DNA from: Lytechinus pictus
Lineage: Eukaryota
DNA: 64,000 nucleotides
Assembly (NCBI RefSeq): GCF_037042905.1
Contig: NC_087251.1
Coordinates: 46,316,001 to 46,380,000, forward strand
Reading direction: 5' to 3'
Position numbers and translations under genes: made by a program. Under the pieces are notes generated by a model. That model made no database searches, had not been told where the DNA came from, and was given only the letters and a program-made list of their open reading frames with translations. This document shows, in pieces, positions 1-64,000 of the stretch (positions are counted from its first letter, which is position 1; every line of letters begins with the position of its first letter).

Positions 1-404
1 TTGAATTCATATTTTTAGTGTAGGCCTAGGCCTAATCTTACGACAAAAAAGAAGGCTTCAAAAATATAAAGTGTCCGGACACCCGATCCCCCATCCTACA
101 TCATGGACATGGGTCATGGTCATGGGATAAAACTTCATTTCCGACATTTCTACGCTCTCGTTGTTATTTTTAAACAAGAATTCATCAAAAAAATTAGAAA
201 AATATTGTGAAAAGACGGAAGAGACTTGCCCGAACTTCGGGACGGTGAATAATAATACGTGTGAGGAAAAAGATACAAATCACCAATTTTGAGGATAACC
301 GGAAGATGGACACAGAGTGAAATACGGGTGAAGAGTAAGAAATTAAGCTATTTTACTTTCTCGTTATATTTTTTTCTATAATTTTTACAATAAATAACAT
401 TTCC

Positions 405-1720
405 ATCCCACCTTTGTCACTCGGAATATCCGATCGAGTTCACCGTCCGACGCGTCCTGAAGTTCAGGTAGGTGGAGCGTAGTGTAGCGGTAGTGAAGTG
501 GAGTGGAGCCTGCACGAACTTCCCCCGAGGTACGCTGCGCTAAACTACGTTGGCTCCACTCACGAATACATAGACTGAAGAGTTGTTGGCCCGTACCTAT
601 AGACAACGTATAGTTATAGTGAACTAACGTTTTATAGGTTGCAATTTAAGACTGTCTTTTTAAGCGAAATTTACAGTTTCATGGTTTCCATTAGCAGGGA
701 AATATAAATAATTTAAGACTTATTGCGTACCTTGGACCGGAGTAATTGAAAAAAAATCCTCTGGATGATTGAGAAATCTTTCATCTAAGACATTTTCACC
801 TAAGCTGACGGCTTTTCTTGCAAGTCGCCATCTTGAATGACGTCATTATCCTTATTAACTTTTTAATGTCTCGATATACTTGTACTTGTATATTTCCTTC
901 CTCCGGTCTTCGGAGATCGGCGGCAAGCCGCAGAGTTCAGGTCCTTTCTTGATGGTGCTGTCGACATAGGTGGATTTTTAAGATGTATCTTAGGCAGTGA
1001 CATGTCAGAGAGGAAGCAGAGGAGGAGGGCAGGGAGTGTGAGGGAAAGAGGATGAGGGGGTCATTTCCAGTATATCGAATGTCGTCTGCTACCTGTGATC
1101 GTAGCGGTTTAGCTCGCATGTGGAGCAGATCGTATGATATTGAAAGCGAAATAGATATCACATTCGTAAATTATTGATGCCCTCTCCGTTCGTTGGTAAA
1201 TACTTCATATTTTGGCTGCCATTTTGGGGGTGATTCTTGAGACCAAGACAAGTAAACATCGGTTAAGTACTATTTTATCTCATTTTAATCTATTTTTTCA
1301 AATTTCTTGATTCTTCACATTCTCAAGACATTATTTAGGTAGTATCTAAATCCTTAAGACTGTAAATTTGATTTTAAAAAAAATATTGAAGTCTGGATAG
1401 TACTAGTCGACCGAATTGATGACCGTGATAACACATGCGAGCTCACACTAACGTACTACCGTCGGTGAATGGGGATTATAGTGAAATGTCAGAAATTGTT
1501 AAGGAAATCTCCAGAAACGACGGTTATTCCTGAAACTTTGTGTAAATTAAGAATATTAGTTTTAATCATTCTTAAAGATCGTGATGTTGCATGAATTTTA
1601 TATTTTCCCCCCATAAAATCCCACCTTTGTCACTCGGAATATCAGAGCGAGTTCACGGGCTCGATGTTCGGGTAGGTGGAGCGTAGTGTAGCGGTAGTGA
1701 AGTGGAGTAGAGCCTGCATG
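405..1720. repeat. About 110-bp dispersed direct repeat (405-516 and 1619-1720)
   Basis: cccacctttgtcactcggaatatc...ggtaggtggagcgtagtgtagcggtagtgaagtggagt occurs twice. Confidence 0.85.
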
Positions 1721-2828
1721 AACATCGCTTGAGGTAGAATTTGCACAATTGTAAGCCAAAATTTTGTTTACCGGGCCGAGCGGCGCGAGTAGCCAGACAG
1801 GAGTCTCCTGGAGCTGGAGATTAGTGTCACTGACGTGCTTAATCTCCAAGGAGCTACAGTAGCCTGGAGGCTTCTGGAGAGTAGTTTTACTGACATAGGC
1901 TTACTCTCCATGAAGCCTGGGACGGGATGGCCATAGGCCCACACACACCGAGTATTTTGGAGACAACAATGTTGCTCCAAAATACTTGATTTCTTTAACT
2001 TATCACAAACTTATGTAAATGGAAAACAACTTTATTTCCTCCCATTAAGAACTAATAAACTTCTTTTTACATGAAAAATAATATAAAAATTAAGAAAAAT
2101 CATGTACATGTAAGAAGATGAGCAGATACTCACAGATATTATTGTCGCCATCTTGCCATCTTTGTTATCGTAGCCTAGCTACAAGACGCGTATAAGAGAG
2201 GGCAACAATATCATGAGCAGTGCCAATTTAAATTGACAGAAATAACTTCCATCGGCCGACAAATATCATGAATCGTAAAATGCTTGCATTGGCCAACAAA
2301 TATCATATTTCATGATTTTTTAACCATATGATTATGTAGGAAAGCTGCTTGCATATGATGTCACAAATCAAATACTTAAAATTCTAATAACTTTTTATTC
2401 TTTGATGGATTATTTTCTCAAACCTTCGCCAATATTTTTTATTTTTCTTCTATTTTTTACAATAAAGTTATGTCGGTGAACTTCTCCTTTATATTTGCTT
2501 GTAAAATGATGAGTTTGTGATGCTTGTTTAACAGCTGGATTTATTAGCTCTTCTTTATAGTCATGAGCAGGATGTGCCTACTTAGTATGCCAACTTTGTT
2601 GTAATACCGGTAATTTGATGACTCCTTGTTGATTTCTAATACTTTTTTTGCCACATTTGCACAATACTGTTAGGGTACATCAGTAACTATTTTGCTTCCC
2701 ATTCGTTCTCGTGTGTGAACTGCTCTTGATACACCTAAGTCCAAGACAAGAAAATATCAAGCATGTTGATTTTTTTGTAGCAAACAGGATCTTCATTCAT
2801 GTTTTATTACCTTTTATTTTTGTAATAG

Positions 2829-2910
2829 CGGCATCAGGCGACCTGTACCCAAGTATCAGCATTACATTGATCACTTTGAGGAACTCTACAGGCAAAGCCC
2901 TCTTGCAAAG
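2829..2910 (+). CDS. MIS18BP1: M18BP1 exon (GIRRPVPK...SPLAK)
   Basis: Pyrimidine tract plus TAG acceptor, AAG|GTAGGT donor, open frame in phase with the next exon. Confidence 0.65.
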
Positions 2911-5900
2911 GTAGGTGAAAGTCCTATTTCCATAAACAATGCCCTCTATGTTTCTATGCAAGCAGGAAGAAACGTACCTGTAGGTATTTCAGTTTCACTT
3001 ATAGATTTAGATCGATTTGTGTCATTTTATCAAGCATCTTATTTTTACTCAATTTTACCTAAGTAAACTGATGTCTGAAAAATACAATTTTTTTGCAAAT
3101 TTCTTATTAATGAAGTTCATATTTTCATAGAATTAGGAAAGTTCAAAATCATTTGTTGTGTTCTGTTCATGGATCCTGTGCTTTCTCACTTTTCTTTCGG
3201 CACGCCAGGTGATTGACCAAAATGCCTCTTCTGTTCCTTCAAAACGCAACGCCGACAGTTCCTTCTCGGGCAGCGCACCTGGGTCCTTCAAGGTTCCGTT
3301 GACGTCCCCCGTGTACAAGATCAAGAAGCCGGTTCCGGTGTCGGTGGGTGCTTTTGTCATGTCTCCTGTCGCGCAGCTTGTCCAACAGATGCAGTCGACG
3401 GCTGGGGTCTCGCAATGCAAGAAAAGGCATGAAACTGCCAGTCCTATTGAGAAGCGATTGTCTTCTGATTCTGACCGTATTCAGGTTGGAGAGCAGCATG
3501 ACTTGGAAAAGAGTGGTTTACCCCAGGTGTGTAATGTTCACATATTTTATTGTTAGCGTTTTCTTTTCTAAGATGAAGTTCGCTTTGCTCTTTGCTTAAT
3601 TTCTTTACCATTGAAGTTGCTGACTTGTGTGTATCTATTGTTGTCAAGCTTTCAAAATTGTTTAAAGTATATCTCTCCAAAATTTTCCTTTTTGGCCAAT
3701 ATATTTATTTGTTGGAATATGTTGGTAATGAAAAGTGTCCAAGTTGTCATTGTCTACTCCAGTGTAAAATTTTCACAGGGGCTCAGGGCTAATTGGCCCC
3801 TGAAATGCCCCTAACAGCCCAAGGGTCTGTTATATTAGGGACTTGTATTTGATGTTTTAGTTGCGTTTAAACACAACTTTTTCTGCTACAGTCCCCTGGA
3901 AAACTAAAAAGGAGCCCCTGGAAATTTCCAGAGTCAACTGTAAACTGCTTTGTAAGTTTGTAATTACTGGAATATATATTTATTTTGGTTAGCAAAAATA
4001 GGCAAACATTTGTCAAGATTTGTTTATGTTGACAGAAGCGATATATTTTTTTTCTTTGGAAATTTGTAGTTGTCTCAAGAGGGAGCCCTATTTTTCGGAG
4101 CCCTAATAGTTTATCCCCGGAATTATTTAGAATAATTTTTTTGCGTGGTCTAGTCTACCTGTGTTTGTTTGTATTTTTATATATATATATTTTTTTTTTG
4201 GGGGGGGGGTTTGGAACCTACTTCCCAACCCGCAGTGAAAAGGGATTTTCCAGGGCTCTTTTGAGTTTTGAACATTTCGGGGGGGGGGGGGGGTAAAATG
4301 GCCCTGAACCTCCTTATAAATTTGTCTGTTTTGTTTTTGTTTTCTTTGCAGCCTGAATGTTTTCAGGAAGTAGAGTCTCCTGCAGAGCTTGAAGCAGGGG
4401 TGCCATCGCCAGGAGCCGATGATGAAGAGGAGAACGTTTCACTTCATGAGAGTGAAAACAATGAAAAAAGGACTGAACAGATGGGAGAAGAAGATGATAC
4501 TGAAATGAAAGGCTTGGGTAAGTGGTGCTGTAAATAGATCTGCACTTGGATTTGTGGCCCAGTTCAAAGTCCAAATGTTCATAACCCTTCGGGGTAAAAA
4601 AAGGCATTGTAGTAACAATCAAGTAGAAAATGAGTGAGATCTAGGGCTCACTGCAGAAAGATTGCAATTAAACACAACTCCAAAAATCATACAAAACTAG
4701 ATTCTAAACCAATAATAGCATGCTATTGTGAATTGCATTTAAACCCAACTCATTCTGCAACAGGCCCCTTATATTATATGACATTCGCGGTGTCGTGAAT
4801 GTATGCGCTATTGCGCTCATTTTTTCAGACATGATATAGTATATATTTAGCTGTAAAATGATACCAGCTTCATGACATTATCTTTCTATTCAACTGAGAC
4901 ATCGTATGTTAAAACCAAATCAAAACCACCTTTTTGTGGGGCGAGTTCAAGACACATGGCCATATGTCATTGGTCAATGAAGTATCTGCAAAAAAAAGAT
5001 GTAATAGCATTAGAGTTCTATGAATTTAAGGAAATGTCATCGCACCCTTCAATAGAGATAAGATGTGGTTATTGCACAGACCAGTAGAGTACTCTTAAAT
5101 GAAATGCCTGGGTATATAATACGGTGCATTGATATTTGGGGGGCGATTTCATAATCATAGAATTGAAAATCAGATCGTAGTATGACTATCATGCATTTTA
5201 GAATTTACATATATATTTGTACTCTCCAGTCCTCCTCACACTCATGCGATGAACCTGTCACTGGAACAGGCCCATCTCAAATTCAAGAGAAAGGAGAAAA
5301 TCACTGGGGATTAAAGAATTTGAGCTAGGTTTGTTTGGAGGCAGTTTCAAAATCACTGAATTGAAAATTAAAAATTTCTAGCTTGAAAAGCAATTTAAAA
5401 AAGTAATGCTTATTTATGATCTGTCTTCCTTTTCAGATTCATGCGATAAACAAGTCATTGAAGCGAAAAGCATCTCAAACCCAGGAGAAAGGAGAAAATC
5501 ACAGAGGATTAAAGACAAAACTGACAAGTCTAGCAGTGATGTCGAGCATAGTAACAGTGGTAGCTGTGATGATGTAGTCAGGAAAGGCAAAGTGAGTAAT
5601 AATGATAATTATAATGATGATGATAATATATAGCGCCATCTATTACTACACCCAGCTTTAGCTGGAGCTGCCATTTCCAAGTCTGTATTCAACTTCAACG
5701 AACTAATCTTGCCTGGTACCCTTTCACCTCACCTGGGTTGAGTGCAGCACAATGTGGGTAATTGTCATGCTGAATGAAAAACATTTTGAAAGACAAAGAT
5801 CAAAACCACTAGACCACAACATTCCCACATAAGTAAGCTTTGGATTGTTTCTGAAAGCCTGATATATTGATCGTAATATACTTACAGTATACCTCTATTT

Positions 5901-8900
5901 TGGAATATCTATAGAGAAAACTATAAGAATTGACACTTAAAACCCTATACCGGCTGCACAAAAATGCTGTTAGCGCTAGCAGAGCCCAACCAGTAGGCCC
6001 AGTCACATCTTTTGGATTGTGATGTCAAACATTTATCCAATAATGCACAGTTGTGACATGAGTATTGCTGTAACATTGCCAGTTGTGAGGGCATTGCTAG
6101 GGCTAACAATGTTTCTGTGTGGCCGATACTTGTGGAGAGTGGGAAATACTTATGGGATAGATTGCTTTAAATTATATTACTTTGGTCACATAATCAATGA
6201 TGACAAATCTCTGCGCAAATATGAAAGAGATTCACACATTACAAGAAAGGGTGTTGCCATCCTCACAGCCAGCATCCAGCCACACTTGTACATGTACATT
6301 GTGGTTCTTGTTGTGACCGAATCTCTTCATGTATTCATATTTTCCTTATCTGAGATTTGTGACCATTTCAAGAGAGATTAACCTCAGACGTCTTCCAGAA
6401 TCACTGGATTTATTTTGTCTGCAACAGTCCTGACGATATCCCTCAGAAGTGCAAGGCATTTGTTGTTGTTGTTGTTGAAATATTGCTGTAGAAAAACTGT
6501 TAGTAATAGGGGACTCATGAGGGCAGCACAGGGGCACTTTTTCACCGTAGAATCAGGATTGAAAACGTGTCTTTGAAAGACGTTTCTGCAGAAACACGGT
6601 TGCGTTTAGTCAAAAGTGAAAGTAAAATGTTTCAAATCACAAACCTGAAATGTGTGGGAAAAATGTGGTGTGTTGACAGATGTTTCTGCAGAAAAACATT
6701 TGAAAAGGGTTGACTAAACTTAACAGTGATATGAAAACTGATTCTATATCGTCAATGTGTCAGCCTACATCCTTGTCCATGCCAAACTGCGCTGTGCCAG
6801 TTGCATTCTTCGCCTTTGATTCCACTTGACAGAAGCTGTATGTATTGAAAATCAACGTTGTTTATCTTCTACAATATCAAAACCTGTGTTGAAGTTGACC
6901 TATAATGTTTGAATATGTGCACATGTTCTTTTTCTTCTTCCCCTTTGATATTGTGATCAGAAGTCAGTTACAGACCTTGACCAGTGGATCATAAAATGGA
7001 TTGGGTCAGGATTCAAGCATATAGCAGTTGAAGGGCATAGATTGTGAGTAGCACCAGTTTCAAGATTGTTCATAATCCTAAACATTTTTTCATTTCATTT
7101 CATTTTCAACAAAATATAAATCAAATAAATACAATCATAACAAGTCAACATCATAAAAAGATATACCAAGGTCATAAAATCAACTTGAAAAAGACATGTT
7201 ATAAGAAAGTTACATACAAAATAATCATGTTTAATTAAGGGATTTGTGATTTATAATTTGTGAAAATGGAGGATCCCACTAAAAAGCAAAGCTTGTTTAT
7301 TGTGGGCTCCTCAAAATATGACAAGCGAGAAATAAATTTTATATATACAAATCAAAATATAAACCATGATTACCAACAGGAGACATCATTAAAAGAAAAT
7401 ATTAAATAACCATTATATACGAAAATTACGCAAAAAACTCAGGAATGAGAAACAGTATAGAAAGAAAGCGGATGAATGAGAGAGAGGGAGGAAGGGGGGT
7501 GAGGAATGAATGTGAGAACTGCATATGAACTACAGAGAGAGGAGTGTAGACAAACAGAAGCAAAGTAGCGCATGAGTGAAAAGGAACGGTGAATAAAGAT
7601 TAAAAATCTGTGATGTATTTTTTAGACGTGATTATAGGATTTCAGTAAGAAAGATTTTAACTTTCTTTTAAAAGTTAAACATTAACCCCGGCGGGGACTA
7701 CACAGTGAGGTCTCTGTCTCTGAAATAGCATAACAACCAATAAAAAGAGTCCAACAGTTCGACTGGAAAGGTGAAATATTCCAAATGCTATTATGTGTTT
7801 TATCTTTATTTTCTGGGAACTGCTTCTCACAAGTTTTCAATGGTTATTTTTAATTTGTGTATCATTCTTATGCTGAAAAAAGAAAATTCAATAAATGATT
7901 CCCCTTCTCTTTCATGACACAGAGAGGACCCAGAAGGCTCATTTTGGCACAGTACAGCTATCGTGAAACGGGTTTCCCCCTGCCTTGTGGAAACGTCCTC
8001 AGGATCACAATACCGTCTCCATGGAAACTTCAATAAACTCTTAGCATTGGATCAAGGTAGTTTTTCTGCCATTTTTTTTTCCTACAAATTTATACTCTAC
8101 TGTAGTTTATTCCAATATTGTATTTATTTGAATAAATGGAATGAATAAATTGTGACAAGCAGTGAAAGTTCAAATGCAGTCTCCATTAATGTAAATTAGA
8201 GTTATCTCTCCTTAAAATCACCATTTGTTTAAAGTTATTTTGCTGAAATAGATCTATAAATATTGAAATATTTTGAAATTCCATTTCCATCAAGGAAATA
8301 CCTAATGAATAGTGAACATTTTCTACCTCCATGATAGCATCGGATCACCCTTTTTCTACCGCCTTTGTTTTATATATATATATAGATATATATCTTTTTA
8401 TGAAATTTGGAAAAACTATAGAATGCTCTTATTTTTCTTGTAATTTCAAATAAATTTTCACTGTTGCATTCATTTGATTTTACCTACTTATCAAAATAAA
8501 TTTTGGCATTAACTTTTACTGTCTCAAAAGTTTTTTTTTTAAAATGGATATTATATATTTAAAGTTAATTTTCTTTCAATCAGTAAGTTTGTACATGGAT
8601 TGCAATATGCCCCCTCCTTCCTCTGAGCTTTTTATTAAATTTATAGAGTGGTATTTGAAGCTCACCAACTGTTTATAGTAAGATAAAGATCATGAAGGGC
8701 ATCTGTTTCCCTCACTGTCAAATGTAGGATTTTCCAAGAAGTTAGTTCATCGTTTTCGGAAAGGATTCCCAGGACATTGGAAAGCCTGTTTAAAGCAAGA
8801 AGCATTGGAGCAGTCAGGAGGGTGAGTGTCAATCGCAACCCCACGATGCCCCACATCGTGGTCTAGTGCAGTGCTTCTCAACCGGTGGGCCGCGAAGCTC

Positions 8901-11900
8901 TCTCAGGTGGGCCGCGAGAAGTTCAAGAGAAGAAAAAAAATAGGGGGGGAATCATGGTATATTTAACATGTTCTATTTAATGTCCAAAAATGGTATGTTT
9001 GATCGGTCTCCATGGGTCAAACAAAGCTAAAGGCACGCCTAGAGGTAGCATGTTGTGATATACATCAGAGATGCCACTTTTCCGTATTTATACGGAATTC
9101 CGGCTTTTTTCCTGCTATCTGTCTTATTTCCGTATTTCCGTTTTCTGTGTATTAAAAAAAACGGAAAGTCCTCCTTTTTTTCGCCCTATCTCTCCCGATT
9201 GCGATGCATGTCGATAGACCGAGTGAGAGATATTTCCCCGAGATATTTGCTTTTATACAGTACATAATTTATAAACGCGCGCACTGCCTACTACGTTCAT
9301 TGAGTTATGCTTTTATCAAGGCTTTCTGATTAGAATTATCGATATCCTGGCCAATCAATGCGAGCGACAAGTTCCGAACGCATGCACATAGACAAGCGCA
9401 AAGTAGCGGCATGAATCGCGTTATATTAGCGACTGGTAAATACGTCTGTACAGATGATGACGTCATCCAAGATGGCAACTTACGATGACCAACGAAGGAA
9501 TCGAGGATGACTAAGTTTTGATCATCATTTGAAAGGAATTAGCGGTAACTGCGGTCTAAGGTACGATGTTTCTGAATTTTATATATTTTCTCGTAAGTTT
9601 GGATGTAATTATTTTTTTATAATGTTACATTTTATGTACCAAAAACGATCCGAAAATCGGGTTTCCGCCGAATGTTAGATCTAACATTACTGCTGCATGC
9701 TGATACGGAACCCAGGGAGCTCGGGCCCGGAAAGCGGGCCGGAGCTCCCTGGGTTAGCTGATAGGTTGTCTTTATGTACGGGCCAACAACTCTTCAGTCT
9801 ATGTATTGGTGAGTGGAGCCAACGCGGTTCAGCTGAACAACCAAAATACAGAGACTGAAGCTTTTGGTCTAGCGTTCTATGAGAAACACACAACTAACTA
9901 CCGTCAGTTTTTCAAACCTAATTGACTTCAGTCATCGATCACAACAAGGTAAGAAGCCACTTGGTCCCCCCCCCTCCCCTAAATTTGAGGTGGGGGCGGA
10001 CCCCCCCCTCCTAATTTTTTTTTTTTTTTTTTTGCTTGTCCAATTTTTTACCTGTGACATGTGTCCATCCCAAAATTAAAGGTTGACCCCCCTAAAAAAA
10101 AAAATTCTTGGACACTATCCCGGCCCGCGATAAGTTTCAGTATTTTTGGAGGACACCTAGTGGCATCCCTGATACATACACATTGTATGATGGTTTCGAT
10201 TTAACTTTGATGTGAACATCAGGCCTCATTTGCATGCATACTGTGTGTGTAGTTAATTATCGCCCATTCACCGGACCTTTGCAAATGCATTTATTTCTCA
10301 AACTGATTGCTTCGAATGTGCTTAAGAGCTTTATTTTCAAATTTCACGAAACATGCTTTCATCAAAATGAACCGTGTTTTAAAGCGAAAGGGTGAGGGAG
10401 GAAACAAATCTACTGTTGAAAGGTCTCAGAAGGTAACTAAGAAAATATGACCCTGAATACATTAAATTTGGATTTATCATATTCTGCGCAGTGATGCAAA
10501 ACCAAAAGCAATGTGTGTCGAATGTGCTGAAGTTTTGTCAAATAAGAAAAAGGCGCTTAAACCGTCAGAGCTTCAGAGACACCTAAACATAAAACATCCA
10601 AAGAGTGCAGGAAAGTCAAAAGAGTGTTTCGAGAGGAAAAAGGCTAGATTTAATTCACAGCAGAACACTTGCGTACAGAGAGGGGGGGCTCTTGGCCCCA
10701 AATATTTCATGACCAAGAAAAAAAAAGAGAATAGGAAAGAAAAGAAAAGAAAAGGGATAAGGGAGAAATATTATATTAATTTTTTTAATAATGTGTTAAA
10801 ATCTATCACAAACTTGGATTTTGGTAATAAAAATGTCGAAATTTTTGCTTGCTTGCTTGCAATGCTCGCTCGCAACATTTTATCAATTGTACGCAATATC
10901 AAGCCCCCTCAATTATTTGGCTCATTACGCCACTGCAGCAGAAGATCATAAAGTTACGCACTAATATGCTCTTTATAATTGTCGAGACAATCTTTGAGTC
11001 GAGACAATTAGTCATATCCTTTTTTTTTAAGTTTGCTAGGCGGGCCTCGAAAAAAATCTGAGCGTCAAAGTGGTCCTCGAGTAAAAAAAGGTTGAGAAGC
11101 ACTAGTCTAGTGGTTATGAATCAGAGGGACATGGGTTCAAATCCAAGTCATGGCATGTTTTCCGTCATCAAGAAATTTACCCACATTGTGCTGCACTCAA
11201 ATCAGGTCGGGTGAATGGGTACCCAGCAGGATTAATTCCTTGAATGCACTGAGCGCTGGAAGGCAGCTCGAGCTAAAGCCAGGGGTAGTAGTAGTAGTAG
11301 TAGTGCACCTTGGAATCGATTATTTCTAGATAGATGGTGCTATATAAATGCCTATTTTCAATATAGTGTCATTGTAGCAGGCATTTCTTTGGTTTTTATT
11401 CACTGTGTCAACAAGTAGTTGGAAGACAACAAAAACTATACTCTTGAAAAATTAGAAGCCTACAAACTACGACAATTGATAAATATAAATCTTTGTAATG
11501 CAGGGGTGATATTCCTACGATTTAAATCGAATTTCCGATTTTTTTTTCCAGCTAGGCATATGATTTTTTCCTTCATTTTTGCCCAATTTTGAAAATCCAA
11601 GCTTTTTTCAGATTTTTTCTCTGATTTGGTATTTTTAGCGCTAACATACATATTGCACCGCGTGGCTCTAATAATTGGTAATTTCAGCACCGCAATGATT
11701 CCGACCGGACCCCTGAGCTGAGCTAGCTGCATACCCGGGCCGCTGTTGCCGGGCTCTAGCGGGCGTGTATAGCGCAGCTAGCATCTTGGTGTGTACAAAT
11801 GTTCGTTCGCGGGTCGCGATACGAATATTGTTGATTGGTAACCTTGTGAGTTTTCTTTCAAGGGGAATTTGGGCAGTTGCAGGCATCAAACTTTCCTTAT

Positions 11901-14900
11901 TTATTGTGATCTGGGTCATGGATATTGACATTCAAATGAATTGTACTCTTGTTTACGACGACTGAGCTAGCTGAGCTTTGACCTTCGCGAGTTATTTTTT
12001 ACTTTTAATTTTAGCATCGTCTTCGTATTCACGAACACTTACAAAGGAGGATCATGCAAATTGTCATGACTGTTACCAACTTGTGACAGAATTCACCTCA
12101 TTGATGGACTTTTTGTTCTGGATTTCTTCAGCACTAATTTTCTTTTTGGATTATTATTTCGCCAAATTGGATAGATCTACAGTGAACAGTCAGTCCGCAA
12201 GCCCTGAAAAAGTAGCTTCTTTTATCCAAGTGATATTCATGACTAGAGGGTTTTTGCATAGTTAATGAGCTTGGTGCGAACCAAAACACCTCTTTTTATT
12301 CGGCCATTGCTGCTCTAAATATTGACCAAATTTCATGTTTTTGGTATCTTTATAAAGAAGAAGAATCATTCTTTCAGGTCATGTGTTTGGATTTTTAGAA
12401 AAATGTTGTAATATAGGAAAAACTTTTGATCTAAAACATGAAACAAAATATTTTTTTCATGCAACAAAAGTTTTTGTTTTCACACTTAATTTCTGTTTGG
12501 GCACAAATGATTTTTAGATCATGATAAAGCTGAAGGTCTAAGCTTTAATATGATATGATTTTTATAAGAAGATGTATTTTAGATGGGTCAGCAGCCAGCT
12601 TTTCATAGGCCAAGTACATTTTGCAGCTCAAAAACAAGAATACTGCGCTCTGATTGGTCATAGAGACCACACACCTACGCAAATTCCAATGTTCCCCACA
12701 CTGGGCCTCTGCGAGGTCACACTCACCATGTGGTAATCTCTTCAAATTACCCGCGCCTGTTTGTATTGAAAATAGTATTCAGCCAATCAGAACTCTTGAT
12801 TTTATGTTACTCAGAAATTTCAGAAATCTTGTCTTGCATCTTGATGGAAAAAGCTGGCTGCTGACCCATCTAAAAGATGCCACATATCAAGAGTGACATT
12901 GTAAGAAAGTATAGAGCTTGAGCTTTCTGATGATATAAATAATGTTGGTGCCTAAAACACAAAATGTTGCACAATTTGCAAGTGAAAACAGAGGAAGAAA
13001 ATTCTGTTTGATGCATCTTTTCAGGTAAAAAATTCACTTATTTATCAAAATATTTCATTCAAAAGAAATGACCAATATAAATGAGTAACATTTACTCTTG
13101 CCCATGGTACAAAAATAATCAATATTACTCAAGGAGAAAGTGGTTAAATTCTTTGAGAAAGAAAGTCTCACAATTCACGAGATTTTGCAGGGACATGAAT
13201 TCAGCCACGAGAGGACTTGGATAAATCTTGCTCATTTGCTCATTAACACAGGGGCTTGCGGACGGACTGTGAATCTCTCTCTGTTGGATCTGTGATTTTT
13301 TGTTATACTATAGTCTAGATCTAGATCCTGTGATTTTTTTGTTATAGACTCTAGATGCCCAAATTTCCCCTCCAGCTATGCACAAAATTGCACCATTTAA
13401 AGTCCCTTCCTTGGGAGGGGGGATACCCCCCTCCAACACCCTCCCCCCCTCGGTCGCTCCGCTCCCTCGCTTAAGTATGTCTATTTTTTTTTCAAGAGTG
13501 AATATCACCCCTGGTAAGGAGAATGTTCAAAATTTTGAGAATTTCAAATATTTAGGAGTTTATATTTATCAAGAACTTATATGGAATACTCATTTGGATT
13601 TTACGGTAAAGAAAATAGGCAAAATGATAAGCTATCTTGGATGGTTAAGGCATTTTGTAAATCGATCCAGTCTGAAAATTATTTATTCCTCCGTCATCCT
13701 CCCACATTTTGACTATGCAGATGTTATATGGCAGTCTGCATCTCAGAAACATCTGGGTCTACTACAGAACCGTGCTGGCAGAATGATCTTAAGAATTAAT
13801 CCTTATTTGCATGTTTCTACTTCTCATATTCACAAAATTTTGAAATGGAAAAAATAGAGATTCGTCATCGTAAGCATATGTATATAATGATGTATAAAGT
13901 TTTATGTAATCTTGCTCCGGAATACATGAAAATATCAATACCTATTAAATCTCATCAATATTCTCTTTGTACTTCTACACTAACCTGTCTTCCAAAACCA
14001 AAAACAAATAGTTGTAAAAGGACATTTCTATATGGGGGGGCTTCATTGTACAACAAACAAACTACCATCCCATATTATCAATCTTTCTTTAACAATACAG
14101 TCCTTTATATCAAACGTTCGAAGTTATCTCTATCAATCTTGATTATTGGTTGCATTATACATGATTTTGAGTTAGCTAGGTTTTCTTTTATTTATCTTAT
14201 TTTTGTTCACTACTAATTCAATTATTGTTTTGTGTTTCATGCTTTGTTTTATTTTCCAATCTTATATCTTTTTGAGTTATTTTCGTTTAATACTACTCCC
14301 CTTCTTAAGGAACTCCACTGGCTACCTCTATTCCAACGTATTCAGTTTAAAGTCTGTTTATATGTATACAAAACTCTAAATCGATTGGCACCTGAATATC
14401 TTAATAATACCATCAAAGTATACACACCCTCTCGTAGTCTTCGTTCAATCACTGACACGTGCAGACTTTGCATTCCCTTGTCTAAACTCTCCTCTGCTGG
14501 AAAACGTTTTGCTGTAGCAGCTGCCAAGACTTGGAATGCCATCCCTCTTCTAATAAGAAATGCTTCCAGTATTCTTGGCTTCAAATTTTCACTTAAGACA
14601 TACCCTTTTCCTCAATAATTAATTTCCCTTTTTATCTTGAATATTGTGGTTATTATTGCAAATGTTAAATCATCATTCATACATTGTAAGCGCTATGGTA
14701 CTTTTTGTTTTCAGTGCCTCTAAATATCCATTATTATTATTATTATTATTATTAATTAGGGCCCATGGAAGAAGTGATATTTTGTAAATATCACTGAAAT
14801 GGGCTATCCTCCATTGAAAATATTTTTATGATTTTCATGTATTTTATTTATGACTTTTTATGGAAATTATAAAAAAAAATACATGAACATATCAGATGAA

Positions 14901-17900
14901 AACATCTGTCATTAATGAAGAAACATTTATGTGAAACAGAATATGTACACAAGCACACATAGTTACACATAAGAATGTAAATGTAACTGCCATGCAATGG
15001 GCCTGATAATGAACATATATGACCGGCAATAAGTCGCAAAGGAAAGATCTCTTGTAAATAGCCAAAATAGTAATTTGGTCTTCAAAATACAAATATTAGA
15101 AAATCTGCTTATCTGATAGAGTAATTCTTCTTCTTAATACTGTCAAAAGTTGAAGTAGTAACATTTGATAGAATGGAAAATAAAAGAGTTTCTTTGACAC
15201 CATATTTGGCGAACTGCTCAAAAGTTTCACCAAGAATGCACAATGTGCACAGTTCTTGTTTGAATGAACTTGAAAACCTTGTTTTTCTCCTTATTTGTTT
15301 GAAGCTCTTGCTGAATTTCTTCTGTTTTCAATCAAGTACTTTTGAAGGTTATTGTTTATCAATTTTGACAAGATATATATATCATTTTAAAACTAAGGAT
15401 GTGTTTCTTCAAGCTCAATGAAAATTTTAGAATTAACTTTTGGCGAATTATTGTTGGTTTGGCAGTGGTTGGTCACATATTTGTTGCATTAAATCTGATA
15501 ATCTTTTTTTTTGTATTTATGTTTTTATTAAGAATCAGATCAAATTACAATATTTACAGTTATTCATTGAGACTAAGGAAATACTCTAAATGTCATCCTT
15601 ATTATGTTAACTAATGCGTAAGCACATATCTGGTAATTCAGTATGAAGTCCTTTTTTTTAAGCAAAATGGGCAATTCTGAGGTATTGGCCAGAGAGCAAT
15701 ATCAAGACTATCTGTTATATGCCCTATTGATTTTGCCATATCGCTGATAACTTATTATGATTTTAACTGATGTTCGTGTATATGAACCCTGATTTTTATA
15801 AGGTTACACAGGTACTGTTTGGCGCAGGTTATTTGATGTAATCTTATTTTCTGCCCTTTTAAATGTTTATTTCTTTTTTTAAACTTTGTAAATGTGATTA
15901 TTAATCTGATAACCATTTCTTATTGGGAATGGTGCAGGAAAGCTGAAGGGGGTGTGTCAGAGTGTAGGGATGCGGAGACAGCCAAGACATCCAGAACGTG
16001 CGACACCAGTCTTTCAAGACCCCCAAAACAGAGTACTGTGAAGAAAGACAAAAAATCTGCAGTCACTAAAGCTGCGTCCAGTGTGCAGGAAACGACTCCT
16101 GTGTCAAGAAAGAAAGAGGGTAAGGAACGCATGTTCTTGGCCTTGTTGCATGATTATTAATATAGTAATAATTTTTAATCATTGCCAATCCGGAAGCGAA
16201 AAGAATTTAAAATACTTCTTCTTACTTGGAAAGTGTTAAATGGAAGGGCACCATAATATCTACAAGACCTTGTCATGCCTTATAACACCAGCTCGTAGCC
16301 TAAGATCAGCACACCAGCAACTTCTTAAGACTCCCAAGACACGTGTAGCATATGGTGCGCAAGCTTTCTCTGCCTCAGCACCTTTTCTCTGGAATAATTT
16401 GCCGTTGAATTTAGACCTTCAAATCTAAAATGAAGTCTTATCTTTTTTAACAGTATTAGTTATTGGCACTTTGACACTCATCCAAACTTTCTCATTCTTT
16501 CTTTTCTTGTGCGCTTCGGAATAGAATATTTTTAGATAGATGGCGTTATCTAAATGCCTATTATTATTATTATTGTTATTATTATTATAATTAATATTAT
16601 TATTATTATTATTATTATTACTATTATTATTATTTTATATTATTATTATTATTATTATTATGAATATGAATATGTAGAATCATTTAAAACAAAAACTATC
16701 ATAGCGCGTACAGTACATGACCCCACACTTACAATAGTAATCCCGATCAGTCATTTAAGAATAATAGATATTTACAAAAAAGGGAACTATGAAATAATTG
16801 AGTAGGTCTTGATATACAAAACAGTAAATAATCATTGTACACCGTAGCTTTAGACAGCAAAATGATAAATAGACTAAAGTGTGGTTGCGTATTGATTTGT
16901 TTTCTCCAAATCCAGCTTCAGTTGTCACGCCCTCGTGCGTCAGCGTGGAAAAGGTGAGAACTACCAAGAGCGGCCGGAAGGTCCTCCCTCCCCTTCAGTA
17001 CTGGAGGGGCCAGAGGCAACGGACGCTTCTCTACATGGATGGGGCTGCAGAACTCCTTGAAGGATCTGTTGACTATACACCTGTATCAGCTACCAGTCTT
17101 AGTGTTACAGGTTCGATTGACATATCACAGGTACCCAGATGACTATAATAATAATACCTAGGCCCGTTTCATAAAGAGTTACAGCTGTTGTAACTTTGCC
17201 ATTATGGCAATTACCATGGCATCAGCACTCAGCAGCCAATCAAAATAAAGGTTTCAATGGTAGTTGCCATAATGGCAAACGGGCCCCTAGTTTTTCCATA
17301 GCGATTTTTGCCATAACGGCTCAAAGTGCTTTACAGCATATCATTACCCCAGTCATTGGATTCATTGCAATCCCGCAAGAAAAGTGCACAATTTCCACTG
17401 CCTGGGGAGCATTCCTTGCATTCATCGCAGCCTCATTATGGCGCTGGCAAATTCAAACATACAATAACTTTCGCTTCCTACCGGGAACCCATTTAGCCCC
17501 TGGGTCGAGAGTGGCAAAGTGTGGATTAACGCCTTGCCAAAGGACAGTAGACCGCGGTGGGATTCAAACACACAACCCTCTGTTTACAAGGCGAGAGTCA
17601 GAACCACTACACCACGGCTCTTCCACAATGCTCTGATTTGTATGAAATAATGTAGGGTTTCTGTGTTTTTTATTTGAGATGATATATCATATGTAAGCAC
17701 ATGTAAAGTGCGCATAGTTTCTTCTTGAATTGCTATGTGCTGTAAACATTTCCATTATCAGTACTTAGTAGTGCTCATTCTATTTTCTTGAACTAGTTTA
17801 GTTTGAATAAGTTAAGTGGAAATCAGTTAAAGGTGTGATGGGATTGCTCGCAGTGGCCTTGGAAGCGATCTTATTAAAGTGGTCTTCAAAACCAGCTTCG

Positions 17901-20900
17901 AAAACCAAATCAGAATGTGATTTTCAAGACCGCTTTGCCTCGTTTAAAGTGGTGCGTAGGTGAGGACACAACCTTTCTTCGGTATTAAAGGACAAGTCCA
18001 CCTCAACAAAAAGTTGATTTGAATAAAAAGAGAAAAATCCAACTAGCATAACACTGAAAATTTCATCAAAATCGGATGTAAAATAAGAAAGTTATGACAT
18101 TTCAAAGTTTCGCTTAATTTTACAAAACAGTTATACACACATCTGGTCGGTATGCAAATGAGGAGACTGATGACATCATCCACTCACTATTTCTTTTGTA
18201 TTTTATTACGTGAAATATGAATCATTCTAATTTTCTCCTCATTGTCAAGTGAAACAACGATTAATTCCTCCCTGAACATGTGGAATTAGCATTGTTTAAT
18301 AAAATATGGTTCAGTCAAGTTGGTCCTTATTGTCAAATATGTAAAAAATGAAATATTGTATAATTCAAACAATAAAAAACAAAAGAAATAGTGAGTGATG
18401 GACATCATCGACTGTCTCATTTGCATGTCACTGAGATGTGCATATCATTGTTTCATGAAAAATAAGCGAAACTTTAAATGTCACAACTTTCTTATTTTAC
18501 ATCCGATTTTGATGAATTTTTCAGCATTATGCTAGTTTGATTTTTCTATATTTATTCAAATCAACATTTTCTGGGGTGGACTTGACCTTTAAAGCCATCT
18601 TTGCAAGAAAGTGAGTGCATGTATGTTTGGCACTCTTCTCAGCACGCACTGCGTGTAGAATACCTAAGCGAAGCGATCTTCTTAACTGGATTCCTTAACT
18701 GGTAAGGGAAAGCAGTTCAAGAATATAGATGATAGGCTATTGGCAAGTCCTGTACATGATCACACTTCTCTTCTGTATAGTAACTTTCATATGAATTAAT
18801 AGACCTACTGCACTGATAATAATTTTTCAAAGCCCAGACTAACATTTATGGGGTGTTGCAAGAAACTTGCGATCAATTTCAAGTCTAAATCAATCAAATG
18901 TCTTGCAGTTAATTGCAAATTAGTGATTGATTGCTAATCTGATCCTTGAAACAAGAAGTTTAATCTGATTTGCTACAGCTAACATTGATCTATCCGTTGT
19001 AAAATTGCAACAGAATATTTGCAATTGAACGCAAATATTTTCTTGCAACACACCCTAAGAGAGCCTTTTTTTGTCAGAGACAATCCCCCCACCAAATGAT
19101 CGAAGAGCCCTGGAAAATGATTTTAAAAAGGGCAAAGAAAAAACCCCATTCACTGCCATATTAAAGCTTATCCAGTGATGCAAATACAGGGAGAAGGTTG
19201 TGAAAGTACATGTAGCCCCAAAAATGAATATTTTAATTTTTGCCTGCTTGTTGTAATATATGTTCTTACACTGAAATGAAAATGATGATGCCACTTAGTT
19301 TTATTCTTGAATTAAATGCAATACTTTTTTGTCCTTCAGAGATCAAGAAGGCGGTGTATCCAGAAGGAGACCCCAACGGGCAGGGTACAAGCAGTGAAGT
19401 CCACAACATCAAAAAGAAAAGGTATCATCATGGAGAGCAAGAATAGCCAGTCAGAGAGGATACAAAAGAAAACTATCGTGTCCAAAAACAAGAGAAATCT
19501 GGACACCTCTAAGACAAAAGAAGATGACAAAGATTGCAGCCATGAAGCAAAATCTGAAAAGGATAGTCTTCAGAGCTCTAGAAGGATGTCTTCAGAATCG
19601 TCTAACCATCAAAGATCACTGAGCAATCCTAGATTGGCAAGTCTAACAGCTGCTTCAGACACGGTATCTCCAGGTTCCAGAGTGAATGGAGATCATGCTA
19701 CCACGAGACACAACCAGCCCTATGACCTATACGGTGAGGTGATGGGAGTCTTGAAGGAGAACAAGCAACAAAGGTTATCAAATCAGAGCAGGAGATGGTC
19801 GCAAGGTAATCTGAGTTCCTCATCGGCAGCAGAGCGCTCCCAAGGGGAGGAGAACTTCAATATAAGTGACGATGAAGACTTTGCGAAGGAAGAATCTGCT
19901 TTTGCTAGTGAAGGGGAAGGAAAGAATACCTCCTTTTCCAGGAAAGACTCATCTGCAGCAAGCTCAAAAAGCAAAGCTTCCTCGAAGAATAGAAGGAGAA
20001 CATCTTCAAGAACTAATGAGAGAGTGTTGCTTGGTTCAAATATGCTTCCGTCTGTTGTTTTGGAGAAATGGGAAGACAATGACACAAATACAAAGGGGAA
20101 AAGCAAGAGTAGCGCCCAATCTCAAAAACAAGACAAAGTTAAAAAACAAGCTAAGAGCAAGAAGACGAAACAAGCACCGCCAGAGTCTCGTAGGTCACAG
20201 AGGATCCACGAGACAAATGGGAACTGGATGCCTGATGAACTTCAGCGTCTTCACAGGTTAGACAATTTGATCTTATCATTTCCTCTTAAGCCCATCCTCA
20301 TCAGACGCAGACACGTTTTATGAAGCAATTTGTCACAATCTTCTGAATTCAATCTAGTTTAAAATAACGTGAAACCTGTCTTTAGTAATCGCCCAAGGAA
20401 AACACAAAATGTGGCCTTTGTGGACAGGTGACTGCTATAGTCAGGTTCTTATATACATAACATGCCTCCATGGGAATCAGTTTTAGTGATCACTATAGAC
20501 AGGTGGCTGCTATAAAGAGGTGGCCACTGACACAGGTTTGACTGTACAGGTAGCAAGTATTTCTGGCAGTTAAGATTGTTTGTTAAGTGTTTTGGCAACA
20601 AGCGCACTGTAGCCAAAGTGTGCATGCGGCCTAACATGGTTATGCTTTACCATCTTGCGCTAGTCAGGCAGGTATGCTGGATTAATGCCTCTGATGTCAT
20701 AATATGTACGAAATCCTCTCAAGAGCACTGTACTGCCACTAAACACTCGCACAAGTGCTTTATTTGTATATCATTGCATTTATCTCCTTTCAGATAATGA
20801 CAGGTATATGCACAAACCAAACCATAACAAAACGTTGCATGATACATGTAGCTTTGCAGATTTTTATTTTTCTGTGGTGGAAAATAGTACCTTTTCAGCT

Positions 20901-23900
20901 ACGGAACTAATTATCATCCTTTCTTGATGTGTGACAATTCACTTTGTGCAGTGCTCTGAACACGATTCAACCGAGTTCCAGTCAGTTCTGGCACAGAGTG
21001 GCCGCTACTGTGGGCACCAGGACAGAATGGGAGTGTCAGCAGCAGCATCAGGCAAAGCTTGAGGAGACTACCAGGAAATCCAACCAGTCCAAGAACACCA
21101 AGGAACCCACTAAAGACAAAGAAGCTAAGGACCAACGTGCAAAAGGTACCAATTTCCTTTGTTATATTCACATCATTAAATGGGAAGTTCACCCTGGCAA
21201 AAAGTATATAGAAAAATGAAATAAATTTTTAAAAATGACTTCAAAAATCCAAAGCTTAAAATTCTAATAACTCTTATAATCTTTGATTGATTTTCATCAG
21301 ACCTTTACCAGTATTTTTTCTGCTATTTTTACAACAAACTTTTCTTCAGGCTGAACTTCCCCTTTGAGGTGCTTGCTCACTGAATACAGACCAGCAAACA
21401 GCTGGAGGGCGTTGTGGTCTAGTGGTTACAACTCTCGTCTTTCAATCTGAAGGACATGGGTTCGATTCCAAGCCATAGCGTGTTTTCCTTCAGCAAAACA
21501 TTCACCCATATTGTGCTGCACTCAACCCAGGTGAGGTGAATGGGTTCTCGGCAGGATTTATTCCTTGAATGCACCAAGCGCCTTTAGCAGCTGGAGCTAA
21601 AGCCGGGGTAATATATAGTGCACCACTGAATAGGCAACTAGATAATCGGCACCTCATAAATGCTATGTATTATTAAAACCATATCAAATCAGGATCACTC
21701 ATACAGGTCACTGAAATTCTGAGTTGCATGCAGTATATAAGACATCACCATATAGGCAAGAACAAGTGTAGGGGATGTGCTCTAAGTATTGCATGGTACT
21801 CTATGAGGTTACCCATTGAATACCATGTGTGTGTAGATGACTTTGAATTGCATTAAACTCTTTGGCCCGTATTCTGGTTTAATTTAAACTCTGGTGTAAA
21901 GTTGTGGTTTAACTATAGAAAGCCAGTTGTGACATAAATCTTTAACAATAAAGGTTCAGTTTATCAGCTCATATGACTCCAAAAACATTAATTGTCTGGG
22001 AAGGATGAATAAGATAGTTGTATTCACCGTTAAAGAATTAGGAAAGAGAACAGCAAACAGAAGCATTTAAAGCAAAAAAAATGTTGACACATTTGGCTTC
22101 CCATAATTTTAGCACAGAGTTAACCCATGGTCCAAGTTAAACCTGGCTTCAGAATACGGGCCTTTGTGTTTAAGTCCCCAGGGGGGATGACTGGGCTTAT
22201 ATGAGCTCATATATGCTAGAAAATTTGTTATTTTCCTGCATTTTTCCCCACCAGTGTCTCTTCTGGAATTTCATCACAAGGACCTCATTCCAGGGGGGGA
22301 AGAAGAAAAAAGTAAACAGGGTCTCGGGGCGATTTCGCCACTGAAATACTCAGAATAGCCCTACATTTATGATTTTTGGTTGAAAAACACAATTTGCATT
22401 GACTTTGTACATGGAATCACGTTTTTGAGCAATTTCGGGTTTGACATGCACTTACAAAATGTTGCGTAATTTCGGAACAACGTACCCGGGCGTCGCCAAT
22501 TTGGTCTCAAAAGATGCGCAAGACTTGAAAGTAAAAAGTCAGCGAGCGGTGGGGTAAAAAAATTTGGCGTGACGGCGTATTGACGAAATTTGTCGAGGGG
22601 GGGGGTCAAATTGATAAGGGTTTAATAAGGGTTAAAGCTTATCCAACATTTTTTGTTTCTTAATCTTCTATTTTTCTTTTTTTTTATGGAAATTATTACA
22701 GACCATTTAACACCTATGTTAAACCCTAAATCAATTAAGCAGACCAAATAGAATGAAAAATAATCACCCTTTTATGAATTTCATCTCCCACAGACTCTGT
22801 GCACAAATAATAAAAATGAGCCATTTTCGGCATTGCATTGTCTCATAAAAAGACATGTTTCTTCGCATTCCTACGTCACGAATTTGGTCTCAAAAGTTGC
22901 GCAAGACTTCAAAGAAAAAATTCGTAAATTTTGTGGCTCTATCTTTTTGCGTTCCGGAAATATCACGCAAAGCGTTGAGGGGGGGCATCATGGCCCCCCC
23001 CCCAGTCCTTTTTCGGAAGCTAAAAGGAAAGCTTATGCACTGTGCCTTTTGAGGCCAAGATTATATTGACAAATTCATGATATTTCTTAATTACTATGTT
23101 CTTTTTTAAAAATAATTTTATCTTGATGTCTCATAGAGCCTGTTGCCCTAACTGCTGCGAAGGGTACTATGAAACGGAAGAGGCAGCTTCGAGAACTGAT
23201 CCAGCAGCACAACCAGGCCTCGGAAGAAGATCTGTTTGATTCTACTCCATTCAAGAAACAGAGGAAGAAGATGAAGGTATAGGTCCCACGTGACAGATCC
23301 GTAGGGGGGTGTTGCAAGAAAATATTTGCAGTCAATTGCAAATTTCATATGTAAATTTACAAGTGTTTGATTACTTTCAACTAAAGCACAGCAATTTATA
23401 TTTGTTGATGTAAGGAGCAGACCATCAGTTGCCAATTTGCAATGAAATGCATGACTTTCAATCGTTTTTAGGACCTGAAATTGACTTATGATCAATTGCA
23501 ATTTTCTTGGAACACCCTGTAAGTCTAGAGCAGTAACTTTCAATGAGTGGCTCACATCATTTTTAGTACGTTAGTCTTTGTGATGGAAACAAATGGAAAA
23601 TAATCTAAACTATTTACATTTCATAAATTATGTTAAATTTGTAGGCTCTTTTTATTTTGTAATATATGCAAATAATATCAGCCAAATTGAAAGGCCTCAT
23701 ATTAAAAAACTTTGGGGGGATGGGGGGGGGGGTACTGGGTTCTGCCTCCATGAAAGTTACATAAATTGTAATTATAAATTGAAAGCTCTGCTTTTATTAT
23801 TTAACCTTTCATGTTCTCATCTTTATATATTTGTCTCCAATCTGGCATTCTCAAATGTTATTACAGTCCGACCTCTCTTATCCGGACATGTTGGGACCAG

Positions 23901-26900
23901 CACCAATCTGGATAATGGATTTATCCGGATCTGGGAGACCCAATATCAAATAAACGCAGCTGCCTCCCCAACGGCGGTAGCTACACGTGATCTATTGTAG
24001 TGGGCATACAGACAGTATTCACTGCAGTGTTAGTGTAAATTATGGGCAGTATTTTTACGGAAATGAAATCGATCGATGGCCAAAACTCCTGGATAATTTA
24101 CCTGCTAAAATGATTGAGGTATACATCAAGCATACCTCGAAAGAAAGAGAATGACTCGATGAAACTAAATTTAACAGTTAGATCATCGCAGCTTCACATT
24201 GTCAGCCATTGTTATACTGACTGTAGGCTCACATATGATAAATGGCGCTGTCCGTATTGAGGCCTAGCGCTAGCGAGCGAGACGTGTTGTTTTTCCCCGG
24301 GAAAGAAAAAGAGAATGTGATGAAATGTTTGCGCTGCGCCCTGATTTACTGGAAAATTATCCTGTCTAAGTTCTTTCGGTGATTTGGGTGAGATATTTTC
24401 ATGAAAAATAATGTTGTTGTAGGTAGACTATATTGGAAAATATATGTAATCAAAGTGAGTTTGCGTATAGGATTGAAATCTCATTTCCCCACGTACTATA
24501 GATAGAATTGGAAAAAAAAATCTTGGCAAGTGTGCGCCCGGATAATAGAGAGATCCGGATAAGGGGAGGCCGGATGAGAGAGGTCGGGCTGTACCACCAT
24601 CTTATTTATATTGAATTATTGTAATGTACTATTTTATCATTATTGTTTCGTCCTTTCTTGTTGAATGTTATACTGTATTATATTTTGTGAGATATGAAAA
24701 TAAACCAAACTGAACTGAACATTTATATAGTGCATTACCTTACCATTTTAACGTGCTGTAGTTGTATGCAAATACTTGATGGATGTGACACAAGCATTTA
24801 TGCATTTGATCCTGACTACTTCTCTATCCGCCAGCCCTTGTTAAATCTTGATCTTGGAGAAGAGAAATTGGATGACGATGACGACGGGACGATGTCGAAG
24901 ACCCCGGGCTCGGCCCGCTTGAAGACGCCCAGTACACGATTCCACAACCTCCTTGCACCTCTTTCTGGGAAGAAGACTCCTCATTCATTTGCAATAAGCC
25001 CAGGCCTCTTGAGTTCTGTTGAAACGTAAGTTTTCTATCTCAGAGTGTGTTTCAATATCAAGAACATTAGGAGTGACAAGAAGTATTGATAAAATAATTA
25101 GACTCATGTGCTTGAAATATTTTGCAGAATTGTTAAGGCCATTAAGTCATTATCATACAGTCTTGTCAGGAAGATATTGTTTCAAAAGTTAATTTCATTC
25201 ATATATTAAGTGTAGGCTGTGTGAGTGCTCGGTTGTTTTTAAAGTCTAATTTGAATTTTGTTTTTGAATATGTGTGCCCTTCAGTCTAAGAAATACCTAT
25301 TTATACAAAAAACTATTATTTCAAGTTTGTCATTTGGGTTGTAAACTTTTGGAAGTCTCTGTCATTATTTAGCTCCTTATTACTGAGATTGCAAGAGTGA
25401 ATATGTTTCTAATTCGGAGAATTAGATTTATAAATGTTTTGGAGTGTATGGGCTTACTTAAAGGTCAAGTCCACCAAAGGAAAATGTTGATTGTAATAAA
25501 AAGAGAAAAATCAAACTAGCATAATGCTGAAAATTTCATCAAAATCGGATGTAAAATAAAAAAGTTATGACATTTTAAAGTTTCGCCTATTTTTCAAAAA
25601 ACAGTGATATGCACAACTCAGTGACATGCAAATGAGACAGTCGATGATGTCCCTCACTCACTATTTCTTTTGTTTTTTATTATTTGAATTATACAATATT
25701 TCATTTTTTACAAATTTGACAATATGGACCAACTTGACTGAACCATATAGTATTCAACAATGCTAATTCCTTATGTTCAGGGAAGAATTATTGTTGTTTC
25801 ACTTGGCAATGAGGAGAAAATAAGAATATTTCATATTTCATATAATAAAATACAAAAGAAATAGTGAGTGGATGATGTCATCAGTCTCCTCATTTGCATA
25901 CAGACCAGGATGTGCATATAACTGTTTTGTGAAATTAAGCGAAACTTTAAAATGTCATAACTTTCTTATTTTACATCCAATTTTGATGAAATTTTCAGTG
26001 TTATGTTTGTTGGAATTTTCTCTTTTTATTTTAAATAAACTTTTTGTTGGGGTGGACTTGTCCTTTAAGTTTTGGTGATGTGTGATTGTTGTATTTTGTG
26101 TTGCATTGTAACTTTAACTCGTCAGACATGGAAATCATGATATTGAATCCTCTTCTCACGTCACCCCCAGTCATTTGAATCACATACGTGTTTCTGTGTG
26201 GGAAATATTCATAAAAACTTAATGAAATAGAAGAATAACCTTACTTTTGTTAATTCCACTATAACAGAAGACATGTTGACATAGATCAACATCAAACTTG
26301 ATCCAAGTATGCATAGTGGAGGGTCAATCATCTGATTAGGTTTCGGGGTCATATGGTCAAAGGTCACAAAATTTTGTGGTTGTTTTATACCCCTTTCATA
26401 AACCCAATTATGCGGATAATATCTGCATAATTTGGTCGTAAAATCGGAGCGGGACCAGAGTTATCAGCATTATTTCGATGCTGCAATTATCCGCATAATA
26501 GCGGCATCGGGACCAGATTTTGACTTTATGAACGCATTTCCAAAGTAATGCGGATAATTGCCATGGTGCAGTCACAAGGTCACCCTTTTCCAACACAACC
26601 CCATCGGAGGGGGTGTGTGCAGTTGCCATGACAATTATCCGCCTTTTTCAGGTCGGGCGCTCGTAAAAAATAGTGCGGATTATTTTCGGAGTTTGTGAAT
26701 GCAATTTTTATTGAATTATCCGCATTACTCTTAGGCGGATAATTGGAGGATGGGTTTATGAAAGGGGTATTAATTAAGAAGTTAGGTGTGTAATATATGT
26801 CTGAACTGGCAGTGGTGAAGACATAATTCTGGCTTCACGTAGCTAAAAAATCTTGTTGGGGTCCTTTTTTTTCGGGGGGAGGGGGCTTGGCATCAGCAGG

Positions 26901-29478
26901 ATCTCATCAACTTGGGTTTTGGGGATAAATAGTTCATGGTAGATTTCATAACAATTGTATGTGGGCTTGCAGTGTCATTGACCGGTTAACCTTATCCATG
27001 TGAAAACAGATAGTATAGTGCTCTGTTATAGTGCGTAATATTGAGCAAATCTTTTTATATAGTTTTGATGCATGTTAGCAGGCCGTTATATCTTTTGGTG
27101 CTTAATGTACCTTACCTTTTTTTTGTACTAGGAAACACATAGATCAGTATATCTTTGGGATGCAGAAGAAACGAGCCAGTCGACGGATGAAGAAGGTGCC
27201 AGCAACAATACCTGAAATCCGTTCACCCGTCAAGGCAAGTTTATTCTAAGGGGAGAAAAAGAATGAAGATCATGAAGTTTGCACAAGAATGTGTAATGCA
27301 TCCATCATTACTATGGATGAAATTAAAGGGGGAGTAAACTGTGTGTGGTCTCTCATTGACTGTGTGTTACAAATGCATAGTCTTGAAATATACGTTTTCA
27401 GATATCTACTAATACCAAAGAGAATAAATTGACCTATAATTGTATTTGTATAGAAAAATGTTTTGAGAGGAAAAGTAATTGTTTTGCTACTTGGTAACAT
27501 AATTATCGTGGTATAAATGTATTAAGTAGTTAATTAGCATGTTATCATTCAAGTGGGTCTATATTACTAGACTGCACTAACATTATGGGTCAGGAAACTG
27601 GCCAGGTATGAGAAGTTAAAGGACAAGTCCACCCCAACAAAAACTTGATTTGAATAAAAAGAGAAAAATTCAACAAACATAACGCTGAAAAATTCATCAA
27701 AATCGGATGTGAAATAAGAAAGTTATGACATTTTAAAGTTTTGCTTCATTTCACAAAACAGTTATATGCACATCTCGGTCAGTATGCAAATGAGGGAACT
27801 GATGACATCACTCACTCACTATTTCTTTTGTATTTTATTATATGAAATATGAAATATTTTGATTTTCTCGTCATTGTCATGTGAAATGAAGTTTCATTCC
27901 TCCCTGAACACGTGGAATTCCATTATTTTAACATTTTGTGGTTCAGGCAAGGAGGTCCTAATCTTCAAATTCGTAAAAATTGAAATATTGTATAATTCAA
28001 ACAATAAAAAACAAAAGAAATAGTGAGTGAGTGACATCATCGACTCCCTCATTTGGATGTAACTGGCTCGTTCACATAACTATTTTGTTAAAAATAAGCG
28101 AAACTTTGAAATGTCATAACTTTCTTATTTTACATCCGATTTTGATGAAATTTTCAGCATTGTGCTTGTCTGATTTTTCTCTATTGATTCAAATCAACAT
28201 TTTTCCGAGGTGGACTTGACCTTTAAGGACTCAAGATGGCGCTATTGGTTCGTATCTGCTTTAAATGAATGCATAGAAGACTAAAAAATTTCCTGTGTAG
28301 CTCCTGATAGGGATGTTAGGCTACCCGGAAGTCTTTTCACTTGAACTCATGATTCAAGTCTCTCTAAATCTATATATTTACAGTCCTTTTTTAGACCATT
28401 TTCAAGAAAAAATATCCCTACAAGAGCTCTTCTTTTTCACCTTTGAAATTGTGTGTTTCATAATACATGCACTCTAGTTGCACCCTAAGGTAAATATATT
28501 AATCTTCTAAATACATCATGATAACAGCAAAATATATTACATAGGTTATGTAGATTCGAATCAGTGATAGGTCAATACGCCATCACGTGACCATAGCTGC
28601 GAGGATCGCATTTGCTATATTCTGGGTTTTGACGTCACCTCAGTAGATATAACAGCGTTATAACTGCGTTGTATTGTCAATTGCGGTGTTATATTCACTA
28701 AGATGACGTCACTCGCTGCTTACAAGTTGCGTAATCAGGTAGTTTGATGTACGCGCTAGTGTTGACGCGTCGATTGATGTATTTGATGCGTCGCTTGATG
28801 TATTTTAAAAATATTTTCTATTATGATGTAGATGGATCAGAGCTGTAGCAAGAATTTCGGGTTGGAGCAAGATGATGAATGTAATCTCTGATGGCGAATC
28901 CACATAGACTATATAATATAACAGATATTGCCTGGTCTATCGTTTTAATAAATAACATTTCAACTCCCCTCCGAAGCTATATTTTTCCCTCGGGAGAATA
29001 TTTTCCCTCAGCGCTGCGCGCTTCGGGCAAAATTTAATCCCTTGGGAAAAATATAACTCCGTCGGGGAGAGGAAATGTTGTATTCAAACTCTAGGTAGGC
29101 AATATCTGTATAATATTTCCTTTTTTATTGCCCCCTGTAGGCTAAATCCAGGCAGTTTAGAAGTGAAATCATCATGCCCTTTACTCCCTCCACGTCGGAA
29201 GCATTACGTGTAGTTCTCATACAGAATGAATGCATTATTATTACTAGTTTCATCTCTATGATTACATGATAACAGCAAATTATTTCCTTTTTTTATTGTC
29301 CGCATAGGCTAAATCCAGAAAGTTTAGAAGCGAGATGATCATGCCGACCACTCCAACCATCTCAGAAGCATTACAGGTGGATCCCGTACAGGATGTAGAC
29401 TCCGAGGAAGAGGAAGCCGACTACTATTGGTCTGACGAAGAGGAAAGCCACTCGGGACAGAAACACAAGAAGGATTGA
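2829..29478 (+). CDS. MIS18BP1: Mis18-binding protein 1 (M18BP1/KNL2), spliced, 5' end not identified; about 1047 aa in window
   Basis: Phase-consistent exons: 2829-2910, 3209-3526, 4352-4517, 5437-5591, 6961-7043, 7923-8056, 8728-8821, 15938-16119, 16916-17130, 19340-20256, 20952-21145, 23137-23276, 24835-25025, 27132-27234 (GC donor), 29308-29478 (TGA). Motifs: SANTA (LDQWII..VEG..WHSTAIVKR..GSQYRLHG..FRKGFPGHW), CENP-C-like (RTTKSGRKVLPPLQYW), SANT (WMPDELQRL..FWHRVAATVGTRTEWECQQQH), GTMKRKRQLRE, DQYIFGMQK, EEEADYYWSD. Confidence 0.92.
3209..3526 (+). CDS. MIS18BP1: M18BP1 exon (VIDQN...GLPQ)
   Basis: CAG acceptor, CAG|GTGTGT donor, 318 nt, phase 0/0. Confidence 0.75.
4352..4517 (+). CDS. 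MIS18BP1: M18BP1 acidic exon
   Basis: TTGCAG acceptor, G|GTAAGT donor, phase 0/1. Confidence 0.8.
5240..5318 (+). pseudogene. Dead duplicate (pseudo-exon) of M18BP1 exon 5437-5591
   Basis: ctcatgcgatgaacctgtcactgga...gagaaaggagaaaatcac..gattaaaga aligns to 5437-5516; acceptor CAG reads CAC; net 1-nt frameshift. Confidence 0.7.
5437..5591 (+). CDS. MIS18BP1: M18BP1 exon (SCDKQ...RKGK)
   Basis: TTTCAG acceptor, GTGAGT donor, phase 1/0. Confidence 0.8.
6961..7043 (+). CDS. MIS18BP1: M18BP1 SANTA exon 1 (KSVTDLDQWIIKWIGSGFKHIAVEGHR)
   Basis: CAG acceptor, GTGAGT donor, LxxWxI...VEG motif; absent from the ORF track. Confidence 0.88.
7923..8056 (+). CDS. MIS18BP1: M18BP1 SANTA exon 2 (EDPEGSFWHSTAIVKR...GSQYRLHG)
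   Basis: Phase 2/1; SANTA core W.S..I..R...G..Y.L.G. Confidence 0.9.
8728..8821 (+). CDS. MIS18BP1: M18BP1 SANTA exon 3 (GFSKKLVHRFRKGFPGHW)
   Basis: Phase 1/2; GFP..W SANTA signature; GTGAGT donor. Confidence 0.9.
9066..10171. mobile_element. Nested non-autonomous DNA transposon (hAT-like TIR)
   Basis: CAGAGATGCCACT ... AGTGGCATCCCTG termini, flanked by ATACAT direct repeats. Confidence 0.7.
10666..10935. mobile_element. Nested hAT MITE interrupting the transposase remnant
   Basis: CACTTGCGTA ... TACGCCACTG termini, 8-bp TSD CAGCAGAA on both sides. Confidence 0.75.
11105..11358 (+). mobile_element. tRNA-derived SINE with its head split by the hAT insertion
   Basis: A-box-like GTGGTCTAGTGG, B-box-like GGTTCAAATCC; body shared with 21406-21673. 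Confidence 0.75.
13530..14060 (+). mobile_element. CR1/L2-type LINE ORF2 3' fragment, frameshifted
   Basis: FKYLGVYI..L.W..H, IYSSVILPHFDYADVIW, LQNRAGRMIL, APEY, KRTFLYGGASLYN. Confidence 0.8.
14290..14755 (+). mobile_element. L2-type LINE 3' fragment with (ATT)n tail
   Basis: TPLLKELHWLPLFQRIQFK..LAPEYL..PSRSLRS..WNAIP..LKT. Confidence 0.8.
15938..16119 (+). CDS. MIS18BP1: M18BP1 exon
   Basis: TGCAG acceptor, G|GTAAGG donor, phase 2/1. Confidence 0.8.
16195..16660 (+). mobile_element. L2-type LINE 3' fragment with long (ATT)n tail
   Basis: PARSLRS..YGAQAFSASAPFLWNNLP followed by an ATT microsatellite. Confidence 0.72.
16916..17130 (+). CDS. MIS18BP1: M18BP1 exon with CENP-C-like motif
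   Basis: RTTKSGRKVLPPLQYWRGQR; phase 1/0. Confidence 0.88.
17300..17626 (-). mobile_element. tRNA-derived SINE (related copies near 5600-5830, 33595-33790, 49700-50040, 55610-55850)
   Basis: Reverse complement gives a gccgtggtgtagtggttct head and the shared ccaggg..aaatgggt core; boundaries approximate. Confidence 0.7.
17989..18588. mobile_element. TTAA-flanked palindromic MITE (Kolobok-like), family A
   Basis: TTAA|AGGACAAGTCCACC...GGTGGACTTGACCT|TTAA, long imperfect inverted arms. Confidence 0.85.
19340..20256 (+). CDS. MIS18BP1: M18BP1 large S/K-rich exon ending at the start of the SANT domain
   Basis: Lies within the 335-aa ORF; TTCAG acceptor, CAG|GTTAGA donor. Confidence 0.88.
20952..21145 (+). 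CDS. MIS18BP1: M18BP1 SANT/Myb exon
   Basis: FWHRVAATVGTRTEWECQQQH; phase 2/1. Confidence 0.9.
21406..21673 (+). mobile_element. tRNA-derived SINE
   Basis: gtggtctagtggtt...gggttcgattcc head, cactcaacccaggtgaggtgaatggg body, tattatt tail. Confidence 0.78.
21864..22162. mobile_element. MITE, PIF/Harbinger-like
   Basis: GGCCCGTATTCTG / CAGAATACGGGCC termini, TTT flanks. Confidence 0.7.
23137..23276 (+). CDS. MIS18BP1: M18BP1 exon (LTAAKGTMKRKRQLRELIQ...DLFDSTP)
   Basis: Resembles the conserved post-SANT GTLKRK..RE block; phase 1/0. Confidence 0.9.
23864..24591. mobile_element. Tc1/mariner-pogo-type MITE
   Basis: TA|CAGTCCGACCTCTCT..ATCCGG ... CCGGATGAGAGAGGTCGGGCTG|TA. Confidence 0.8.
24835..25025 (+). 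CDS. MIS18BP1: M18BP1 exon (KTP/SP-rich)
   Basis: CCAG acceptor, GTAAGT donor, phase 0/2. Confidence 0.85.
25462..26064. mobile_element. Family A MITE, opposite orientation
   Basis: TTAA|AGGTCAAGTCCACC...GGTGGACTTGTCCT|TTAA. Confidence 0.85.
26387..26770. mobile_element. MITE
   Basis: 20-bp TIR ATACCCCTTTCATAAACCCA / TGGGTTTATGAAAGGGGTAT. Confidence 0.75.
27132..27234 (+). CDS. MIS18BP1: M18BP1 exon (KHIDQYIFGMQKK), GC donor
   Basis: TAG acceptor, AAG|GCAAGT donor, phase 2/0. Confidence 0.8.
27620..28222. mobile_element. Family A MITE
   Basis: Same termini and TTAA TSD. Confidence 0.85.
29114..29269 (+). other. Partial tandem duplicate of the M18BP1 terminal exon with an intact acceptor
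   Basis: tatttccttttttattg..tag|gctaaatccag..gaagcattac repeated at 29281-29375; frame reads AKSRQFRSEIIMPFTPSTSEAL...* to 29269. Confidence 0.8.
29308..29478 (+). CDS. MIS18BP1: M18BP1 terminal coding exon (...EEEEADYYWSDEEE...KD*)
   Basis: CATAG acceptor, acidic DYY motif, TGA 29476-29478. Confidence 0.85.
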   Translation, partial: AKSRKFRSEMIMPTTPTISEALQVDPVQDVDSEEEEADYYWSDEEESHSGQKHKKD

Positions 29479-30938
29479 AGCCTATTTTAAGTTTTGGTAG
29501 ATCCCCCCCCCCCCCACCCTTTGACCAAAACTTGTTTAGAATGGCTTAGTTTAATAATCAAACATAAATGGGGAATATAATTTTACCTTGTACCTAGCCC
29601 AAGAGGAACCTTGTTCTCTTTTGCTTCCCAGCTCAGAATGAATGAAAGAGTCTTGCCCTTTTTGTTGCCTGCTGATGTTCAAAGTAATTTCTTTCTTTTT
29701 TATTTTAGTAACATAAGATTAAAACTTGAAGAAAGTATACTCACAATCATTTTCGGTCCCCTTATGATCATAAGATAAAATATATTTATTGAGTGATGAC
29801 GTTCCAAAAGGGGCTTTCGCACCTGTTTTTGCCAGTGTATGACGGCTAACGTAGGCTGTGCCAAGCCGTTATATTAGTCCCATTTCGCGCTATCAAGAAT
29901 TTCATTTTTTTTACACAAATGAGTCTTCATATACAGAATTTGATATTTTGTGTTATTAAAATGCAATTCCTGATGTCAAGAATAAATTGTTTAATATCGA
30001 GAAATAGGACCAAATTAGAAAACAGCTGGCGACATATACAGTACATCGCCATATGCTGGCTCAAGTGTCAAGGTGACATTCCTTCAAGCCTGGCTCACAC
30101 CTTTGCATTTTGGGCTCCTGTTCAGCTGCGAATTTGCCTTAATGCAGACAAATGCAGTCAAACGCAACACAAAGCAGAGGCCCTTCATTCTAGCATGGAT
30201 GTTTTGAATATTTTATATCATCCGCAACAGAACGCAATCAACGAGTGGCAACGAGCAAATGCGAGCAAGGACGTGCAAGAACGAGCAACAATGACCGACA
30301 GCGAGCAGTTAACGCAGGCATTAATGCAGCGTTTTAACTCGCATCACCTCGCTTTACTGCATGCAATTTTGTACAAGCACGTACACAAAAGTGCAATTGC
30401 AACCAAATATTATGCTGCCTAGTATACTGCATTAGGCTGCGTACTGCTTTTTTTCCGGCTAGTAGCAACATGCAGCTTAAAACGCAAATGTACGAGCCAG
30501 GCTTAAAGGCTGAAATTATTACCTGAATCACCAATTGGAAGGTGTAGATATGTGCTGTGAAAATACTTAAATGGTTCACTTTATTACCTACATGTATAGC
30601 AAAATGGATTTGAATGTTCTTGAAAGATATAAATTCATTGTACATTATTTGCTCATTTGAGTTCCATTGATACACTTTTCTGTGTATATGTTAAGCTGTG
30701 TGTAAATAATGTTTGCGATTTTCAGAATTGTAAATATACATGCATCTATTTAACAATATTTGTGTACAGTATTTGTAAATTTGTTTCTTCTTAATATGAT
30801 TTTTACCAATATTCATGAATTACCATTTAAAAACTTGATTTGCACTCACTTATGTATTATTATTATTGCAAATTTTTAATTTTGTGTGCATTCATATAAT
30901 TCCTGAGAAAAGTAAATATACCCATGGTATCTGAAGGA

Positions 30939-30944
30939 AATAAA
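30939..30944 (+). promoter_or_regulatory. Candidate polyadenylation signal of M18BP1
   Basis: AATAAA after an AU-rich 3'UTR-like stretch. Confidence 0.4.
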
Positions 30945-31133
30945 GGTAAAACAAAATATTTCAAGGCAACATTACATAGTCTCATCCTTTTTTATTGTTT
31001 GATGGGCATGATTTGGAGATGAATGACTTCTAACCTTTCTGGATAATGGTTTTGCAAGGACTTCTGTAAAAAAATATCTATATATTTCTCAGTATCTGAT
31101 TGGAACTGGGAGGGGGTGTTTAAGTATGACATT

Positions 31134-31549
31134 GGCCCGAATTCACAAAGGTGGTTTTGAAAACCCACGATTGAGTCCATGGTTTATGCAGATTTCCTAT
31201 ATAAATTACGCTTAATTTAGCGCGTATCGGGCGCGTGTATAAGAAATGTCCGATGCTGATGCGCTTTATTGTCACAGTGCCCCAAATTGGCTGCTGTTGC
31301 CGTGGTTATCTACGCTGTTATTATTCATGAGTCCGCTCTTCAAACAGTGGACTCATGAATAAAATAGCGTATCTAACCATGGTAACAGGCGTCAATTTAG
31401 CGCACTGTGACAGTGAAGCGCATCAGCATTGGACATTTCTTATACACGGCGCCCAATACACGCTAAATTAAGCGTAATGTATACAGGAAATCTGCATAAA
31501 CCATGGATTCAACTGTGGGTTTTCAAAACCACCTTTGTGAATTCGGGCC
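31134..31549. mobile_element. Near-fully palindromic MITE
   Basis: GGCCCGAATTCACAAAGGTGGTTTTGAAAACCCAC arm, inverted over about 200 bp. Confidence 0.85.
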
Positions 31550-32125
31550 TCAGAGTCGCACTTAAATTCCAAGTTGCTTGCGGTATAAAAGGTATCACCA
31601 CATTGGACAAATCATGGTTAGGGGATGCGTACAACTGCATATTAGTCCAAATAGTCGTGCCTTACATATCATGTGCGAGTTGGTACCTACGCATGACTCT
31701 TAAGTCACACTTTACTCCTTGTGAAACAAACCCTGGGACCCGTTGCAGAAAAGTTACTATTATTCTAACTTTGACATCTAATGAATGGTAACTACCATGG
31801 TAACGCTGATCAACGGCCAATCAAAATCAATGATTCCATGCAAGTTACCATTGAATGGCAAAGTTACCATAATGGTAACTTTTATGCAATGGGGCCCTGG
31901 TTCTTTGTAAATAATATATATATATATATGTGTTATCTGGAGAATTATGAAATGTACATTTCAATTGAATTATAGACCATAGTATCATTTAATCAGCTGT
32001 CGTACGAAGCTGGCCTGGTTAGTTTTCTGAGATGCAGACAATTGTTCTTTAGGTAATGAATTCAACATCTATTTTATATATTGTTGTTGGAGCACAATTT
32101 TGCCATTATCAAGAGGTTTTCTGTT

Positions 32126-32522
32126 AAGCTCGGCTCACACTATGCGATTCGATGCGATTCGAATTTCAAAGAAATTGTGATAACATTTGAAGTGGATATT
32201 CCAACTAATAAAATCTTACGAATCAGAGTTCAGAATAGTGGTAGGACTACTGAAATCGAAATTCGTCCATTTCGAGCCTCCCTGAAAGAATAAAAACAAA
32301 TTCAAATCGTAATGACGTCATCATCGGCTGCGACTTGAAGCCAACTTGGACTTTACTCCGACCACAGGGCTTGCCGGAAAGTAAAACATGACTTTAGTAT
32401 TCCTTACATTATGCCAAACTTTAGATGAAATAATTTTACTTCTTGGAACTTTCATATTTAATGCAAAATGCAATTTCTTGAAAAATAACGTTGCAACGAA
32501 TCGCATAGTGTGAGCCGGGCTT
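32126..32522. mobile_element. MITE (related TIR element at about 30086-30505)
   Basis: CGGCTCACACTATGCGATTCG / CGAATCGCATAGTGTGAGCCG. Confidence 0.72.
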
Positions 32523-33213
32523 TATGTGCATACCACTATATACTGTTTATGCAACAAATGGTCTTCCTTGATATTCTGTAATTTCATGTCTACTCCATTT
32601 TTATAACTTTCATTATCTTTTTATATTATAATAATTTCATATGTGAGAAATGATGTATTTCTGATGTTCTCCTGTGGGCTTTCTCACTTCTCTTTCATCA
32701 ATTTGTCAAAGTTTCCTTGTAGAAAAAAAAGATAAAGGGCTTTAAATATACATTGTAAAGATTTGGTCATCATCATTCCGATTATATCCACATATTCCTC
32801 AACCCAAGCTTTCGCATCATTATCGTTTACATATTTTTTATATATCGTTTTTGTAAAGAGTGGCACCATTTTCAAAGAATTTTTTAAAATAATTTGTATG
32901 TTTCGTAATATATGCACAAAAGTTGCATTGTTGTTGTGATGTCATTCTTACTCGTTAATCCTGAAAGATTTGGTCAACGCAGTGTTCTCAACACGATGCA
33001 TTAATCACAGCGTTTCTCTTTTAACCCTGTACATGCATACCTCACACCAATATGCCCTCTCAGTGTCGCGCAAACTTCTCATTTCACACTCAAACATTTT
33101 ATTGTTTCCCTCCATGAAAATCAGCCCAATTGGGTTCGTGGCCCAGCGTACAAAGAGTTAAAGATAATGGATGCATAAAATGTCCAGAAACATGTTTTCA
33201 AATCATGCTTTAA

Positions 33214-33569
33214 AGGAGAATAAAACCTTTGGAACAGGATAGCTTGTGTGAAAACAGAAAAATCAAAGAAATAGATCAACAAAAGTTTGAGAAAAATCGG
33301 TCAAATAATGAGAAAGTTATGAGCATTTGAATATTGCGATCACTAATGCTATAGAGATCCTCACATTGGCAATGCAATAAAATTTTATAGTCCATCAAAG
33401 GGAAAGTTGTTCACATGTGACGTCACCACATCCTTGTTGCATTGCCAATGGGAGGATCTCCATGGCATTAGTGATTGCAATATTCAAATGCTCATAACTT
33501 TCTTTCTTCTTATTCTTTGATTTTTCTGTTTTGTCACAAGTCTATTTTTTTCAAACGTTTCATTCCCCT
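33214..33569. mobile_element. TTAA-flanked MITE
   Basis: TTAA|AGGAGAATAAAACC...TTTCATTCCCCT|TTAA with internal inverted arms. Confidence 0.75.
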
Positions 33570-33899
33570 TTAAAGAACCACCTTTGTGAATTCAGGCCAT
33601 TGTATTACTCGCGTCCTTTGCAAGGCGTTTCTACATTTGCCACTCTTCACCCAGGTGTAGTAAATGGGTACCCGGTAGGAAGAAATTTCTTGGATGCTCG
33701 AGCGCCCGATCGGGGTAGCCGTGCTAATGCTGGGTGATAGTATGCAGTGCTTAGAAACATTTGTAATAAATGTATATAGGAACCAAATTATCATTCCTTA
33801 ATTGCGTGTCCTATTTACCCTTTATAGCAAATACCATTAAAAGGAGTATGTTAGAAATGCAATGATTATGAAAGTTTGATTCATTCATTTTTGGAAGGG

Positions 33900-34600
33900 G
33901 ATGATGGTTCTGATGATCGATGAGGATGATAATGATGATGGAAGTGGTGGTGATGATGATGATGATGGAAGTGGTGGTGATGATGATGATGATGATGATG
34001 GAAGTGGTGGTGATGATGATGATGATGATGGAAGTGGTGATGAAGAGGAGGATTATGGTGATGGGAGTGGTGGTGATGATGATGATTGAAGTGGTGGTGA
34101 TGATGATGATGGAAATGGTGGTGATGATGATGATGGAAGTGGTGGTGATGATGATAATGATGATGATGGAAATGGTGGTGATGATGATAATGATGATGAT
34201 TGAAGTGGTGGTGATGATGATGATGGAAATGATGATAATGATGATGATGGAAGTGGTGGTGATGATGATGATGATGATGGAAGTGGTGGTGATGATGATG
34301 ACGATGATGGAAGTGGTGGTGATGATGATGATGGAAGTGGTGGTGATGATGATGATGATGATGGAAGTGGTGGTGATGATAATGATGATGGAAGTGGTGG
34401 TGATGATGATGATGATGATGGAAATGGTGGTGATGATGATAATGGAAGTGGTGATCGATGATGATGAATTGATGATGATGATGATGGAAGTGGTGATGAT
34501 GATGTTTATGATGATAGCAATAATCGTGATGATGATTTTGATGTAAATATACCAGTGAATAGTGATGTGATGGAATGATGATGATAATGGTGGTGATGAT
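33900..34600. repeat. Compound (GAT)n/GGAAGTGGTGGT microsatellite
   Basis: Visible directly; explains the spurious poly-His, poly-Met and poly-Asp ORFs. Confidence 0.95.
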
Positions 34601-35500
34601 GACAGTGCATGGTGGCACCTTGCCGAAATGAAGTTCTAATTCACAGCATGCACTGGTGTATGAGAAGAAAAAAAGGAAAGGAAAGATTAAAATATACTAT
34701 TTTCTAAAATTTATGTTGAAATCTATTTTAAAACATATTTGTATTGATTAGGTCAAAATTTATCTACTCCCTTGTATCTGTTCAGAACTTCTGCTCTATT
34801 CATTTGAAGGTTTTGCAAGTGTGTATGAATTCATAAACAAAAGAGAGAGACTGAGAGAGAAACATGGAGTAATTTTGATTGAGCAAATAAGTCTGCCCAG
34901 GAGCCACTTTTGGAAAAGTAGTACTATTTTGAACATATATGTTCAGGAGTATTTTTCTGCTTTTAAAAATACACGCTACAAGGAAGTTATCATTGAGCAA
35001 ATTAAAGATCTCTTACACGATGAGAACAGACAGACTCAACCCTAATGGGTGACATTCGAGTTTTTCAAAATGTCTGTATAGGGCATACTCTCGCGTTTCT
35101 CAATCCCTTGTTTGATATCAAAATGATATTTATAATTTTTTTTAAATAGAGGAAAGTCACATGAAGCGGACAATATTTTTTTTCATTCAAAAGAAAAGGG
35201 ACTTAAAATGAGTTCAGATTTTATAAGAGACCGTCATTGTAGCTTTGGAAATTTAAGAGTCTTTTATCTAGACAATGTAAATATAGCAAAGCTTTGATGG
35301 GTTAGTTAGGAGGGTATAATAGCCCTAAATTGGTTCAGGATTTTTCCTGATTGCGATCGCGCAATCAGAAAAAAATCCTTTGCCAATGGTCGACCATTAT
35401 TGCATAAAATTTAATAGCAAGCTATTATAAACGCCATATCCACCTTTCGAATTCCCGTTCTTTATTTCTTAAATCCTTGGCAGCCCGGTCGTGTTATATA

Positions 35501-36554
35501 CAGGGGCGTAGACAACGGGGGGGATGAGGGGGATGCATCCCCCCCAACTCACAAGGTGGGGGGGATGGCATGTACAATCATCCCCCCCAGGTTTTGGGGA
35601 ATGATATTTGGTTACTTAATAAGTCATAATGATGATAATTATAGTAATAATAATAATGATAACAATTATAATAATAATAATAATAATAATTATGATGATG
35701 ATAATAATAATCCTCATCATTATTGTAATTGTGTTTATTGTTATTAGCCGCATTCACACGGTGAAAGCCAATTCAGACGGTAAAAAAAAGAAAATCTTAC
35801 AAGTATTTTGTGGTTATCTTGTGGTTTGGAAACCACAAGAGCAATCTCGCAGTATTGTTACTCCATGGATCATAGTGATACTGTTTATGTTTTTTGTATC
35901 TGTATGTTAATGAGCCGCCAGCCAATATCCATCTATGGATACTATGCCTGTTTCTTTGAGGTAAAAAAAAGCATAGTATGTACGTATTCATTATGCTTTA
36001 TAATGAACAGACATATTGTTATTTGTTTGTTGTTTATGTGTTCTATTCACAAATGGCCACAGAGGCTGTTTTCATTCATAACCACATACCCATATCAAGA
36101 CAACAAAGACTATACCTGCGTGTACACAGTTGACATTGGTTTTTTTTTCTGAAGAGGTGTAACAGAAAAATTCACAGAGATAAATAAATACGTAGTGTGG
36201 TTCAATATGCAATACTATGTGTCAGTCCATTCTGTATTCGTATGCCACGTTGTGTAGATCTTGTCGATGTATGTCTGTCCATTCAAGGCGTAGTATGTGT
36301 GTGGTGCGCGCACCCGTGTGTGTGTGTGTGCGTGCGCGCTTGTGTGTGTTATTTTACCTCATTAAGTATGCATCAGATTGCACGATTTCAAGTTCAAAAT
36401 TGCAAAAGCTCCCTACCGTGGGAGGGGGGACACCCCCCTCCCACACCCTCCCCCCGCTCGGTCGCTTCGCTTCCTCGCTCGGGCGCTTCGCGCCCTCACT
36501 AGCGTTGGCAGCCCAATCATCCCCCCCAGGTGTACGAACCTGTCTACGCCACTG
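35501..36554. mobile_element. Non-autonomous hAT element
   Basis: CAGGGGCGTAGACA / TGTCTACGCCACTG TIR, perfect 8-bp TSD GTTATATA. Confidence 0.85.
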
Positions 36555-36814
36555 GTTATATATATATATATTTGTTTCATGTCCATTTTCTGATTTTCCA
36601 ATTTAGCTTTTGGCTCTATATACCTTCATTTCCCGTTTCTTGTTGCCTCTTTTCCCCATTTTCCCCGTGCCATTGAGTCATATATACCCTCTCTTGCCAT
36701 ATATGCAATCATAGTATTTTAAGGATATTTTGTACTTCCTCACATTTTCTTCTTTCCTTCGATCCTTTTCCAGATTTCCTTCAGTTCAATTTCCCTATCA
36801 TTCCCAGGACCAAA

Positions 36815-37495
36815 ATCCAATTGAAACCAGTTGGATTTCCAACTGGTTTCAATTGGTTTCAATTGGTTTCAACTGGTTTCAATTGGTTTTAACTGGAATT
36901 TAACAATTTCCAGTTGAAACCAATTGAAACCAGTTGGGCAACTGGAAATCCTAACTGGAACCAGTTGGGTAACTGGAAATGACTTCCAATTGGGAATGAT
37001 TTCTAACTGGAACCAGTTGAGTAACTGGAAATCCCAACTGGAACCAGTTGGGCAACTGGAAATCCTAACTGGAACCAGTTGGGTAACTGGAAATGACTTC
37101 CAATTGGAAATGATTTCTTACTGGAACCAGTTGAGTAACTGGAAATCCCAACTGGAACCAGTTGGGCAACTGGAAATCCTAACTGGAACCAGTTGGGTAA
37201 CTGGAAATGACTTCCAATTGGAAATGATTTCTAACTGGAACCAGTTGGGCAACTGGAAATCCTAACTGGAACCAGTTGGGTAACTGGAAATGACTTCCAA
37301 CTGGAAATGATTTCTTACTGGAACCAGTTGAGTAACTGGAAATCCCAACTGGAACCAGTTGGGCAACTGGAAATCCTAACTGGAACCAGTTGGGTAACTG
37401 GAAATGACTTCCAATTGGAAATGATTTCTAACTGGAACCAGTTGGGCAACTGGAAATCCTAACTGGAACCAGTTGGGTAACTGGAAATGACTTCG
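36815..37495. repeat. Higher-order minisatellite, 114-bp unit built from AACTGG/CCAGTT monomers
   Basis: Unit of 31+18+34+18+13 bp; the 38-aa repeat in ORF 36924 confirms the 114-nt period. Confidence 0.92.
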
Positions 37496-38415
37496 AATTT
37501 GTCTAAATTTTTTTCTTTAATTTCCTATTTCACTTTTTCTCTTTCCGAGTTTCCCTTCCCCTTGATCCCTTTTCTCTTTTTCCTGTTTTTTCATTTATTT
37601 TCCCGGTGAATTAAATCCACCAGGGGGGTAGTTTATATTGCCCCCCCCCCCCATGTCTGTTAATTACACCGCCTATATTCGTATATTTTTGAGGTGCATA
37701 TTTCTCAATATCATCAAAATGCACTGTTTTAGGGACAAAAAATTATTTGTCTAGCTCCTTAATTAGTCCTATTTTTACTGTTCTAGTTGGGAGGTCCTGA
37801 GAATAGCTGACTCGATATCCTGATCTATATTACTGTATAGGCGCATTTACTGCCCCCCCCCCAAAAAAAAAAAAAAAAATCCTGCTCATGGGTAGTCTGC
37901 AGGTACAGACCTTTGGTTTTCACAAGTGCATAATCCAAAGTAGATCTAGGGACTAGATACACGCACTCATGCACTGTGGCTGCTTCTACTAAATTTGACA
38001 TAAACACAAGGTTTGGAATATTGTGTCCACGCACCAACTGAGACATATTTGTTAGTGTCAAATTTTAGTGCTTGCAGACTAGCCGATGGGCCAGATGCTT
38101 CGAGAACGCGAGATATCACCCACGCGCTGCAACAGATTCGTCATGCATTGTGTGAAAACACAACAGGATTTTTTTACGATTCGCGTGCACCGAATCCATG
38201 GACCGAAACCATACAGATTAACGTAACAACTGGATATTGAGTCTAATCTTAAAAAATGTTGTACCGTATGGCCCATTGCGAAGGTACAGGACCTATGGAC
38301 ATGATTTCAGTGGAGAAGACCTCACTTTGTAGCTGAATAAAATCGTTAAATATCCGTAGCAACCTGGTGTATTTTACTTACAGATTATCATTTCTGGATA
38401 CCTAAATTAATTAAC

Positions 38416-38518
38416 ATGCCATCTGGTAAGGCACCAACTCATGGGCCGAGTCAATCGGCTTATGTTGATCGTGAAAAACCGGCTGAGATTAGACGAAGTA
38501 ACATCACTGCTGCGAAAG
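38416..38518 (+). CDS. CCT4: CCT4 exon 1 (MPSGK...[15 protein letters not shown])
   Basis: ATG 38416, AAG|GTAACT donor; a possible acceptor at 38383 suggests an upstream UTR exon. Confidence 0.92.
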
Positions 38519-41500
38519 GTAACTAACGCTCCTCTACTCTCTACTCTAGCTCCTTGATCCCGATCCTTGCTAGCCAGGGTAGCCAGCTGGCTTCTAAGTT
38601 CTAGAGAGTTAAACTCATTTACTAACGTATGCCTGCTCTCAACGAAGCCAGGAACTCCTGGCGCTAATGCAGTTTCGCACCGGCCGATTACCAGCATACC
38701 TCATCACCAAGGCAATACTTCTACTTGTTCGTGAAGTTGTTCCCAAATCACAAATGTCATCATGACAAGTCTCTCACTTCTCAGTCACATTTCGACTGTC
38801 AATATACCTACCCACCAGTGGCACTGGCAGTAGAGGCGTTGGTCAGAAAACTGGGATCATCCCAGTTTACAGCCAGTACAGGGACTGTCTCAGTTTTCAA
38901 AGATTTCTCCACACAAGAAATGATACTAGAAAGTTCATTCACCTGTCAAGTGCCGACACCAATCAAGTGCGCTAGTCAATGACTTGTAAACTAAATATCA
39001 CTTATCAGGTTTCATAACAAGATTATTGGTTGAAGACGGCAAGTCATGAAATATAGACGGTGAACTGGGGGAAATTGAGGTCACTGAATCTATTTTTAGC
39101 ACTCTCAATTTCCGTAATTACTGTCTTTGTCCCGCAGGGAAAGTGAAAAAAAAACGTCCCCTTAAAAAAAAAAATTGCCTTAAACAAGGACAGTCTCAAT
39201 TTATCAAGACATGATTTGTCTTGGTTTATGAGGATATCCTTGTTTTCTGGGACAATCTCAATTTCTGCATTCTGGACCAGCGCCTCTACTGCCCACCTCT
39301 TTTTCAAATATCGGGAACGGCTGTATTTCAGCTTTGATCTCGATGTCGTTGTTCGAATCCTCAGTCATCACTTCGCGGATCGCTTGGATTCGCCGGGCCG
39401 TGCGCCTTTATGTTGATATGCGACCAAAATATTCGCCTGCAGCATGCTGGCAGTTCGCCACATGTTCGCATGATTTGGTTGCTAACTTCAGTCCATATCG
39501 ACATTACGGCGAATCCAAGCGATCCGTGAAGTGATGTCTGAGGATTCGAACAACGAGATCAAAGCTGAAATACAGCCGTTCCCGATCGCGATATTTGGAA
39601 AAGAGGTGGGTATATTGACCTCGAAATGTGACAGAGAGACTTGTCATGGCATTTGGGAACAGTACTATTGGTGATGAGGTATGCTGGTAATCGGACTGCG
39701 TGCGAAAGTATCGATAGTGATAACGATATCCGGTCACATTGTCTACGCGGGAAATGGTCTTGGTTTGTGATCGGATCGCTCCAGTATCAATCGAAAATTA
39801 TCGAGACTCTGCAATTTCATGCATATTCACGCGACGCTCCGAAACCCGGAAATCAATTGACTCTGTACATGTTGCGATAGACTCTAAAAACTCCAGCGAA
39901 CATGATGATGCCATATCGACGCTAATTCATAAGATTTTGACCCGTGGAATCGCCCATGTAACTCCTGACAAGTGATAAGCAATGCTCGCGCCAAATTTCT
40001 ACAAATTGTATATTTGTGTAATCTTTTTTTTTTCTGTTGCTCATTCTTTTTTCGATTTTGTTTATTTGATTTCAGCTGTTGCAGATGCTGTCCGTACAAG
40101 TTTGGGCCCAAGGGGCATGGATAAGATGGTCAGTATAACATGTATTTAACTAGATTCTACTCTTGGTTTTTTTTTCCTTTTATGCCTCCATCAAATTTAT
40201 GTGTGTGCTTGATGTATTATGGGTGTCCGTCTTACTTTTTTCGTTCTCACAACAATTCAGTAATCATATGGTGGATCAACTTTAAACTTTACTTAAGTAC
40301 AGGTATGCATCACAAAGGAATATTTGCTGGATTGAGGACAATCCGATTATATTTTACGGTCACAAAGCCAAAGGCTTATAGTTAGCTTACTTAAATATGG
40401 AAAATAGTAGACATTTATGTATACATGTAACCCTTAGTCATGCTTGAAGTGGAAAAACACAATATTATATTCAGAGTGTATGTATTGTATATTCAGAAAT
40501 TCAGAAGGGGGAGGGAAACTGATCATCTAATTAGTAATAGTTTGAATTTTTAATCTGAATATGGACCTGTGTGAATTGTTTTCACCAGTATATAATAGTC
40601 ACTTTTGATGATATTTCTGTCCGTCTGTTGCAGATTCAAGATGCCAGGGGAGACGTAACAATTACCAATGATGGTGCCACCATCTTGAAGCAGATGCAAG
40701 TCCTTCATCCAGCAGCCAAAATGGTTTGTATCAAAGTAGTTTGGGGTGGCATTCTGAAAAACGTTATTATCTCCGTTCTTGTCGTTTGACTCAACTCATA
40801 GAGAGAGGAAGACGTTAAATCATTGCAAATCGGTGTTCTGAAAATCTTAACACGTTTTTTTTATCTCTGTAAGGACTGCCCCTATTAGTATTGCAAGCGC
40901 AAGTTATAGATTTATACACCCAGTACAGCTTTTAAATCAGTAAAAGATAAAGAACGTTTTCAGATTACCAATTTGAGATCGTGACGTAGATGAGAACATA
41001 TTTCAGATAAGAACTTTTTCAGAATACTGCCTATGATTTCTTGCTTTTAATAGTTGTAGGAGTGATGATAATGTTGATGTTTTTTTTATAATTATAAGCC
41101 AGTTCATATAGTGTTGTGTAAACTGGAATTGACAAATATTTTAATTGAAAACTTTCAAAAATCCATTTGCTGCTCTGCTAACAACCCTATGTTTCATTTC
41201 TTGTTTGTTTTCCTGGTTAGCTGGTAGAGCTTTCAAAGGCTCAAGATGTAGAGGCTGGTGATGGAACAACGTCTGTTGTGGTAATTGCTGGGAGCCTTTT
41301 GGAGGCAACTGCAAGGTTATTGGACAAAGGTAAATAGAGCAACAACAAACAGAACATGTTGTATTACAAAAAAAGTGGCCATCCTATTCCATTACAGGAT
41401 GCACATTGCACTTTTTATTTTAGTAGGTAAACAGGAAGATACATGTTGCCCTACTGTCCGCAATGAATTGTTAGTAAATGGAATAATTTATTATTTTAGA

Positions 41501-44500
41501 GGTTTTAAAGAATATTTTTCAATGGTCATATCCCACTAGGATAACAGATTTTATAAAGGTTTTGTTGGGTTTATCATGATCACCTTTACCTTGAAAAAAT
41601 GCAGGTCGTTTGGATTCATCTCGCCACCTCAATGGATGTACTTGTTTTTTACGGATAATAATGATATCATTAGGCGCTTTATTTTTCACCTGTAGTCCTG
41701 CTACTTGGAAGCCTAACTTGGTTTACATGATGTTTTTATTTCACACCGAGTCAAGTTTTCAATCTGTCAACTTTACCTGCCAACTTTTCATATTATTAAC
41801 AAGAAATATTCCTAATTTGAAGAAAAGAAAAGAATCTCATATTCCCTTTTTGTACAAGTATGTCTGACATCATTGAAATTCAGGACTGTTTCTTAAAAGA
41901 TTGTTTCTACTTGTATATCTTTGTTTTCAGGGTTGGTAGGTATGTTACAAAAACACACTCAAATTCTATCATATTATTTGTTTTCCATGCTTGCCAGGTA
42001 TTCATCCAACCATTATATCCGAGTCCTTCCAAAGTGCAGCAGACAAAGCCTGCGAGATCCTGGCTGATATGTCTGTCCCTGTGAACCTCAACGAGAGAGA
42101 GGCTCTTCTTCAAAGCGCCACTACATCACTCAACTCTAAGGTATGTCTGTCCTGTTCCTCTAAGTTTCCAGGGAGTTCCTGGTGAGTGTTTCATAAACAT
42201 GTTCGGCTGTTTATAAATTAATAACTACTTTACGAAGAGCTTTATGATTAACTGATATGCATTCTTGGGAGCCATTTAATATCTCGGGTATATCATTAAC
42301 TTCAAGAAAGGGTCACTAGTCAGCTTTATGAAGCTTTATGAAAAAAAAACCCTGATGGCATATTAAACCCCTTGACATGTGCCAACCATGCAAAGTCTCT
42401 TGGAATAACAGATCTAAGGGGTCCTAAGGATTCAGGACAATTTAGGGGGAGTATTTCCTTAAATGTTAGACCGACACAGTGTTAGCAACACTATAGCAAG
42501 TTTTAGCAACACTATAGCAAGTTTTAATTACAAATGGAATTTGCAGTCTGTATAATTTGTTAAATGCCAGTGAACTCTTTCTGATATTGGAAATTACTAG
42601 TGCTGTTATCAGTAAGAAATTCTCTGTCGATATATTGGTAAAAACACTTACTGACATCGACAACTATCGACAAAAGAACATTTTATTAATAGGCTGGTTT
42701 GAGGTAAAATTGAATGTGCCACGGCAGTTTAGACAAGGCCGCATCCTGTCCACGTCAGTGCAGTAGCTTTAGGCTAGGCTTGGGCGAGGCCGACAGCATA
42801 ACCGGCGACGCAGATTGTGCACTGTCAGTGTCAGTCCAACTTGTTAAATACTTTCTGAAGTTATGAACATGAAGAAATGAATAACACCCATACGAACTAA
42901 ACAGAAAGAAATTTACCTGTGAGGCTGTAACAGTTTCAAATCTTTCGATGTCTAAACTGATTTTTTAAACTGTTATTGTCTAGATCTATTACTTTATTAG
43001 AGTCAGACTCGTGACTTTGCAAGCGTGCATGCCACAGTGGGCCAGCGGCGGTGTTTTATGAACAAAATAATACAGACTGCTACTGCGAAAAGTGTGAATG
43101 TGAAGGAACTTTACTGTTCTACATAATAGCAGGTATTGTCTACAATGAGAGAAAGGTTATTGATATATCGCTAATTGGCAAAAACATGCGTTTATTGACG
43201 GGACTAGCGATAAAGAGTTTATCCATAACAGCACTAGAAAATACAGTTTTCGGAACACACCCTTGGGTTTCTTTCATTTCCTTTTTGTTTTTCCCATTGC
43301 CATGATGACGTAGCTTTACTTAGGACACCTATGAGTCTAACAGTGATTTTAGACAGAGCTATATCTGAGCAAAATTATTTTTTTACATTCTGACACCACA
43401 TAGCAAAGATTGAAAACAACTTAGGTTTTTTTCTGCATTTAAATTGCAAAATATACAGAAAAGGATCAACCTGAAATAAATAGAGTGTGTCGACTTATTC
43501 TTTTTTTTTTTAATTCCAGGTTGTATCCCAGTTCTCAAATCTCCTTGCTCCTATTGCAGTTGATGCAATCTTACAAGTCATAGACCCATCAACAGCCACC
43601 AATGTTGACCTAACTGACATCAAATGTATCCAGAAATTAGGGTAAGTACTTTCTGTTTGGGGGGAGGGGGAAGGGGGCAACAGTTACAAACATTTGGTAA
43701 TGGTTTTGTTGTCAGTAATACATTAACCATTGGTGTGGAAGTTTGTTTGTTTAAGGGTGAGGTGGGTGGGAGAGGGGTATTGCATTTTTTTTTCTAAACA
43801 CAAACTTAAATAAAATGCTCAATGTTATTACAAATTCAATGGGTTATGCAATTTCAAAATAGCCCAAGCTATATAGGGTGAAACAAAATAGTTGATATCA
43901 AAGCTAAGTTGCCTCCCAGTTGTGGCTTCATCACGCCTAACTACTTGTCTCTATTCCATTTCTACATTTTATACACTCCATAGGGGTACCATTGAAGATA
44001 CTGAATTAGTGAGAGGACTTGTTTTCAGTCAAAAGGCAGCAGGCTCTTCTGGCCCACACAAAGTAGAAAAGGCCAAAATTGGTCTTATCCAGTTCTGCCT
44101 TTCAGCTCCCAAGACAGATGTAAGTTTAGTGTCTTGTTTTCTTTTCATTTCATTGGTTTTCCATTAGATTAAAATGTATACAAAGAAATTTACAAAAACA
44201 GATAGACAGACAGGTAATAGTGTTGGACCAATAAAAACCTCATCAGGACTTTGCAGATGGCCCATATTAACATGAAAATAATACAAAATACATACTTCAT
44301 TTTCAATGGGCTTTTTCTTTTCATTTTATAATTTAAGATACTTCATATGCAACTAATTACAGTCCAACTTGTCTATAAAGTCCATCTAAGAGATACACTG
44401 GATACATATGACCTTTGTAGACAGTTTCTATAACACATTCTTTTCGAACGGAGACAATTTTGATGGCCACTAAAGAGAGTTTTGACTATAGGTGGTAAGT

Positions 44501-47500
44501 AATAAAGTTAGCCAAGCTGTGCAAAATTGACAAAATTTGCCATTTTGTAGCAATTTTATATCCCTATTGAGGATCTAAATGGACAAACTTCACTGTTTTT
44601 GTGCCGATTTAGAGAAGGGCTACAATTTGCTATTAACTAAGCTTTTTCGGTATTGATATTTTCAATACCGGTATTACTAATTGCTTCAATACCGGTATAC
44701 CGACTAATACCGGTGTAAATTCCCAATTTATTGTGCAAACAGTGTCCAATGTTTGTTTAGCCCTGATATGGCCTCGGATAAAGAGTGGATGCTTGCGGTC
44801 AGCTGAGGAATGCTCAGCCTGGTCCGTTCTCATTGACAGAAACTTTCTCAAACATATTTTCATAGATTGAAAAAATTTAAATATGACGAAGTTGAGACTT
44901 GTCTTGAGCCTTGCAAGTCACCACTAACCTTAGATTTTCAAATGGAAATAATCATGATTTGTTTATTAAAGAGAGATTAGAAAATAAGAAATTATCGTAT
45001 TTCAAGTCCCAACTATTAAAGACCTGAGCAAAAAGTTATACGATCATGCTCTCTCCCGGCCCCACCGAGACGGCGAGAGGGAGTTACCTGTGCACGTGCG
45101 CGAAATTATCTCAGCAAGCACGTGGTACAATTAATCATATCTCCATGCTAAAATGAATTAGATGTAGCCAAGTTACCAAATGCTATACCGCACCTACTCA
45201 CTGCTACTTTGCTAAACGTGTGTACATGCCCCAAGTTCCAAGCACCAAATTCCCTGCTGAAACAGTCAAGGAGATTTGCGTGATTCTCCCTTCACCGATT
45301 TGGCCCCACTCATTCACATTCAGATTCGCCCCTTTTTTTACCACTCACATCAACACGTGTTCGTCGAAGGTTCAAAGTTTGTTGACCTCAAATTTTGACG
45401 TCTCGTAAAGAACTTTTCTTATGTCTATTGTGTTGAACCCCCCCCCCCCCCCCTCTTAGCTAACTTCAGGCCATGTTTTCTCCCTCTTGTGAATCTCCAC
45501 ATGTTGTCTAAAAAGTAAAAACCTCCCCCTTGACTTCTTATTCCGCGGCCGCCTCTTTCTCACTCTTTTTTCTTGATTGTGTTTTTCTTTATCTCCCCAG
45601 CCCCTTAATTCCTCACTCTCTCTTTCCCATTGGCCCATCCTGTCCCCGTCACCACCCCTCTCTTACCACAATCAACATCCTCCTCTTCTCCGAGTCTCGA
45701 TCTTCCCCCTTTTTTTCTATTTCTCTCTTCTCTCGCCCCCCCCCCCCCAAGTCCTGGTCATCAATTATACTTTTTCATTTTAATAATGTCAATTCTATCT
45801 TTCACACATGCCAAAATTGAGTTGATCATCATCTTATCACGCCCCCAGTCCATCATAAATTTAAATTACAATCAATCCAATAGTTTATTTCATTTTATTC
45901 ATGACCGCACATGCACAAAAAGGATACAGCACCCATCACAAATCACACAAATATTCCAGCCATTTTCTTCCTTCCATTCACGATCACTTCACAGATCATT
46001 TTCAAAATAAACCAAGAGGAATGGCATAACATTTTTTTCCTGTTGTCAAATTTTTTTTTCCTTTTTTTTTTTTTTTTTTTTTTCTTTTTTTTTCTTTTTT
46101 TTTTTATTATTTTTTATATTTATGTATGTATTTTTTTTTTGGGGGGGGGGGGGGTGTCAAACGACTTGTGTAGCAGGCTGTATAAAAGTAAACTTGTCAT
46201 AATTGAAACAAGTTAAGAGCAGTCCGAGAAAAAAACTTGCACTAAGAAAAAAAAAGTGTTAATCCCTGTGGTTTGTCTGTCGATGCCCAGCACCCCCTTT
46301 CTCTCCCCCCCCCAAAAAAAAAAAACTCAAGAAATACCATTGAAACAAGTTAAGAGCAGTCCGAGAAAAAAAAAACTTGCATAAAGAAAAACAAGTGTTA
46401 ATCCCTGTGGTTTGTCAGTCAACGCCCCAAGGTTGATACTCTGTTGAAGACACCACGTGGTCAAAAGGCAGGCTGGGGAGTGTTTCAAAAAGAGTTTTGT
46501 CGGTGATTTTGTTTGTTTATAGAGGGATGTTACAAGCTATGACAAACCCTCGCATGTGATTGGCGGAAAGCAAATCTGTTGTTGAATCACTGAAAAAAAT
46601 CTTCATGAAATGCTCCCCATCTCGATCGGCTTCGTTGGTTTTCTGTAGCTGTGTGCACAAGTGCACGGAGCCGACATGCACCCCATGTAGGCTAGGCTAG
46701 GCCTACGTAGCGGTGGGGCCGAGGCCTTATGCAGCGGCTAGCGGAGCTCAGACATTAGTTCAGGGGCGATGTATTCATTTCGAGGTTAGATTATCGGATT
46801 CTGATTTCATTAAATACGTTGAGAGAGCCAAACAACTTATTGTTTTGGCTTAATTTTACTGTAAAAATACCCATAGACGACAATACAGAAGAAAATACCG
46901 GTATGATATTTTCAACTTTTGGTATGACGGTATTTCGGTATTGAAATTTTAACGGCGGTATCCATACCGGTATGACATTCATACCGAACGGTATTACTAA
47001 TACCGGTATACCGAAAAAGCTTACTATTTACCCTAAAAGAGCCGGGTTATTTGGACCCATCTCATAGCCGAGGGATGGGGGGGGGGTGGAATCCACCCCC
47101 CCCTGAGATCTCGGCCGTCGATCGCACAAGCACCGCAAAAATTTGCACAGTGGTAGTGTGCGATAAAAATCTACAAGTCTGTATGATTAATTTTTCTGAA
47201 AAAATAAGATTTTTTTTAAATGAATTAATTATGCTAATTTATGCATGAAATAAAACATTTGCTCTAATTAACTTATTAAAATTGCTAATTTTTTATTCAG
47301 ACTCTTTGTAGGATTCTGATCAAATGTACATTAAAAAAAATTTGGTATCGCAATTTTTTTCTTATGTATTTTATTACTTTTTAAATTTCTTATGTATTTC
47401 TTTGTTCTTTTACTTTTTGTTTTTTATTGTTTTTTTGATGGAAATTGTTGCAGACTTAATTCTGATCATAAACAAGGCATAATTAATTAATTTTAATCAG

Positions 47501-50500
47501 TAAAAGTAGAAATAATGATACATTTATGAATTTTGGCTTAATACATAATTTGCATTGGATTTGTACATGAATTCACGTTTTTGAGCAATTTTGGGTCTGA
47601 CATGCACTTACATAATGTTGCGTAATTTCGTAACCGCGTACCTGGGCATCGCAAATTTGGTCTCAAAAGTTGCGCGAGATTTGAAAGTAAAAAGTCAGCG
47701 AGCGGCGCGGTCGAAAAATTTCGCGCAGCGGATTAATCGCGAAAAATCTGCCCCCCCCCCCCCCCCTCGGGCCTTTTAGGGTAATGTCTGATTTGTAGAA
47801 TCCCTTGCCATGATGACGTAGCTTTACTTAGGACACCTATGAGTCCAACAGTGATTTGAAAAGGAGCTATATCTGAGCAAAATTGTAATGAGTTGTTTTT
47901 CTCATCAGTCTTCGCATGCAGACCTCTAAAGCTATTGAAAAGCAAATGTCTACAAAACGGGAAGTTGCTCATTGTGTATATGTGGTTGATTATACTGTGG
48001 TTTTTCAAAGATTGTTGTGCCTGTTACATTGATGAGTATTGTGTTAATAAAGTTCGAGCTTTGTTTTGTTTTTTGTTCTTTTTTTAGTATAGATATCATA
48101 AGAAAAGATATATCCTATAATGTCCTACCTTAGCTTCACTAGTTACCCAGTAACGGCAACATTTCATGAAAAATTTTGTCAGTGATTTTCTCTGACAAAA
48201 TTATCTGAGCCAATCAGATACAAGGATTTGCAGTAGCTTATAACAAATCTTCACCTTCCTGCGCAAAGGCTGTTAGCGAGTCGCCTTCCCGCACAAAGGC
48301 CGTTAGCGTGCACTGCATGTCGCCTTCTCGCAGAGAGGCCGGTAGCGTGAAGTGAACAGTGCGCGCTAACGGCCTATGTGCGGGAATGCGACTGCTAACG
48401 GCCTATGGGCGAGAAGGCGACAAAGTAGTCAGTGAAAATCACAAGTACTTGATAACATTTGGTAATTGCTATTTCAGATGGACAACCAGGTGGTGGTCTC
48501 AGATTATACCCAGATGGATCGTGTGCTAAGAGAGGAAAGGGCTTACATCCTCAACCTAGTTAAACAGATCAAGAAGGCTGGCTGTAATGTACTCCTTATT
48601 CAAAAGTCAATTCTCAGGTAAAAAAAAAACTCTGCTATAATAGTGAAATAAAGGAATGAATGACTTTGTATGAATGAGGATATGGAGGAAAACATATTAA
48701 CAGATTTATTTGTTTTTGTCAATTTTCAACAATATTTTGTTCTGTGTTTCAAAGCGTATTAATATTCCGTAAGTATGAATGTTTGCTTGTATCTTTACAT
48801 GAATTAATAAAGAAAAATTGAGTTTTACTGAAAAGCGCATAGAAATGTATTTAAACCGGTTGTGGTAAATATTTTCTTATGATTTCAACTACATGGAGTT
48901 GTTTTCATTTTCATATAATTTGTATTTTTTGATAATTTTCTTTGACTATGTTTTTACTGGAATACAATTTAATTATGCCAATGATTGATGTTATTATAAA
49001 AATCCATTACATTTTTTTTTTCAAAAACAGCTCTGGAAAATATGATATATATGTAAAATCATAAGCAAATATCAGAAGGTTAATTTGCGATGATGACTTG
49101 GCTTTTACTTAGGACACCTATGAGTCCAACGTTGATTTTAAAAAGGCTGTATCTGAGCAAATCAAACAATTTCTTCTTTTTTTGCAAATGGCAGATTGCA
49201 CATTACTTATCAAATGTTGTTCTTGGACTCGGTCACTATTTTTTTCCTTCTCTATTATAGGGATGGCTTGAGTGATCTAGCCCTTCACTTCCTACAGAAG
49301 ATGAAGATTATGGTGATAAAGGATGTGGAGAGGGAAGATGTAGAGTTTGTATGCAAGGTGCGATCAGTAGATTGTGTATCAAAAACTTTCATTCTTAATA
49401 TAAAGATACATATGCACACACACATGCTGCCTTTCGATAGGTGATAACTTTTCAACCATACCAAATTACACATGATGTAAGTTGGGCCCCTTTAAAGTTT
49501 AACATGCTATTAAATGTCAGGTCTGATTTCTACGATCCCTTGCCATGATGATGTAGCTTTACTTAGGACACCTATGAGCCCTACAGTGATTTGAAAAAGA
49601 GCTATATCTGAGCAAAACTACAGTGATTATTGTCTTGCATCCCTCACCTGTCATCGGATGCTGACTTATGCCAGCATCCTCACACTCTGATATAAAAGGA
49701 TAATTATAATCATAGTTACATTTGCATAGTGCTTGATACATGTGTTTCTAAGCGAGCTCTCTATATGTTACTATTATTACTCTAGTCATTGGATCCATCG
49801 CAGTTTCCACACATAAGAGTGCACCATCTCCACTCTCTGGGAAGCATATTTTAACCAATGCACACATGCAAAATCACATTGATGTTCGCATCCTACCTGG
49901 TACCCATTTAAAACCTGGGTGGAGAGTGATAAACATGAATAAGTGATTTCAGTTGGACATTTTGCACCTGGTGGGATTTGAACCCTCAGCCCTTAACATT
50001 AAGGTTCAAGTGACTGAACCACTAAACCACAACAAAGCCATGCAACATTGTATTTTTCATTTCCTCTATGATTCCAGGCCATTGGGTGCAAACCCATTGC
50101 AAGCATTGACCACTTCACACCTGAATACCTGGCATCAGCTGACCTGGTGGAGGAAGTCGTTACAGGTACCAGCAAGGTTGTCAAGGTAAGTCAAGATCAC
50201 ATTGGTTTACTGCAGAGAATCATGAAGGTCACAGAAGACTCCATTGGCGGATTTAGATGGAGGCGGCAAGGGACGCACACCCCCTTTATGATTTGAGAGC
50301 CACCCATTGGAAACTTACTATAGATAAATAAAAGAAAATTGTCATTTTCACGAACTCTACTCCAGTTTGCTCATTGCACCTCCTCTTTCTAAAAAAAAAT
50401 GCACATTGACACATTTCTTAAAAGATATTTCTGCAGATAGCCATGATTTTAAGCATTTTTAAAACTATTTTTACTTTTTCTCTGTTTTTTCTATTGAATG

Positions 50501-53500
50501 GTCTTCCAACAACAAAAAGTTCTATCTAATGCTAGGGGTCACATCATCGAAACCGACCCTAGAGAGATGAAAGCTGTTCTCTTATTCCCAATGGCATATA
50601 ATATCATCGGTCGGTTTGGAGTTTAGAGCACCATCGAAACTGACCCTAGAGAGATGAAAGCTGTTCTCTTATTCCTAATGGCATATAATATCATCGGTCG
50701 GTTTGGAGTTTAGAGCACCATCGAAACCGACCCTAGAGAGATGAAAGCTGTTCTCTTATTCCTAATGGCATATAATATCATCGGTCGGTTTGGAGTTTAG
50801 AGCACCATCGAAACCGACCCTAGAGAGATGAAAGCTGTTCTCTTATTCCTAATGGCATATAATATCATCATTCGGTTTGGAGTTTAGAGCTAAGACCCTA
50901 GGTGTGTCCTAAGAAAGAGTCTCGTAATAGCATACTTCCACCTTAATGTAGGAATGACTTGCCTTCATTCTTATTCCTTATCCTATCTTGTCATTGTTAG
51001 ATCACCGGTGCAGCTAATCCTGGTAAGACTATGACTGTCCTGGTTAGGGGATCCAACAAGCTTGTCCTAGAAGAGGCAGAACGCTCTATCCATGATGCTC
51101 TCTGTGTCATCAGGTGTCTTGTAAAAAAAAGGTATACCACCCTACTATTCCACTCGATTTATATTGCTATAATGATTTCCATTGCCATGTATACATAATG
51201 TTTTGTGCAACAGTGTAGTGCTGCTATGCTGTGAGTCTACATTGCAGTTGCTTGTTCTACCCAGTTCCCACAGTCACGATCGAAACCGTTGAACGTGGAG
51301 TAATCGTATCAGATTTTAGACAGTTCACAAATTTTTGCGATCTGCTACGAAAGGCCAATCGTGGTGTTCCCAATGGATCGCATGACAGTGCGAACAATGC
51401 ATTAGTATTTCCATATAATAACCTTTTTGAACATTTTCACCAGCATTTTTCTCAATTCTCACTTCACTTCATGAACTGCTCAAGTCATAATCATTTGAGA
51501 GCATTAAAAGTTTTCAAAGCAATAAAAAAAATGACAAATAATTTCAGGAAGGTCTCAAATATCGAGAATCGCTCATACATTATTTGTATAGATTCATGTA
51601 ATCCAAGGCATGAGCAAACTTTAAACTCTAATTCATAGTTACAGTACCATTAATTTAATTCATAGTTACAATACCATTAATTTTTGCATATTGAGTATAT
51701 TCACATTTGATTTCTTGTGATTCATTATCCTAAGTCATGTAAGTTGCTCTCAAACTAGCCAGTTAACTGATGTCACCTTTTCAAAGTTTTACAACGCTAA
51801 TGTTCTAATAGACAGGTTCAAACAATATTTCGTTTATTCATTTTTTTTTTTTATATACATTTGGCATCATTATAATTTCTTATCTAAGTTCTGCTCAACC
51901 TTTTCAGACGGTCTTTCAAATCTTTAGTTAATATGCATCTTCTCATAGATTTTCAATTATTATCTTACATTGCCGCTATTACCTTGAAAATATCATGATA
52001 TTTTGAATTTATATTGTAAAATTTCTGTAAATTTCTTGATTGTTTTGTTATATTTGTTAAGTTCATTGTTTTTTTTTATTGTAAAACATCTGTCAATTCA
52101 GCTTTTAAGCTGCGATCACATGTTTTTAATAAATCTTGAAATCTTTAGGTTATTTTTTTAATGATTTATACAATCCCTTGCCATGATGACGTAGCTTTAC
52201 TTAGGACACCTATGAGTCCAACAGTGATTTGAAAAAGAGCTATATCTGAGCAAAATGGTAGTGAATATTGTCTTGCTTCCCTCACCTGTCATCAGATGCT
52301 GACCTATGCCAGCATTCTCACACTCTAAAAATAAAAGGATAATTATAATCATAGTTACATTTGCATAGTGCTTGATACATGTGTTTCTAAGTGCGCTCTC
52401 TATATGTTACTATTATTCCATCATCAGTTATATGATGCAGACCTATGCCAGCATCTTCACACTTCGAAGCCATGCAATATTTTATTTTCACTTTTTGGAG
52501 GTCTGTTCTAGACGGTCTAGACCTTAGTCGACCTGACTGGTTGACTCAGTGCCTAACCAAAGCTGCAGGTCACCAGTGGACCAATGAAGTAAAGAAATTC
52601 TCTATCTCAAAGATTTTGAAAATGGACCAGTATAAGAACTAAATTTCCAAAAAGTTTCATATGGTACAAGATTACATTCAAACAAGTGGCATTATGGACA
52701 TGAGATTACATTTCTATTACCAATCAGGACATCTCAAATTTTCTTGCTTGAATTTATTGTGCTGTAGTACCTGTGCCGATAAGATATTGTTGCATTCTAG
52801 GTCGACGTACACTGTCACATCCCATATTTCCTCTCACGCCTCATTATTTTCTCTTCAAACAGGGCTCTGATAGCTGGCGGAGGGGCCCCCGAGATCGAGA
52901 TCTCTCACCGCATGACGGAGTACAGCAACAGCCTGAGTGGCATGGAGGCTTATTGCTTCCGAGCCTTCGCCGAGGCCATGGAGGTCATCCCGTCTACGCT
53001 GGCTGAGAATGCCGGGCTGAATCCCATCAGTGTCGTGACCGAGCTGAGGAACAGGCATGCCCAGGGAGAAAAGACTGCTGGTATCAATGTCAGAAAGGTA
53101 CATATAGGTATCTCACGTACGAGGCGTTGCAAGGAACTTGCGATCAGTTGCAAATCTATTTGGAGTCCCCAAGCCAATCAGGTCTTGCAGATGATGGAGA
53201 ATTTGCAACTGATACTAATCTACTTCTTGCAACAAGGGGTGCCAACTGTTTAAACCTAATAGTTTGTAGTATGCTGAAGACTGGGCAGTATTTCATGAAA
53301 CAAATAGTGACTCTTGTTATAAGCTGCTTAAACGCTTACATCTGATTGTTTCAAAGCAAAAATCACTTTTTGTTCAGGAAGTGCTCCCCCTGTGTTATGA
53401 CAATACAGCTTTATATTTATTGAGACTCCATGAACATAGAACATACAACCTCATCACTCACTATTTCTTTTGTTTTTTATTGTTTGAATGAAACCCAACA

Positions 53501-55937
53501 AAAACGGCCTAAACAGAAACTTGGCACTACCAAAACCGTTCGCTAGGCCCTCGCTTGGTGAAATATATCAACAAGTTACTGCTGTCTGAAGATCTCATCT
53601 TCACAATTACCATACTATTTGCTCCTCAGGTTCTTTTGGTCATCATCAAAACCTCGGTGCTCAACTGAAAAGGAGCATTTGTGCCAGGAGCCAATGTCTT
53701 ACTAAAATATTTTATTTACTTTTCCTTTGCAAATTGTTCACTTCACAAACCTGTAACGACTCACTAATTAGACATTTGTTAATTTTTTTTGTCTTAGGGT
53801 GCCATCACTAATATCCTTGAGGAGAATGTAATCCAGCCTCTGCTTGTATCAACCAGTGCAATCCAGCTGGCTTCAGAGACAGTGAGGAGTATCATGAAGA
53901 TTGATGACATTGTAAGTATAAAAAGCCTGAACTGAAAAGTCTCCAGTTTTCCTTGTTCTAAAATAGGAATTTCATATTCTTCGGTGACATGTATTGAAAC
54001 ATGATAACACAAATTCTTAGACAAATCTGTTTTAATGCATCTGCTTACCGTGGGAGGTTACTGGAGGCATTATGCGTTTTTGGTCGTCCAGCCATCCATA
54101 AACTAAAGAACCATTTGATTGGTCAATTTCAAACTATACATATAGGAGTGACAATGATCTGATCAGTTTTGAGGGTAACAAGATGAGAGGTCATTATGTA
54201 CCTGACAGTTTAGGGTTGAACTTCAGAAATGGCTATGTATGAATATGGAAGTGACAATGATCCGAGTAGATGTTGGGGTCATGAGATTAAAGGTCACAGA
54301 GGTCATTGCATATATTGAAATATCTTGTTCTAACGATAACTGAAGAACCATTTGAAGGATCGACTTCAAACTCAGTTCATATATGCATATAGGGTGGACA
54401 ATGATCTGAAAATGATTAACCCTTATCTATCAAATTGACCCCCCCCCCCATCGACAAAATTTGTCACTACGCCATGGCGCAATTTTTTTTACTGCACTGC
54501 TCGCTGACTTTTTACCTTAAAGCCTTGCGCATCTTTTGAGACCAAATTTGCGACCCCCCGGGTACGCGGTTCCGAAATTATGCAACATTTGTTAAGCGCA
54601 TGTCAGACCCAAAATTGCTCAAAAACGTGATTCTGTGTACAAAGTCAATGCAAATTTTGTTTTTCAACCTAAAAATTGATTTATTTTACGCTATTTATGA
54701 TTGCAAAAAGGTCCCCACCAAAGTTCATCGGAAAAAACAAAGGTTTAAAACAAACAAAGAAATCATAACAATTTAAAAAAAACAATAAAATTCATAAGAA
54801 ATAATTACATTTTGGCAATCCTTTATCGATATTTGTTAGAAATGTAAAAATTGATACTCTCACACCAAAAATTAGCATTCTACTAGTTATGTAAATTGAG
54901 TTAAAGGCAAAAACATACACAAAAAGCCAAATTCAGGGCAAATTTAATACGCTTATTCGCATAATTAATTAATTCAAATATATGAAGAAAAAAAAATTTC
55001 AAAATTTTACAATATTCTTCCAGTATACATCCAGCTCTACACGCGTGCAAATTTTCTTTGGCGATAGCGCAATCAGCGGTCGAGATCTGAGGGGAGGGGT
55101 CAAATTGACCCCCTGTATATTTTCCCGGTCTGAAATGCCCAGTTTATATAGGGTTAAGGTTCATGAGGTAAAAGGTCACAGAGGTCAGTGCATATATTGA
55201 AATATTGTGTTCTCGCGATAATGAAGAACCACTGAGGGATCAAATTAGTTCATGCATGCATATTTGAGAGACAAAGATCTTATCAGATTTTGGGGTCAAA
55301 GGATGGGCATAAACTTGAAAATATCACATTTTCTTCAAAAGTAAAAAAAAATTAAAAATTGAGAGTTAACTTCAAACTTGTCTGAGTTGATTTTATATTT
55401 GCATATGAGTGATGATGATCTGGGGAGCGTTTCATGAAGGGACTTTGTCCGACAAGTTCTGTTTTATCCGACAATTACCATAGTAACAGTACCTCTCAGC
55501 AAATCAGAATCAAGGAAAGATGTCAGATCTGACAACTTGTCGGATGAAAATGTTGATGAAACGCTCCCCAGATGATCCACTAAACCATTGCGTCTATGAA
55601 TGTGGAAGAGCCGTGGTGTAGTGGTTCTTGAAAACAGAGGGTCGTGTGTTCGATTCCCACTGCGAATGGGTACCCGGTAGGATGCGAAAGCCTATGTAGT
55701 ATTCCTAGCAATTGAGTCTTGGAACTCTTGTTGGAATGCTCCCCAGGGAGTGGAGAAGGTGCATACATTGTATGCGGGCATGCAAGGTTCCGATGACCGG
55801 AGTAATAATATGCTGTAAAGCACTTTAGGCCATTATTATTATTATTGATGTGCATAGTCAACTTAGAAGTGTGTAACCCCAAGTCATTGAATTGTCTCTT
55901 TCTCTTTCTGTCTTTTCATCAGGTCAATGCTCGATAA
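38416..55937 (+). CDS. CCT4: T-complex protein 1 subunit delta (CCT4), 14 coding exons, 531 aa
   Basis: Exons 38416-38518, 40076-40128, 40634-40723, 41221-41329, 41998-42140, 43520-43641, 43984-44119, 48478-48617, 49261-49357, 50078-50185, 51001-51131, 52863-53097, 53798-53911, 55923-55937 (1596 nt, all GT-AG, phases consistent). Motifs: [79 protein letters not shown]. Confidence 0.97.
38826..39610. mobile_element. Two adjacent TIR elements in CCT4 intron 1 (38826-39292 and about 39292-39610)
   Basis: GGCAGTAGAGGCG/CGCCTCTACTGCC termini; the second has about 110-bp inverted arms (CCCACCTCTTTT..GGATTCGCCG). Confidence 0.7.
40076..40128 (+). CDS. CCT4: CCT4 exon 2
   Basis: [17 protein letters not shown]. 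Confidence 0.95.
40634..40723 (+). CDS. CCT4: CCT4 exon 3
   Basis: [30 protein letters not shown]. Confidence 0.95.
41221..41329 (+). CDS. CCT4: CCT4 exon 4
   Basis: [20 protein letters not shown]. Confidence 0.95.
41998..42140 (+). CDS. CCT4: CCT4 exon 5
   Basis: [11 protein letters not shown]...TTSLNSK. Confidence 0.95.
43297..43372 (+). ncRNA. SNORD58: Box C/D snoRNA, U58/SNORD58-like, copy 1 (CCT4 intron 5)
   Basis: TTGC/GCAA terminal stem, box C ATGATGA 43302, guide CTTAGGACACCT, D' ATGA, C' GTGATTT, box D CTGA 43365. Confidence 0.88.
43520..43641 (+). CDS. CCT4: CCT4 exon 6
   Basis: [16 protein letters not shown]...QKL. Confidence 0.95.
43984..44119 (+). CDS. CCT4: CCT4 exon 7
   Basis: GTIEDTELV...SAPKTD. 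Confidence 0.95.
44638..47023. mobile_element. 2.4-kb non-autonomous hAT-like element in CCT4 intron 7
   Basis: TIR TAAGCTTTTTCGGTAT / ATACCGAAAAAGCTTA, subterminal ATACCGGTAT repeats, 8-bp TSD CTATTAAC/CTATTTAC. Confidence 0.8.
47031..47781. mobile_element. piggyBac-like MITE
   Basis: CCCTAAAAG ... CTTTTAGGG termini; body shared with 54420-55153 (inverted) and 22368-22631. Confidence 0.75.
47805..47880 (+). ncRNA. SNORD58: Box C/D snoRNA, U58/SNORD58-like, copy 2 (CCT4 intron 7)
   Basis: Same architecture; box C 47810, box D 47873. Confidence 0.88.
48478..48617 (+). CDS. CCT4: CCT4 exon 8
   Basis: [21 protein letters not shown]...QKSIL. Confidence 0.95.
49083..49162 (+). ncRNA. SNORD58: Box C/D snoRNA, U58/SNORD58-like, copy 3 (CCT4 intron 8), most diverged
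   Basis: ATTTGC/GCAAAT stem, box C 49090, guide intact, box D 49153; about 100 nt from the 3' splice site. Confidence 0.88.
49261..49357 (+). CDS. CCT4: CCT4 exon 9
   Basis: [11 protein letters not shown]...EFVCK. Confidence 0.95.
49540..49615 (+). ncRNA. SNORD58: Box C/D snoRNA, U58/SNORD58-like, copy 4 (CCT4 intron 9)
   Basis: Box C 49545, box D 49608, guide intact. Confidence 0.88.
50078..50185 (+). CDS. CCT4: CCT4 exon 10
   Basis: [13 protein letters not shown]...KVVK. Confidence 0.95.
50545..50890. repeat. 87-bp tandem repeat x4 in CCT4 intron 10
   Basis: Units start at 50545, 50632, 50719 and 50806; near-identical. Confidence 0.95.
51001..51131 (+). CDS. CCT4: CCT4 exon 11
   Basis: [10 protein letters not shown]...[21 protein letters not shown]. 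Confidence 0.95.
52178..52253 (+). ncRNA. SNORD58: Box C/D snoRNA, U58/SNORD58-like, copy 5 (CCT4 intron 11)
   Basis: Box C 52183, box D 52246, guide intact. Confidence 0.88.
52863..53097 (+). CDS. CCT4: CCT4 exon 12
   Basis: [12 protein letters not shown]...GINVRK. Confidence 0.95.
53798..53911 (+). CDS. CCT4: CCT4 exon 13
   Basis: [14 protein letters not shown]...KIDDI. Confidence 0.95.
54420..55153. mobile_element. piggyBac-like MITE
   Basis: TTAA|CCCT...AGGG|TTAA. Confidence 0.78.
55923..55937 (+). CDS. CCT4: CCT4 terminal exon, coding part (VNAR*)
   Basis: Long pyrimidine tract plus CAG acceptor, then GTC AAT GCT CGA TAA. Confidence 0.9.
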   Translation, partial: VNAR

Positions 55938-57431
55938 CCTCTGGCAGTACAGTAGTTTGTGAACCAGTATCTATGTGAATGTTGCTGAGTGGAGTCTTGT
56001 TACAGCACTGTTTAAATAAATATATACTTAACACGTTTATGCTCCATGTTTTGAGCAAACTCGGAATCCCTTTCCATCAAATAGATGACTGATCCAGCGG
56101 ACCATTTCATGAAAAAATAGGGTCTGTGCAGTGACTTCACTGACTTGTTATAAGCTACCGAAATCCTTGCATCTGATTGGCTCAGAGCAAATTTGTTGGT
56201 GAAAATCTCTGATTGTTTGTTTCATGAAATGCTCCCCTAGGGTTCATGAACCACGCCATAAACCGAGGAGATTTAGAACAGTAAAATATGTTTTGAAGGA
56301 ACAAACGAGTGAATCTACTGACATTCCTTTTGTGAAAGCATCATGGTCTTATCATCTGAGAGCAATATAAGCTTGAGTAGAAATCATTTTGATGAAAGAG
56401 TTAGGTGTTAGAACAAACATTTCTTGCATGACACAAGAAAAAAGAATGGCAAGATTCAAACAGGCACATTAACTCTGAAAATATTGGTAATTGAATGTGG
56501 AATTGCCCATCTCATATGAGTGTCCTACTGGTAGTGGGTCTAAGTGGTCAGCATCATTAAAAATCTTAAATATTGGAAAGTGTTAATTCAAATTTGGAAT
56601 AATTTGAATAATTATTGAACCTCAAGGAATGTTGGCAGGAGACTGCATTCTTTGCTCCCTTGAAATATTTGAAGAATTTGATGTTCTGCAAATATGAAAT
56701 TGCGATTATTGCAGACCACTCTTTTCTTTCACCTGTACTACACTTTAAAATGAAAGCTCTATGACAATGTTATTGTGTTCCAGTCACTGAACACCCAAGT
56801 GAATGGTTAGTTTTTTGTAAGATTTTTTTCAGGAGGAACACTGGATACAATAGATAAAAGTCAAGTCTGCACAAGTAGACCTTTTAGTTGTTAAAGCAAT
56901 TTTTCAGACCAGGTTATGCAAAGCATTTACATGTTGTTTATTTCCTCAGAGTCAAATTTCGCCCCAGTCAAACAGATTTCTTTGATGACAAGGGCAGACT
57001 CGCCTGTTTATGATAAAAAGGATGCATTAAGTGAGCAAAAAGTTGAAATTCCAAAGAGTTTCTGTTTTAAAATCTCCTAAATGAAACTATCAAACTACCT
57101 TGAAATGACAGTCTTAAAGCATTATACACTTTGCTTGACTTGTCAAGTGAAAGCTTCTTAAAATGAGCAAGCTCAGGAGAAATCTCGGAATGCTCATCTC
57201 TACTACCCTTTTTAAAGCATTTTGTTGACACAAACTTTCCCAGTACACAAGATCTTGAATGTAAAGGCCACGTATGAGTGGTTGATTGTAAACTATTTCC
57301 CTTTTGTAATTTAATATTATATCTTATGCATGATGTGCCGTTTGTTTTGTACTATTATTTTGATATAAATATTCATGTATTGTGAATGCCATAAATAATC
57401 TCTATGCGAGAGGTAGAATGCATTGCAGTTC

Positions 57432-57437
57432 AATAAA
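57432..57437 (+). promoter_or_regulatory. Candidate distal polyadenylation signal of CCT4 (a proximal AATAAA lies near 56015)
   Basis: AATAAA followed by T/GT-rich sequence. Confidence 0.45.
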
Positions 57438-57809
57438 AGCTGAAAGTGTCAGCACTGGAAAAATATATCTTGTTTTATCAATGTTATGACCAAAGAACTA
57501 TAATATTATGTTGTTTTGATCTAGTAATGATTAAAAATAATGTTATTTACTGAGAAAATGTGACTGAGGGTAGGGATGGGGGGTTATTCATGTGGTCTGT
57601 TAGTAGTTGGTGTACACATTTGGTCTAACATTAACTTTGTCTAATGATAATTTCATCTAATTAGGAAATGGTTGCAGTTGTAGACATGCTATGGTTAGAC
57701 CAATGTGGGAAGAGACTAAATGTCAAACTGACGAAGTGGACATACCAACAAGAGTTGGTTCATAATTGGTTGACTGAAAAGAGAGAGAGATGGTGAATAG
57801 TATGAAGGG

Positions 57810-58062
57810 GGTGTGAATTGAATGGCGGCTGAATGGATATGAAATGGCAAATGAAAGAAAAGACTAAAAGGATGTGAATTTGAAGGGGAAATGAAAGAAA
57901 AAAAACTAAATGGGTGTGGATTTGAATGGCAAATGAAAGAAAAGTTTAAATGGGTGTGAATTTGAAGGGCAAAGGAAAGAAAAGTGAAATTGGTGTGAAC
58001 TTGAAGGGCAAATGAAAGAAAACATTTAATGGGTGTGAATTTGAATGACAAATGAAAGGAAA
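57810..58062. repeat. About 40-bp degenerate minisatellite
   Basis: gggtgtgaatttgaagggcaaatgaaagaaaa repeated about 6 times. Confidence 0.8.
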
Positions 58063-58559
58063 TACTGAAGGCAGATACATTTTTTTTATATATGTATTTA
58101 CCGGTATTGAAAATAAGTATTTACAATGTAATTACAAATTTTAGGGAGGACCACAACAATTTTAGGGAGGACGCAGGAAAAAAAATTGACAAGCAAAAAA
58201 GTCTTCAATTTCAAAACAGGGGGCACACCTCTGCTTTAATGGCATTTTACATTACAAATTTTAATTTTGCTTCTCAAAAGAAGGGGGGCACGTGCCCCCC
58301 CCCCCCCCCCGGATCCGTGCCTGTCTATATCCCACCCCTTTTTTATCTCCGGTTCTCCTTTTCCTTGGGTGTGGATCTTATCGATCAGCCCCTCCCCCCC
58401 CCCCCCTTCCGGCCCCTCCCCTCATACTAGTGGTGGACACCGGTATCGGTGTAAAGACAAAGTGAATGGTATACCAGTCGGGATAGTCAATCTTGACGTT
58501 CATATGCCATAATAATCAATATAAATTATATTTTTATAATGATTGTGGGCATTAACGGA

Positions 58560-58885
58560 AAGACAAGACAAGATACCAGTACACGTGTTAATACGGTCGT
58601 CGATCTTTTGGAACACGGAAGATAGTACGTACATCTTTAGCAATTTTCGTTTCGATGGCGCGGGTCGTGTCTCAGTCATATCATGAGCGAAACCCAAGGC
58701 CAAGATTCCATCGATTTCCTGCATGGTCGGCCTCCAATGATCGTGGAGTGAGTGCATCCCGACCGCTCCTCCGCAATTGTGAACTGGTAAGATTGGAGCG
58801 GATATATCGTGGGAGATTTTTGGAAGGATGCTGCATCTGTTTTAGGATCGTAAACACTGTTTCCTATCGTCTAATTGATGTAAGT
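58560..58885 (+). other. CpG-rich possible promoter/first exon of an unidentified downstream gene
   Basis: Local CpG enrichment, ATGGCG at 58655, strong donors CTG|GTAAGA (about 58787) and GAT|GTAAGT (about 58880); no recognisable protein. Confidence 0.35.
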
Positions 58886-59251
58886 AAAATTATGGGATTT
58901 TCATTGTGTTGCATGTTGTTTTGTTTTCAATTTCGATGAACACACAAAAAAAAAAAAAAAGCGGCGTCGATGCCTGCCGGTGCATGTGTGCCAACGCAAT
59001 ATAGTGTGAGTAGTGATGGTAGTGGTAGTACTATTGGTTCAGGTGTGTGTGTGTGCGACCTTGCATTGCAGGTGTTCATATAATGCATGCAGGCACAAGT
59101 TATCTGTTGGTATCAAGAAGCGAGATGATGCTTTTGTTGCAATTAGGTGGCAAAATCAAGAATGTAATAATTCAAAGGTAATCTACATATGTATTAAATC
59201 TTTGACTCCAGCATTAATCTGCCTGTTGATTATTTGGTATTTGGCAGTGAG

Positions 59252-59900
59252 CCCGGGGGGGCTACTTCCATTGACGAGTGGATACCATGCGCGACCACGG
59301 GGTCTTGAAAAGCGCCCTAAACACGTATTTTCCATATTCTGAAAATGCACCCCTTAACAAGTATTGGCGTGTGTAACCCTACCCTTAACACGTATTGGAA
59401 ACAAATACTATTGGCAAGTATTCCCAGAATTGAGCGATGTATTTTCCATATTCTGAAAATGCACCTAACAAGTATTAGAAACAAAACGATACTCTTGGCA
59501 AGTATTTCCTGAAATGAACCCCTAAACAAGTACAGCGATATTTTATTGTTATGTCACGGGTCCGTAGGTCGTCGGTTTTACCTTTACACACCATTATTTT
59601 GGTTTAGTACGGCCCCACCTTTCACACCTCGCGCAAATCGGACTCTAAACACGGAGTGTTGGGGCAAAAAGGACATCCTTTATAAAACATTTTGATTTTG
59701 TTTTATCATCCCCGCATATTTGACCCTAAACACGTATATTTTTCCGAGCGAAATAGATACCCTTTTTTAAATATTTTTGTGTTTTTGACACCCTTATCAC
59801 GTTACGTACGTAACGTGCCCTATCTTGAAAAGGACATCCTTTTTACGTGTTTTTTGGTCGCGCATGGTATCCACTCGTCAATGTAAGTGGCCCCCCCGGG
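59252..59900. mobile_element. Non-autonomous DNA transposon with CCCGGG termini
   Basis: About 45-bp TIR (CCCGGGGGG..CATTGACGAGTGGATACCATGCGCGACCA), perfect 8-bp TSD GCAGTGAG. Confidence 0.85.
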
Positions 59901-61768
59901 GCAGTGAGTCAGGACATATCATGCAACATTGCAAGGCTTGATTTTTAAGAAAATTCTTTCAAATTGAGTATTGCAACTGATCAGTCTGGAACATACAGTG
60001 TATTTCCATTAATCGATGAACAGGCATAGTAATTAGTATAGCTATAGCTACAAGCAATCTTGGACAAGTTAAGTAAAAGTAAGAATTTATATTGGACATA
60101 TTATGGCTTTCAGGGGCGGATCCAGGATTCTAAGGGGGGGGGCACATTTTCCCAGAGAAAAAATTTGACAAGCAAAAAAAAAACAAGGGTTTTCACCCAA
60201 AATTGAAGGTCATTTTGTCTATTTGGCAAGCCAAAAAAATAAAAGGTCCTCACTTGTGTCTTGAGTATGCAATGACACATTCCCATAATAGAAATACATG
60301 CTGTGACTTTTAAAAGGAGGGCGGGCTCACTTGTGTAAGAACGGCATATATACATTAACAATTTCGATTATGGCTCTCAAAGGGGGGGGGCATGGGCCGA
60401 TGTGATGTGTGCCCCCCCCCCCCCCCTTACCGGATCCACCCTTTATGACTTTGTGTAATGGTTCATTGACAAAGTATATCCCCCTAACCATATATTCCTT
60501 CATTGATCTGTTCCGAGAATTTTAGAAATAGGTCTACTGTACAGAAAATGCTAATGACCTGCATTCACTTCTCTAATTTTCATTTCAAATTCAATTTATT
60601 CACATCCATTAAAAAGGTACAATAATACATATAATAATGATCAAATCAATCAATACATACATCAATATTATGACAAAAGAAAAGGTCCTCTAATTTGTAA
60701 TTTGTGACAATTAATGAAAGCTAAAGTACAGTGATTATAGTGAATGAGTAAATGCAAAAGCCTTTTTCTGTTCAACTTTCTTGTGCTTTGCTCATTTCCT
60801 AATGTAAAAACAGGGTCTGCATTATATTTATTTTTCATAATTTTTTTATATTATTGAAAATGATAATCCCTTTGATTATTTTACTTGATCATCCAAAGAA
60901 CATCACCATTGCATGCAGTTATTTTAACAAATAACTCACAACTGTGTAGTTATGTGAGTTTGAATTGAATGAAATGTTTAAGAAATTAATAATTACGGAT
61001 TACAAAGATTGATGCAGTTAAACAATGGTTGTAAAATCTGGTTTTGATGGTCCTGTTTTTTTTTTAGCAAATGAGCTGATATTTTATTTGAAAATTGTAA
61101 ACATGCAGCCAATATTGATAAGATTAAAAAAGTTCAAATTTTCTTTGGTATTCATAAAATGTATCCCATACAAACCTCATAATTACCTATTCCTTTAAAG
61201 CTATGTTGCATTTTGATTGTTCTGCTAATCACTATGTTGATTTCATTTGAGTAAATTCATGTTTGTTATATTGTATTTCTATTGTGATTTATATTTTCCA
61301 AATAATATTTAATAATACCGGTAATAATAATGATAATATAATAATGATAATAGTAATTAATTATATAATAATCAATTCAATTCAAAGTCTTTATTTGCAT
61401 AAAAATGCACAGTATATACTTAAGTATAATAAAGTAATAATAATAATGATAATAATAATAATAATATTGATGATGATAAAGAATGATTTGTGTAGGTCTG
61501 ATTGTAGGGTATTTCCTTTTTCTTTGTTCTGATGTATTTACTAATTTTCTTTTTATGGACATTGAGATCAAACATGGCCACTGTTTTCCAGGCGGAAAAG
61601 TGCCCCCTGGGAAAACTCGGGACAGTCTTACGTGTGTGTGTGTTTTTACTTTTTTTGTTTTGGGGAGTGAGAGACAAGTTTTGTGCCTCAAAATGCCATT
61701 AAAAGAATGCTAGATCCACACCCCTCTCTTCAGTGGTCAATTAGCTTTCTGAATAAAAGAAATGTTAA

Positions 61769-62253
61769 AGGGGAAGTTTACCCTGAAGAAAAGTTTGTTG
61801 TGAAAATAGCAGAAAAAATAATAAAAAGTATTGGTGAAGGTTTTGAGGAACATAAGGATAGATTAAGGAAGTTATTAGAATCTTAAGTTTTGGATTTGTG
61901 ACATCATAAACGAGCAGAGCTCTGCCCCATATGTTATATGTAAAATGCATCAATTTCATTTTTTTAATGGTTCGTGATGACTTATTTTTGTTTTCTTTGT
62001 AGGAACATGTGTGAAATGATTTGTCCATTGATATACTGAAGGTACAGTGAAGACCATATATTCAATTTTCTTAGAAAATTACATTTCATTGATTTTTTAC
62101 CAAACGATATGTAGGAAAGCTGCTTACATTTGACGTCACAAATTAAACTTTTAATAACTTTTTTATTTTTTGATGGATTTTCTCAAATCTTGGCTTCAGA
62201 AATATTTTAAATATTTTTTGTACAATAAACTTTTTGTCAATGTGAATTTCCCT
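61769..62253. mobile_element. TTAA-flanked MITE, family B (fragments also near 2300-2490 and 21180-21364)
   Basis: TTAA|AGGGGAAGTTTAC ... GTGAATTTCCCT|TTAA. Confidence 0.75.
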
Positions 62254-62285
62254 TTAAGTACTTTCCCTCTAAATGAGTTATATTT

Positions 62286-62695
62286 ACCGTGTTTACACGC
62301 TGCATAAAAAAAGCCGATGCAGAATCGGCTTTTTTGTTACATGTAAACGCGATTAACTTGCATCGGCTCTCGGTTCAGAATCGGCAATTTTGCACCACCA
62401 AAGTAGAAGGTTCAGAACTGCGAGCCGATGCAGGATCGGCTTTTTTTCTACGTGTAAACAGAAAGCCGATTCTGCATCGGCAATTGGCGCGTATTTCATT
62501 CACTTTACCATTATGACGTACAAGGATCCAGCGTTGTCTTTATTATGACGTGTATTGTTGTTGGCCGATCTTTTCAGGTTTTTGCCACGCGAGCCGATTT
62601 TGCACTGCGAGCTGGAACAGCGTGTAAACGCAGTGCAAGATAAACCAAAAGCCGTTTGGTTCTGAACCAAATGCCGATCACGTGTAAACATGGTG
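62286..62695. mobile_element. MITE
   Basis: ACCGTGTTTACACG / CGTGTAAACATGGT termini, internal AGCCGAT repeats. Confidence 0.7.
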
Positions 62696-62816
62696 ATAAT
62701 TGAGTTTAAACCAAAAGAGCATTTTTAAGAAAACTTGCTTCAGTTGCTTGTCAAGTAAGTTTGAATATGAGTTGGATTCAGTATAGGTGAATAGTCCTTC
62801 AATTTTCTTACCTTAA

Positions 62817-63203
62817 AGGTAAATGCCAGTTGTGGTAACGATATCAAAATGAGTTCGTACAGAATCCAGTGAAATGACCACCAAAGTGTCTGTTTGTATA
62901 AATAAAACATATGTGCCAAAGAATTCTGGAAGAAATTTTGTAATTGCTGAGAAATCAGCAAATAAGCACAGGATTTGGGTCAAGCGTCGGGCCGACATTC
63001 AAGGCAATAATAATACACTGTCCCACTTGCGCTTATCTGTGTTGGTGATCTTCAGTGTAAACATTTTTCAGCGTAGATTTCACGAAGTTCAGTTTATGTA
63101 ACTGTACCAGATCTAGATCCTCGATGATATACTGACAATTAAGCCTGGTTTACAGACTTTCTCATGAAATCAGTGTTTACTGCAACTATACTGGCATTTC
63201 TCT
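62817..63203. mobile_element. TTAA-flanked MITE
   Basis: TTAA|AGGTAAATGCCAGT...ACTGGCATTTCTCT|TTAA. Confidence 0.7.
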
Positions 63204-63411
63204 TTAAGCAATACATGTACTAGACCTCATTAAATTTTGCTTTTTACATTTTGCTAGTTTCCAAAATGTTCTTCCCATATTTTAAAGGGATCCATCTCCC
63301 AATTGCAGTTTGCAGTATGAATGATTTTCACTCTCAGAAATTCATCTCGACTATACATTTTGCATATTCTGCAGAGACAGAGAGTTTGGTTCAATCATGA
63401 AATTTGTTGAT

Positions 63412-63682
63412 AAAATTGTGAGAAGTACGTAGTTCCTACACTTGGGTGGAGAGTGGCAAATGTAGATAAATGCCTTGCCAAATGACCCAAGTGAAAACTA
63501 AAAATTGTGAGAAGTACGTAGTTCCTACACTTGGGTGGAGAGTGGCAAATGTAGATAAATGCCTTGCCAAATGACCCAAGTGAAAACTAAAACTTGTGAG
63601 AAGTACGTAGTTCCTGCACTTGGGTGGAGAGTGGCAAATGTAGATACATGTAAATGCCTTGCCAAATGACCCAAGTGAAAAT
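63412..63682. repeat. 89-bp tandem repeat x3, SINE-derived
   Basis: Period 89; core tgggtggagagtggcaaatgtagataaatgccttgccaaa matches the SINE body near 17500-17540. Confidence 0.9.
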
Positions 63683-63793
63683 AATAATAATTCATTCTCA
63701 TTTCTATTTATGATATTGTTGTCGTTTAAATCTTTCTTCAGAAAGATTACTCTAAATGCAAGAGCAATTATGTAAATTGAGTTCTAATATTAA

Positions 63794-64000
63794 AGGACAA
63801 GTCCACCCCAACAAAAACTTTATTTGAATAAAAAGAGAAAAATCCAACAAGCATAACACTGAAAATCAGATGTAAAATAAGAAAGCTATGACATTTTTAA
63901 GTTTCGCTTAATTTCACAAAACAGTTATATGCACATCCTGGTTATTATGCGAATGAGGGGACTAATGACATCATCCACTCACTATTTCTTTTGTATTTCA
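63794..64000. mobile_element. Family A MITE, cut by the window end
   Basis: TTAA|AGGACAAGTCCACCCC start. Confidence 0.8.

Follow-up and report, generated by a model that had tools for sequence, protein, structure and literature searches.

What are the short sequences that recur in the introns of one chaperonin gene of Lytechinus pictus, and how did they come to lie there? An exact 13-mer, ACTTAGGACACCT, occurs five times, always on the plus strand, in the window, that is, the whole 64-kb stretch of DNA analyzed here (positions 43318, 47826, 49107, 49561, and 52199). Its chance expectation in shuffled sequences was 0.07, and five or more matches were obtained in none of 100 shuffles. An earlier note on this DNA had proposed an array of U58/SNORD58-like small nucleolar RNA (snoRNA) genes in CCT4. 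We conclude that the elements are very probably box C/D snoRNA genes of the U58/SNORD58 type, present as five paralogous intron-encoded copies within a family of 12 genes.

CCT4 is the host gene

The exon at 52870-53100 scored 133 bits against T-complex protein 1 subunit delta and approximately 57 bits against the other subunits (phmmer, PDB), which bears out the naming of CCT4 as the host. Exon 8 matched the Pfam family Cpn60_TCP1. The gene was read from the sequence as 13 coding exons encoding approximately 534 amino acids, with boundaries taken partly from RNA reads; the end of exon 7 and the start of exon 10 were each placed from a loose end of such reads. Stranded RNA reads showed that CCT4 is transcribed and spliced on the plus strand, and the splicing of intron 8 (GT..AG) with formation of the exon 8-9 junction was seen in three RNA-seq runs and one run of assembled contigs. 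Introns are numbered from the first coding exon, and each number would rise by one if the gene also had a non-coding leader exon.

Table 1. Positions of the host gene, the five snoRNA copies, and the duplicated flank in the window
Feature	Position	Strand	Host intron	Distance to 3' splice site (nt)	SNORD58 score (bits)	Basis or remark
CCT4, approximate coding span	38417..53938	+				Exon translations; phmmer vs PDB; Pfam; stranded RNA reads
snoRNA copy 1	43297..43373	+	Intron 5 (42141-43519)	146	27.3	Intron ends read
snoRNA copy 2	47805..47881	+	Intron 7 (44120-48477)	596	33.3	
snoRNA copy 3	49085..49161	+	Intron 8 (48616-49258)	97	27.5	
snoRNA copy 4	49540..49616	+	Intron 9 (49359-50078)	462	30.4	
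snoRNA copy 5	52178..52254	+	Intron 11 (51132-52862)	608	33.4	Intron ends read
Downstream flank of copy 4	49617..49778	+				Duplicate of copy 5 flank (52255-52417), blastn

Five box C/D elements in CCT4 introns

Each of the five elements lies in the sense orientation and has an intron to itself (Table 1), as the earlier note had described, and each is 77 nt long. All five have box C (ATGATGA) near the 5' end, box D (CTGA) near the 3' end, a D' box ATGA abutting the 3' end of the guide, a C' box TGATTT, and a terminal stem TTGC/GCAA of 4 to 6 bp, so that the boxes, guide, and stem read earlier were recovered in every copy. The placement of boxes C and D and the short terminal stem are features of the box C/D class. 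The stem has only 4 bp in four copies; in copy 3, the most diverged of the five, it has 6 bp. The copies differ from one another at 1 to 16 positions and are mutually distinguishable. A simple scan for C/D boxes with a complement to rRNA, applied to both strands of 38000-54300, returned exactly these elements, which were also the only matches to the family model within the window.

A family of 12 genes in three hosts

A pattern combining box C and the guide matched 12 times in 812 Mb, and a control pattern did not match. Five members lie in CCT4, three in the ubiquitin-RPS27A gene, and four in PUF60, and every member is intronic, sense to its host, and alone in its intron. In this genome-wide check the element did not behave as a transposon. 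The earlier note also held that the family had moved host to CCT4. Consistent with this, the RPL17 gene (contig C5, 31.21 Mb) contained no match to the guide, and 3.1 kb of it gave no match to Rfam or the family model; however, the account was incomplete, as RPS27A and PUF60 are hosts as well.

The pattern search found the guide in all 12 members. The D' and C' boxes, ATGA and TGAT(T/A)T, lie 9 nt apart and are invariant or nearly so across the 12 copies; both are degenerate relative to the consensus, as is usual. Invariant columns made up 30 of the 33 positions in the boxes and guide compared with 10 of the 54 positions elsewhere. In the terminal stem, pairing was found in 83% of cells, in contrast to 17 to 40% with slid partners, and changes on both sides were found at three of the five pairs. 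D' directly follows the guide in eight members, including all five in CCT4, and an extra base precedes D' in the remaining four, all of them in RPS27A or PUF60.

Assignment to SNORD58

Among the 4,227 Rfam families, SNORD58 (RF00151) was the top family for all five CCT4 copies, with scores of 27.3 to 33.4 bits; the gathering threshold is 42 bits. The Rfam match that had been named as a check was not obtained at this level, and the whole window gave no match to any Rfam family at its gathering threshold. The best-scoring member anywhere in the genome reached no more than 36.7 bits. The scores fall below the threshold because the RNAs, at 77 to 84 nt, are longer than the 65-position SNORD58 model, with insertions of approximately 6 nt after box C and before C'. 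The guide agreed at every position with the consensus guide of RF00151, in accordance with the earlier statement that it matches that of vertebrate U58: the antisense element CUUAGGACACCU lies upstream of D', and the box order is the same. The D' box differs: it is AUGA in these copies, whereas the Rfam consensus has UUGG.

The arrangement of the genes also resembles that in vertebrates, where multiple copies lie one per intron in a single host. PMC2817437 describes four SNORD58 cis-duplicates in RPL17, and both that source and PMC1636440 place the amniote copies in RPL17 introns. The hosts are different, with RPL17 in vertebrates and CCT4, RPS27A, and PUF60 here, and so is the copy number, with 12 genes here as against SNORD58A to C. 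The runner-up family for all five CCT4 copies was the fly snoMe28S-Gm3113 (RF00531), at 20.9 to 29.5 bits against a gathering threshold of 70. Drosophila snoRNA:Me28S-G3113 has GGACACCUAUGA in common with the CCT4 copies, which comprises the same guide end and an AUGA D' box, and its name implies the same G as the target.

Predicted target in 28S rRNA

The 28S rRNA of this genome contains the 12-nt target AGGTGTCCTAAG once, and the complementarity to conserved 28S sequence claimed earlier was thereby verified. The guide forms a 12-bp Watson-Crick duplex with 28S positions 3016 to 3027, a site that is unique across 18S, 5.8S, and 28S; members of the class carry a stretch of 10 nt or more, next to D or D', that is complementary to rRNA or snRNA. 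By the D'+5 rule, we infer methylation at 28S G3020, the G of GGU-G-UCC, which is the nucleotide the earlier note had predicted. G3020 is the counterpart of human Gm4198/Gm4228, with the human side taken from papers rather than from an alignment of human 28S, and the assignment of human SNORD58 to 28S Gm4198/G4228 is given in PMC9696202 and PMC12288042. For the four members with an extra base before D', the same rule predicts methylation of the neighboring U3019. The two registers, U3019 and G3020, parallel human Um4227/Gm4228. They also parallel the prediction that human SNORD58C guides the neighboring Um4197, as listed in a table of PMC1636440.

The CCT4 copies were also considered for a further guide ahead of box D. 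It was rejected, because the best complementarity to rRNA was 8 to 9 bp including 3 to 5 G-U pairs, which was attributed to chance. This segment has no convincing rRNA target and is paired internally instead.

RNA structure, processing, and expression

In CCT4, the segment before box D and the one immediately following box C pair to form an internal helix of 7 to 9 bp. The helix had energies of -6.0 to -9.0 kcal/mol in all five copies, and at most 3% of shuffles were as good. Copy 3 shows compensating changes in this helix (GGCU/GGCU). RPS27A copy b has a 7-bp internal helix of different sequence, and in the PUF60 copies an internal helix was no better than in shuffles. External stems are extended in the copies hosted by RPS27A and PUF60, at -7 to -12 kcal/mol. 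RNAalifold applied to all 12 copies returned a trivial 5-bp hairpin within the guide without covariation, and this result was discarded.

RNA reads were examined over 48400-49700, which includes copies 3 and 4, in three rRNA-depleted runs of 151-nt paired reads (approximately 6% of each). These libraries, of a kind that usually loses 77-nt RNAs, had reads over the exons and the exon 8-9 junction but no snoRNA-sized pile-up on either copy. In two of the runs, copies 3 and 4 were not covered by any read; in the third, approximately two reads spanned 49060-49235 and resembled unspliced precursor. A run of contigs of uncertain type, which may represent precursor RNA or DNA, covered copy 4 and its flanks at 2 to 4x as compared with 22.7x for exons. 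The optimal distance to the 3' splice site in mammals is reportedly 70 to 80 nt, a value attributed to Hirose and Steitz in 2001, and four of the five copies, at 146 to 608 nt, lie far outside this range.

Splicing of the CCT4 pre-mRNA would release the five introns, and core snoRNP proteins bound at C/D and C'/D' would be expected, from the behavior of the class, to protect an RNA of approximately 77 nt during intron trimming. The 12-nt element upstream of D', which pairs with the 28S site at the sequence level, would then position fibrillarin to methylate the ribose of G3020. The coupling of methylation to chaperonin transcription, as the earlier note put it, is only a generic consequence of the intronic location.

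Probable origin and spread of the array

The most recent events in the array can be read from the flanks. Copies 4 and 5 lie in segments of 256 nt that are 92.6% identical (49524-49778 and 52162-52417, blastn), with 16 nt upstream and 162 nt downstream of the RNA in common, and copy 2 has 16 to 19 nt of upstream flank in common with both. These three copies are 95 to 99% identical, copies 2 and 5 being 99% identical, and by themselves they are too recent to show selection. For copies 1 and 3, the RNA body is 79 to 94% identical to the other CCT4 copies, similarity is confined to this body, and the flanks are unalignable. The statement that most of the surrounding intron sequence is unrelated therefore holds for copies 1 and 3 but not for copies 4 and 5 or the upstream side of copy 2. 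A mobile element as the copy 4/5 flank was ruled out by the presence of only two full-length copies in the genome. The second half of this flank weakly resembles approximately nine dispersed fragments.

Outside CCT4, the nearest relative of the CCT4 copies is RPS27A copy c, in the last intron of that gene (82 to 86% identity). A moderately diverged eukaryote from a metagenome has three copies in RPS27A, and metagenome relatives are found within or next to RPS27A, RPS5, Pumilio, chromo-domain, PDZ-domain, and RED-like genes. In a weak search of 18 metagenome loci (tblastn with the exons of this genome; flanks of at most 2.5 kb), neither CCT4 nor PUF60 was found as a host, and RPS27A alone was found, at one locus. 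Because the closest relative is the last-intron RPS27A copy and hosting by RPS27A is common to another eukaryote, CCT4 is probably a derived host, secondary and amplified, and one of three. Most likely, a G-register element like the one that RPS27A carries in its last intron was duplicated into CCT4. Further introns of CCT4 would then have been reached by small duplications at the DNA level, and the youngest of these (copies 2, 4, and 5) would be those that still have common flanks.

Alternative explanations

The array might be neutral copy-number drift, with most or all of the CCT4 copies silent or poorly processed and the RPS27A and PUF60 copies doing the job. The lack of small-RNA signal at copies 3 and 4, the mostly 4-bp terminal stems as against the extended external stems of the other hosts, the distance of four copies from the 3' splice site, and the recent duplication of copies 2, 4, and 5 all fit this explanation, and many annotated fly snoRNAs have been judged unexpressed, according to a preprint (bioRxiv 10.1101/2023.05.25.542231). 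However, copies 1 and 3, whose flanks no longer resemble those of the other copies, still have all the boxes together with the guide and stem, and copy 3 combines the compensating helix changes with a longer stem. In addition, the RNA-seq libraries were unsuited to RNAs of 77 nt. We consider this explanation unlikely.

A role of the elements in cis, in which nearby intron pairing affects CCT4 splicing and rRNA is not the main partner, is very improbable. No result of this analysis points to cis action, conservation falls on the rRNA guide and boxes rather than on host-specific sequence, and the same RNA occurs in three unrelated hosts, although such effects are reported for some mammalian intronic snoRNAs (PMC10324135). 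That the elements are fragments of a dispersed repeat or transposon with a chance likeness to snoRNAs can hardly be credited: the weak matches to the copy 4/5 flank are the one observation in its favor, and against it stand 12 copies in 812 Mb, all sense and in introns of three genes, with no control matches, together with a family model that finds only the five copies in the window. A poly(A) tail was not visible in the flanks inspected. Five snoRNA genes that guide rRNA modification are the reading that we retain.

Discussion

The CCT4 elements are new members of a known family, and host turnover of this kind has already been described. Hoeppner and Poole (2012; PMC3511168) termed the movement of intronic snoRNAs between broadly expressed hosts "constrained drift," and the present case, an old snoRNA family with different housekeeping hosts in different lineages, does not differ from it in kind. 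What sets it apart is the likely donor, RPS27A copy c, which is unusually clear, together with the five-fold expansion within one gene. Hosting of snoRNAs by chaperonin genes is not new either. Human TCP1, also a CCT-family gene, hosts SNORA29 and SNORA20 (PMC4824147); those are H/ACA RNAs of two families in single copies, whereas CCT4 has five copies of one C/D family. A literature search returned no relevant report pairing SNORD58 with CCT4. Judging by listings, PUF60 was not found as a snoRNA host, and RPS27A was not named as a SNORD58 host in sources represented mostly by their listings.

Both the principle of host turnover and the multicopy, one-per-intron arrangement of SNORD58 in RPL17 were already established, and the value of the array therefore lies in annotation and comparison rather than in a new concept. 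It provides a complete and self-consistent snoRNA family for an unannotated animal genome, with 12 genes in three hosts and with two guide registers. It also illustrates cleanly how an intronic snoRNA enters another host gene and multiplies there, one intron after another; the likely donor and duplications of different ages can still be read.

The point of wider reach is the one-base difference between the registers. Both registers coexist in RPS27A, here and in the moderately diverged metagenome eukaryote. It is possible, although we hold this only tentatively and incline somewhat against it, that this is an ancient family with two registers, in which eight members act on G3020 and four on U3019, jointly giving a doublet like human Um4227/Gm4228, and that the CCT4 array is a lineage-specific, five-fold increase in the dosage of the G register only. 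On this reading, given the coexistence in RPS27A, the split between the registers would be older than that between vertebrate SNORD58A/B and SNORD58C. A 2024 review table gives the guide of human Um4227 as "unknown." If the two-register reading is true, a U58C-like RNA would be indicated as the guide for human Um4227, and the register difference would explain the adjacent Um-Gm pair that is conserved to humans.

A snoRNA array in CCT4

The 13-mer ACTTAGGACACCT occurs exactly five times in the window, each time on the + strand; the expectation from shuffles was 0.07, and five was reached in 0 of 100 shuffles. When the five sites were aligned with 20-nt flanks, the similarity was bounded at both ends by a terminal stem (TTGC...GCAA) and contained ATGATGA, the 13-mer, ATGA, TGATTT, and CTGA. 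Both strands of the whole CCT4 gene were scanned for sequences combining boxes C and D with a stem of 4 bp or more and 10 nt or more of perfect complementarity to rRNA; these five elements were returned and nothing more. The earlier note had reported five sense-strand C/D elements in introns 5, 7, 8, 9, and 11 of CCT4, and this observation is real and well described.

The host was identified by the exon at 52870-53100, which scored 133 bits against the delta subunit of T-complex protein 1 versus approximately 57 bits against the other subunits, and by exon 8, which matches Pfam Cpn60_TCP1. Splice sites were placed from RNA reads and from the sequence itself. The gene has 13 coding exons and approximately 534 amino acids as read from exon translations; the intron numbers rest on our exon reading and would shift by one with a noncoding first exon. 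Because six-frame translations at 36800-37500 repeat periodically (approximately 115 to 200 nt, both strands; NQL...GTSWVTGNDFQL motifs), a tandem repeat array is suggested upstream of CCT4.

Expression was checked over 48400-49700 in three raw rRNA-depleted RNA-seq runs carrying the same species label and in one contig run. CCT4 exons 8 and 9 were covered by reads whose strandedness fits a gene on the + strand, and all four runs contained the GT..AG junction 48615>49259. These data show that CCT4 is expressed and spliced. With approximately 6% of each run sampled, from 151-nt paired libraries that rarely retain 77-nt RNAs, copies 3 and 4 had no reads in two runs, and the third had about two reads through 49060-49235. 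The contig run, of uncertain type, contained two low-depth contigs (2 to 4x) over copy 4 and its flanks (49402-49688), and the other parts of introns 8 and 9 in the region were empty. One of the contigs over copy 4 shows differences at 8 positions, and its source may be a paralogue or another allele. The RNA-seq runs also differed at exonic positions 48492, 48498, and 49342 (G>T, C>A/G, and A>G); each difference is fixed in certain runs and missing from the rest, and these are probably polymorphisms between individuals.

Family assignment and rRNA target

No Rfam family matched the window at gathering thresholds. With E-value reporting, SNORD58 (RF00151), the family proposed in the earlier note, was the best match for all five copies, end to end, but stayed below its gathering score (27.3 to 33.4 versus 42 bits); the second-best family, Drosophila snoMe28S-Gm3113, scored 20.9 to 29.5 bits against a gathering score of 70. 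The SNORD58 consensus boxes and guide were matched exactly, and the scores are low because the CCT4 RNAs exceed the 65-position model by 12 nt.

Small repeat contigs and contig C18 were found to carry this genome's rDNA, which was then annotated. As predicted, the guide is complementary to this species' 28S rRNA: AGGTGTCCTAAG has a single occurrence in 18S, 5.8S, and 28S combined, at 28S 3016-3027, where every copy pairs with it as a 12-bp Watson-Crick duplex; in that duplex, G3020 pairs with the fifth base upstream of ATGA. The human SNORD58 target is given as 28S Gm4198, or G4228 in newer numbering, in PMC9696202 and PMC12288042. The CCT4 elements add a set of new members, in a new host, to a family already known, and do not represent a new type of system.

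Three host genes

BLAST of copy 2 against the genome (811.7 Mb) found nine places, and the pattern "TGATGA, 7-14 nt, CTTAGGACACC" found 12, with none for the reversed control. The bare 12-mer matched 93 times versus 29 for its control, mostly at the 28S target in rDNA repeats, the remainder being scattered singletons. The 12 copies form three clusters, in CCT4 (n = 5), RPS27A (n = 3), and PUF60 (n = 4), all sense to the host with one copy per intron. The exons around the copies on contig C7 match Pfam ubiquitin and Ribosomal_S27a, identifying a ubiquitin-RPS27A fusion gene; the host on contig C12 is a PUF60 orthologue, with an RRM exon and a UHM exon that scores 105 bits against human PUF60.

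Locations of snoRNA copies in L. pictus and hosts or neighbors of metagenome loci (L010 and L011, stretches with the RPS27A and PUF60 copies)
Element	Position	Strand	Host or neighboring ORF	Method
Copy 1	43297-43373	+	CCT4 intron 5 (42141-43519)	
Copy 2	47805-47881	+	CCT4 intron 7 (44120-48477)	
Copy 3	49085-49161	+	CCT4 intron 8 (48616-49258)	
Copy 4	49540-49616	+	CCT4 intron 9 (49359-50078)	
Copy 5	52178-52254	+	CCT4 intron 11 (51132-52862)	
RPS27A copies (n = 3)	L010:4654-4733, 5398-5481, 6119-6201; contig C7, 16.585-16.587 Mb	minus	RPS27A, consecutive introns	
PUF60 copies (n = 4)	L011:3315-3396, 4635-4714, 5850-5929, 7088-7169; contig C12, 7.7248-7.7287 Mb	plus	PUF60, four consecutive introns	
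L020			Neighboring ORF, RPS27A	tblastn
L024			RPS5, copy between two exons	Pfam
L019			Neighboring ORF, Pumilio repeats	Pfam
L016			Neighboring ORF, chromo domains	Pfam
L022, L030			Neighboring ORF, PDZ domains	Pfam
L029			Neighboring ORF, RED-like protein	Pfam

SNORD58 is already the textbook example of cis-duplication: its four copies have occupied separate introns of RPL17 from the bird-mammal ancestor onward (PMC2817437). In L. pictus, the RPL17 gene is at 31.21 Mb on contig C5. The guide has no match there, and the 3.1 kb examined contained no Rfam or family-model match. The proposal that the family moved to CCT4 is incomplete, given the seven further copies in RPS27A and PUF60; it is better put as three hosts, with CCT4 probably the latest. 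Intronic snoRNA locations are reported to be unstable over deep time, the main requirement being broad host expression (PMC3511168). Human TCP1, like CCT4 here, is a chaperonin gene hosting snoRNAs (PMC4824147). In a literature survey of limited coverage, CCT4, PUF60, and RPS27A were not found named as SNORD58 hosts.

Constraint and structure

In the alignment of the 12 copies, invariant columns made up 30 of 33 in the boxes and guide versus 10 of 54 elsewhere; the apparent variation in one guide column is an artefact of alignment, since the pattern search found the guide exact in all copies. Of the cells in the terminal stem, 83% pair versus 17 to 40% with partners slid by 1 to 3 columns, both sides have changed in three of five pairs, and the observed covariation score was reached by 12 of 500 shuffles. 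The external stems of the RPS27A and PUF60 copies are longer and unrelated in sequence (-7 to -12 kcal/mol).

All five CCT4 copies can form an internal helix between the segments following box C and preceding box D (7 to 9 bp, -6.0 to -9.0 kcal/mol), matched by at most 3% of shuffles; in copy 3, G-U pairs maintain it. A 7-bp internal helix of different sequence is present in RPS27A copy b, and internal pairing in the PUF60 copies was no better than in shuffles. The helix is consistent with the CCT4 copies having no credible second target by pairing to 18S, 5.8S, and 28S, and is tentatively regarded as a structure that closes the spacer of a snoRNA with one guide. The segment upstream of box D in PUF60 copies b and c can pair over 10 to 11 bp, including 2 to 3 G-U pairs, with 18S at approximately 1128-1138 (TTGCAAAGCTG), and may be a second guide absent from the CCT4 copies.

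Probable order of hosts

Copies 4 and 5 have a common stretch of 256 nt (92.6% identity), whose flank is not a high-copy repeat by genome comparison; copy 2 shares 16 to 19 nt upstream with both, and the similarity of copies 1 and 3 to other CCT4 copies is confined to the RNA body. Because flank sharing is so unequal, the array was built in several steps. In its older members, all functional elements were retained as the introns around them diverged.

The box C, guide, and D' pattern also found 18 eukaryotic loci in metagenome contigs, all with full C/D architecture; most of their host links reflect neighborhood only, not intron residence. By the family model, L020 has three copies. Two extra-base copies, with one additional base between guide and D', are upstream of the ubiquitin exon that follows RPS27A copy a in L. 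pictus; one copy lacking that base (G register), whose D' is a canonical CTGA, occupies the intron equivalent to that of RPS27A copy c. The exons of the two genes are 84 to 87% identical in DNA, and the introns are unalignable; RPS27A hosting in both registers is therefore common across substantial divergence. No CCT4 or PUF60 exons were found by tblastn in the 18 loci, a weak negative given their short flanks. In L016, L019, L021, L024, and L020:2106-2188, CGTTACC precedes box D. Its complement GGTAACG occupies L. pictus 28S 3008-3014, immediately 5' to the main target, so that neighboring stretches of 28S may both be addressed by one snoRNA in those organisms.

Outside CCT4, the nearest relative of its copies is RPS27A copy c, in the last intron of its host (82 to 86% versus 61 to 80% for other non-CCT4 copies), and it shares their contig. 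On the simplest account, RPS27A would be the older host, followed by CCT4 and then intron-to-intron spread, a direction that we infer.

Two guide registers

ATGA directly follows the guide in eight copies (all five in CCT4, RPS27A c, and PUF60 b and c), and one extra base intervenes in four (RPS27A a and b and PUF60 a and d), so that the order along PUF60 is extra-base, G-register, G-register, extra-base. If D' is ATGA in all copies, the extra-base copies would point at U3019. Human 28S has adjacent Um4227 and Gm4228, with the Um4227 guide listed as "unknown" in a table of a 2024 review (PMC11550049); SNORD58C had earlier been predicted for Um4197, the older number of that site, in PMC1636440. 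The parallel with the two registers, inferred from the +5 rule, is suggestive, and the register split is the part of the finding most worth an experiment.
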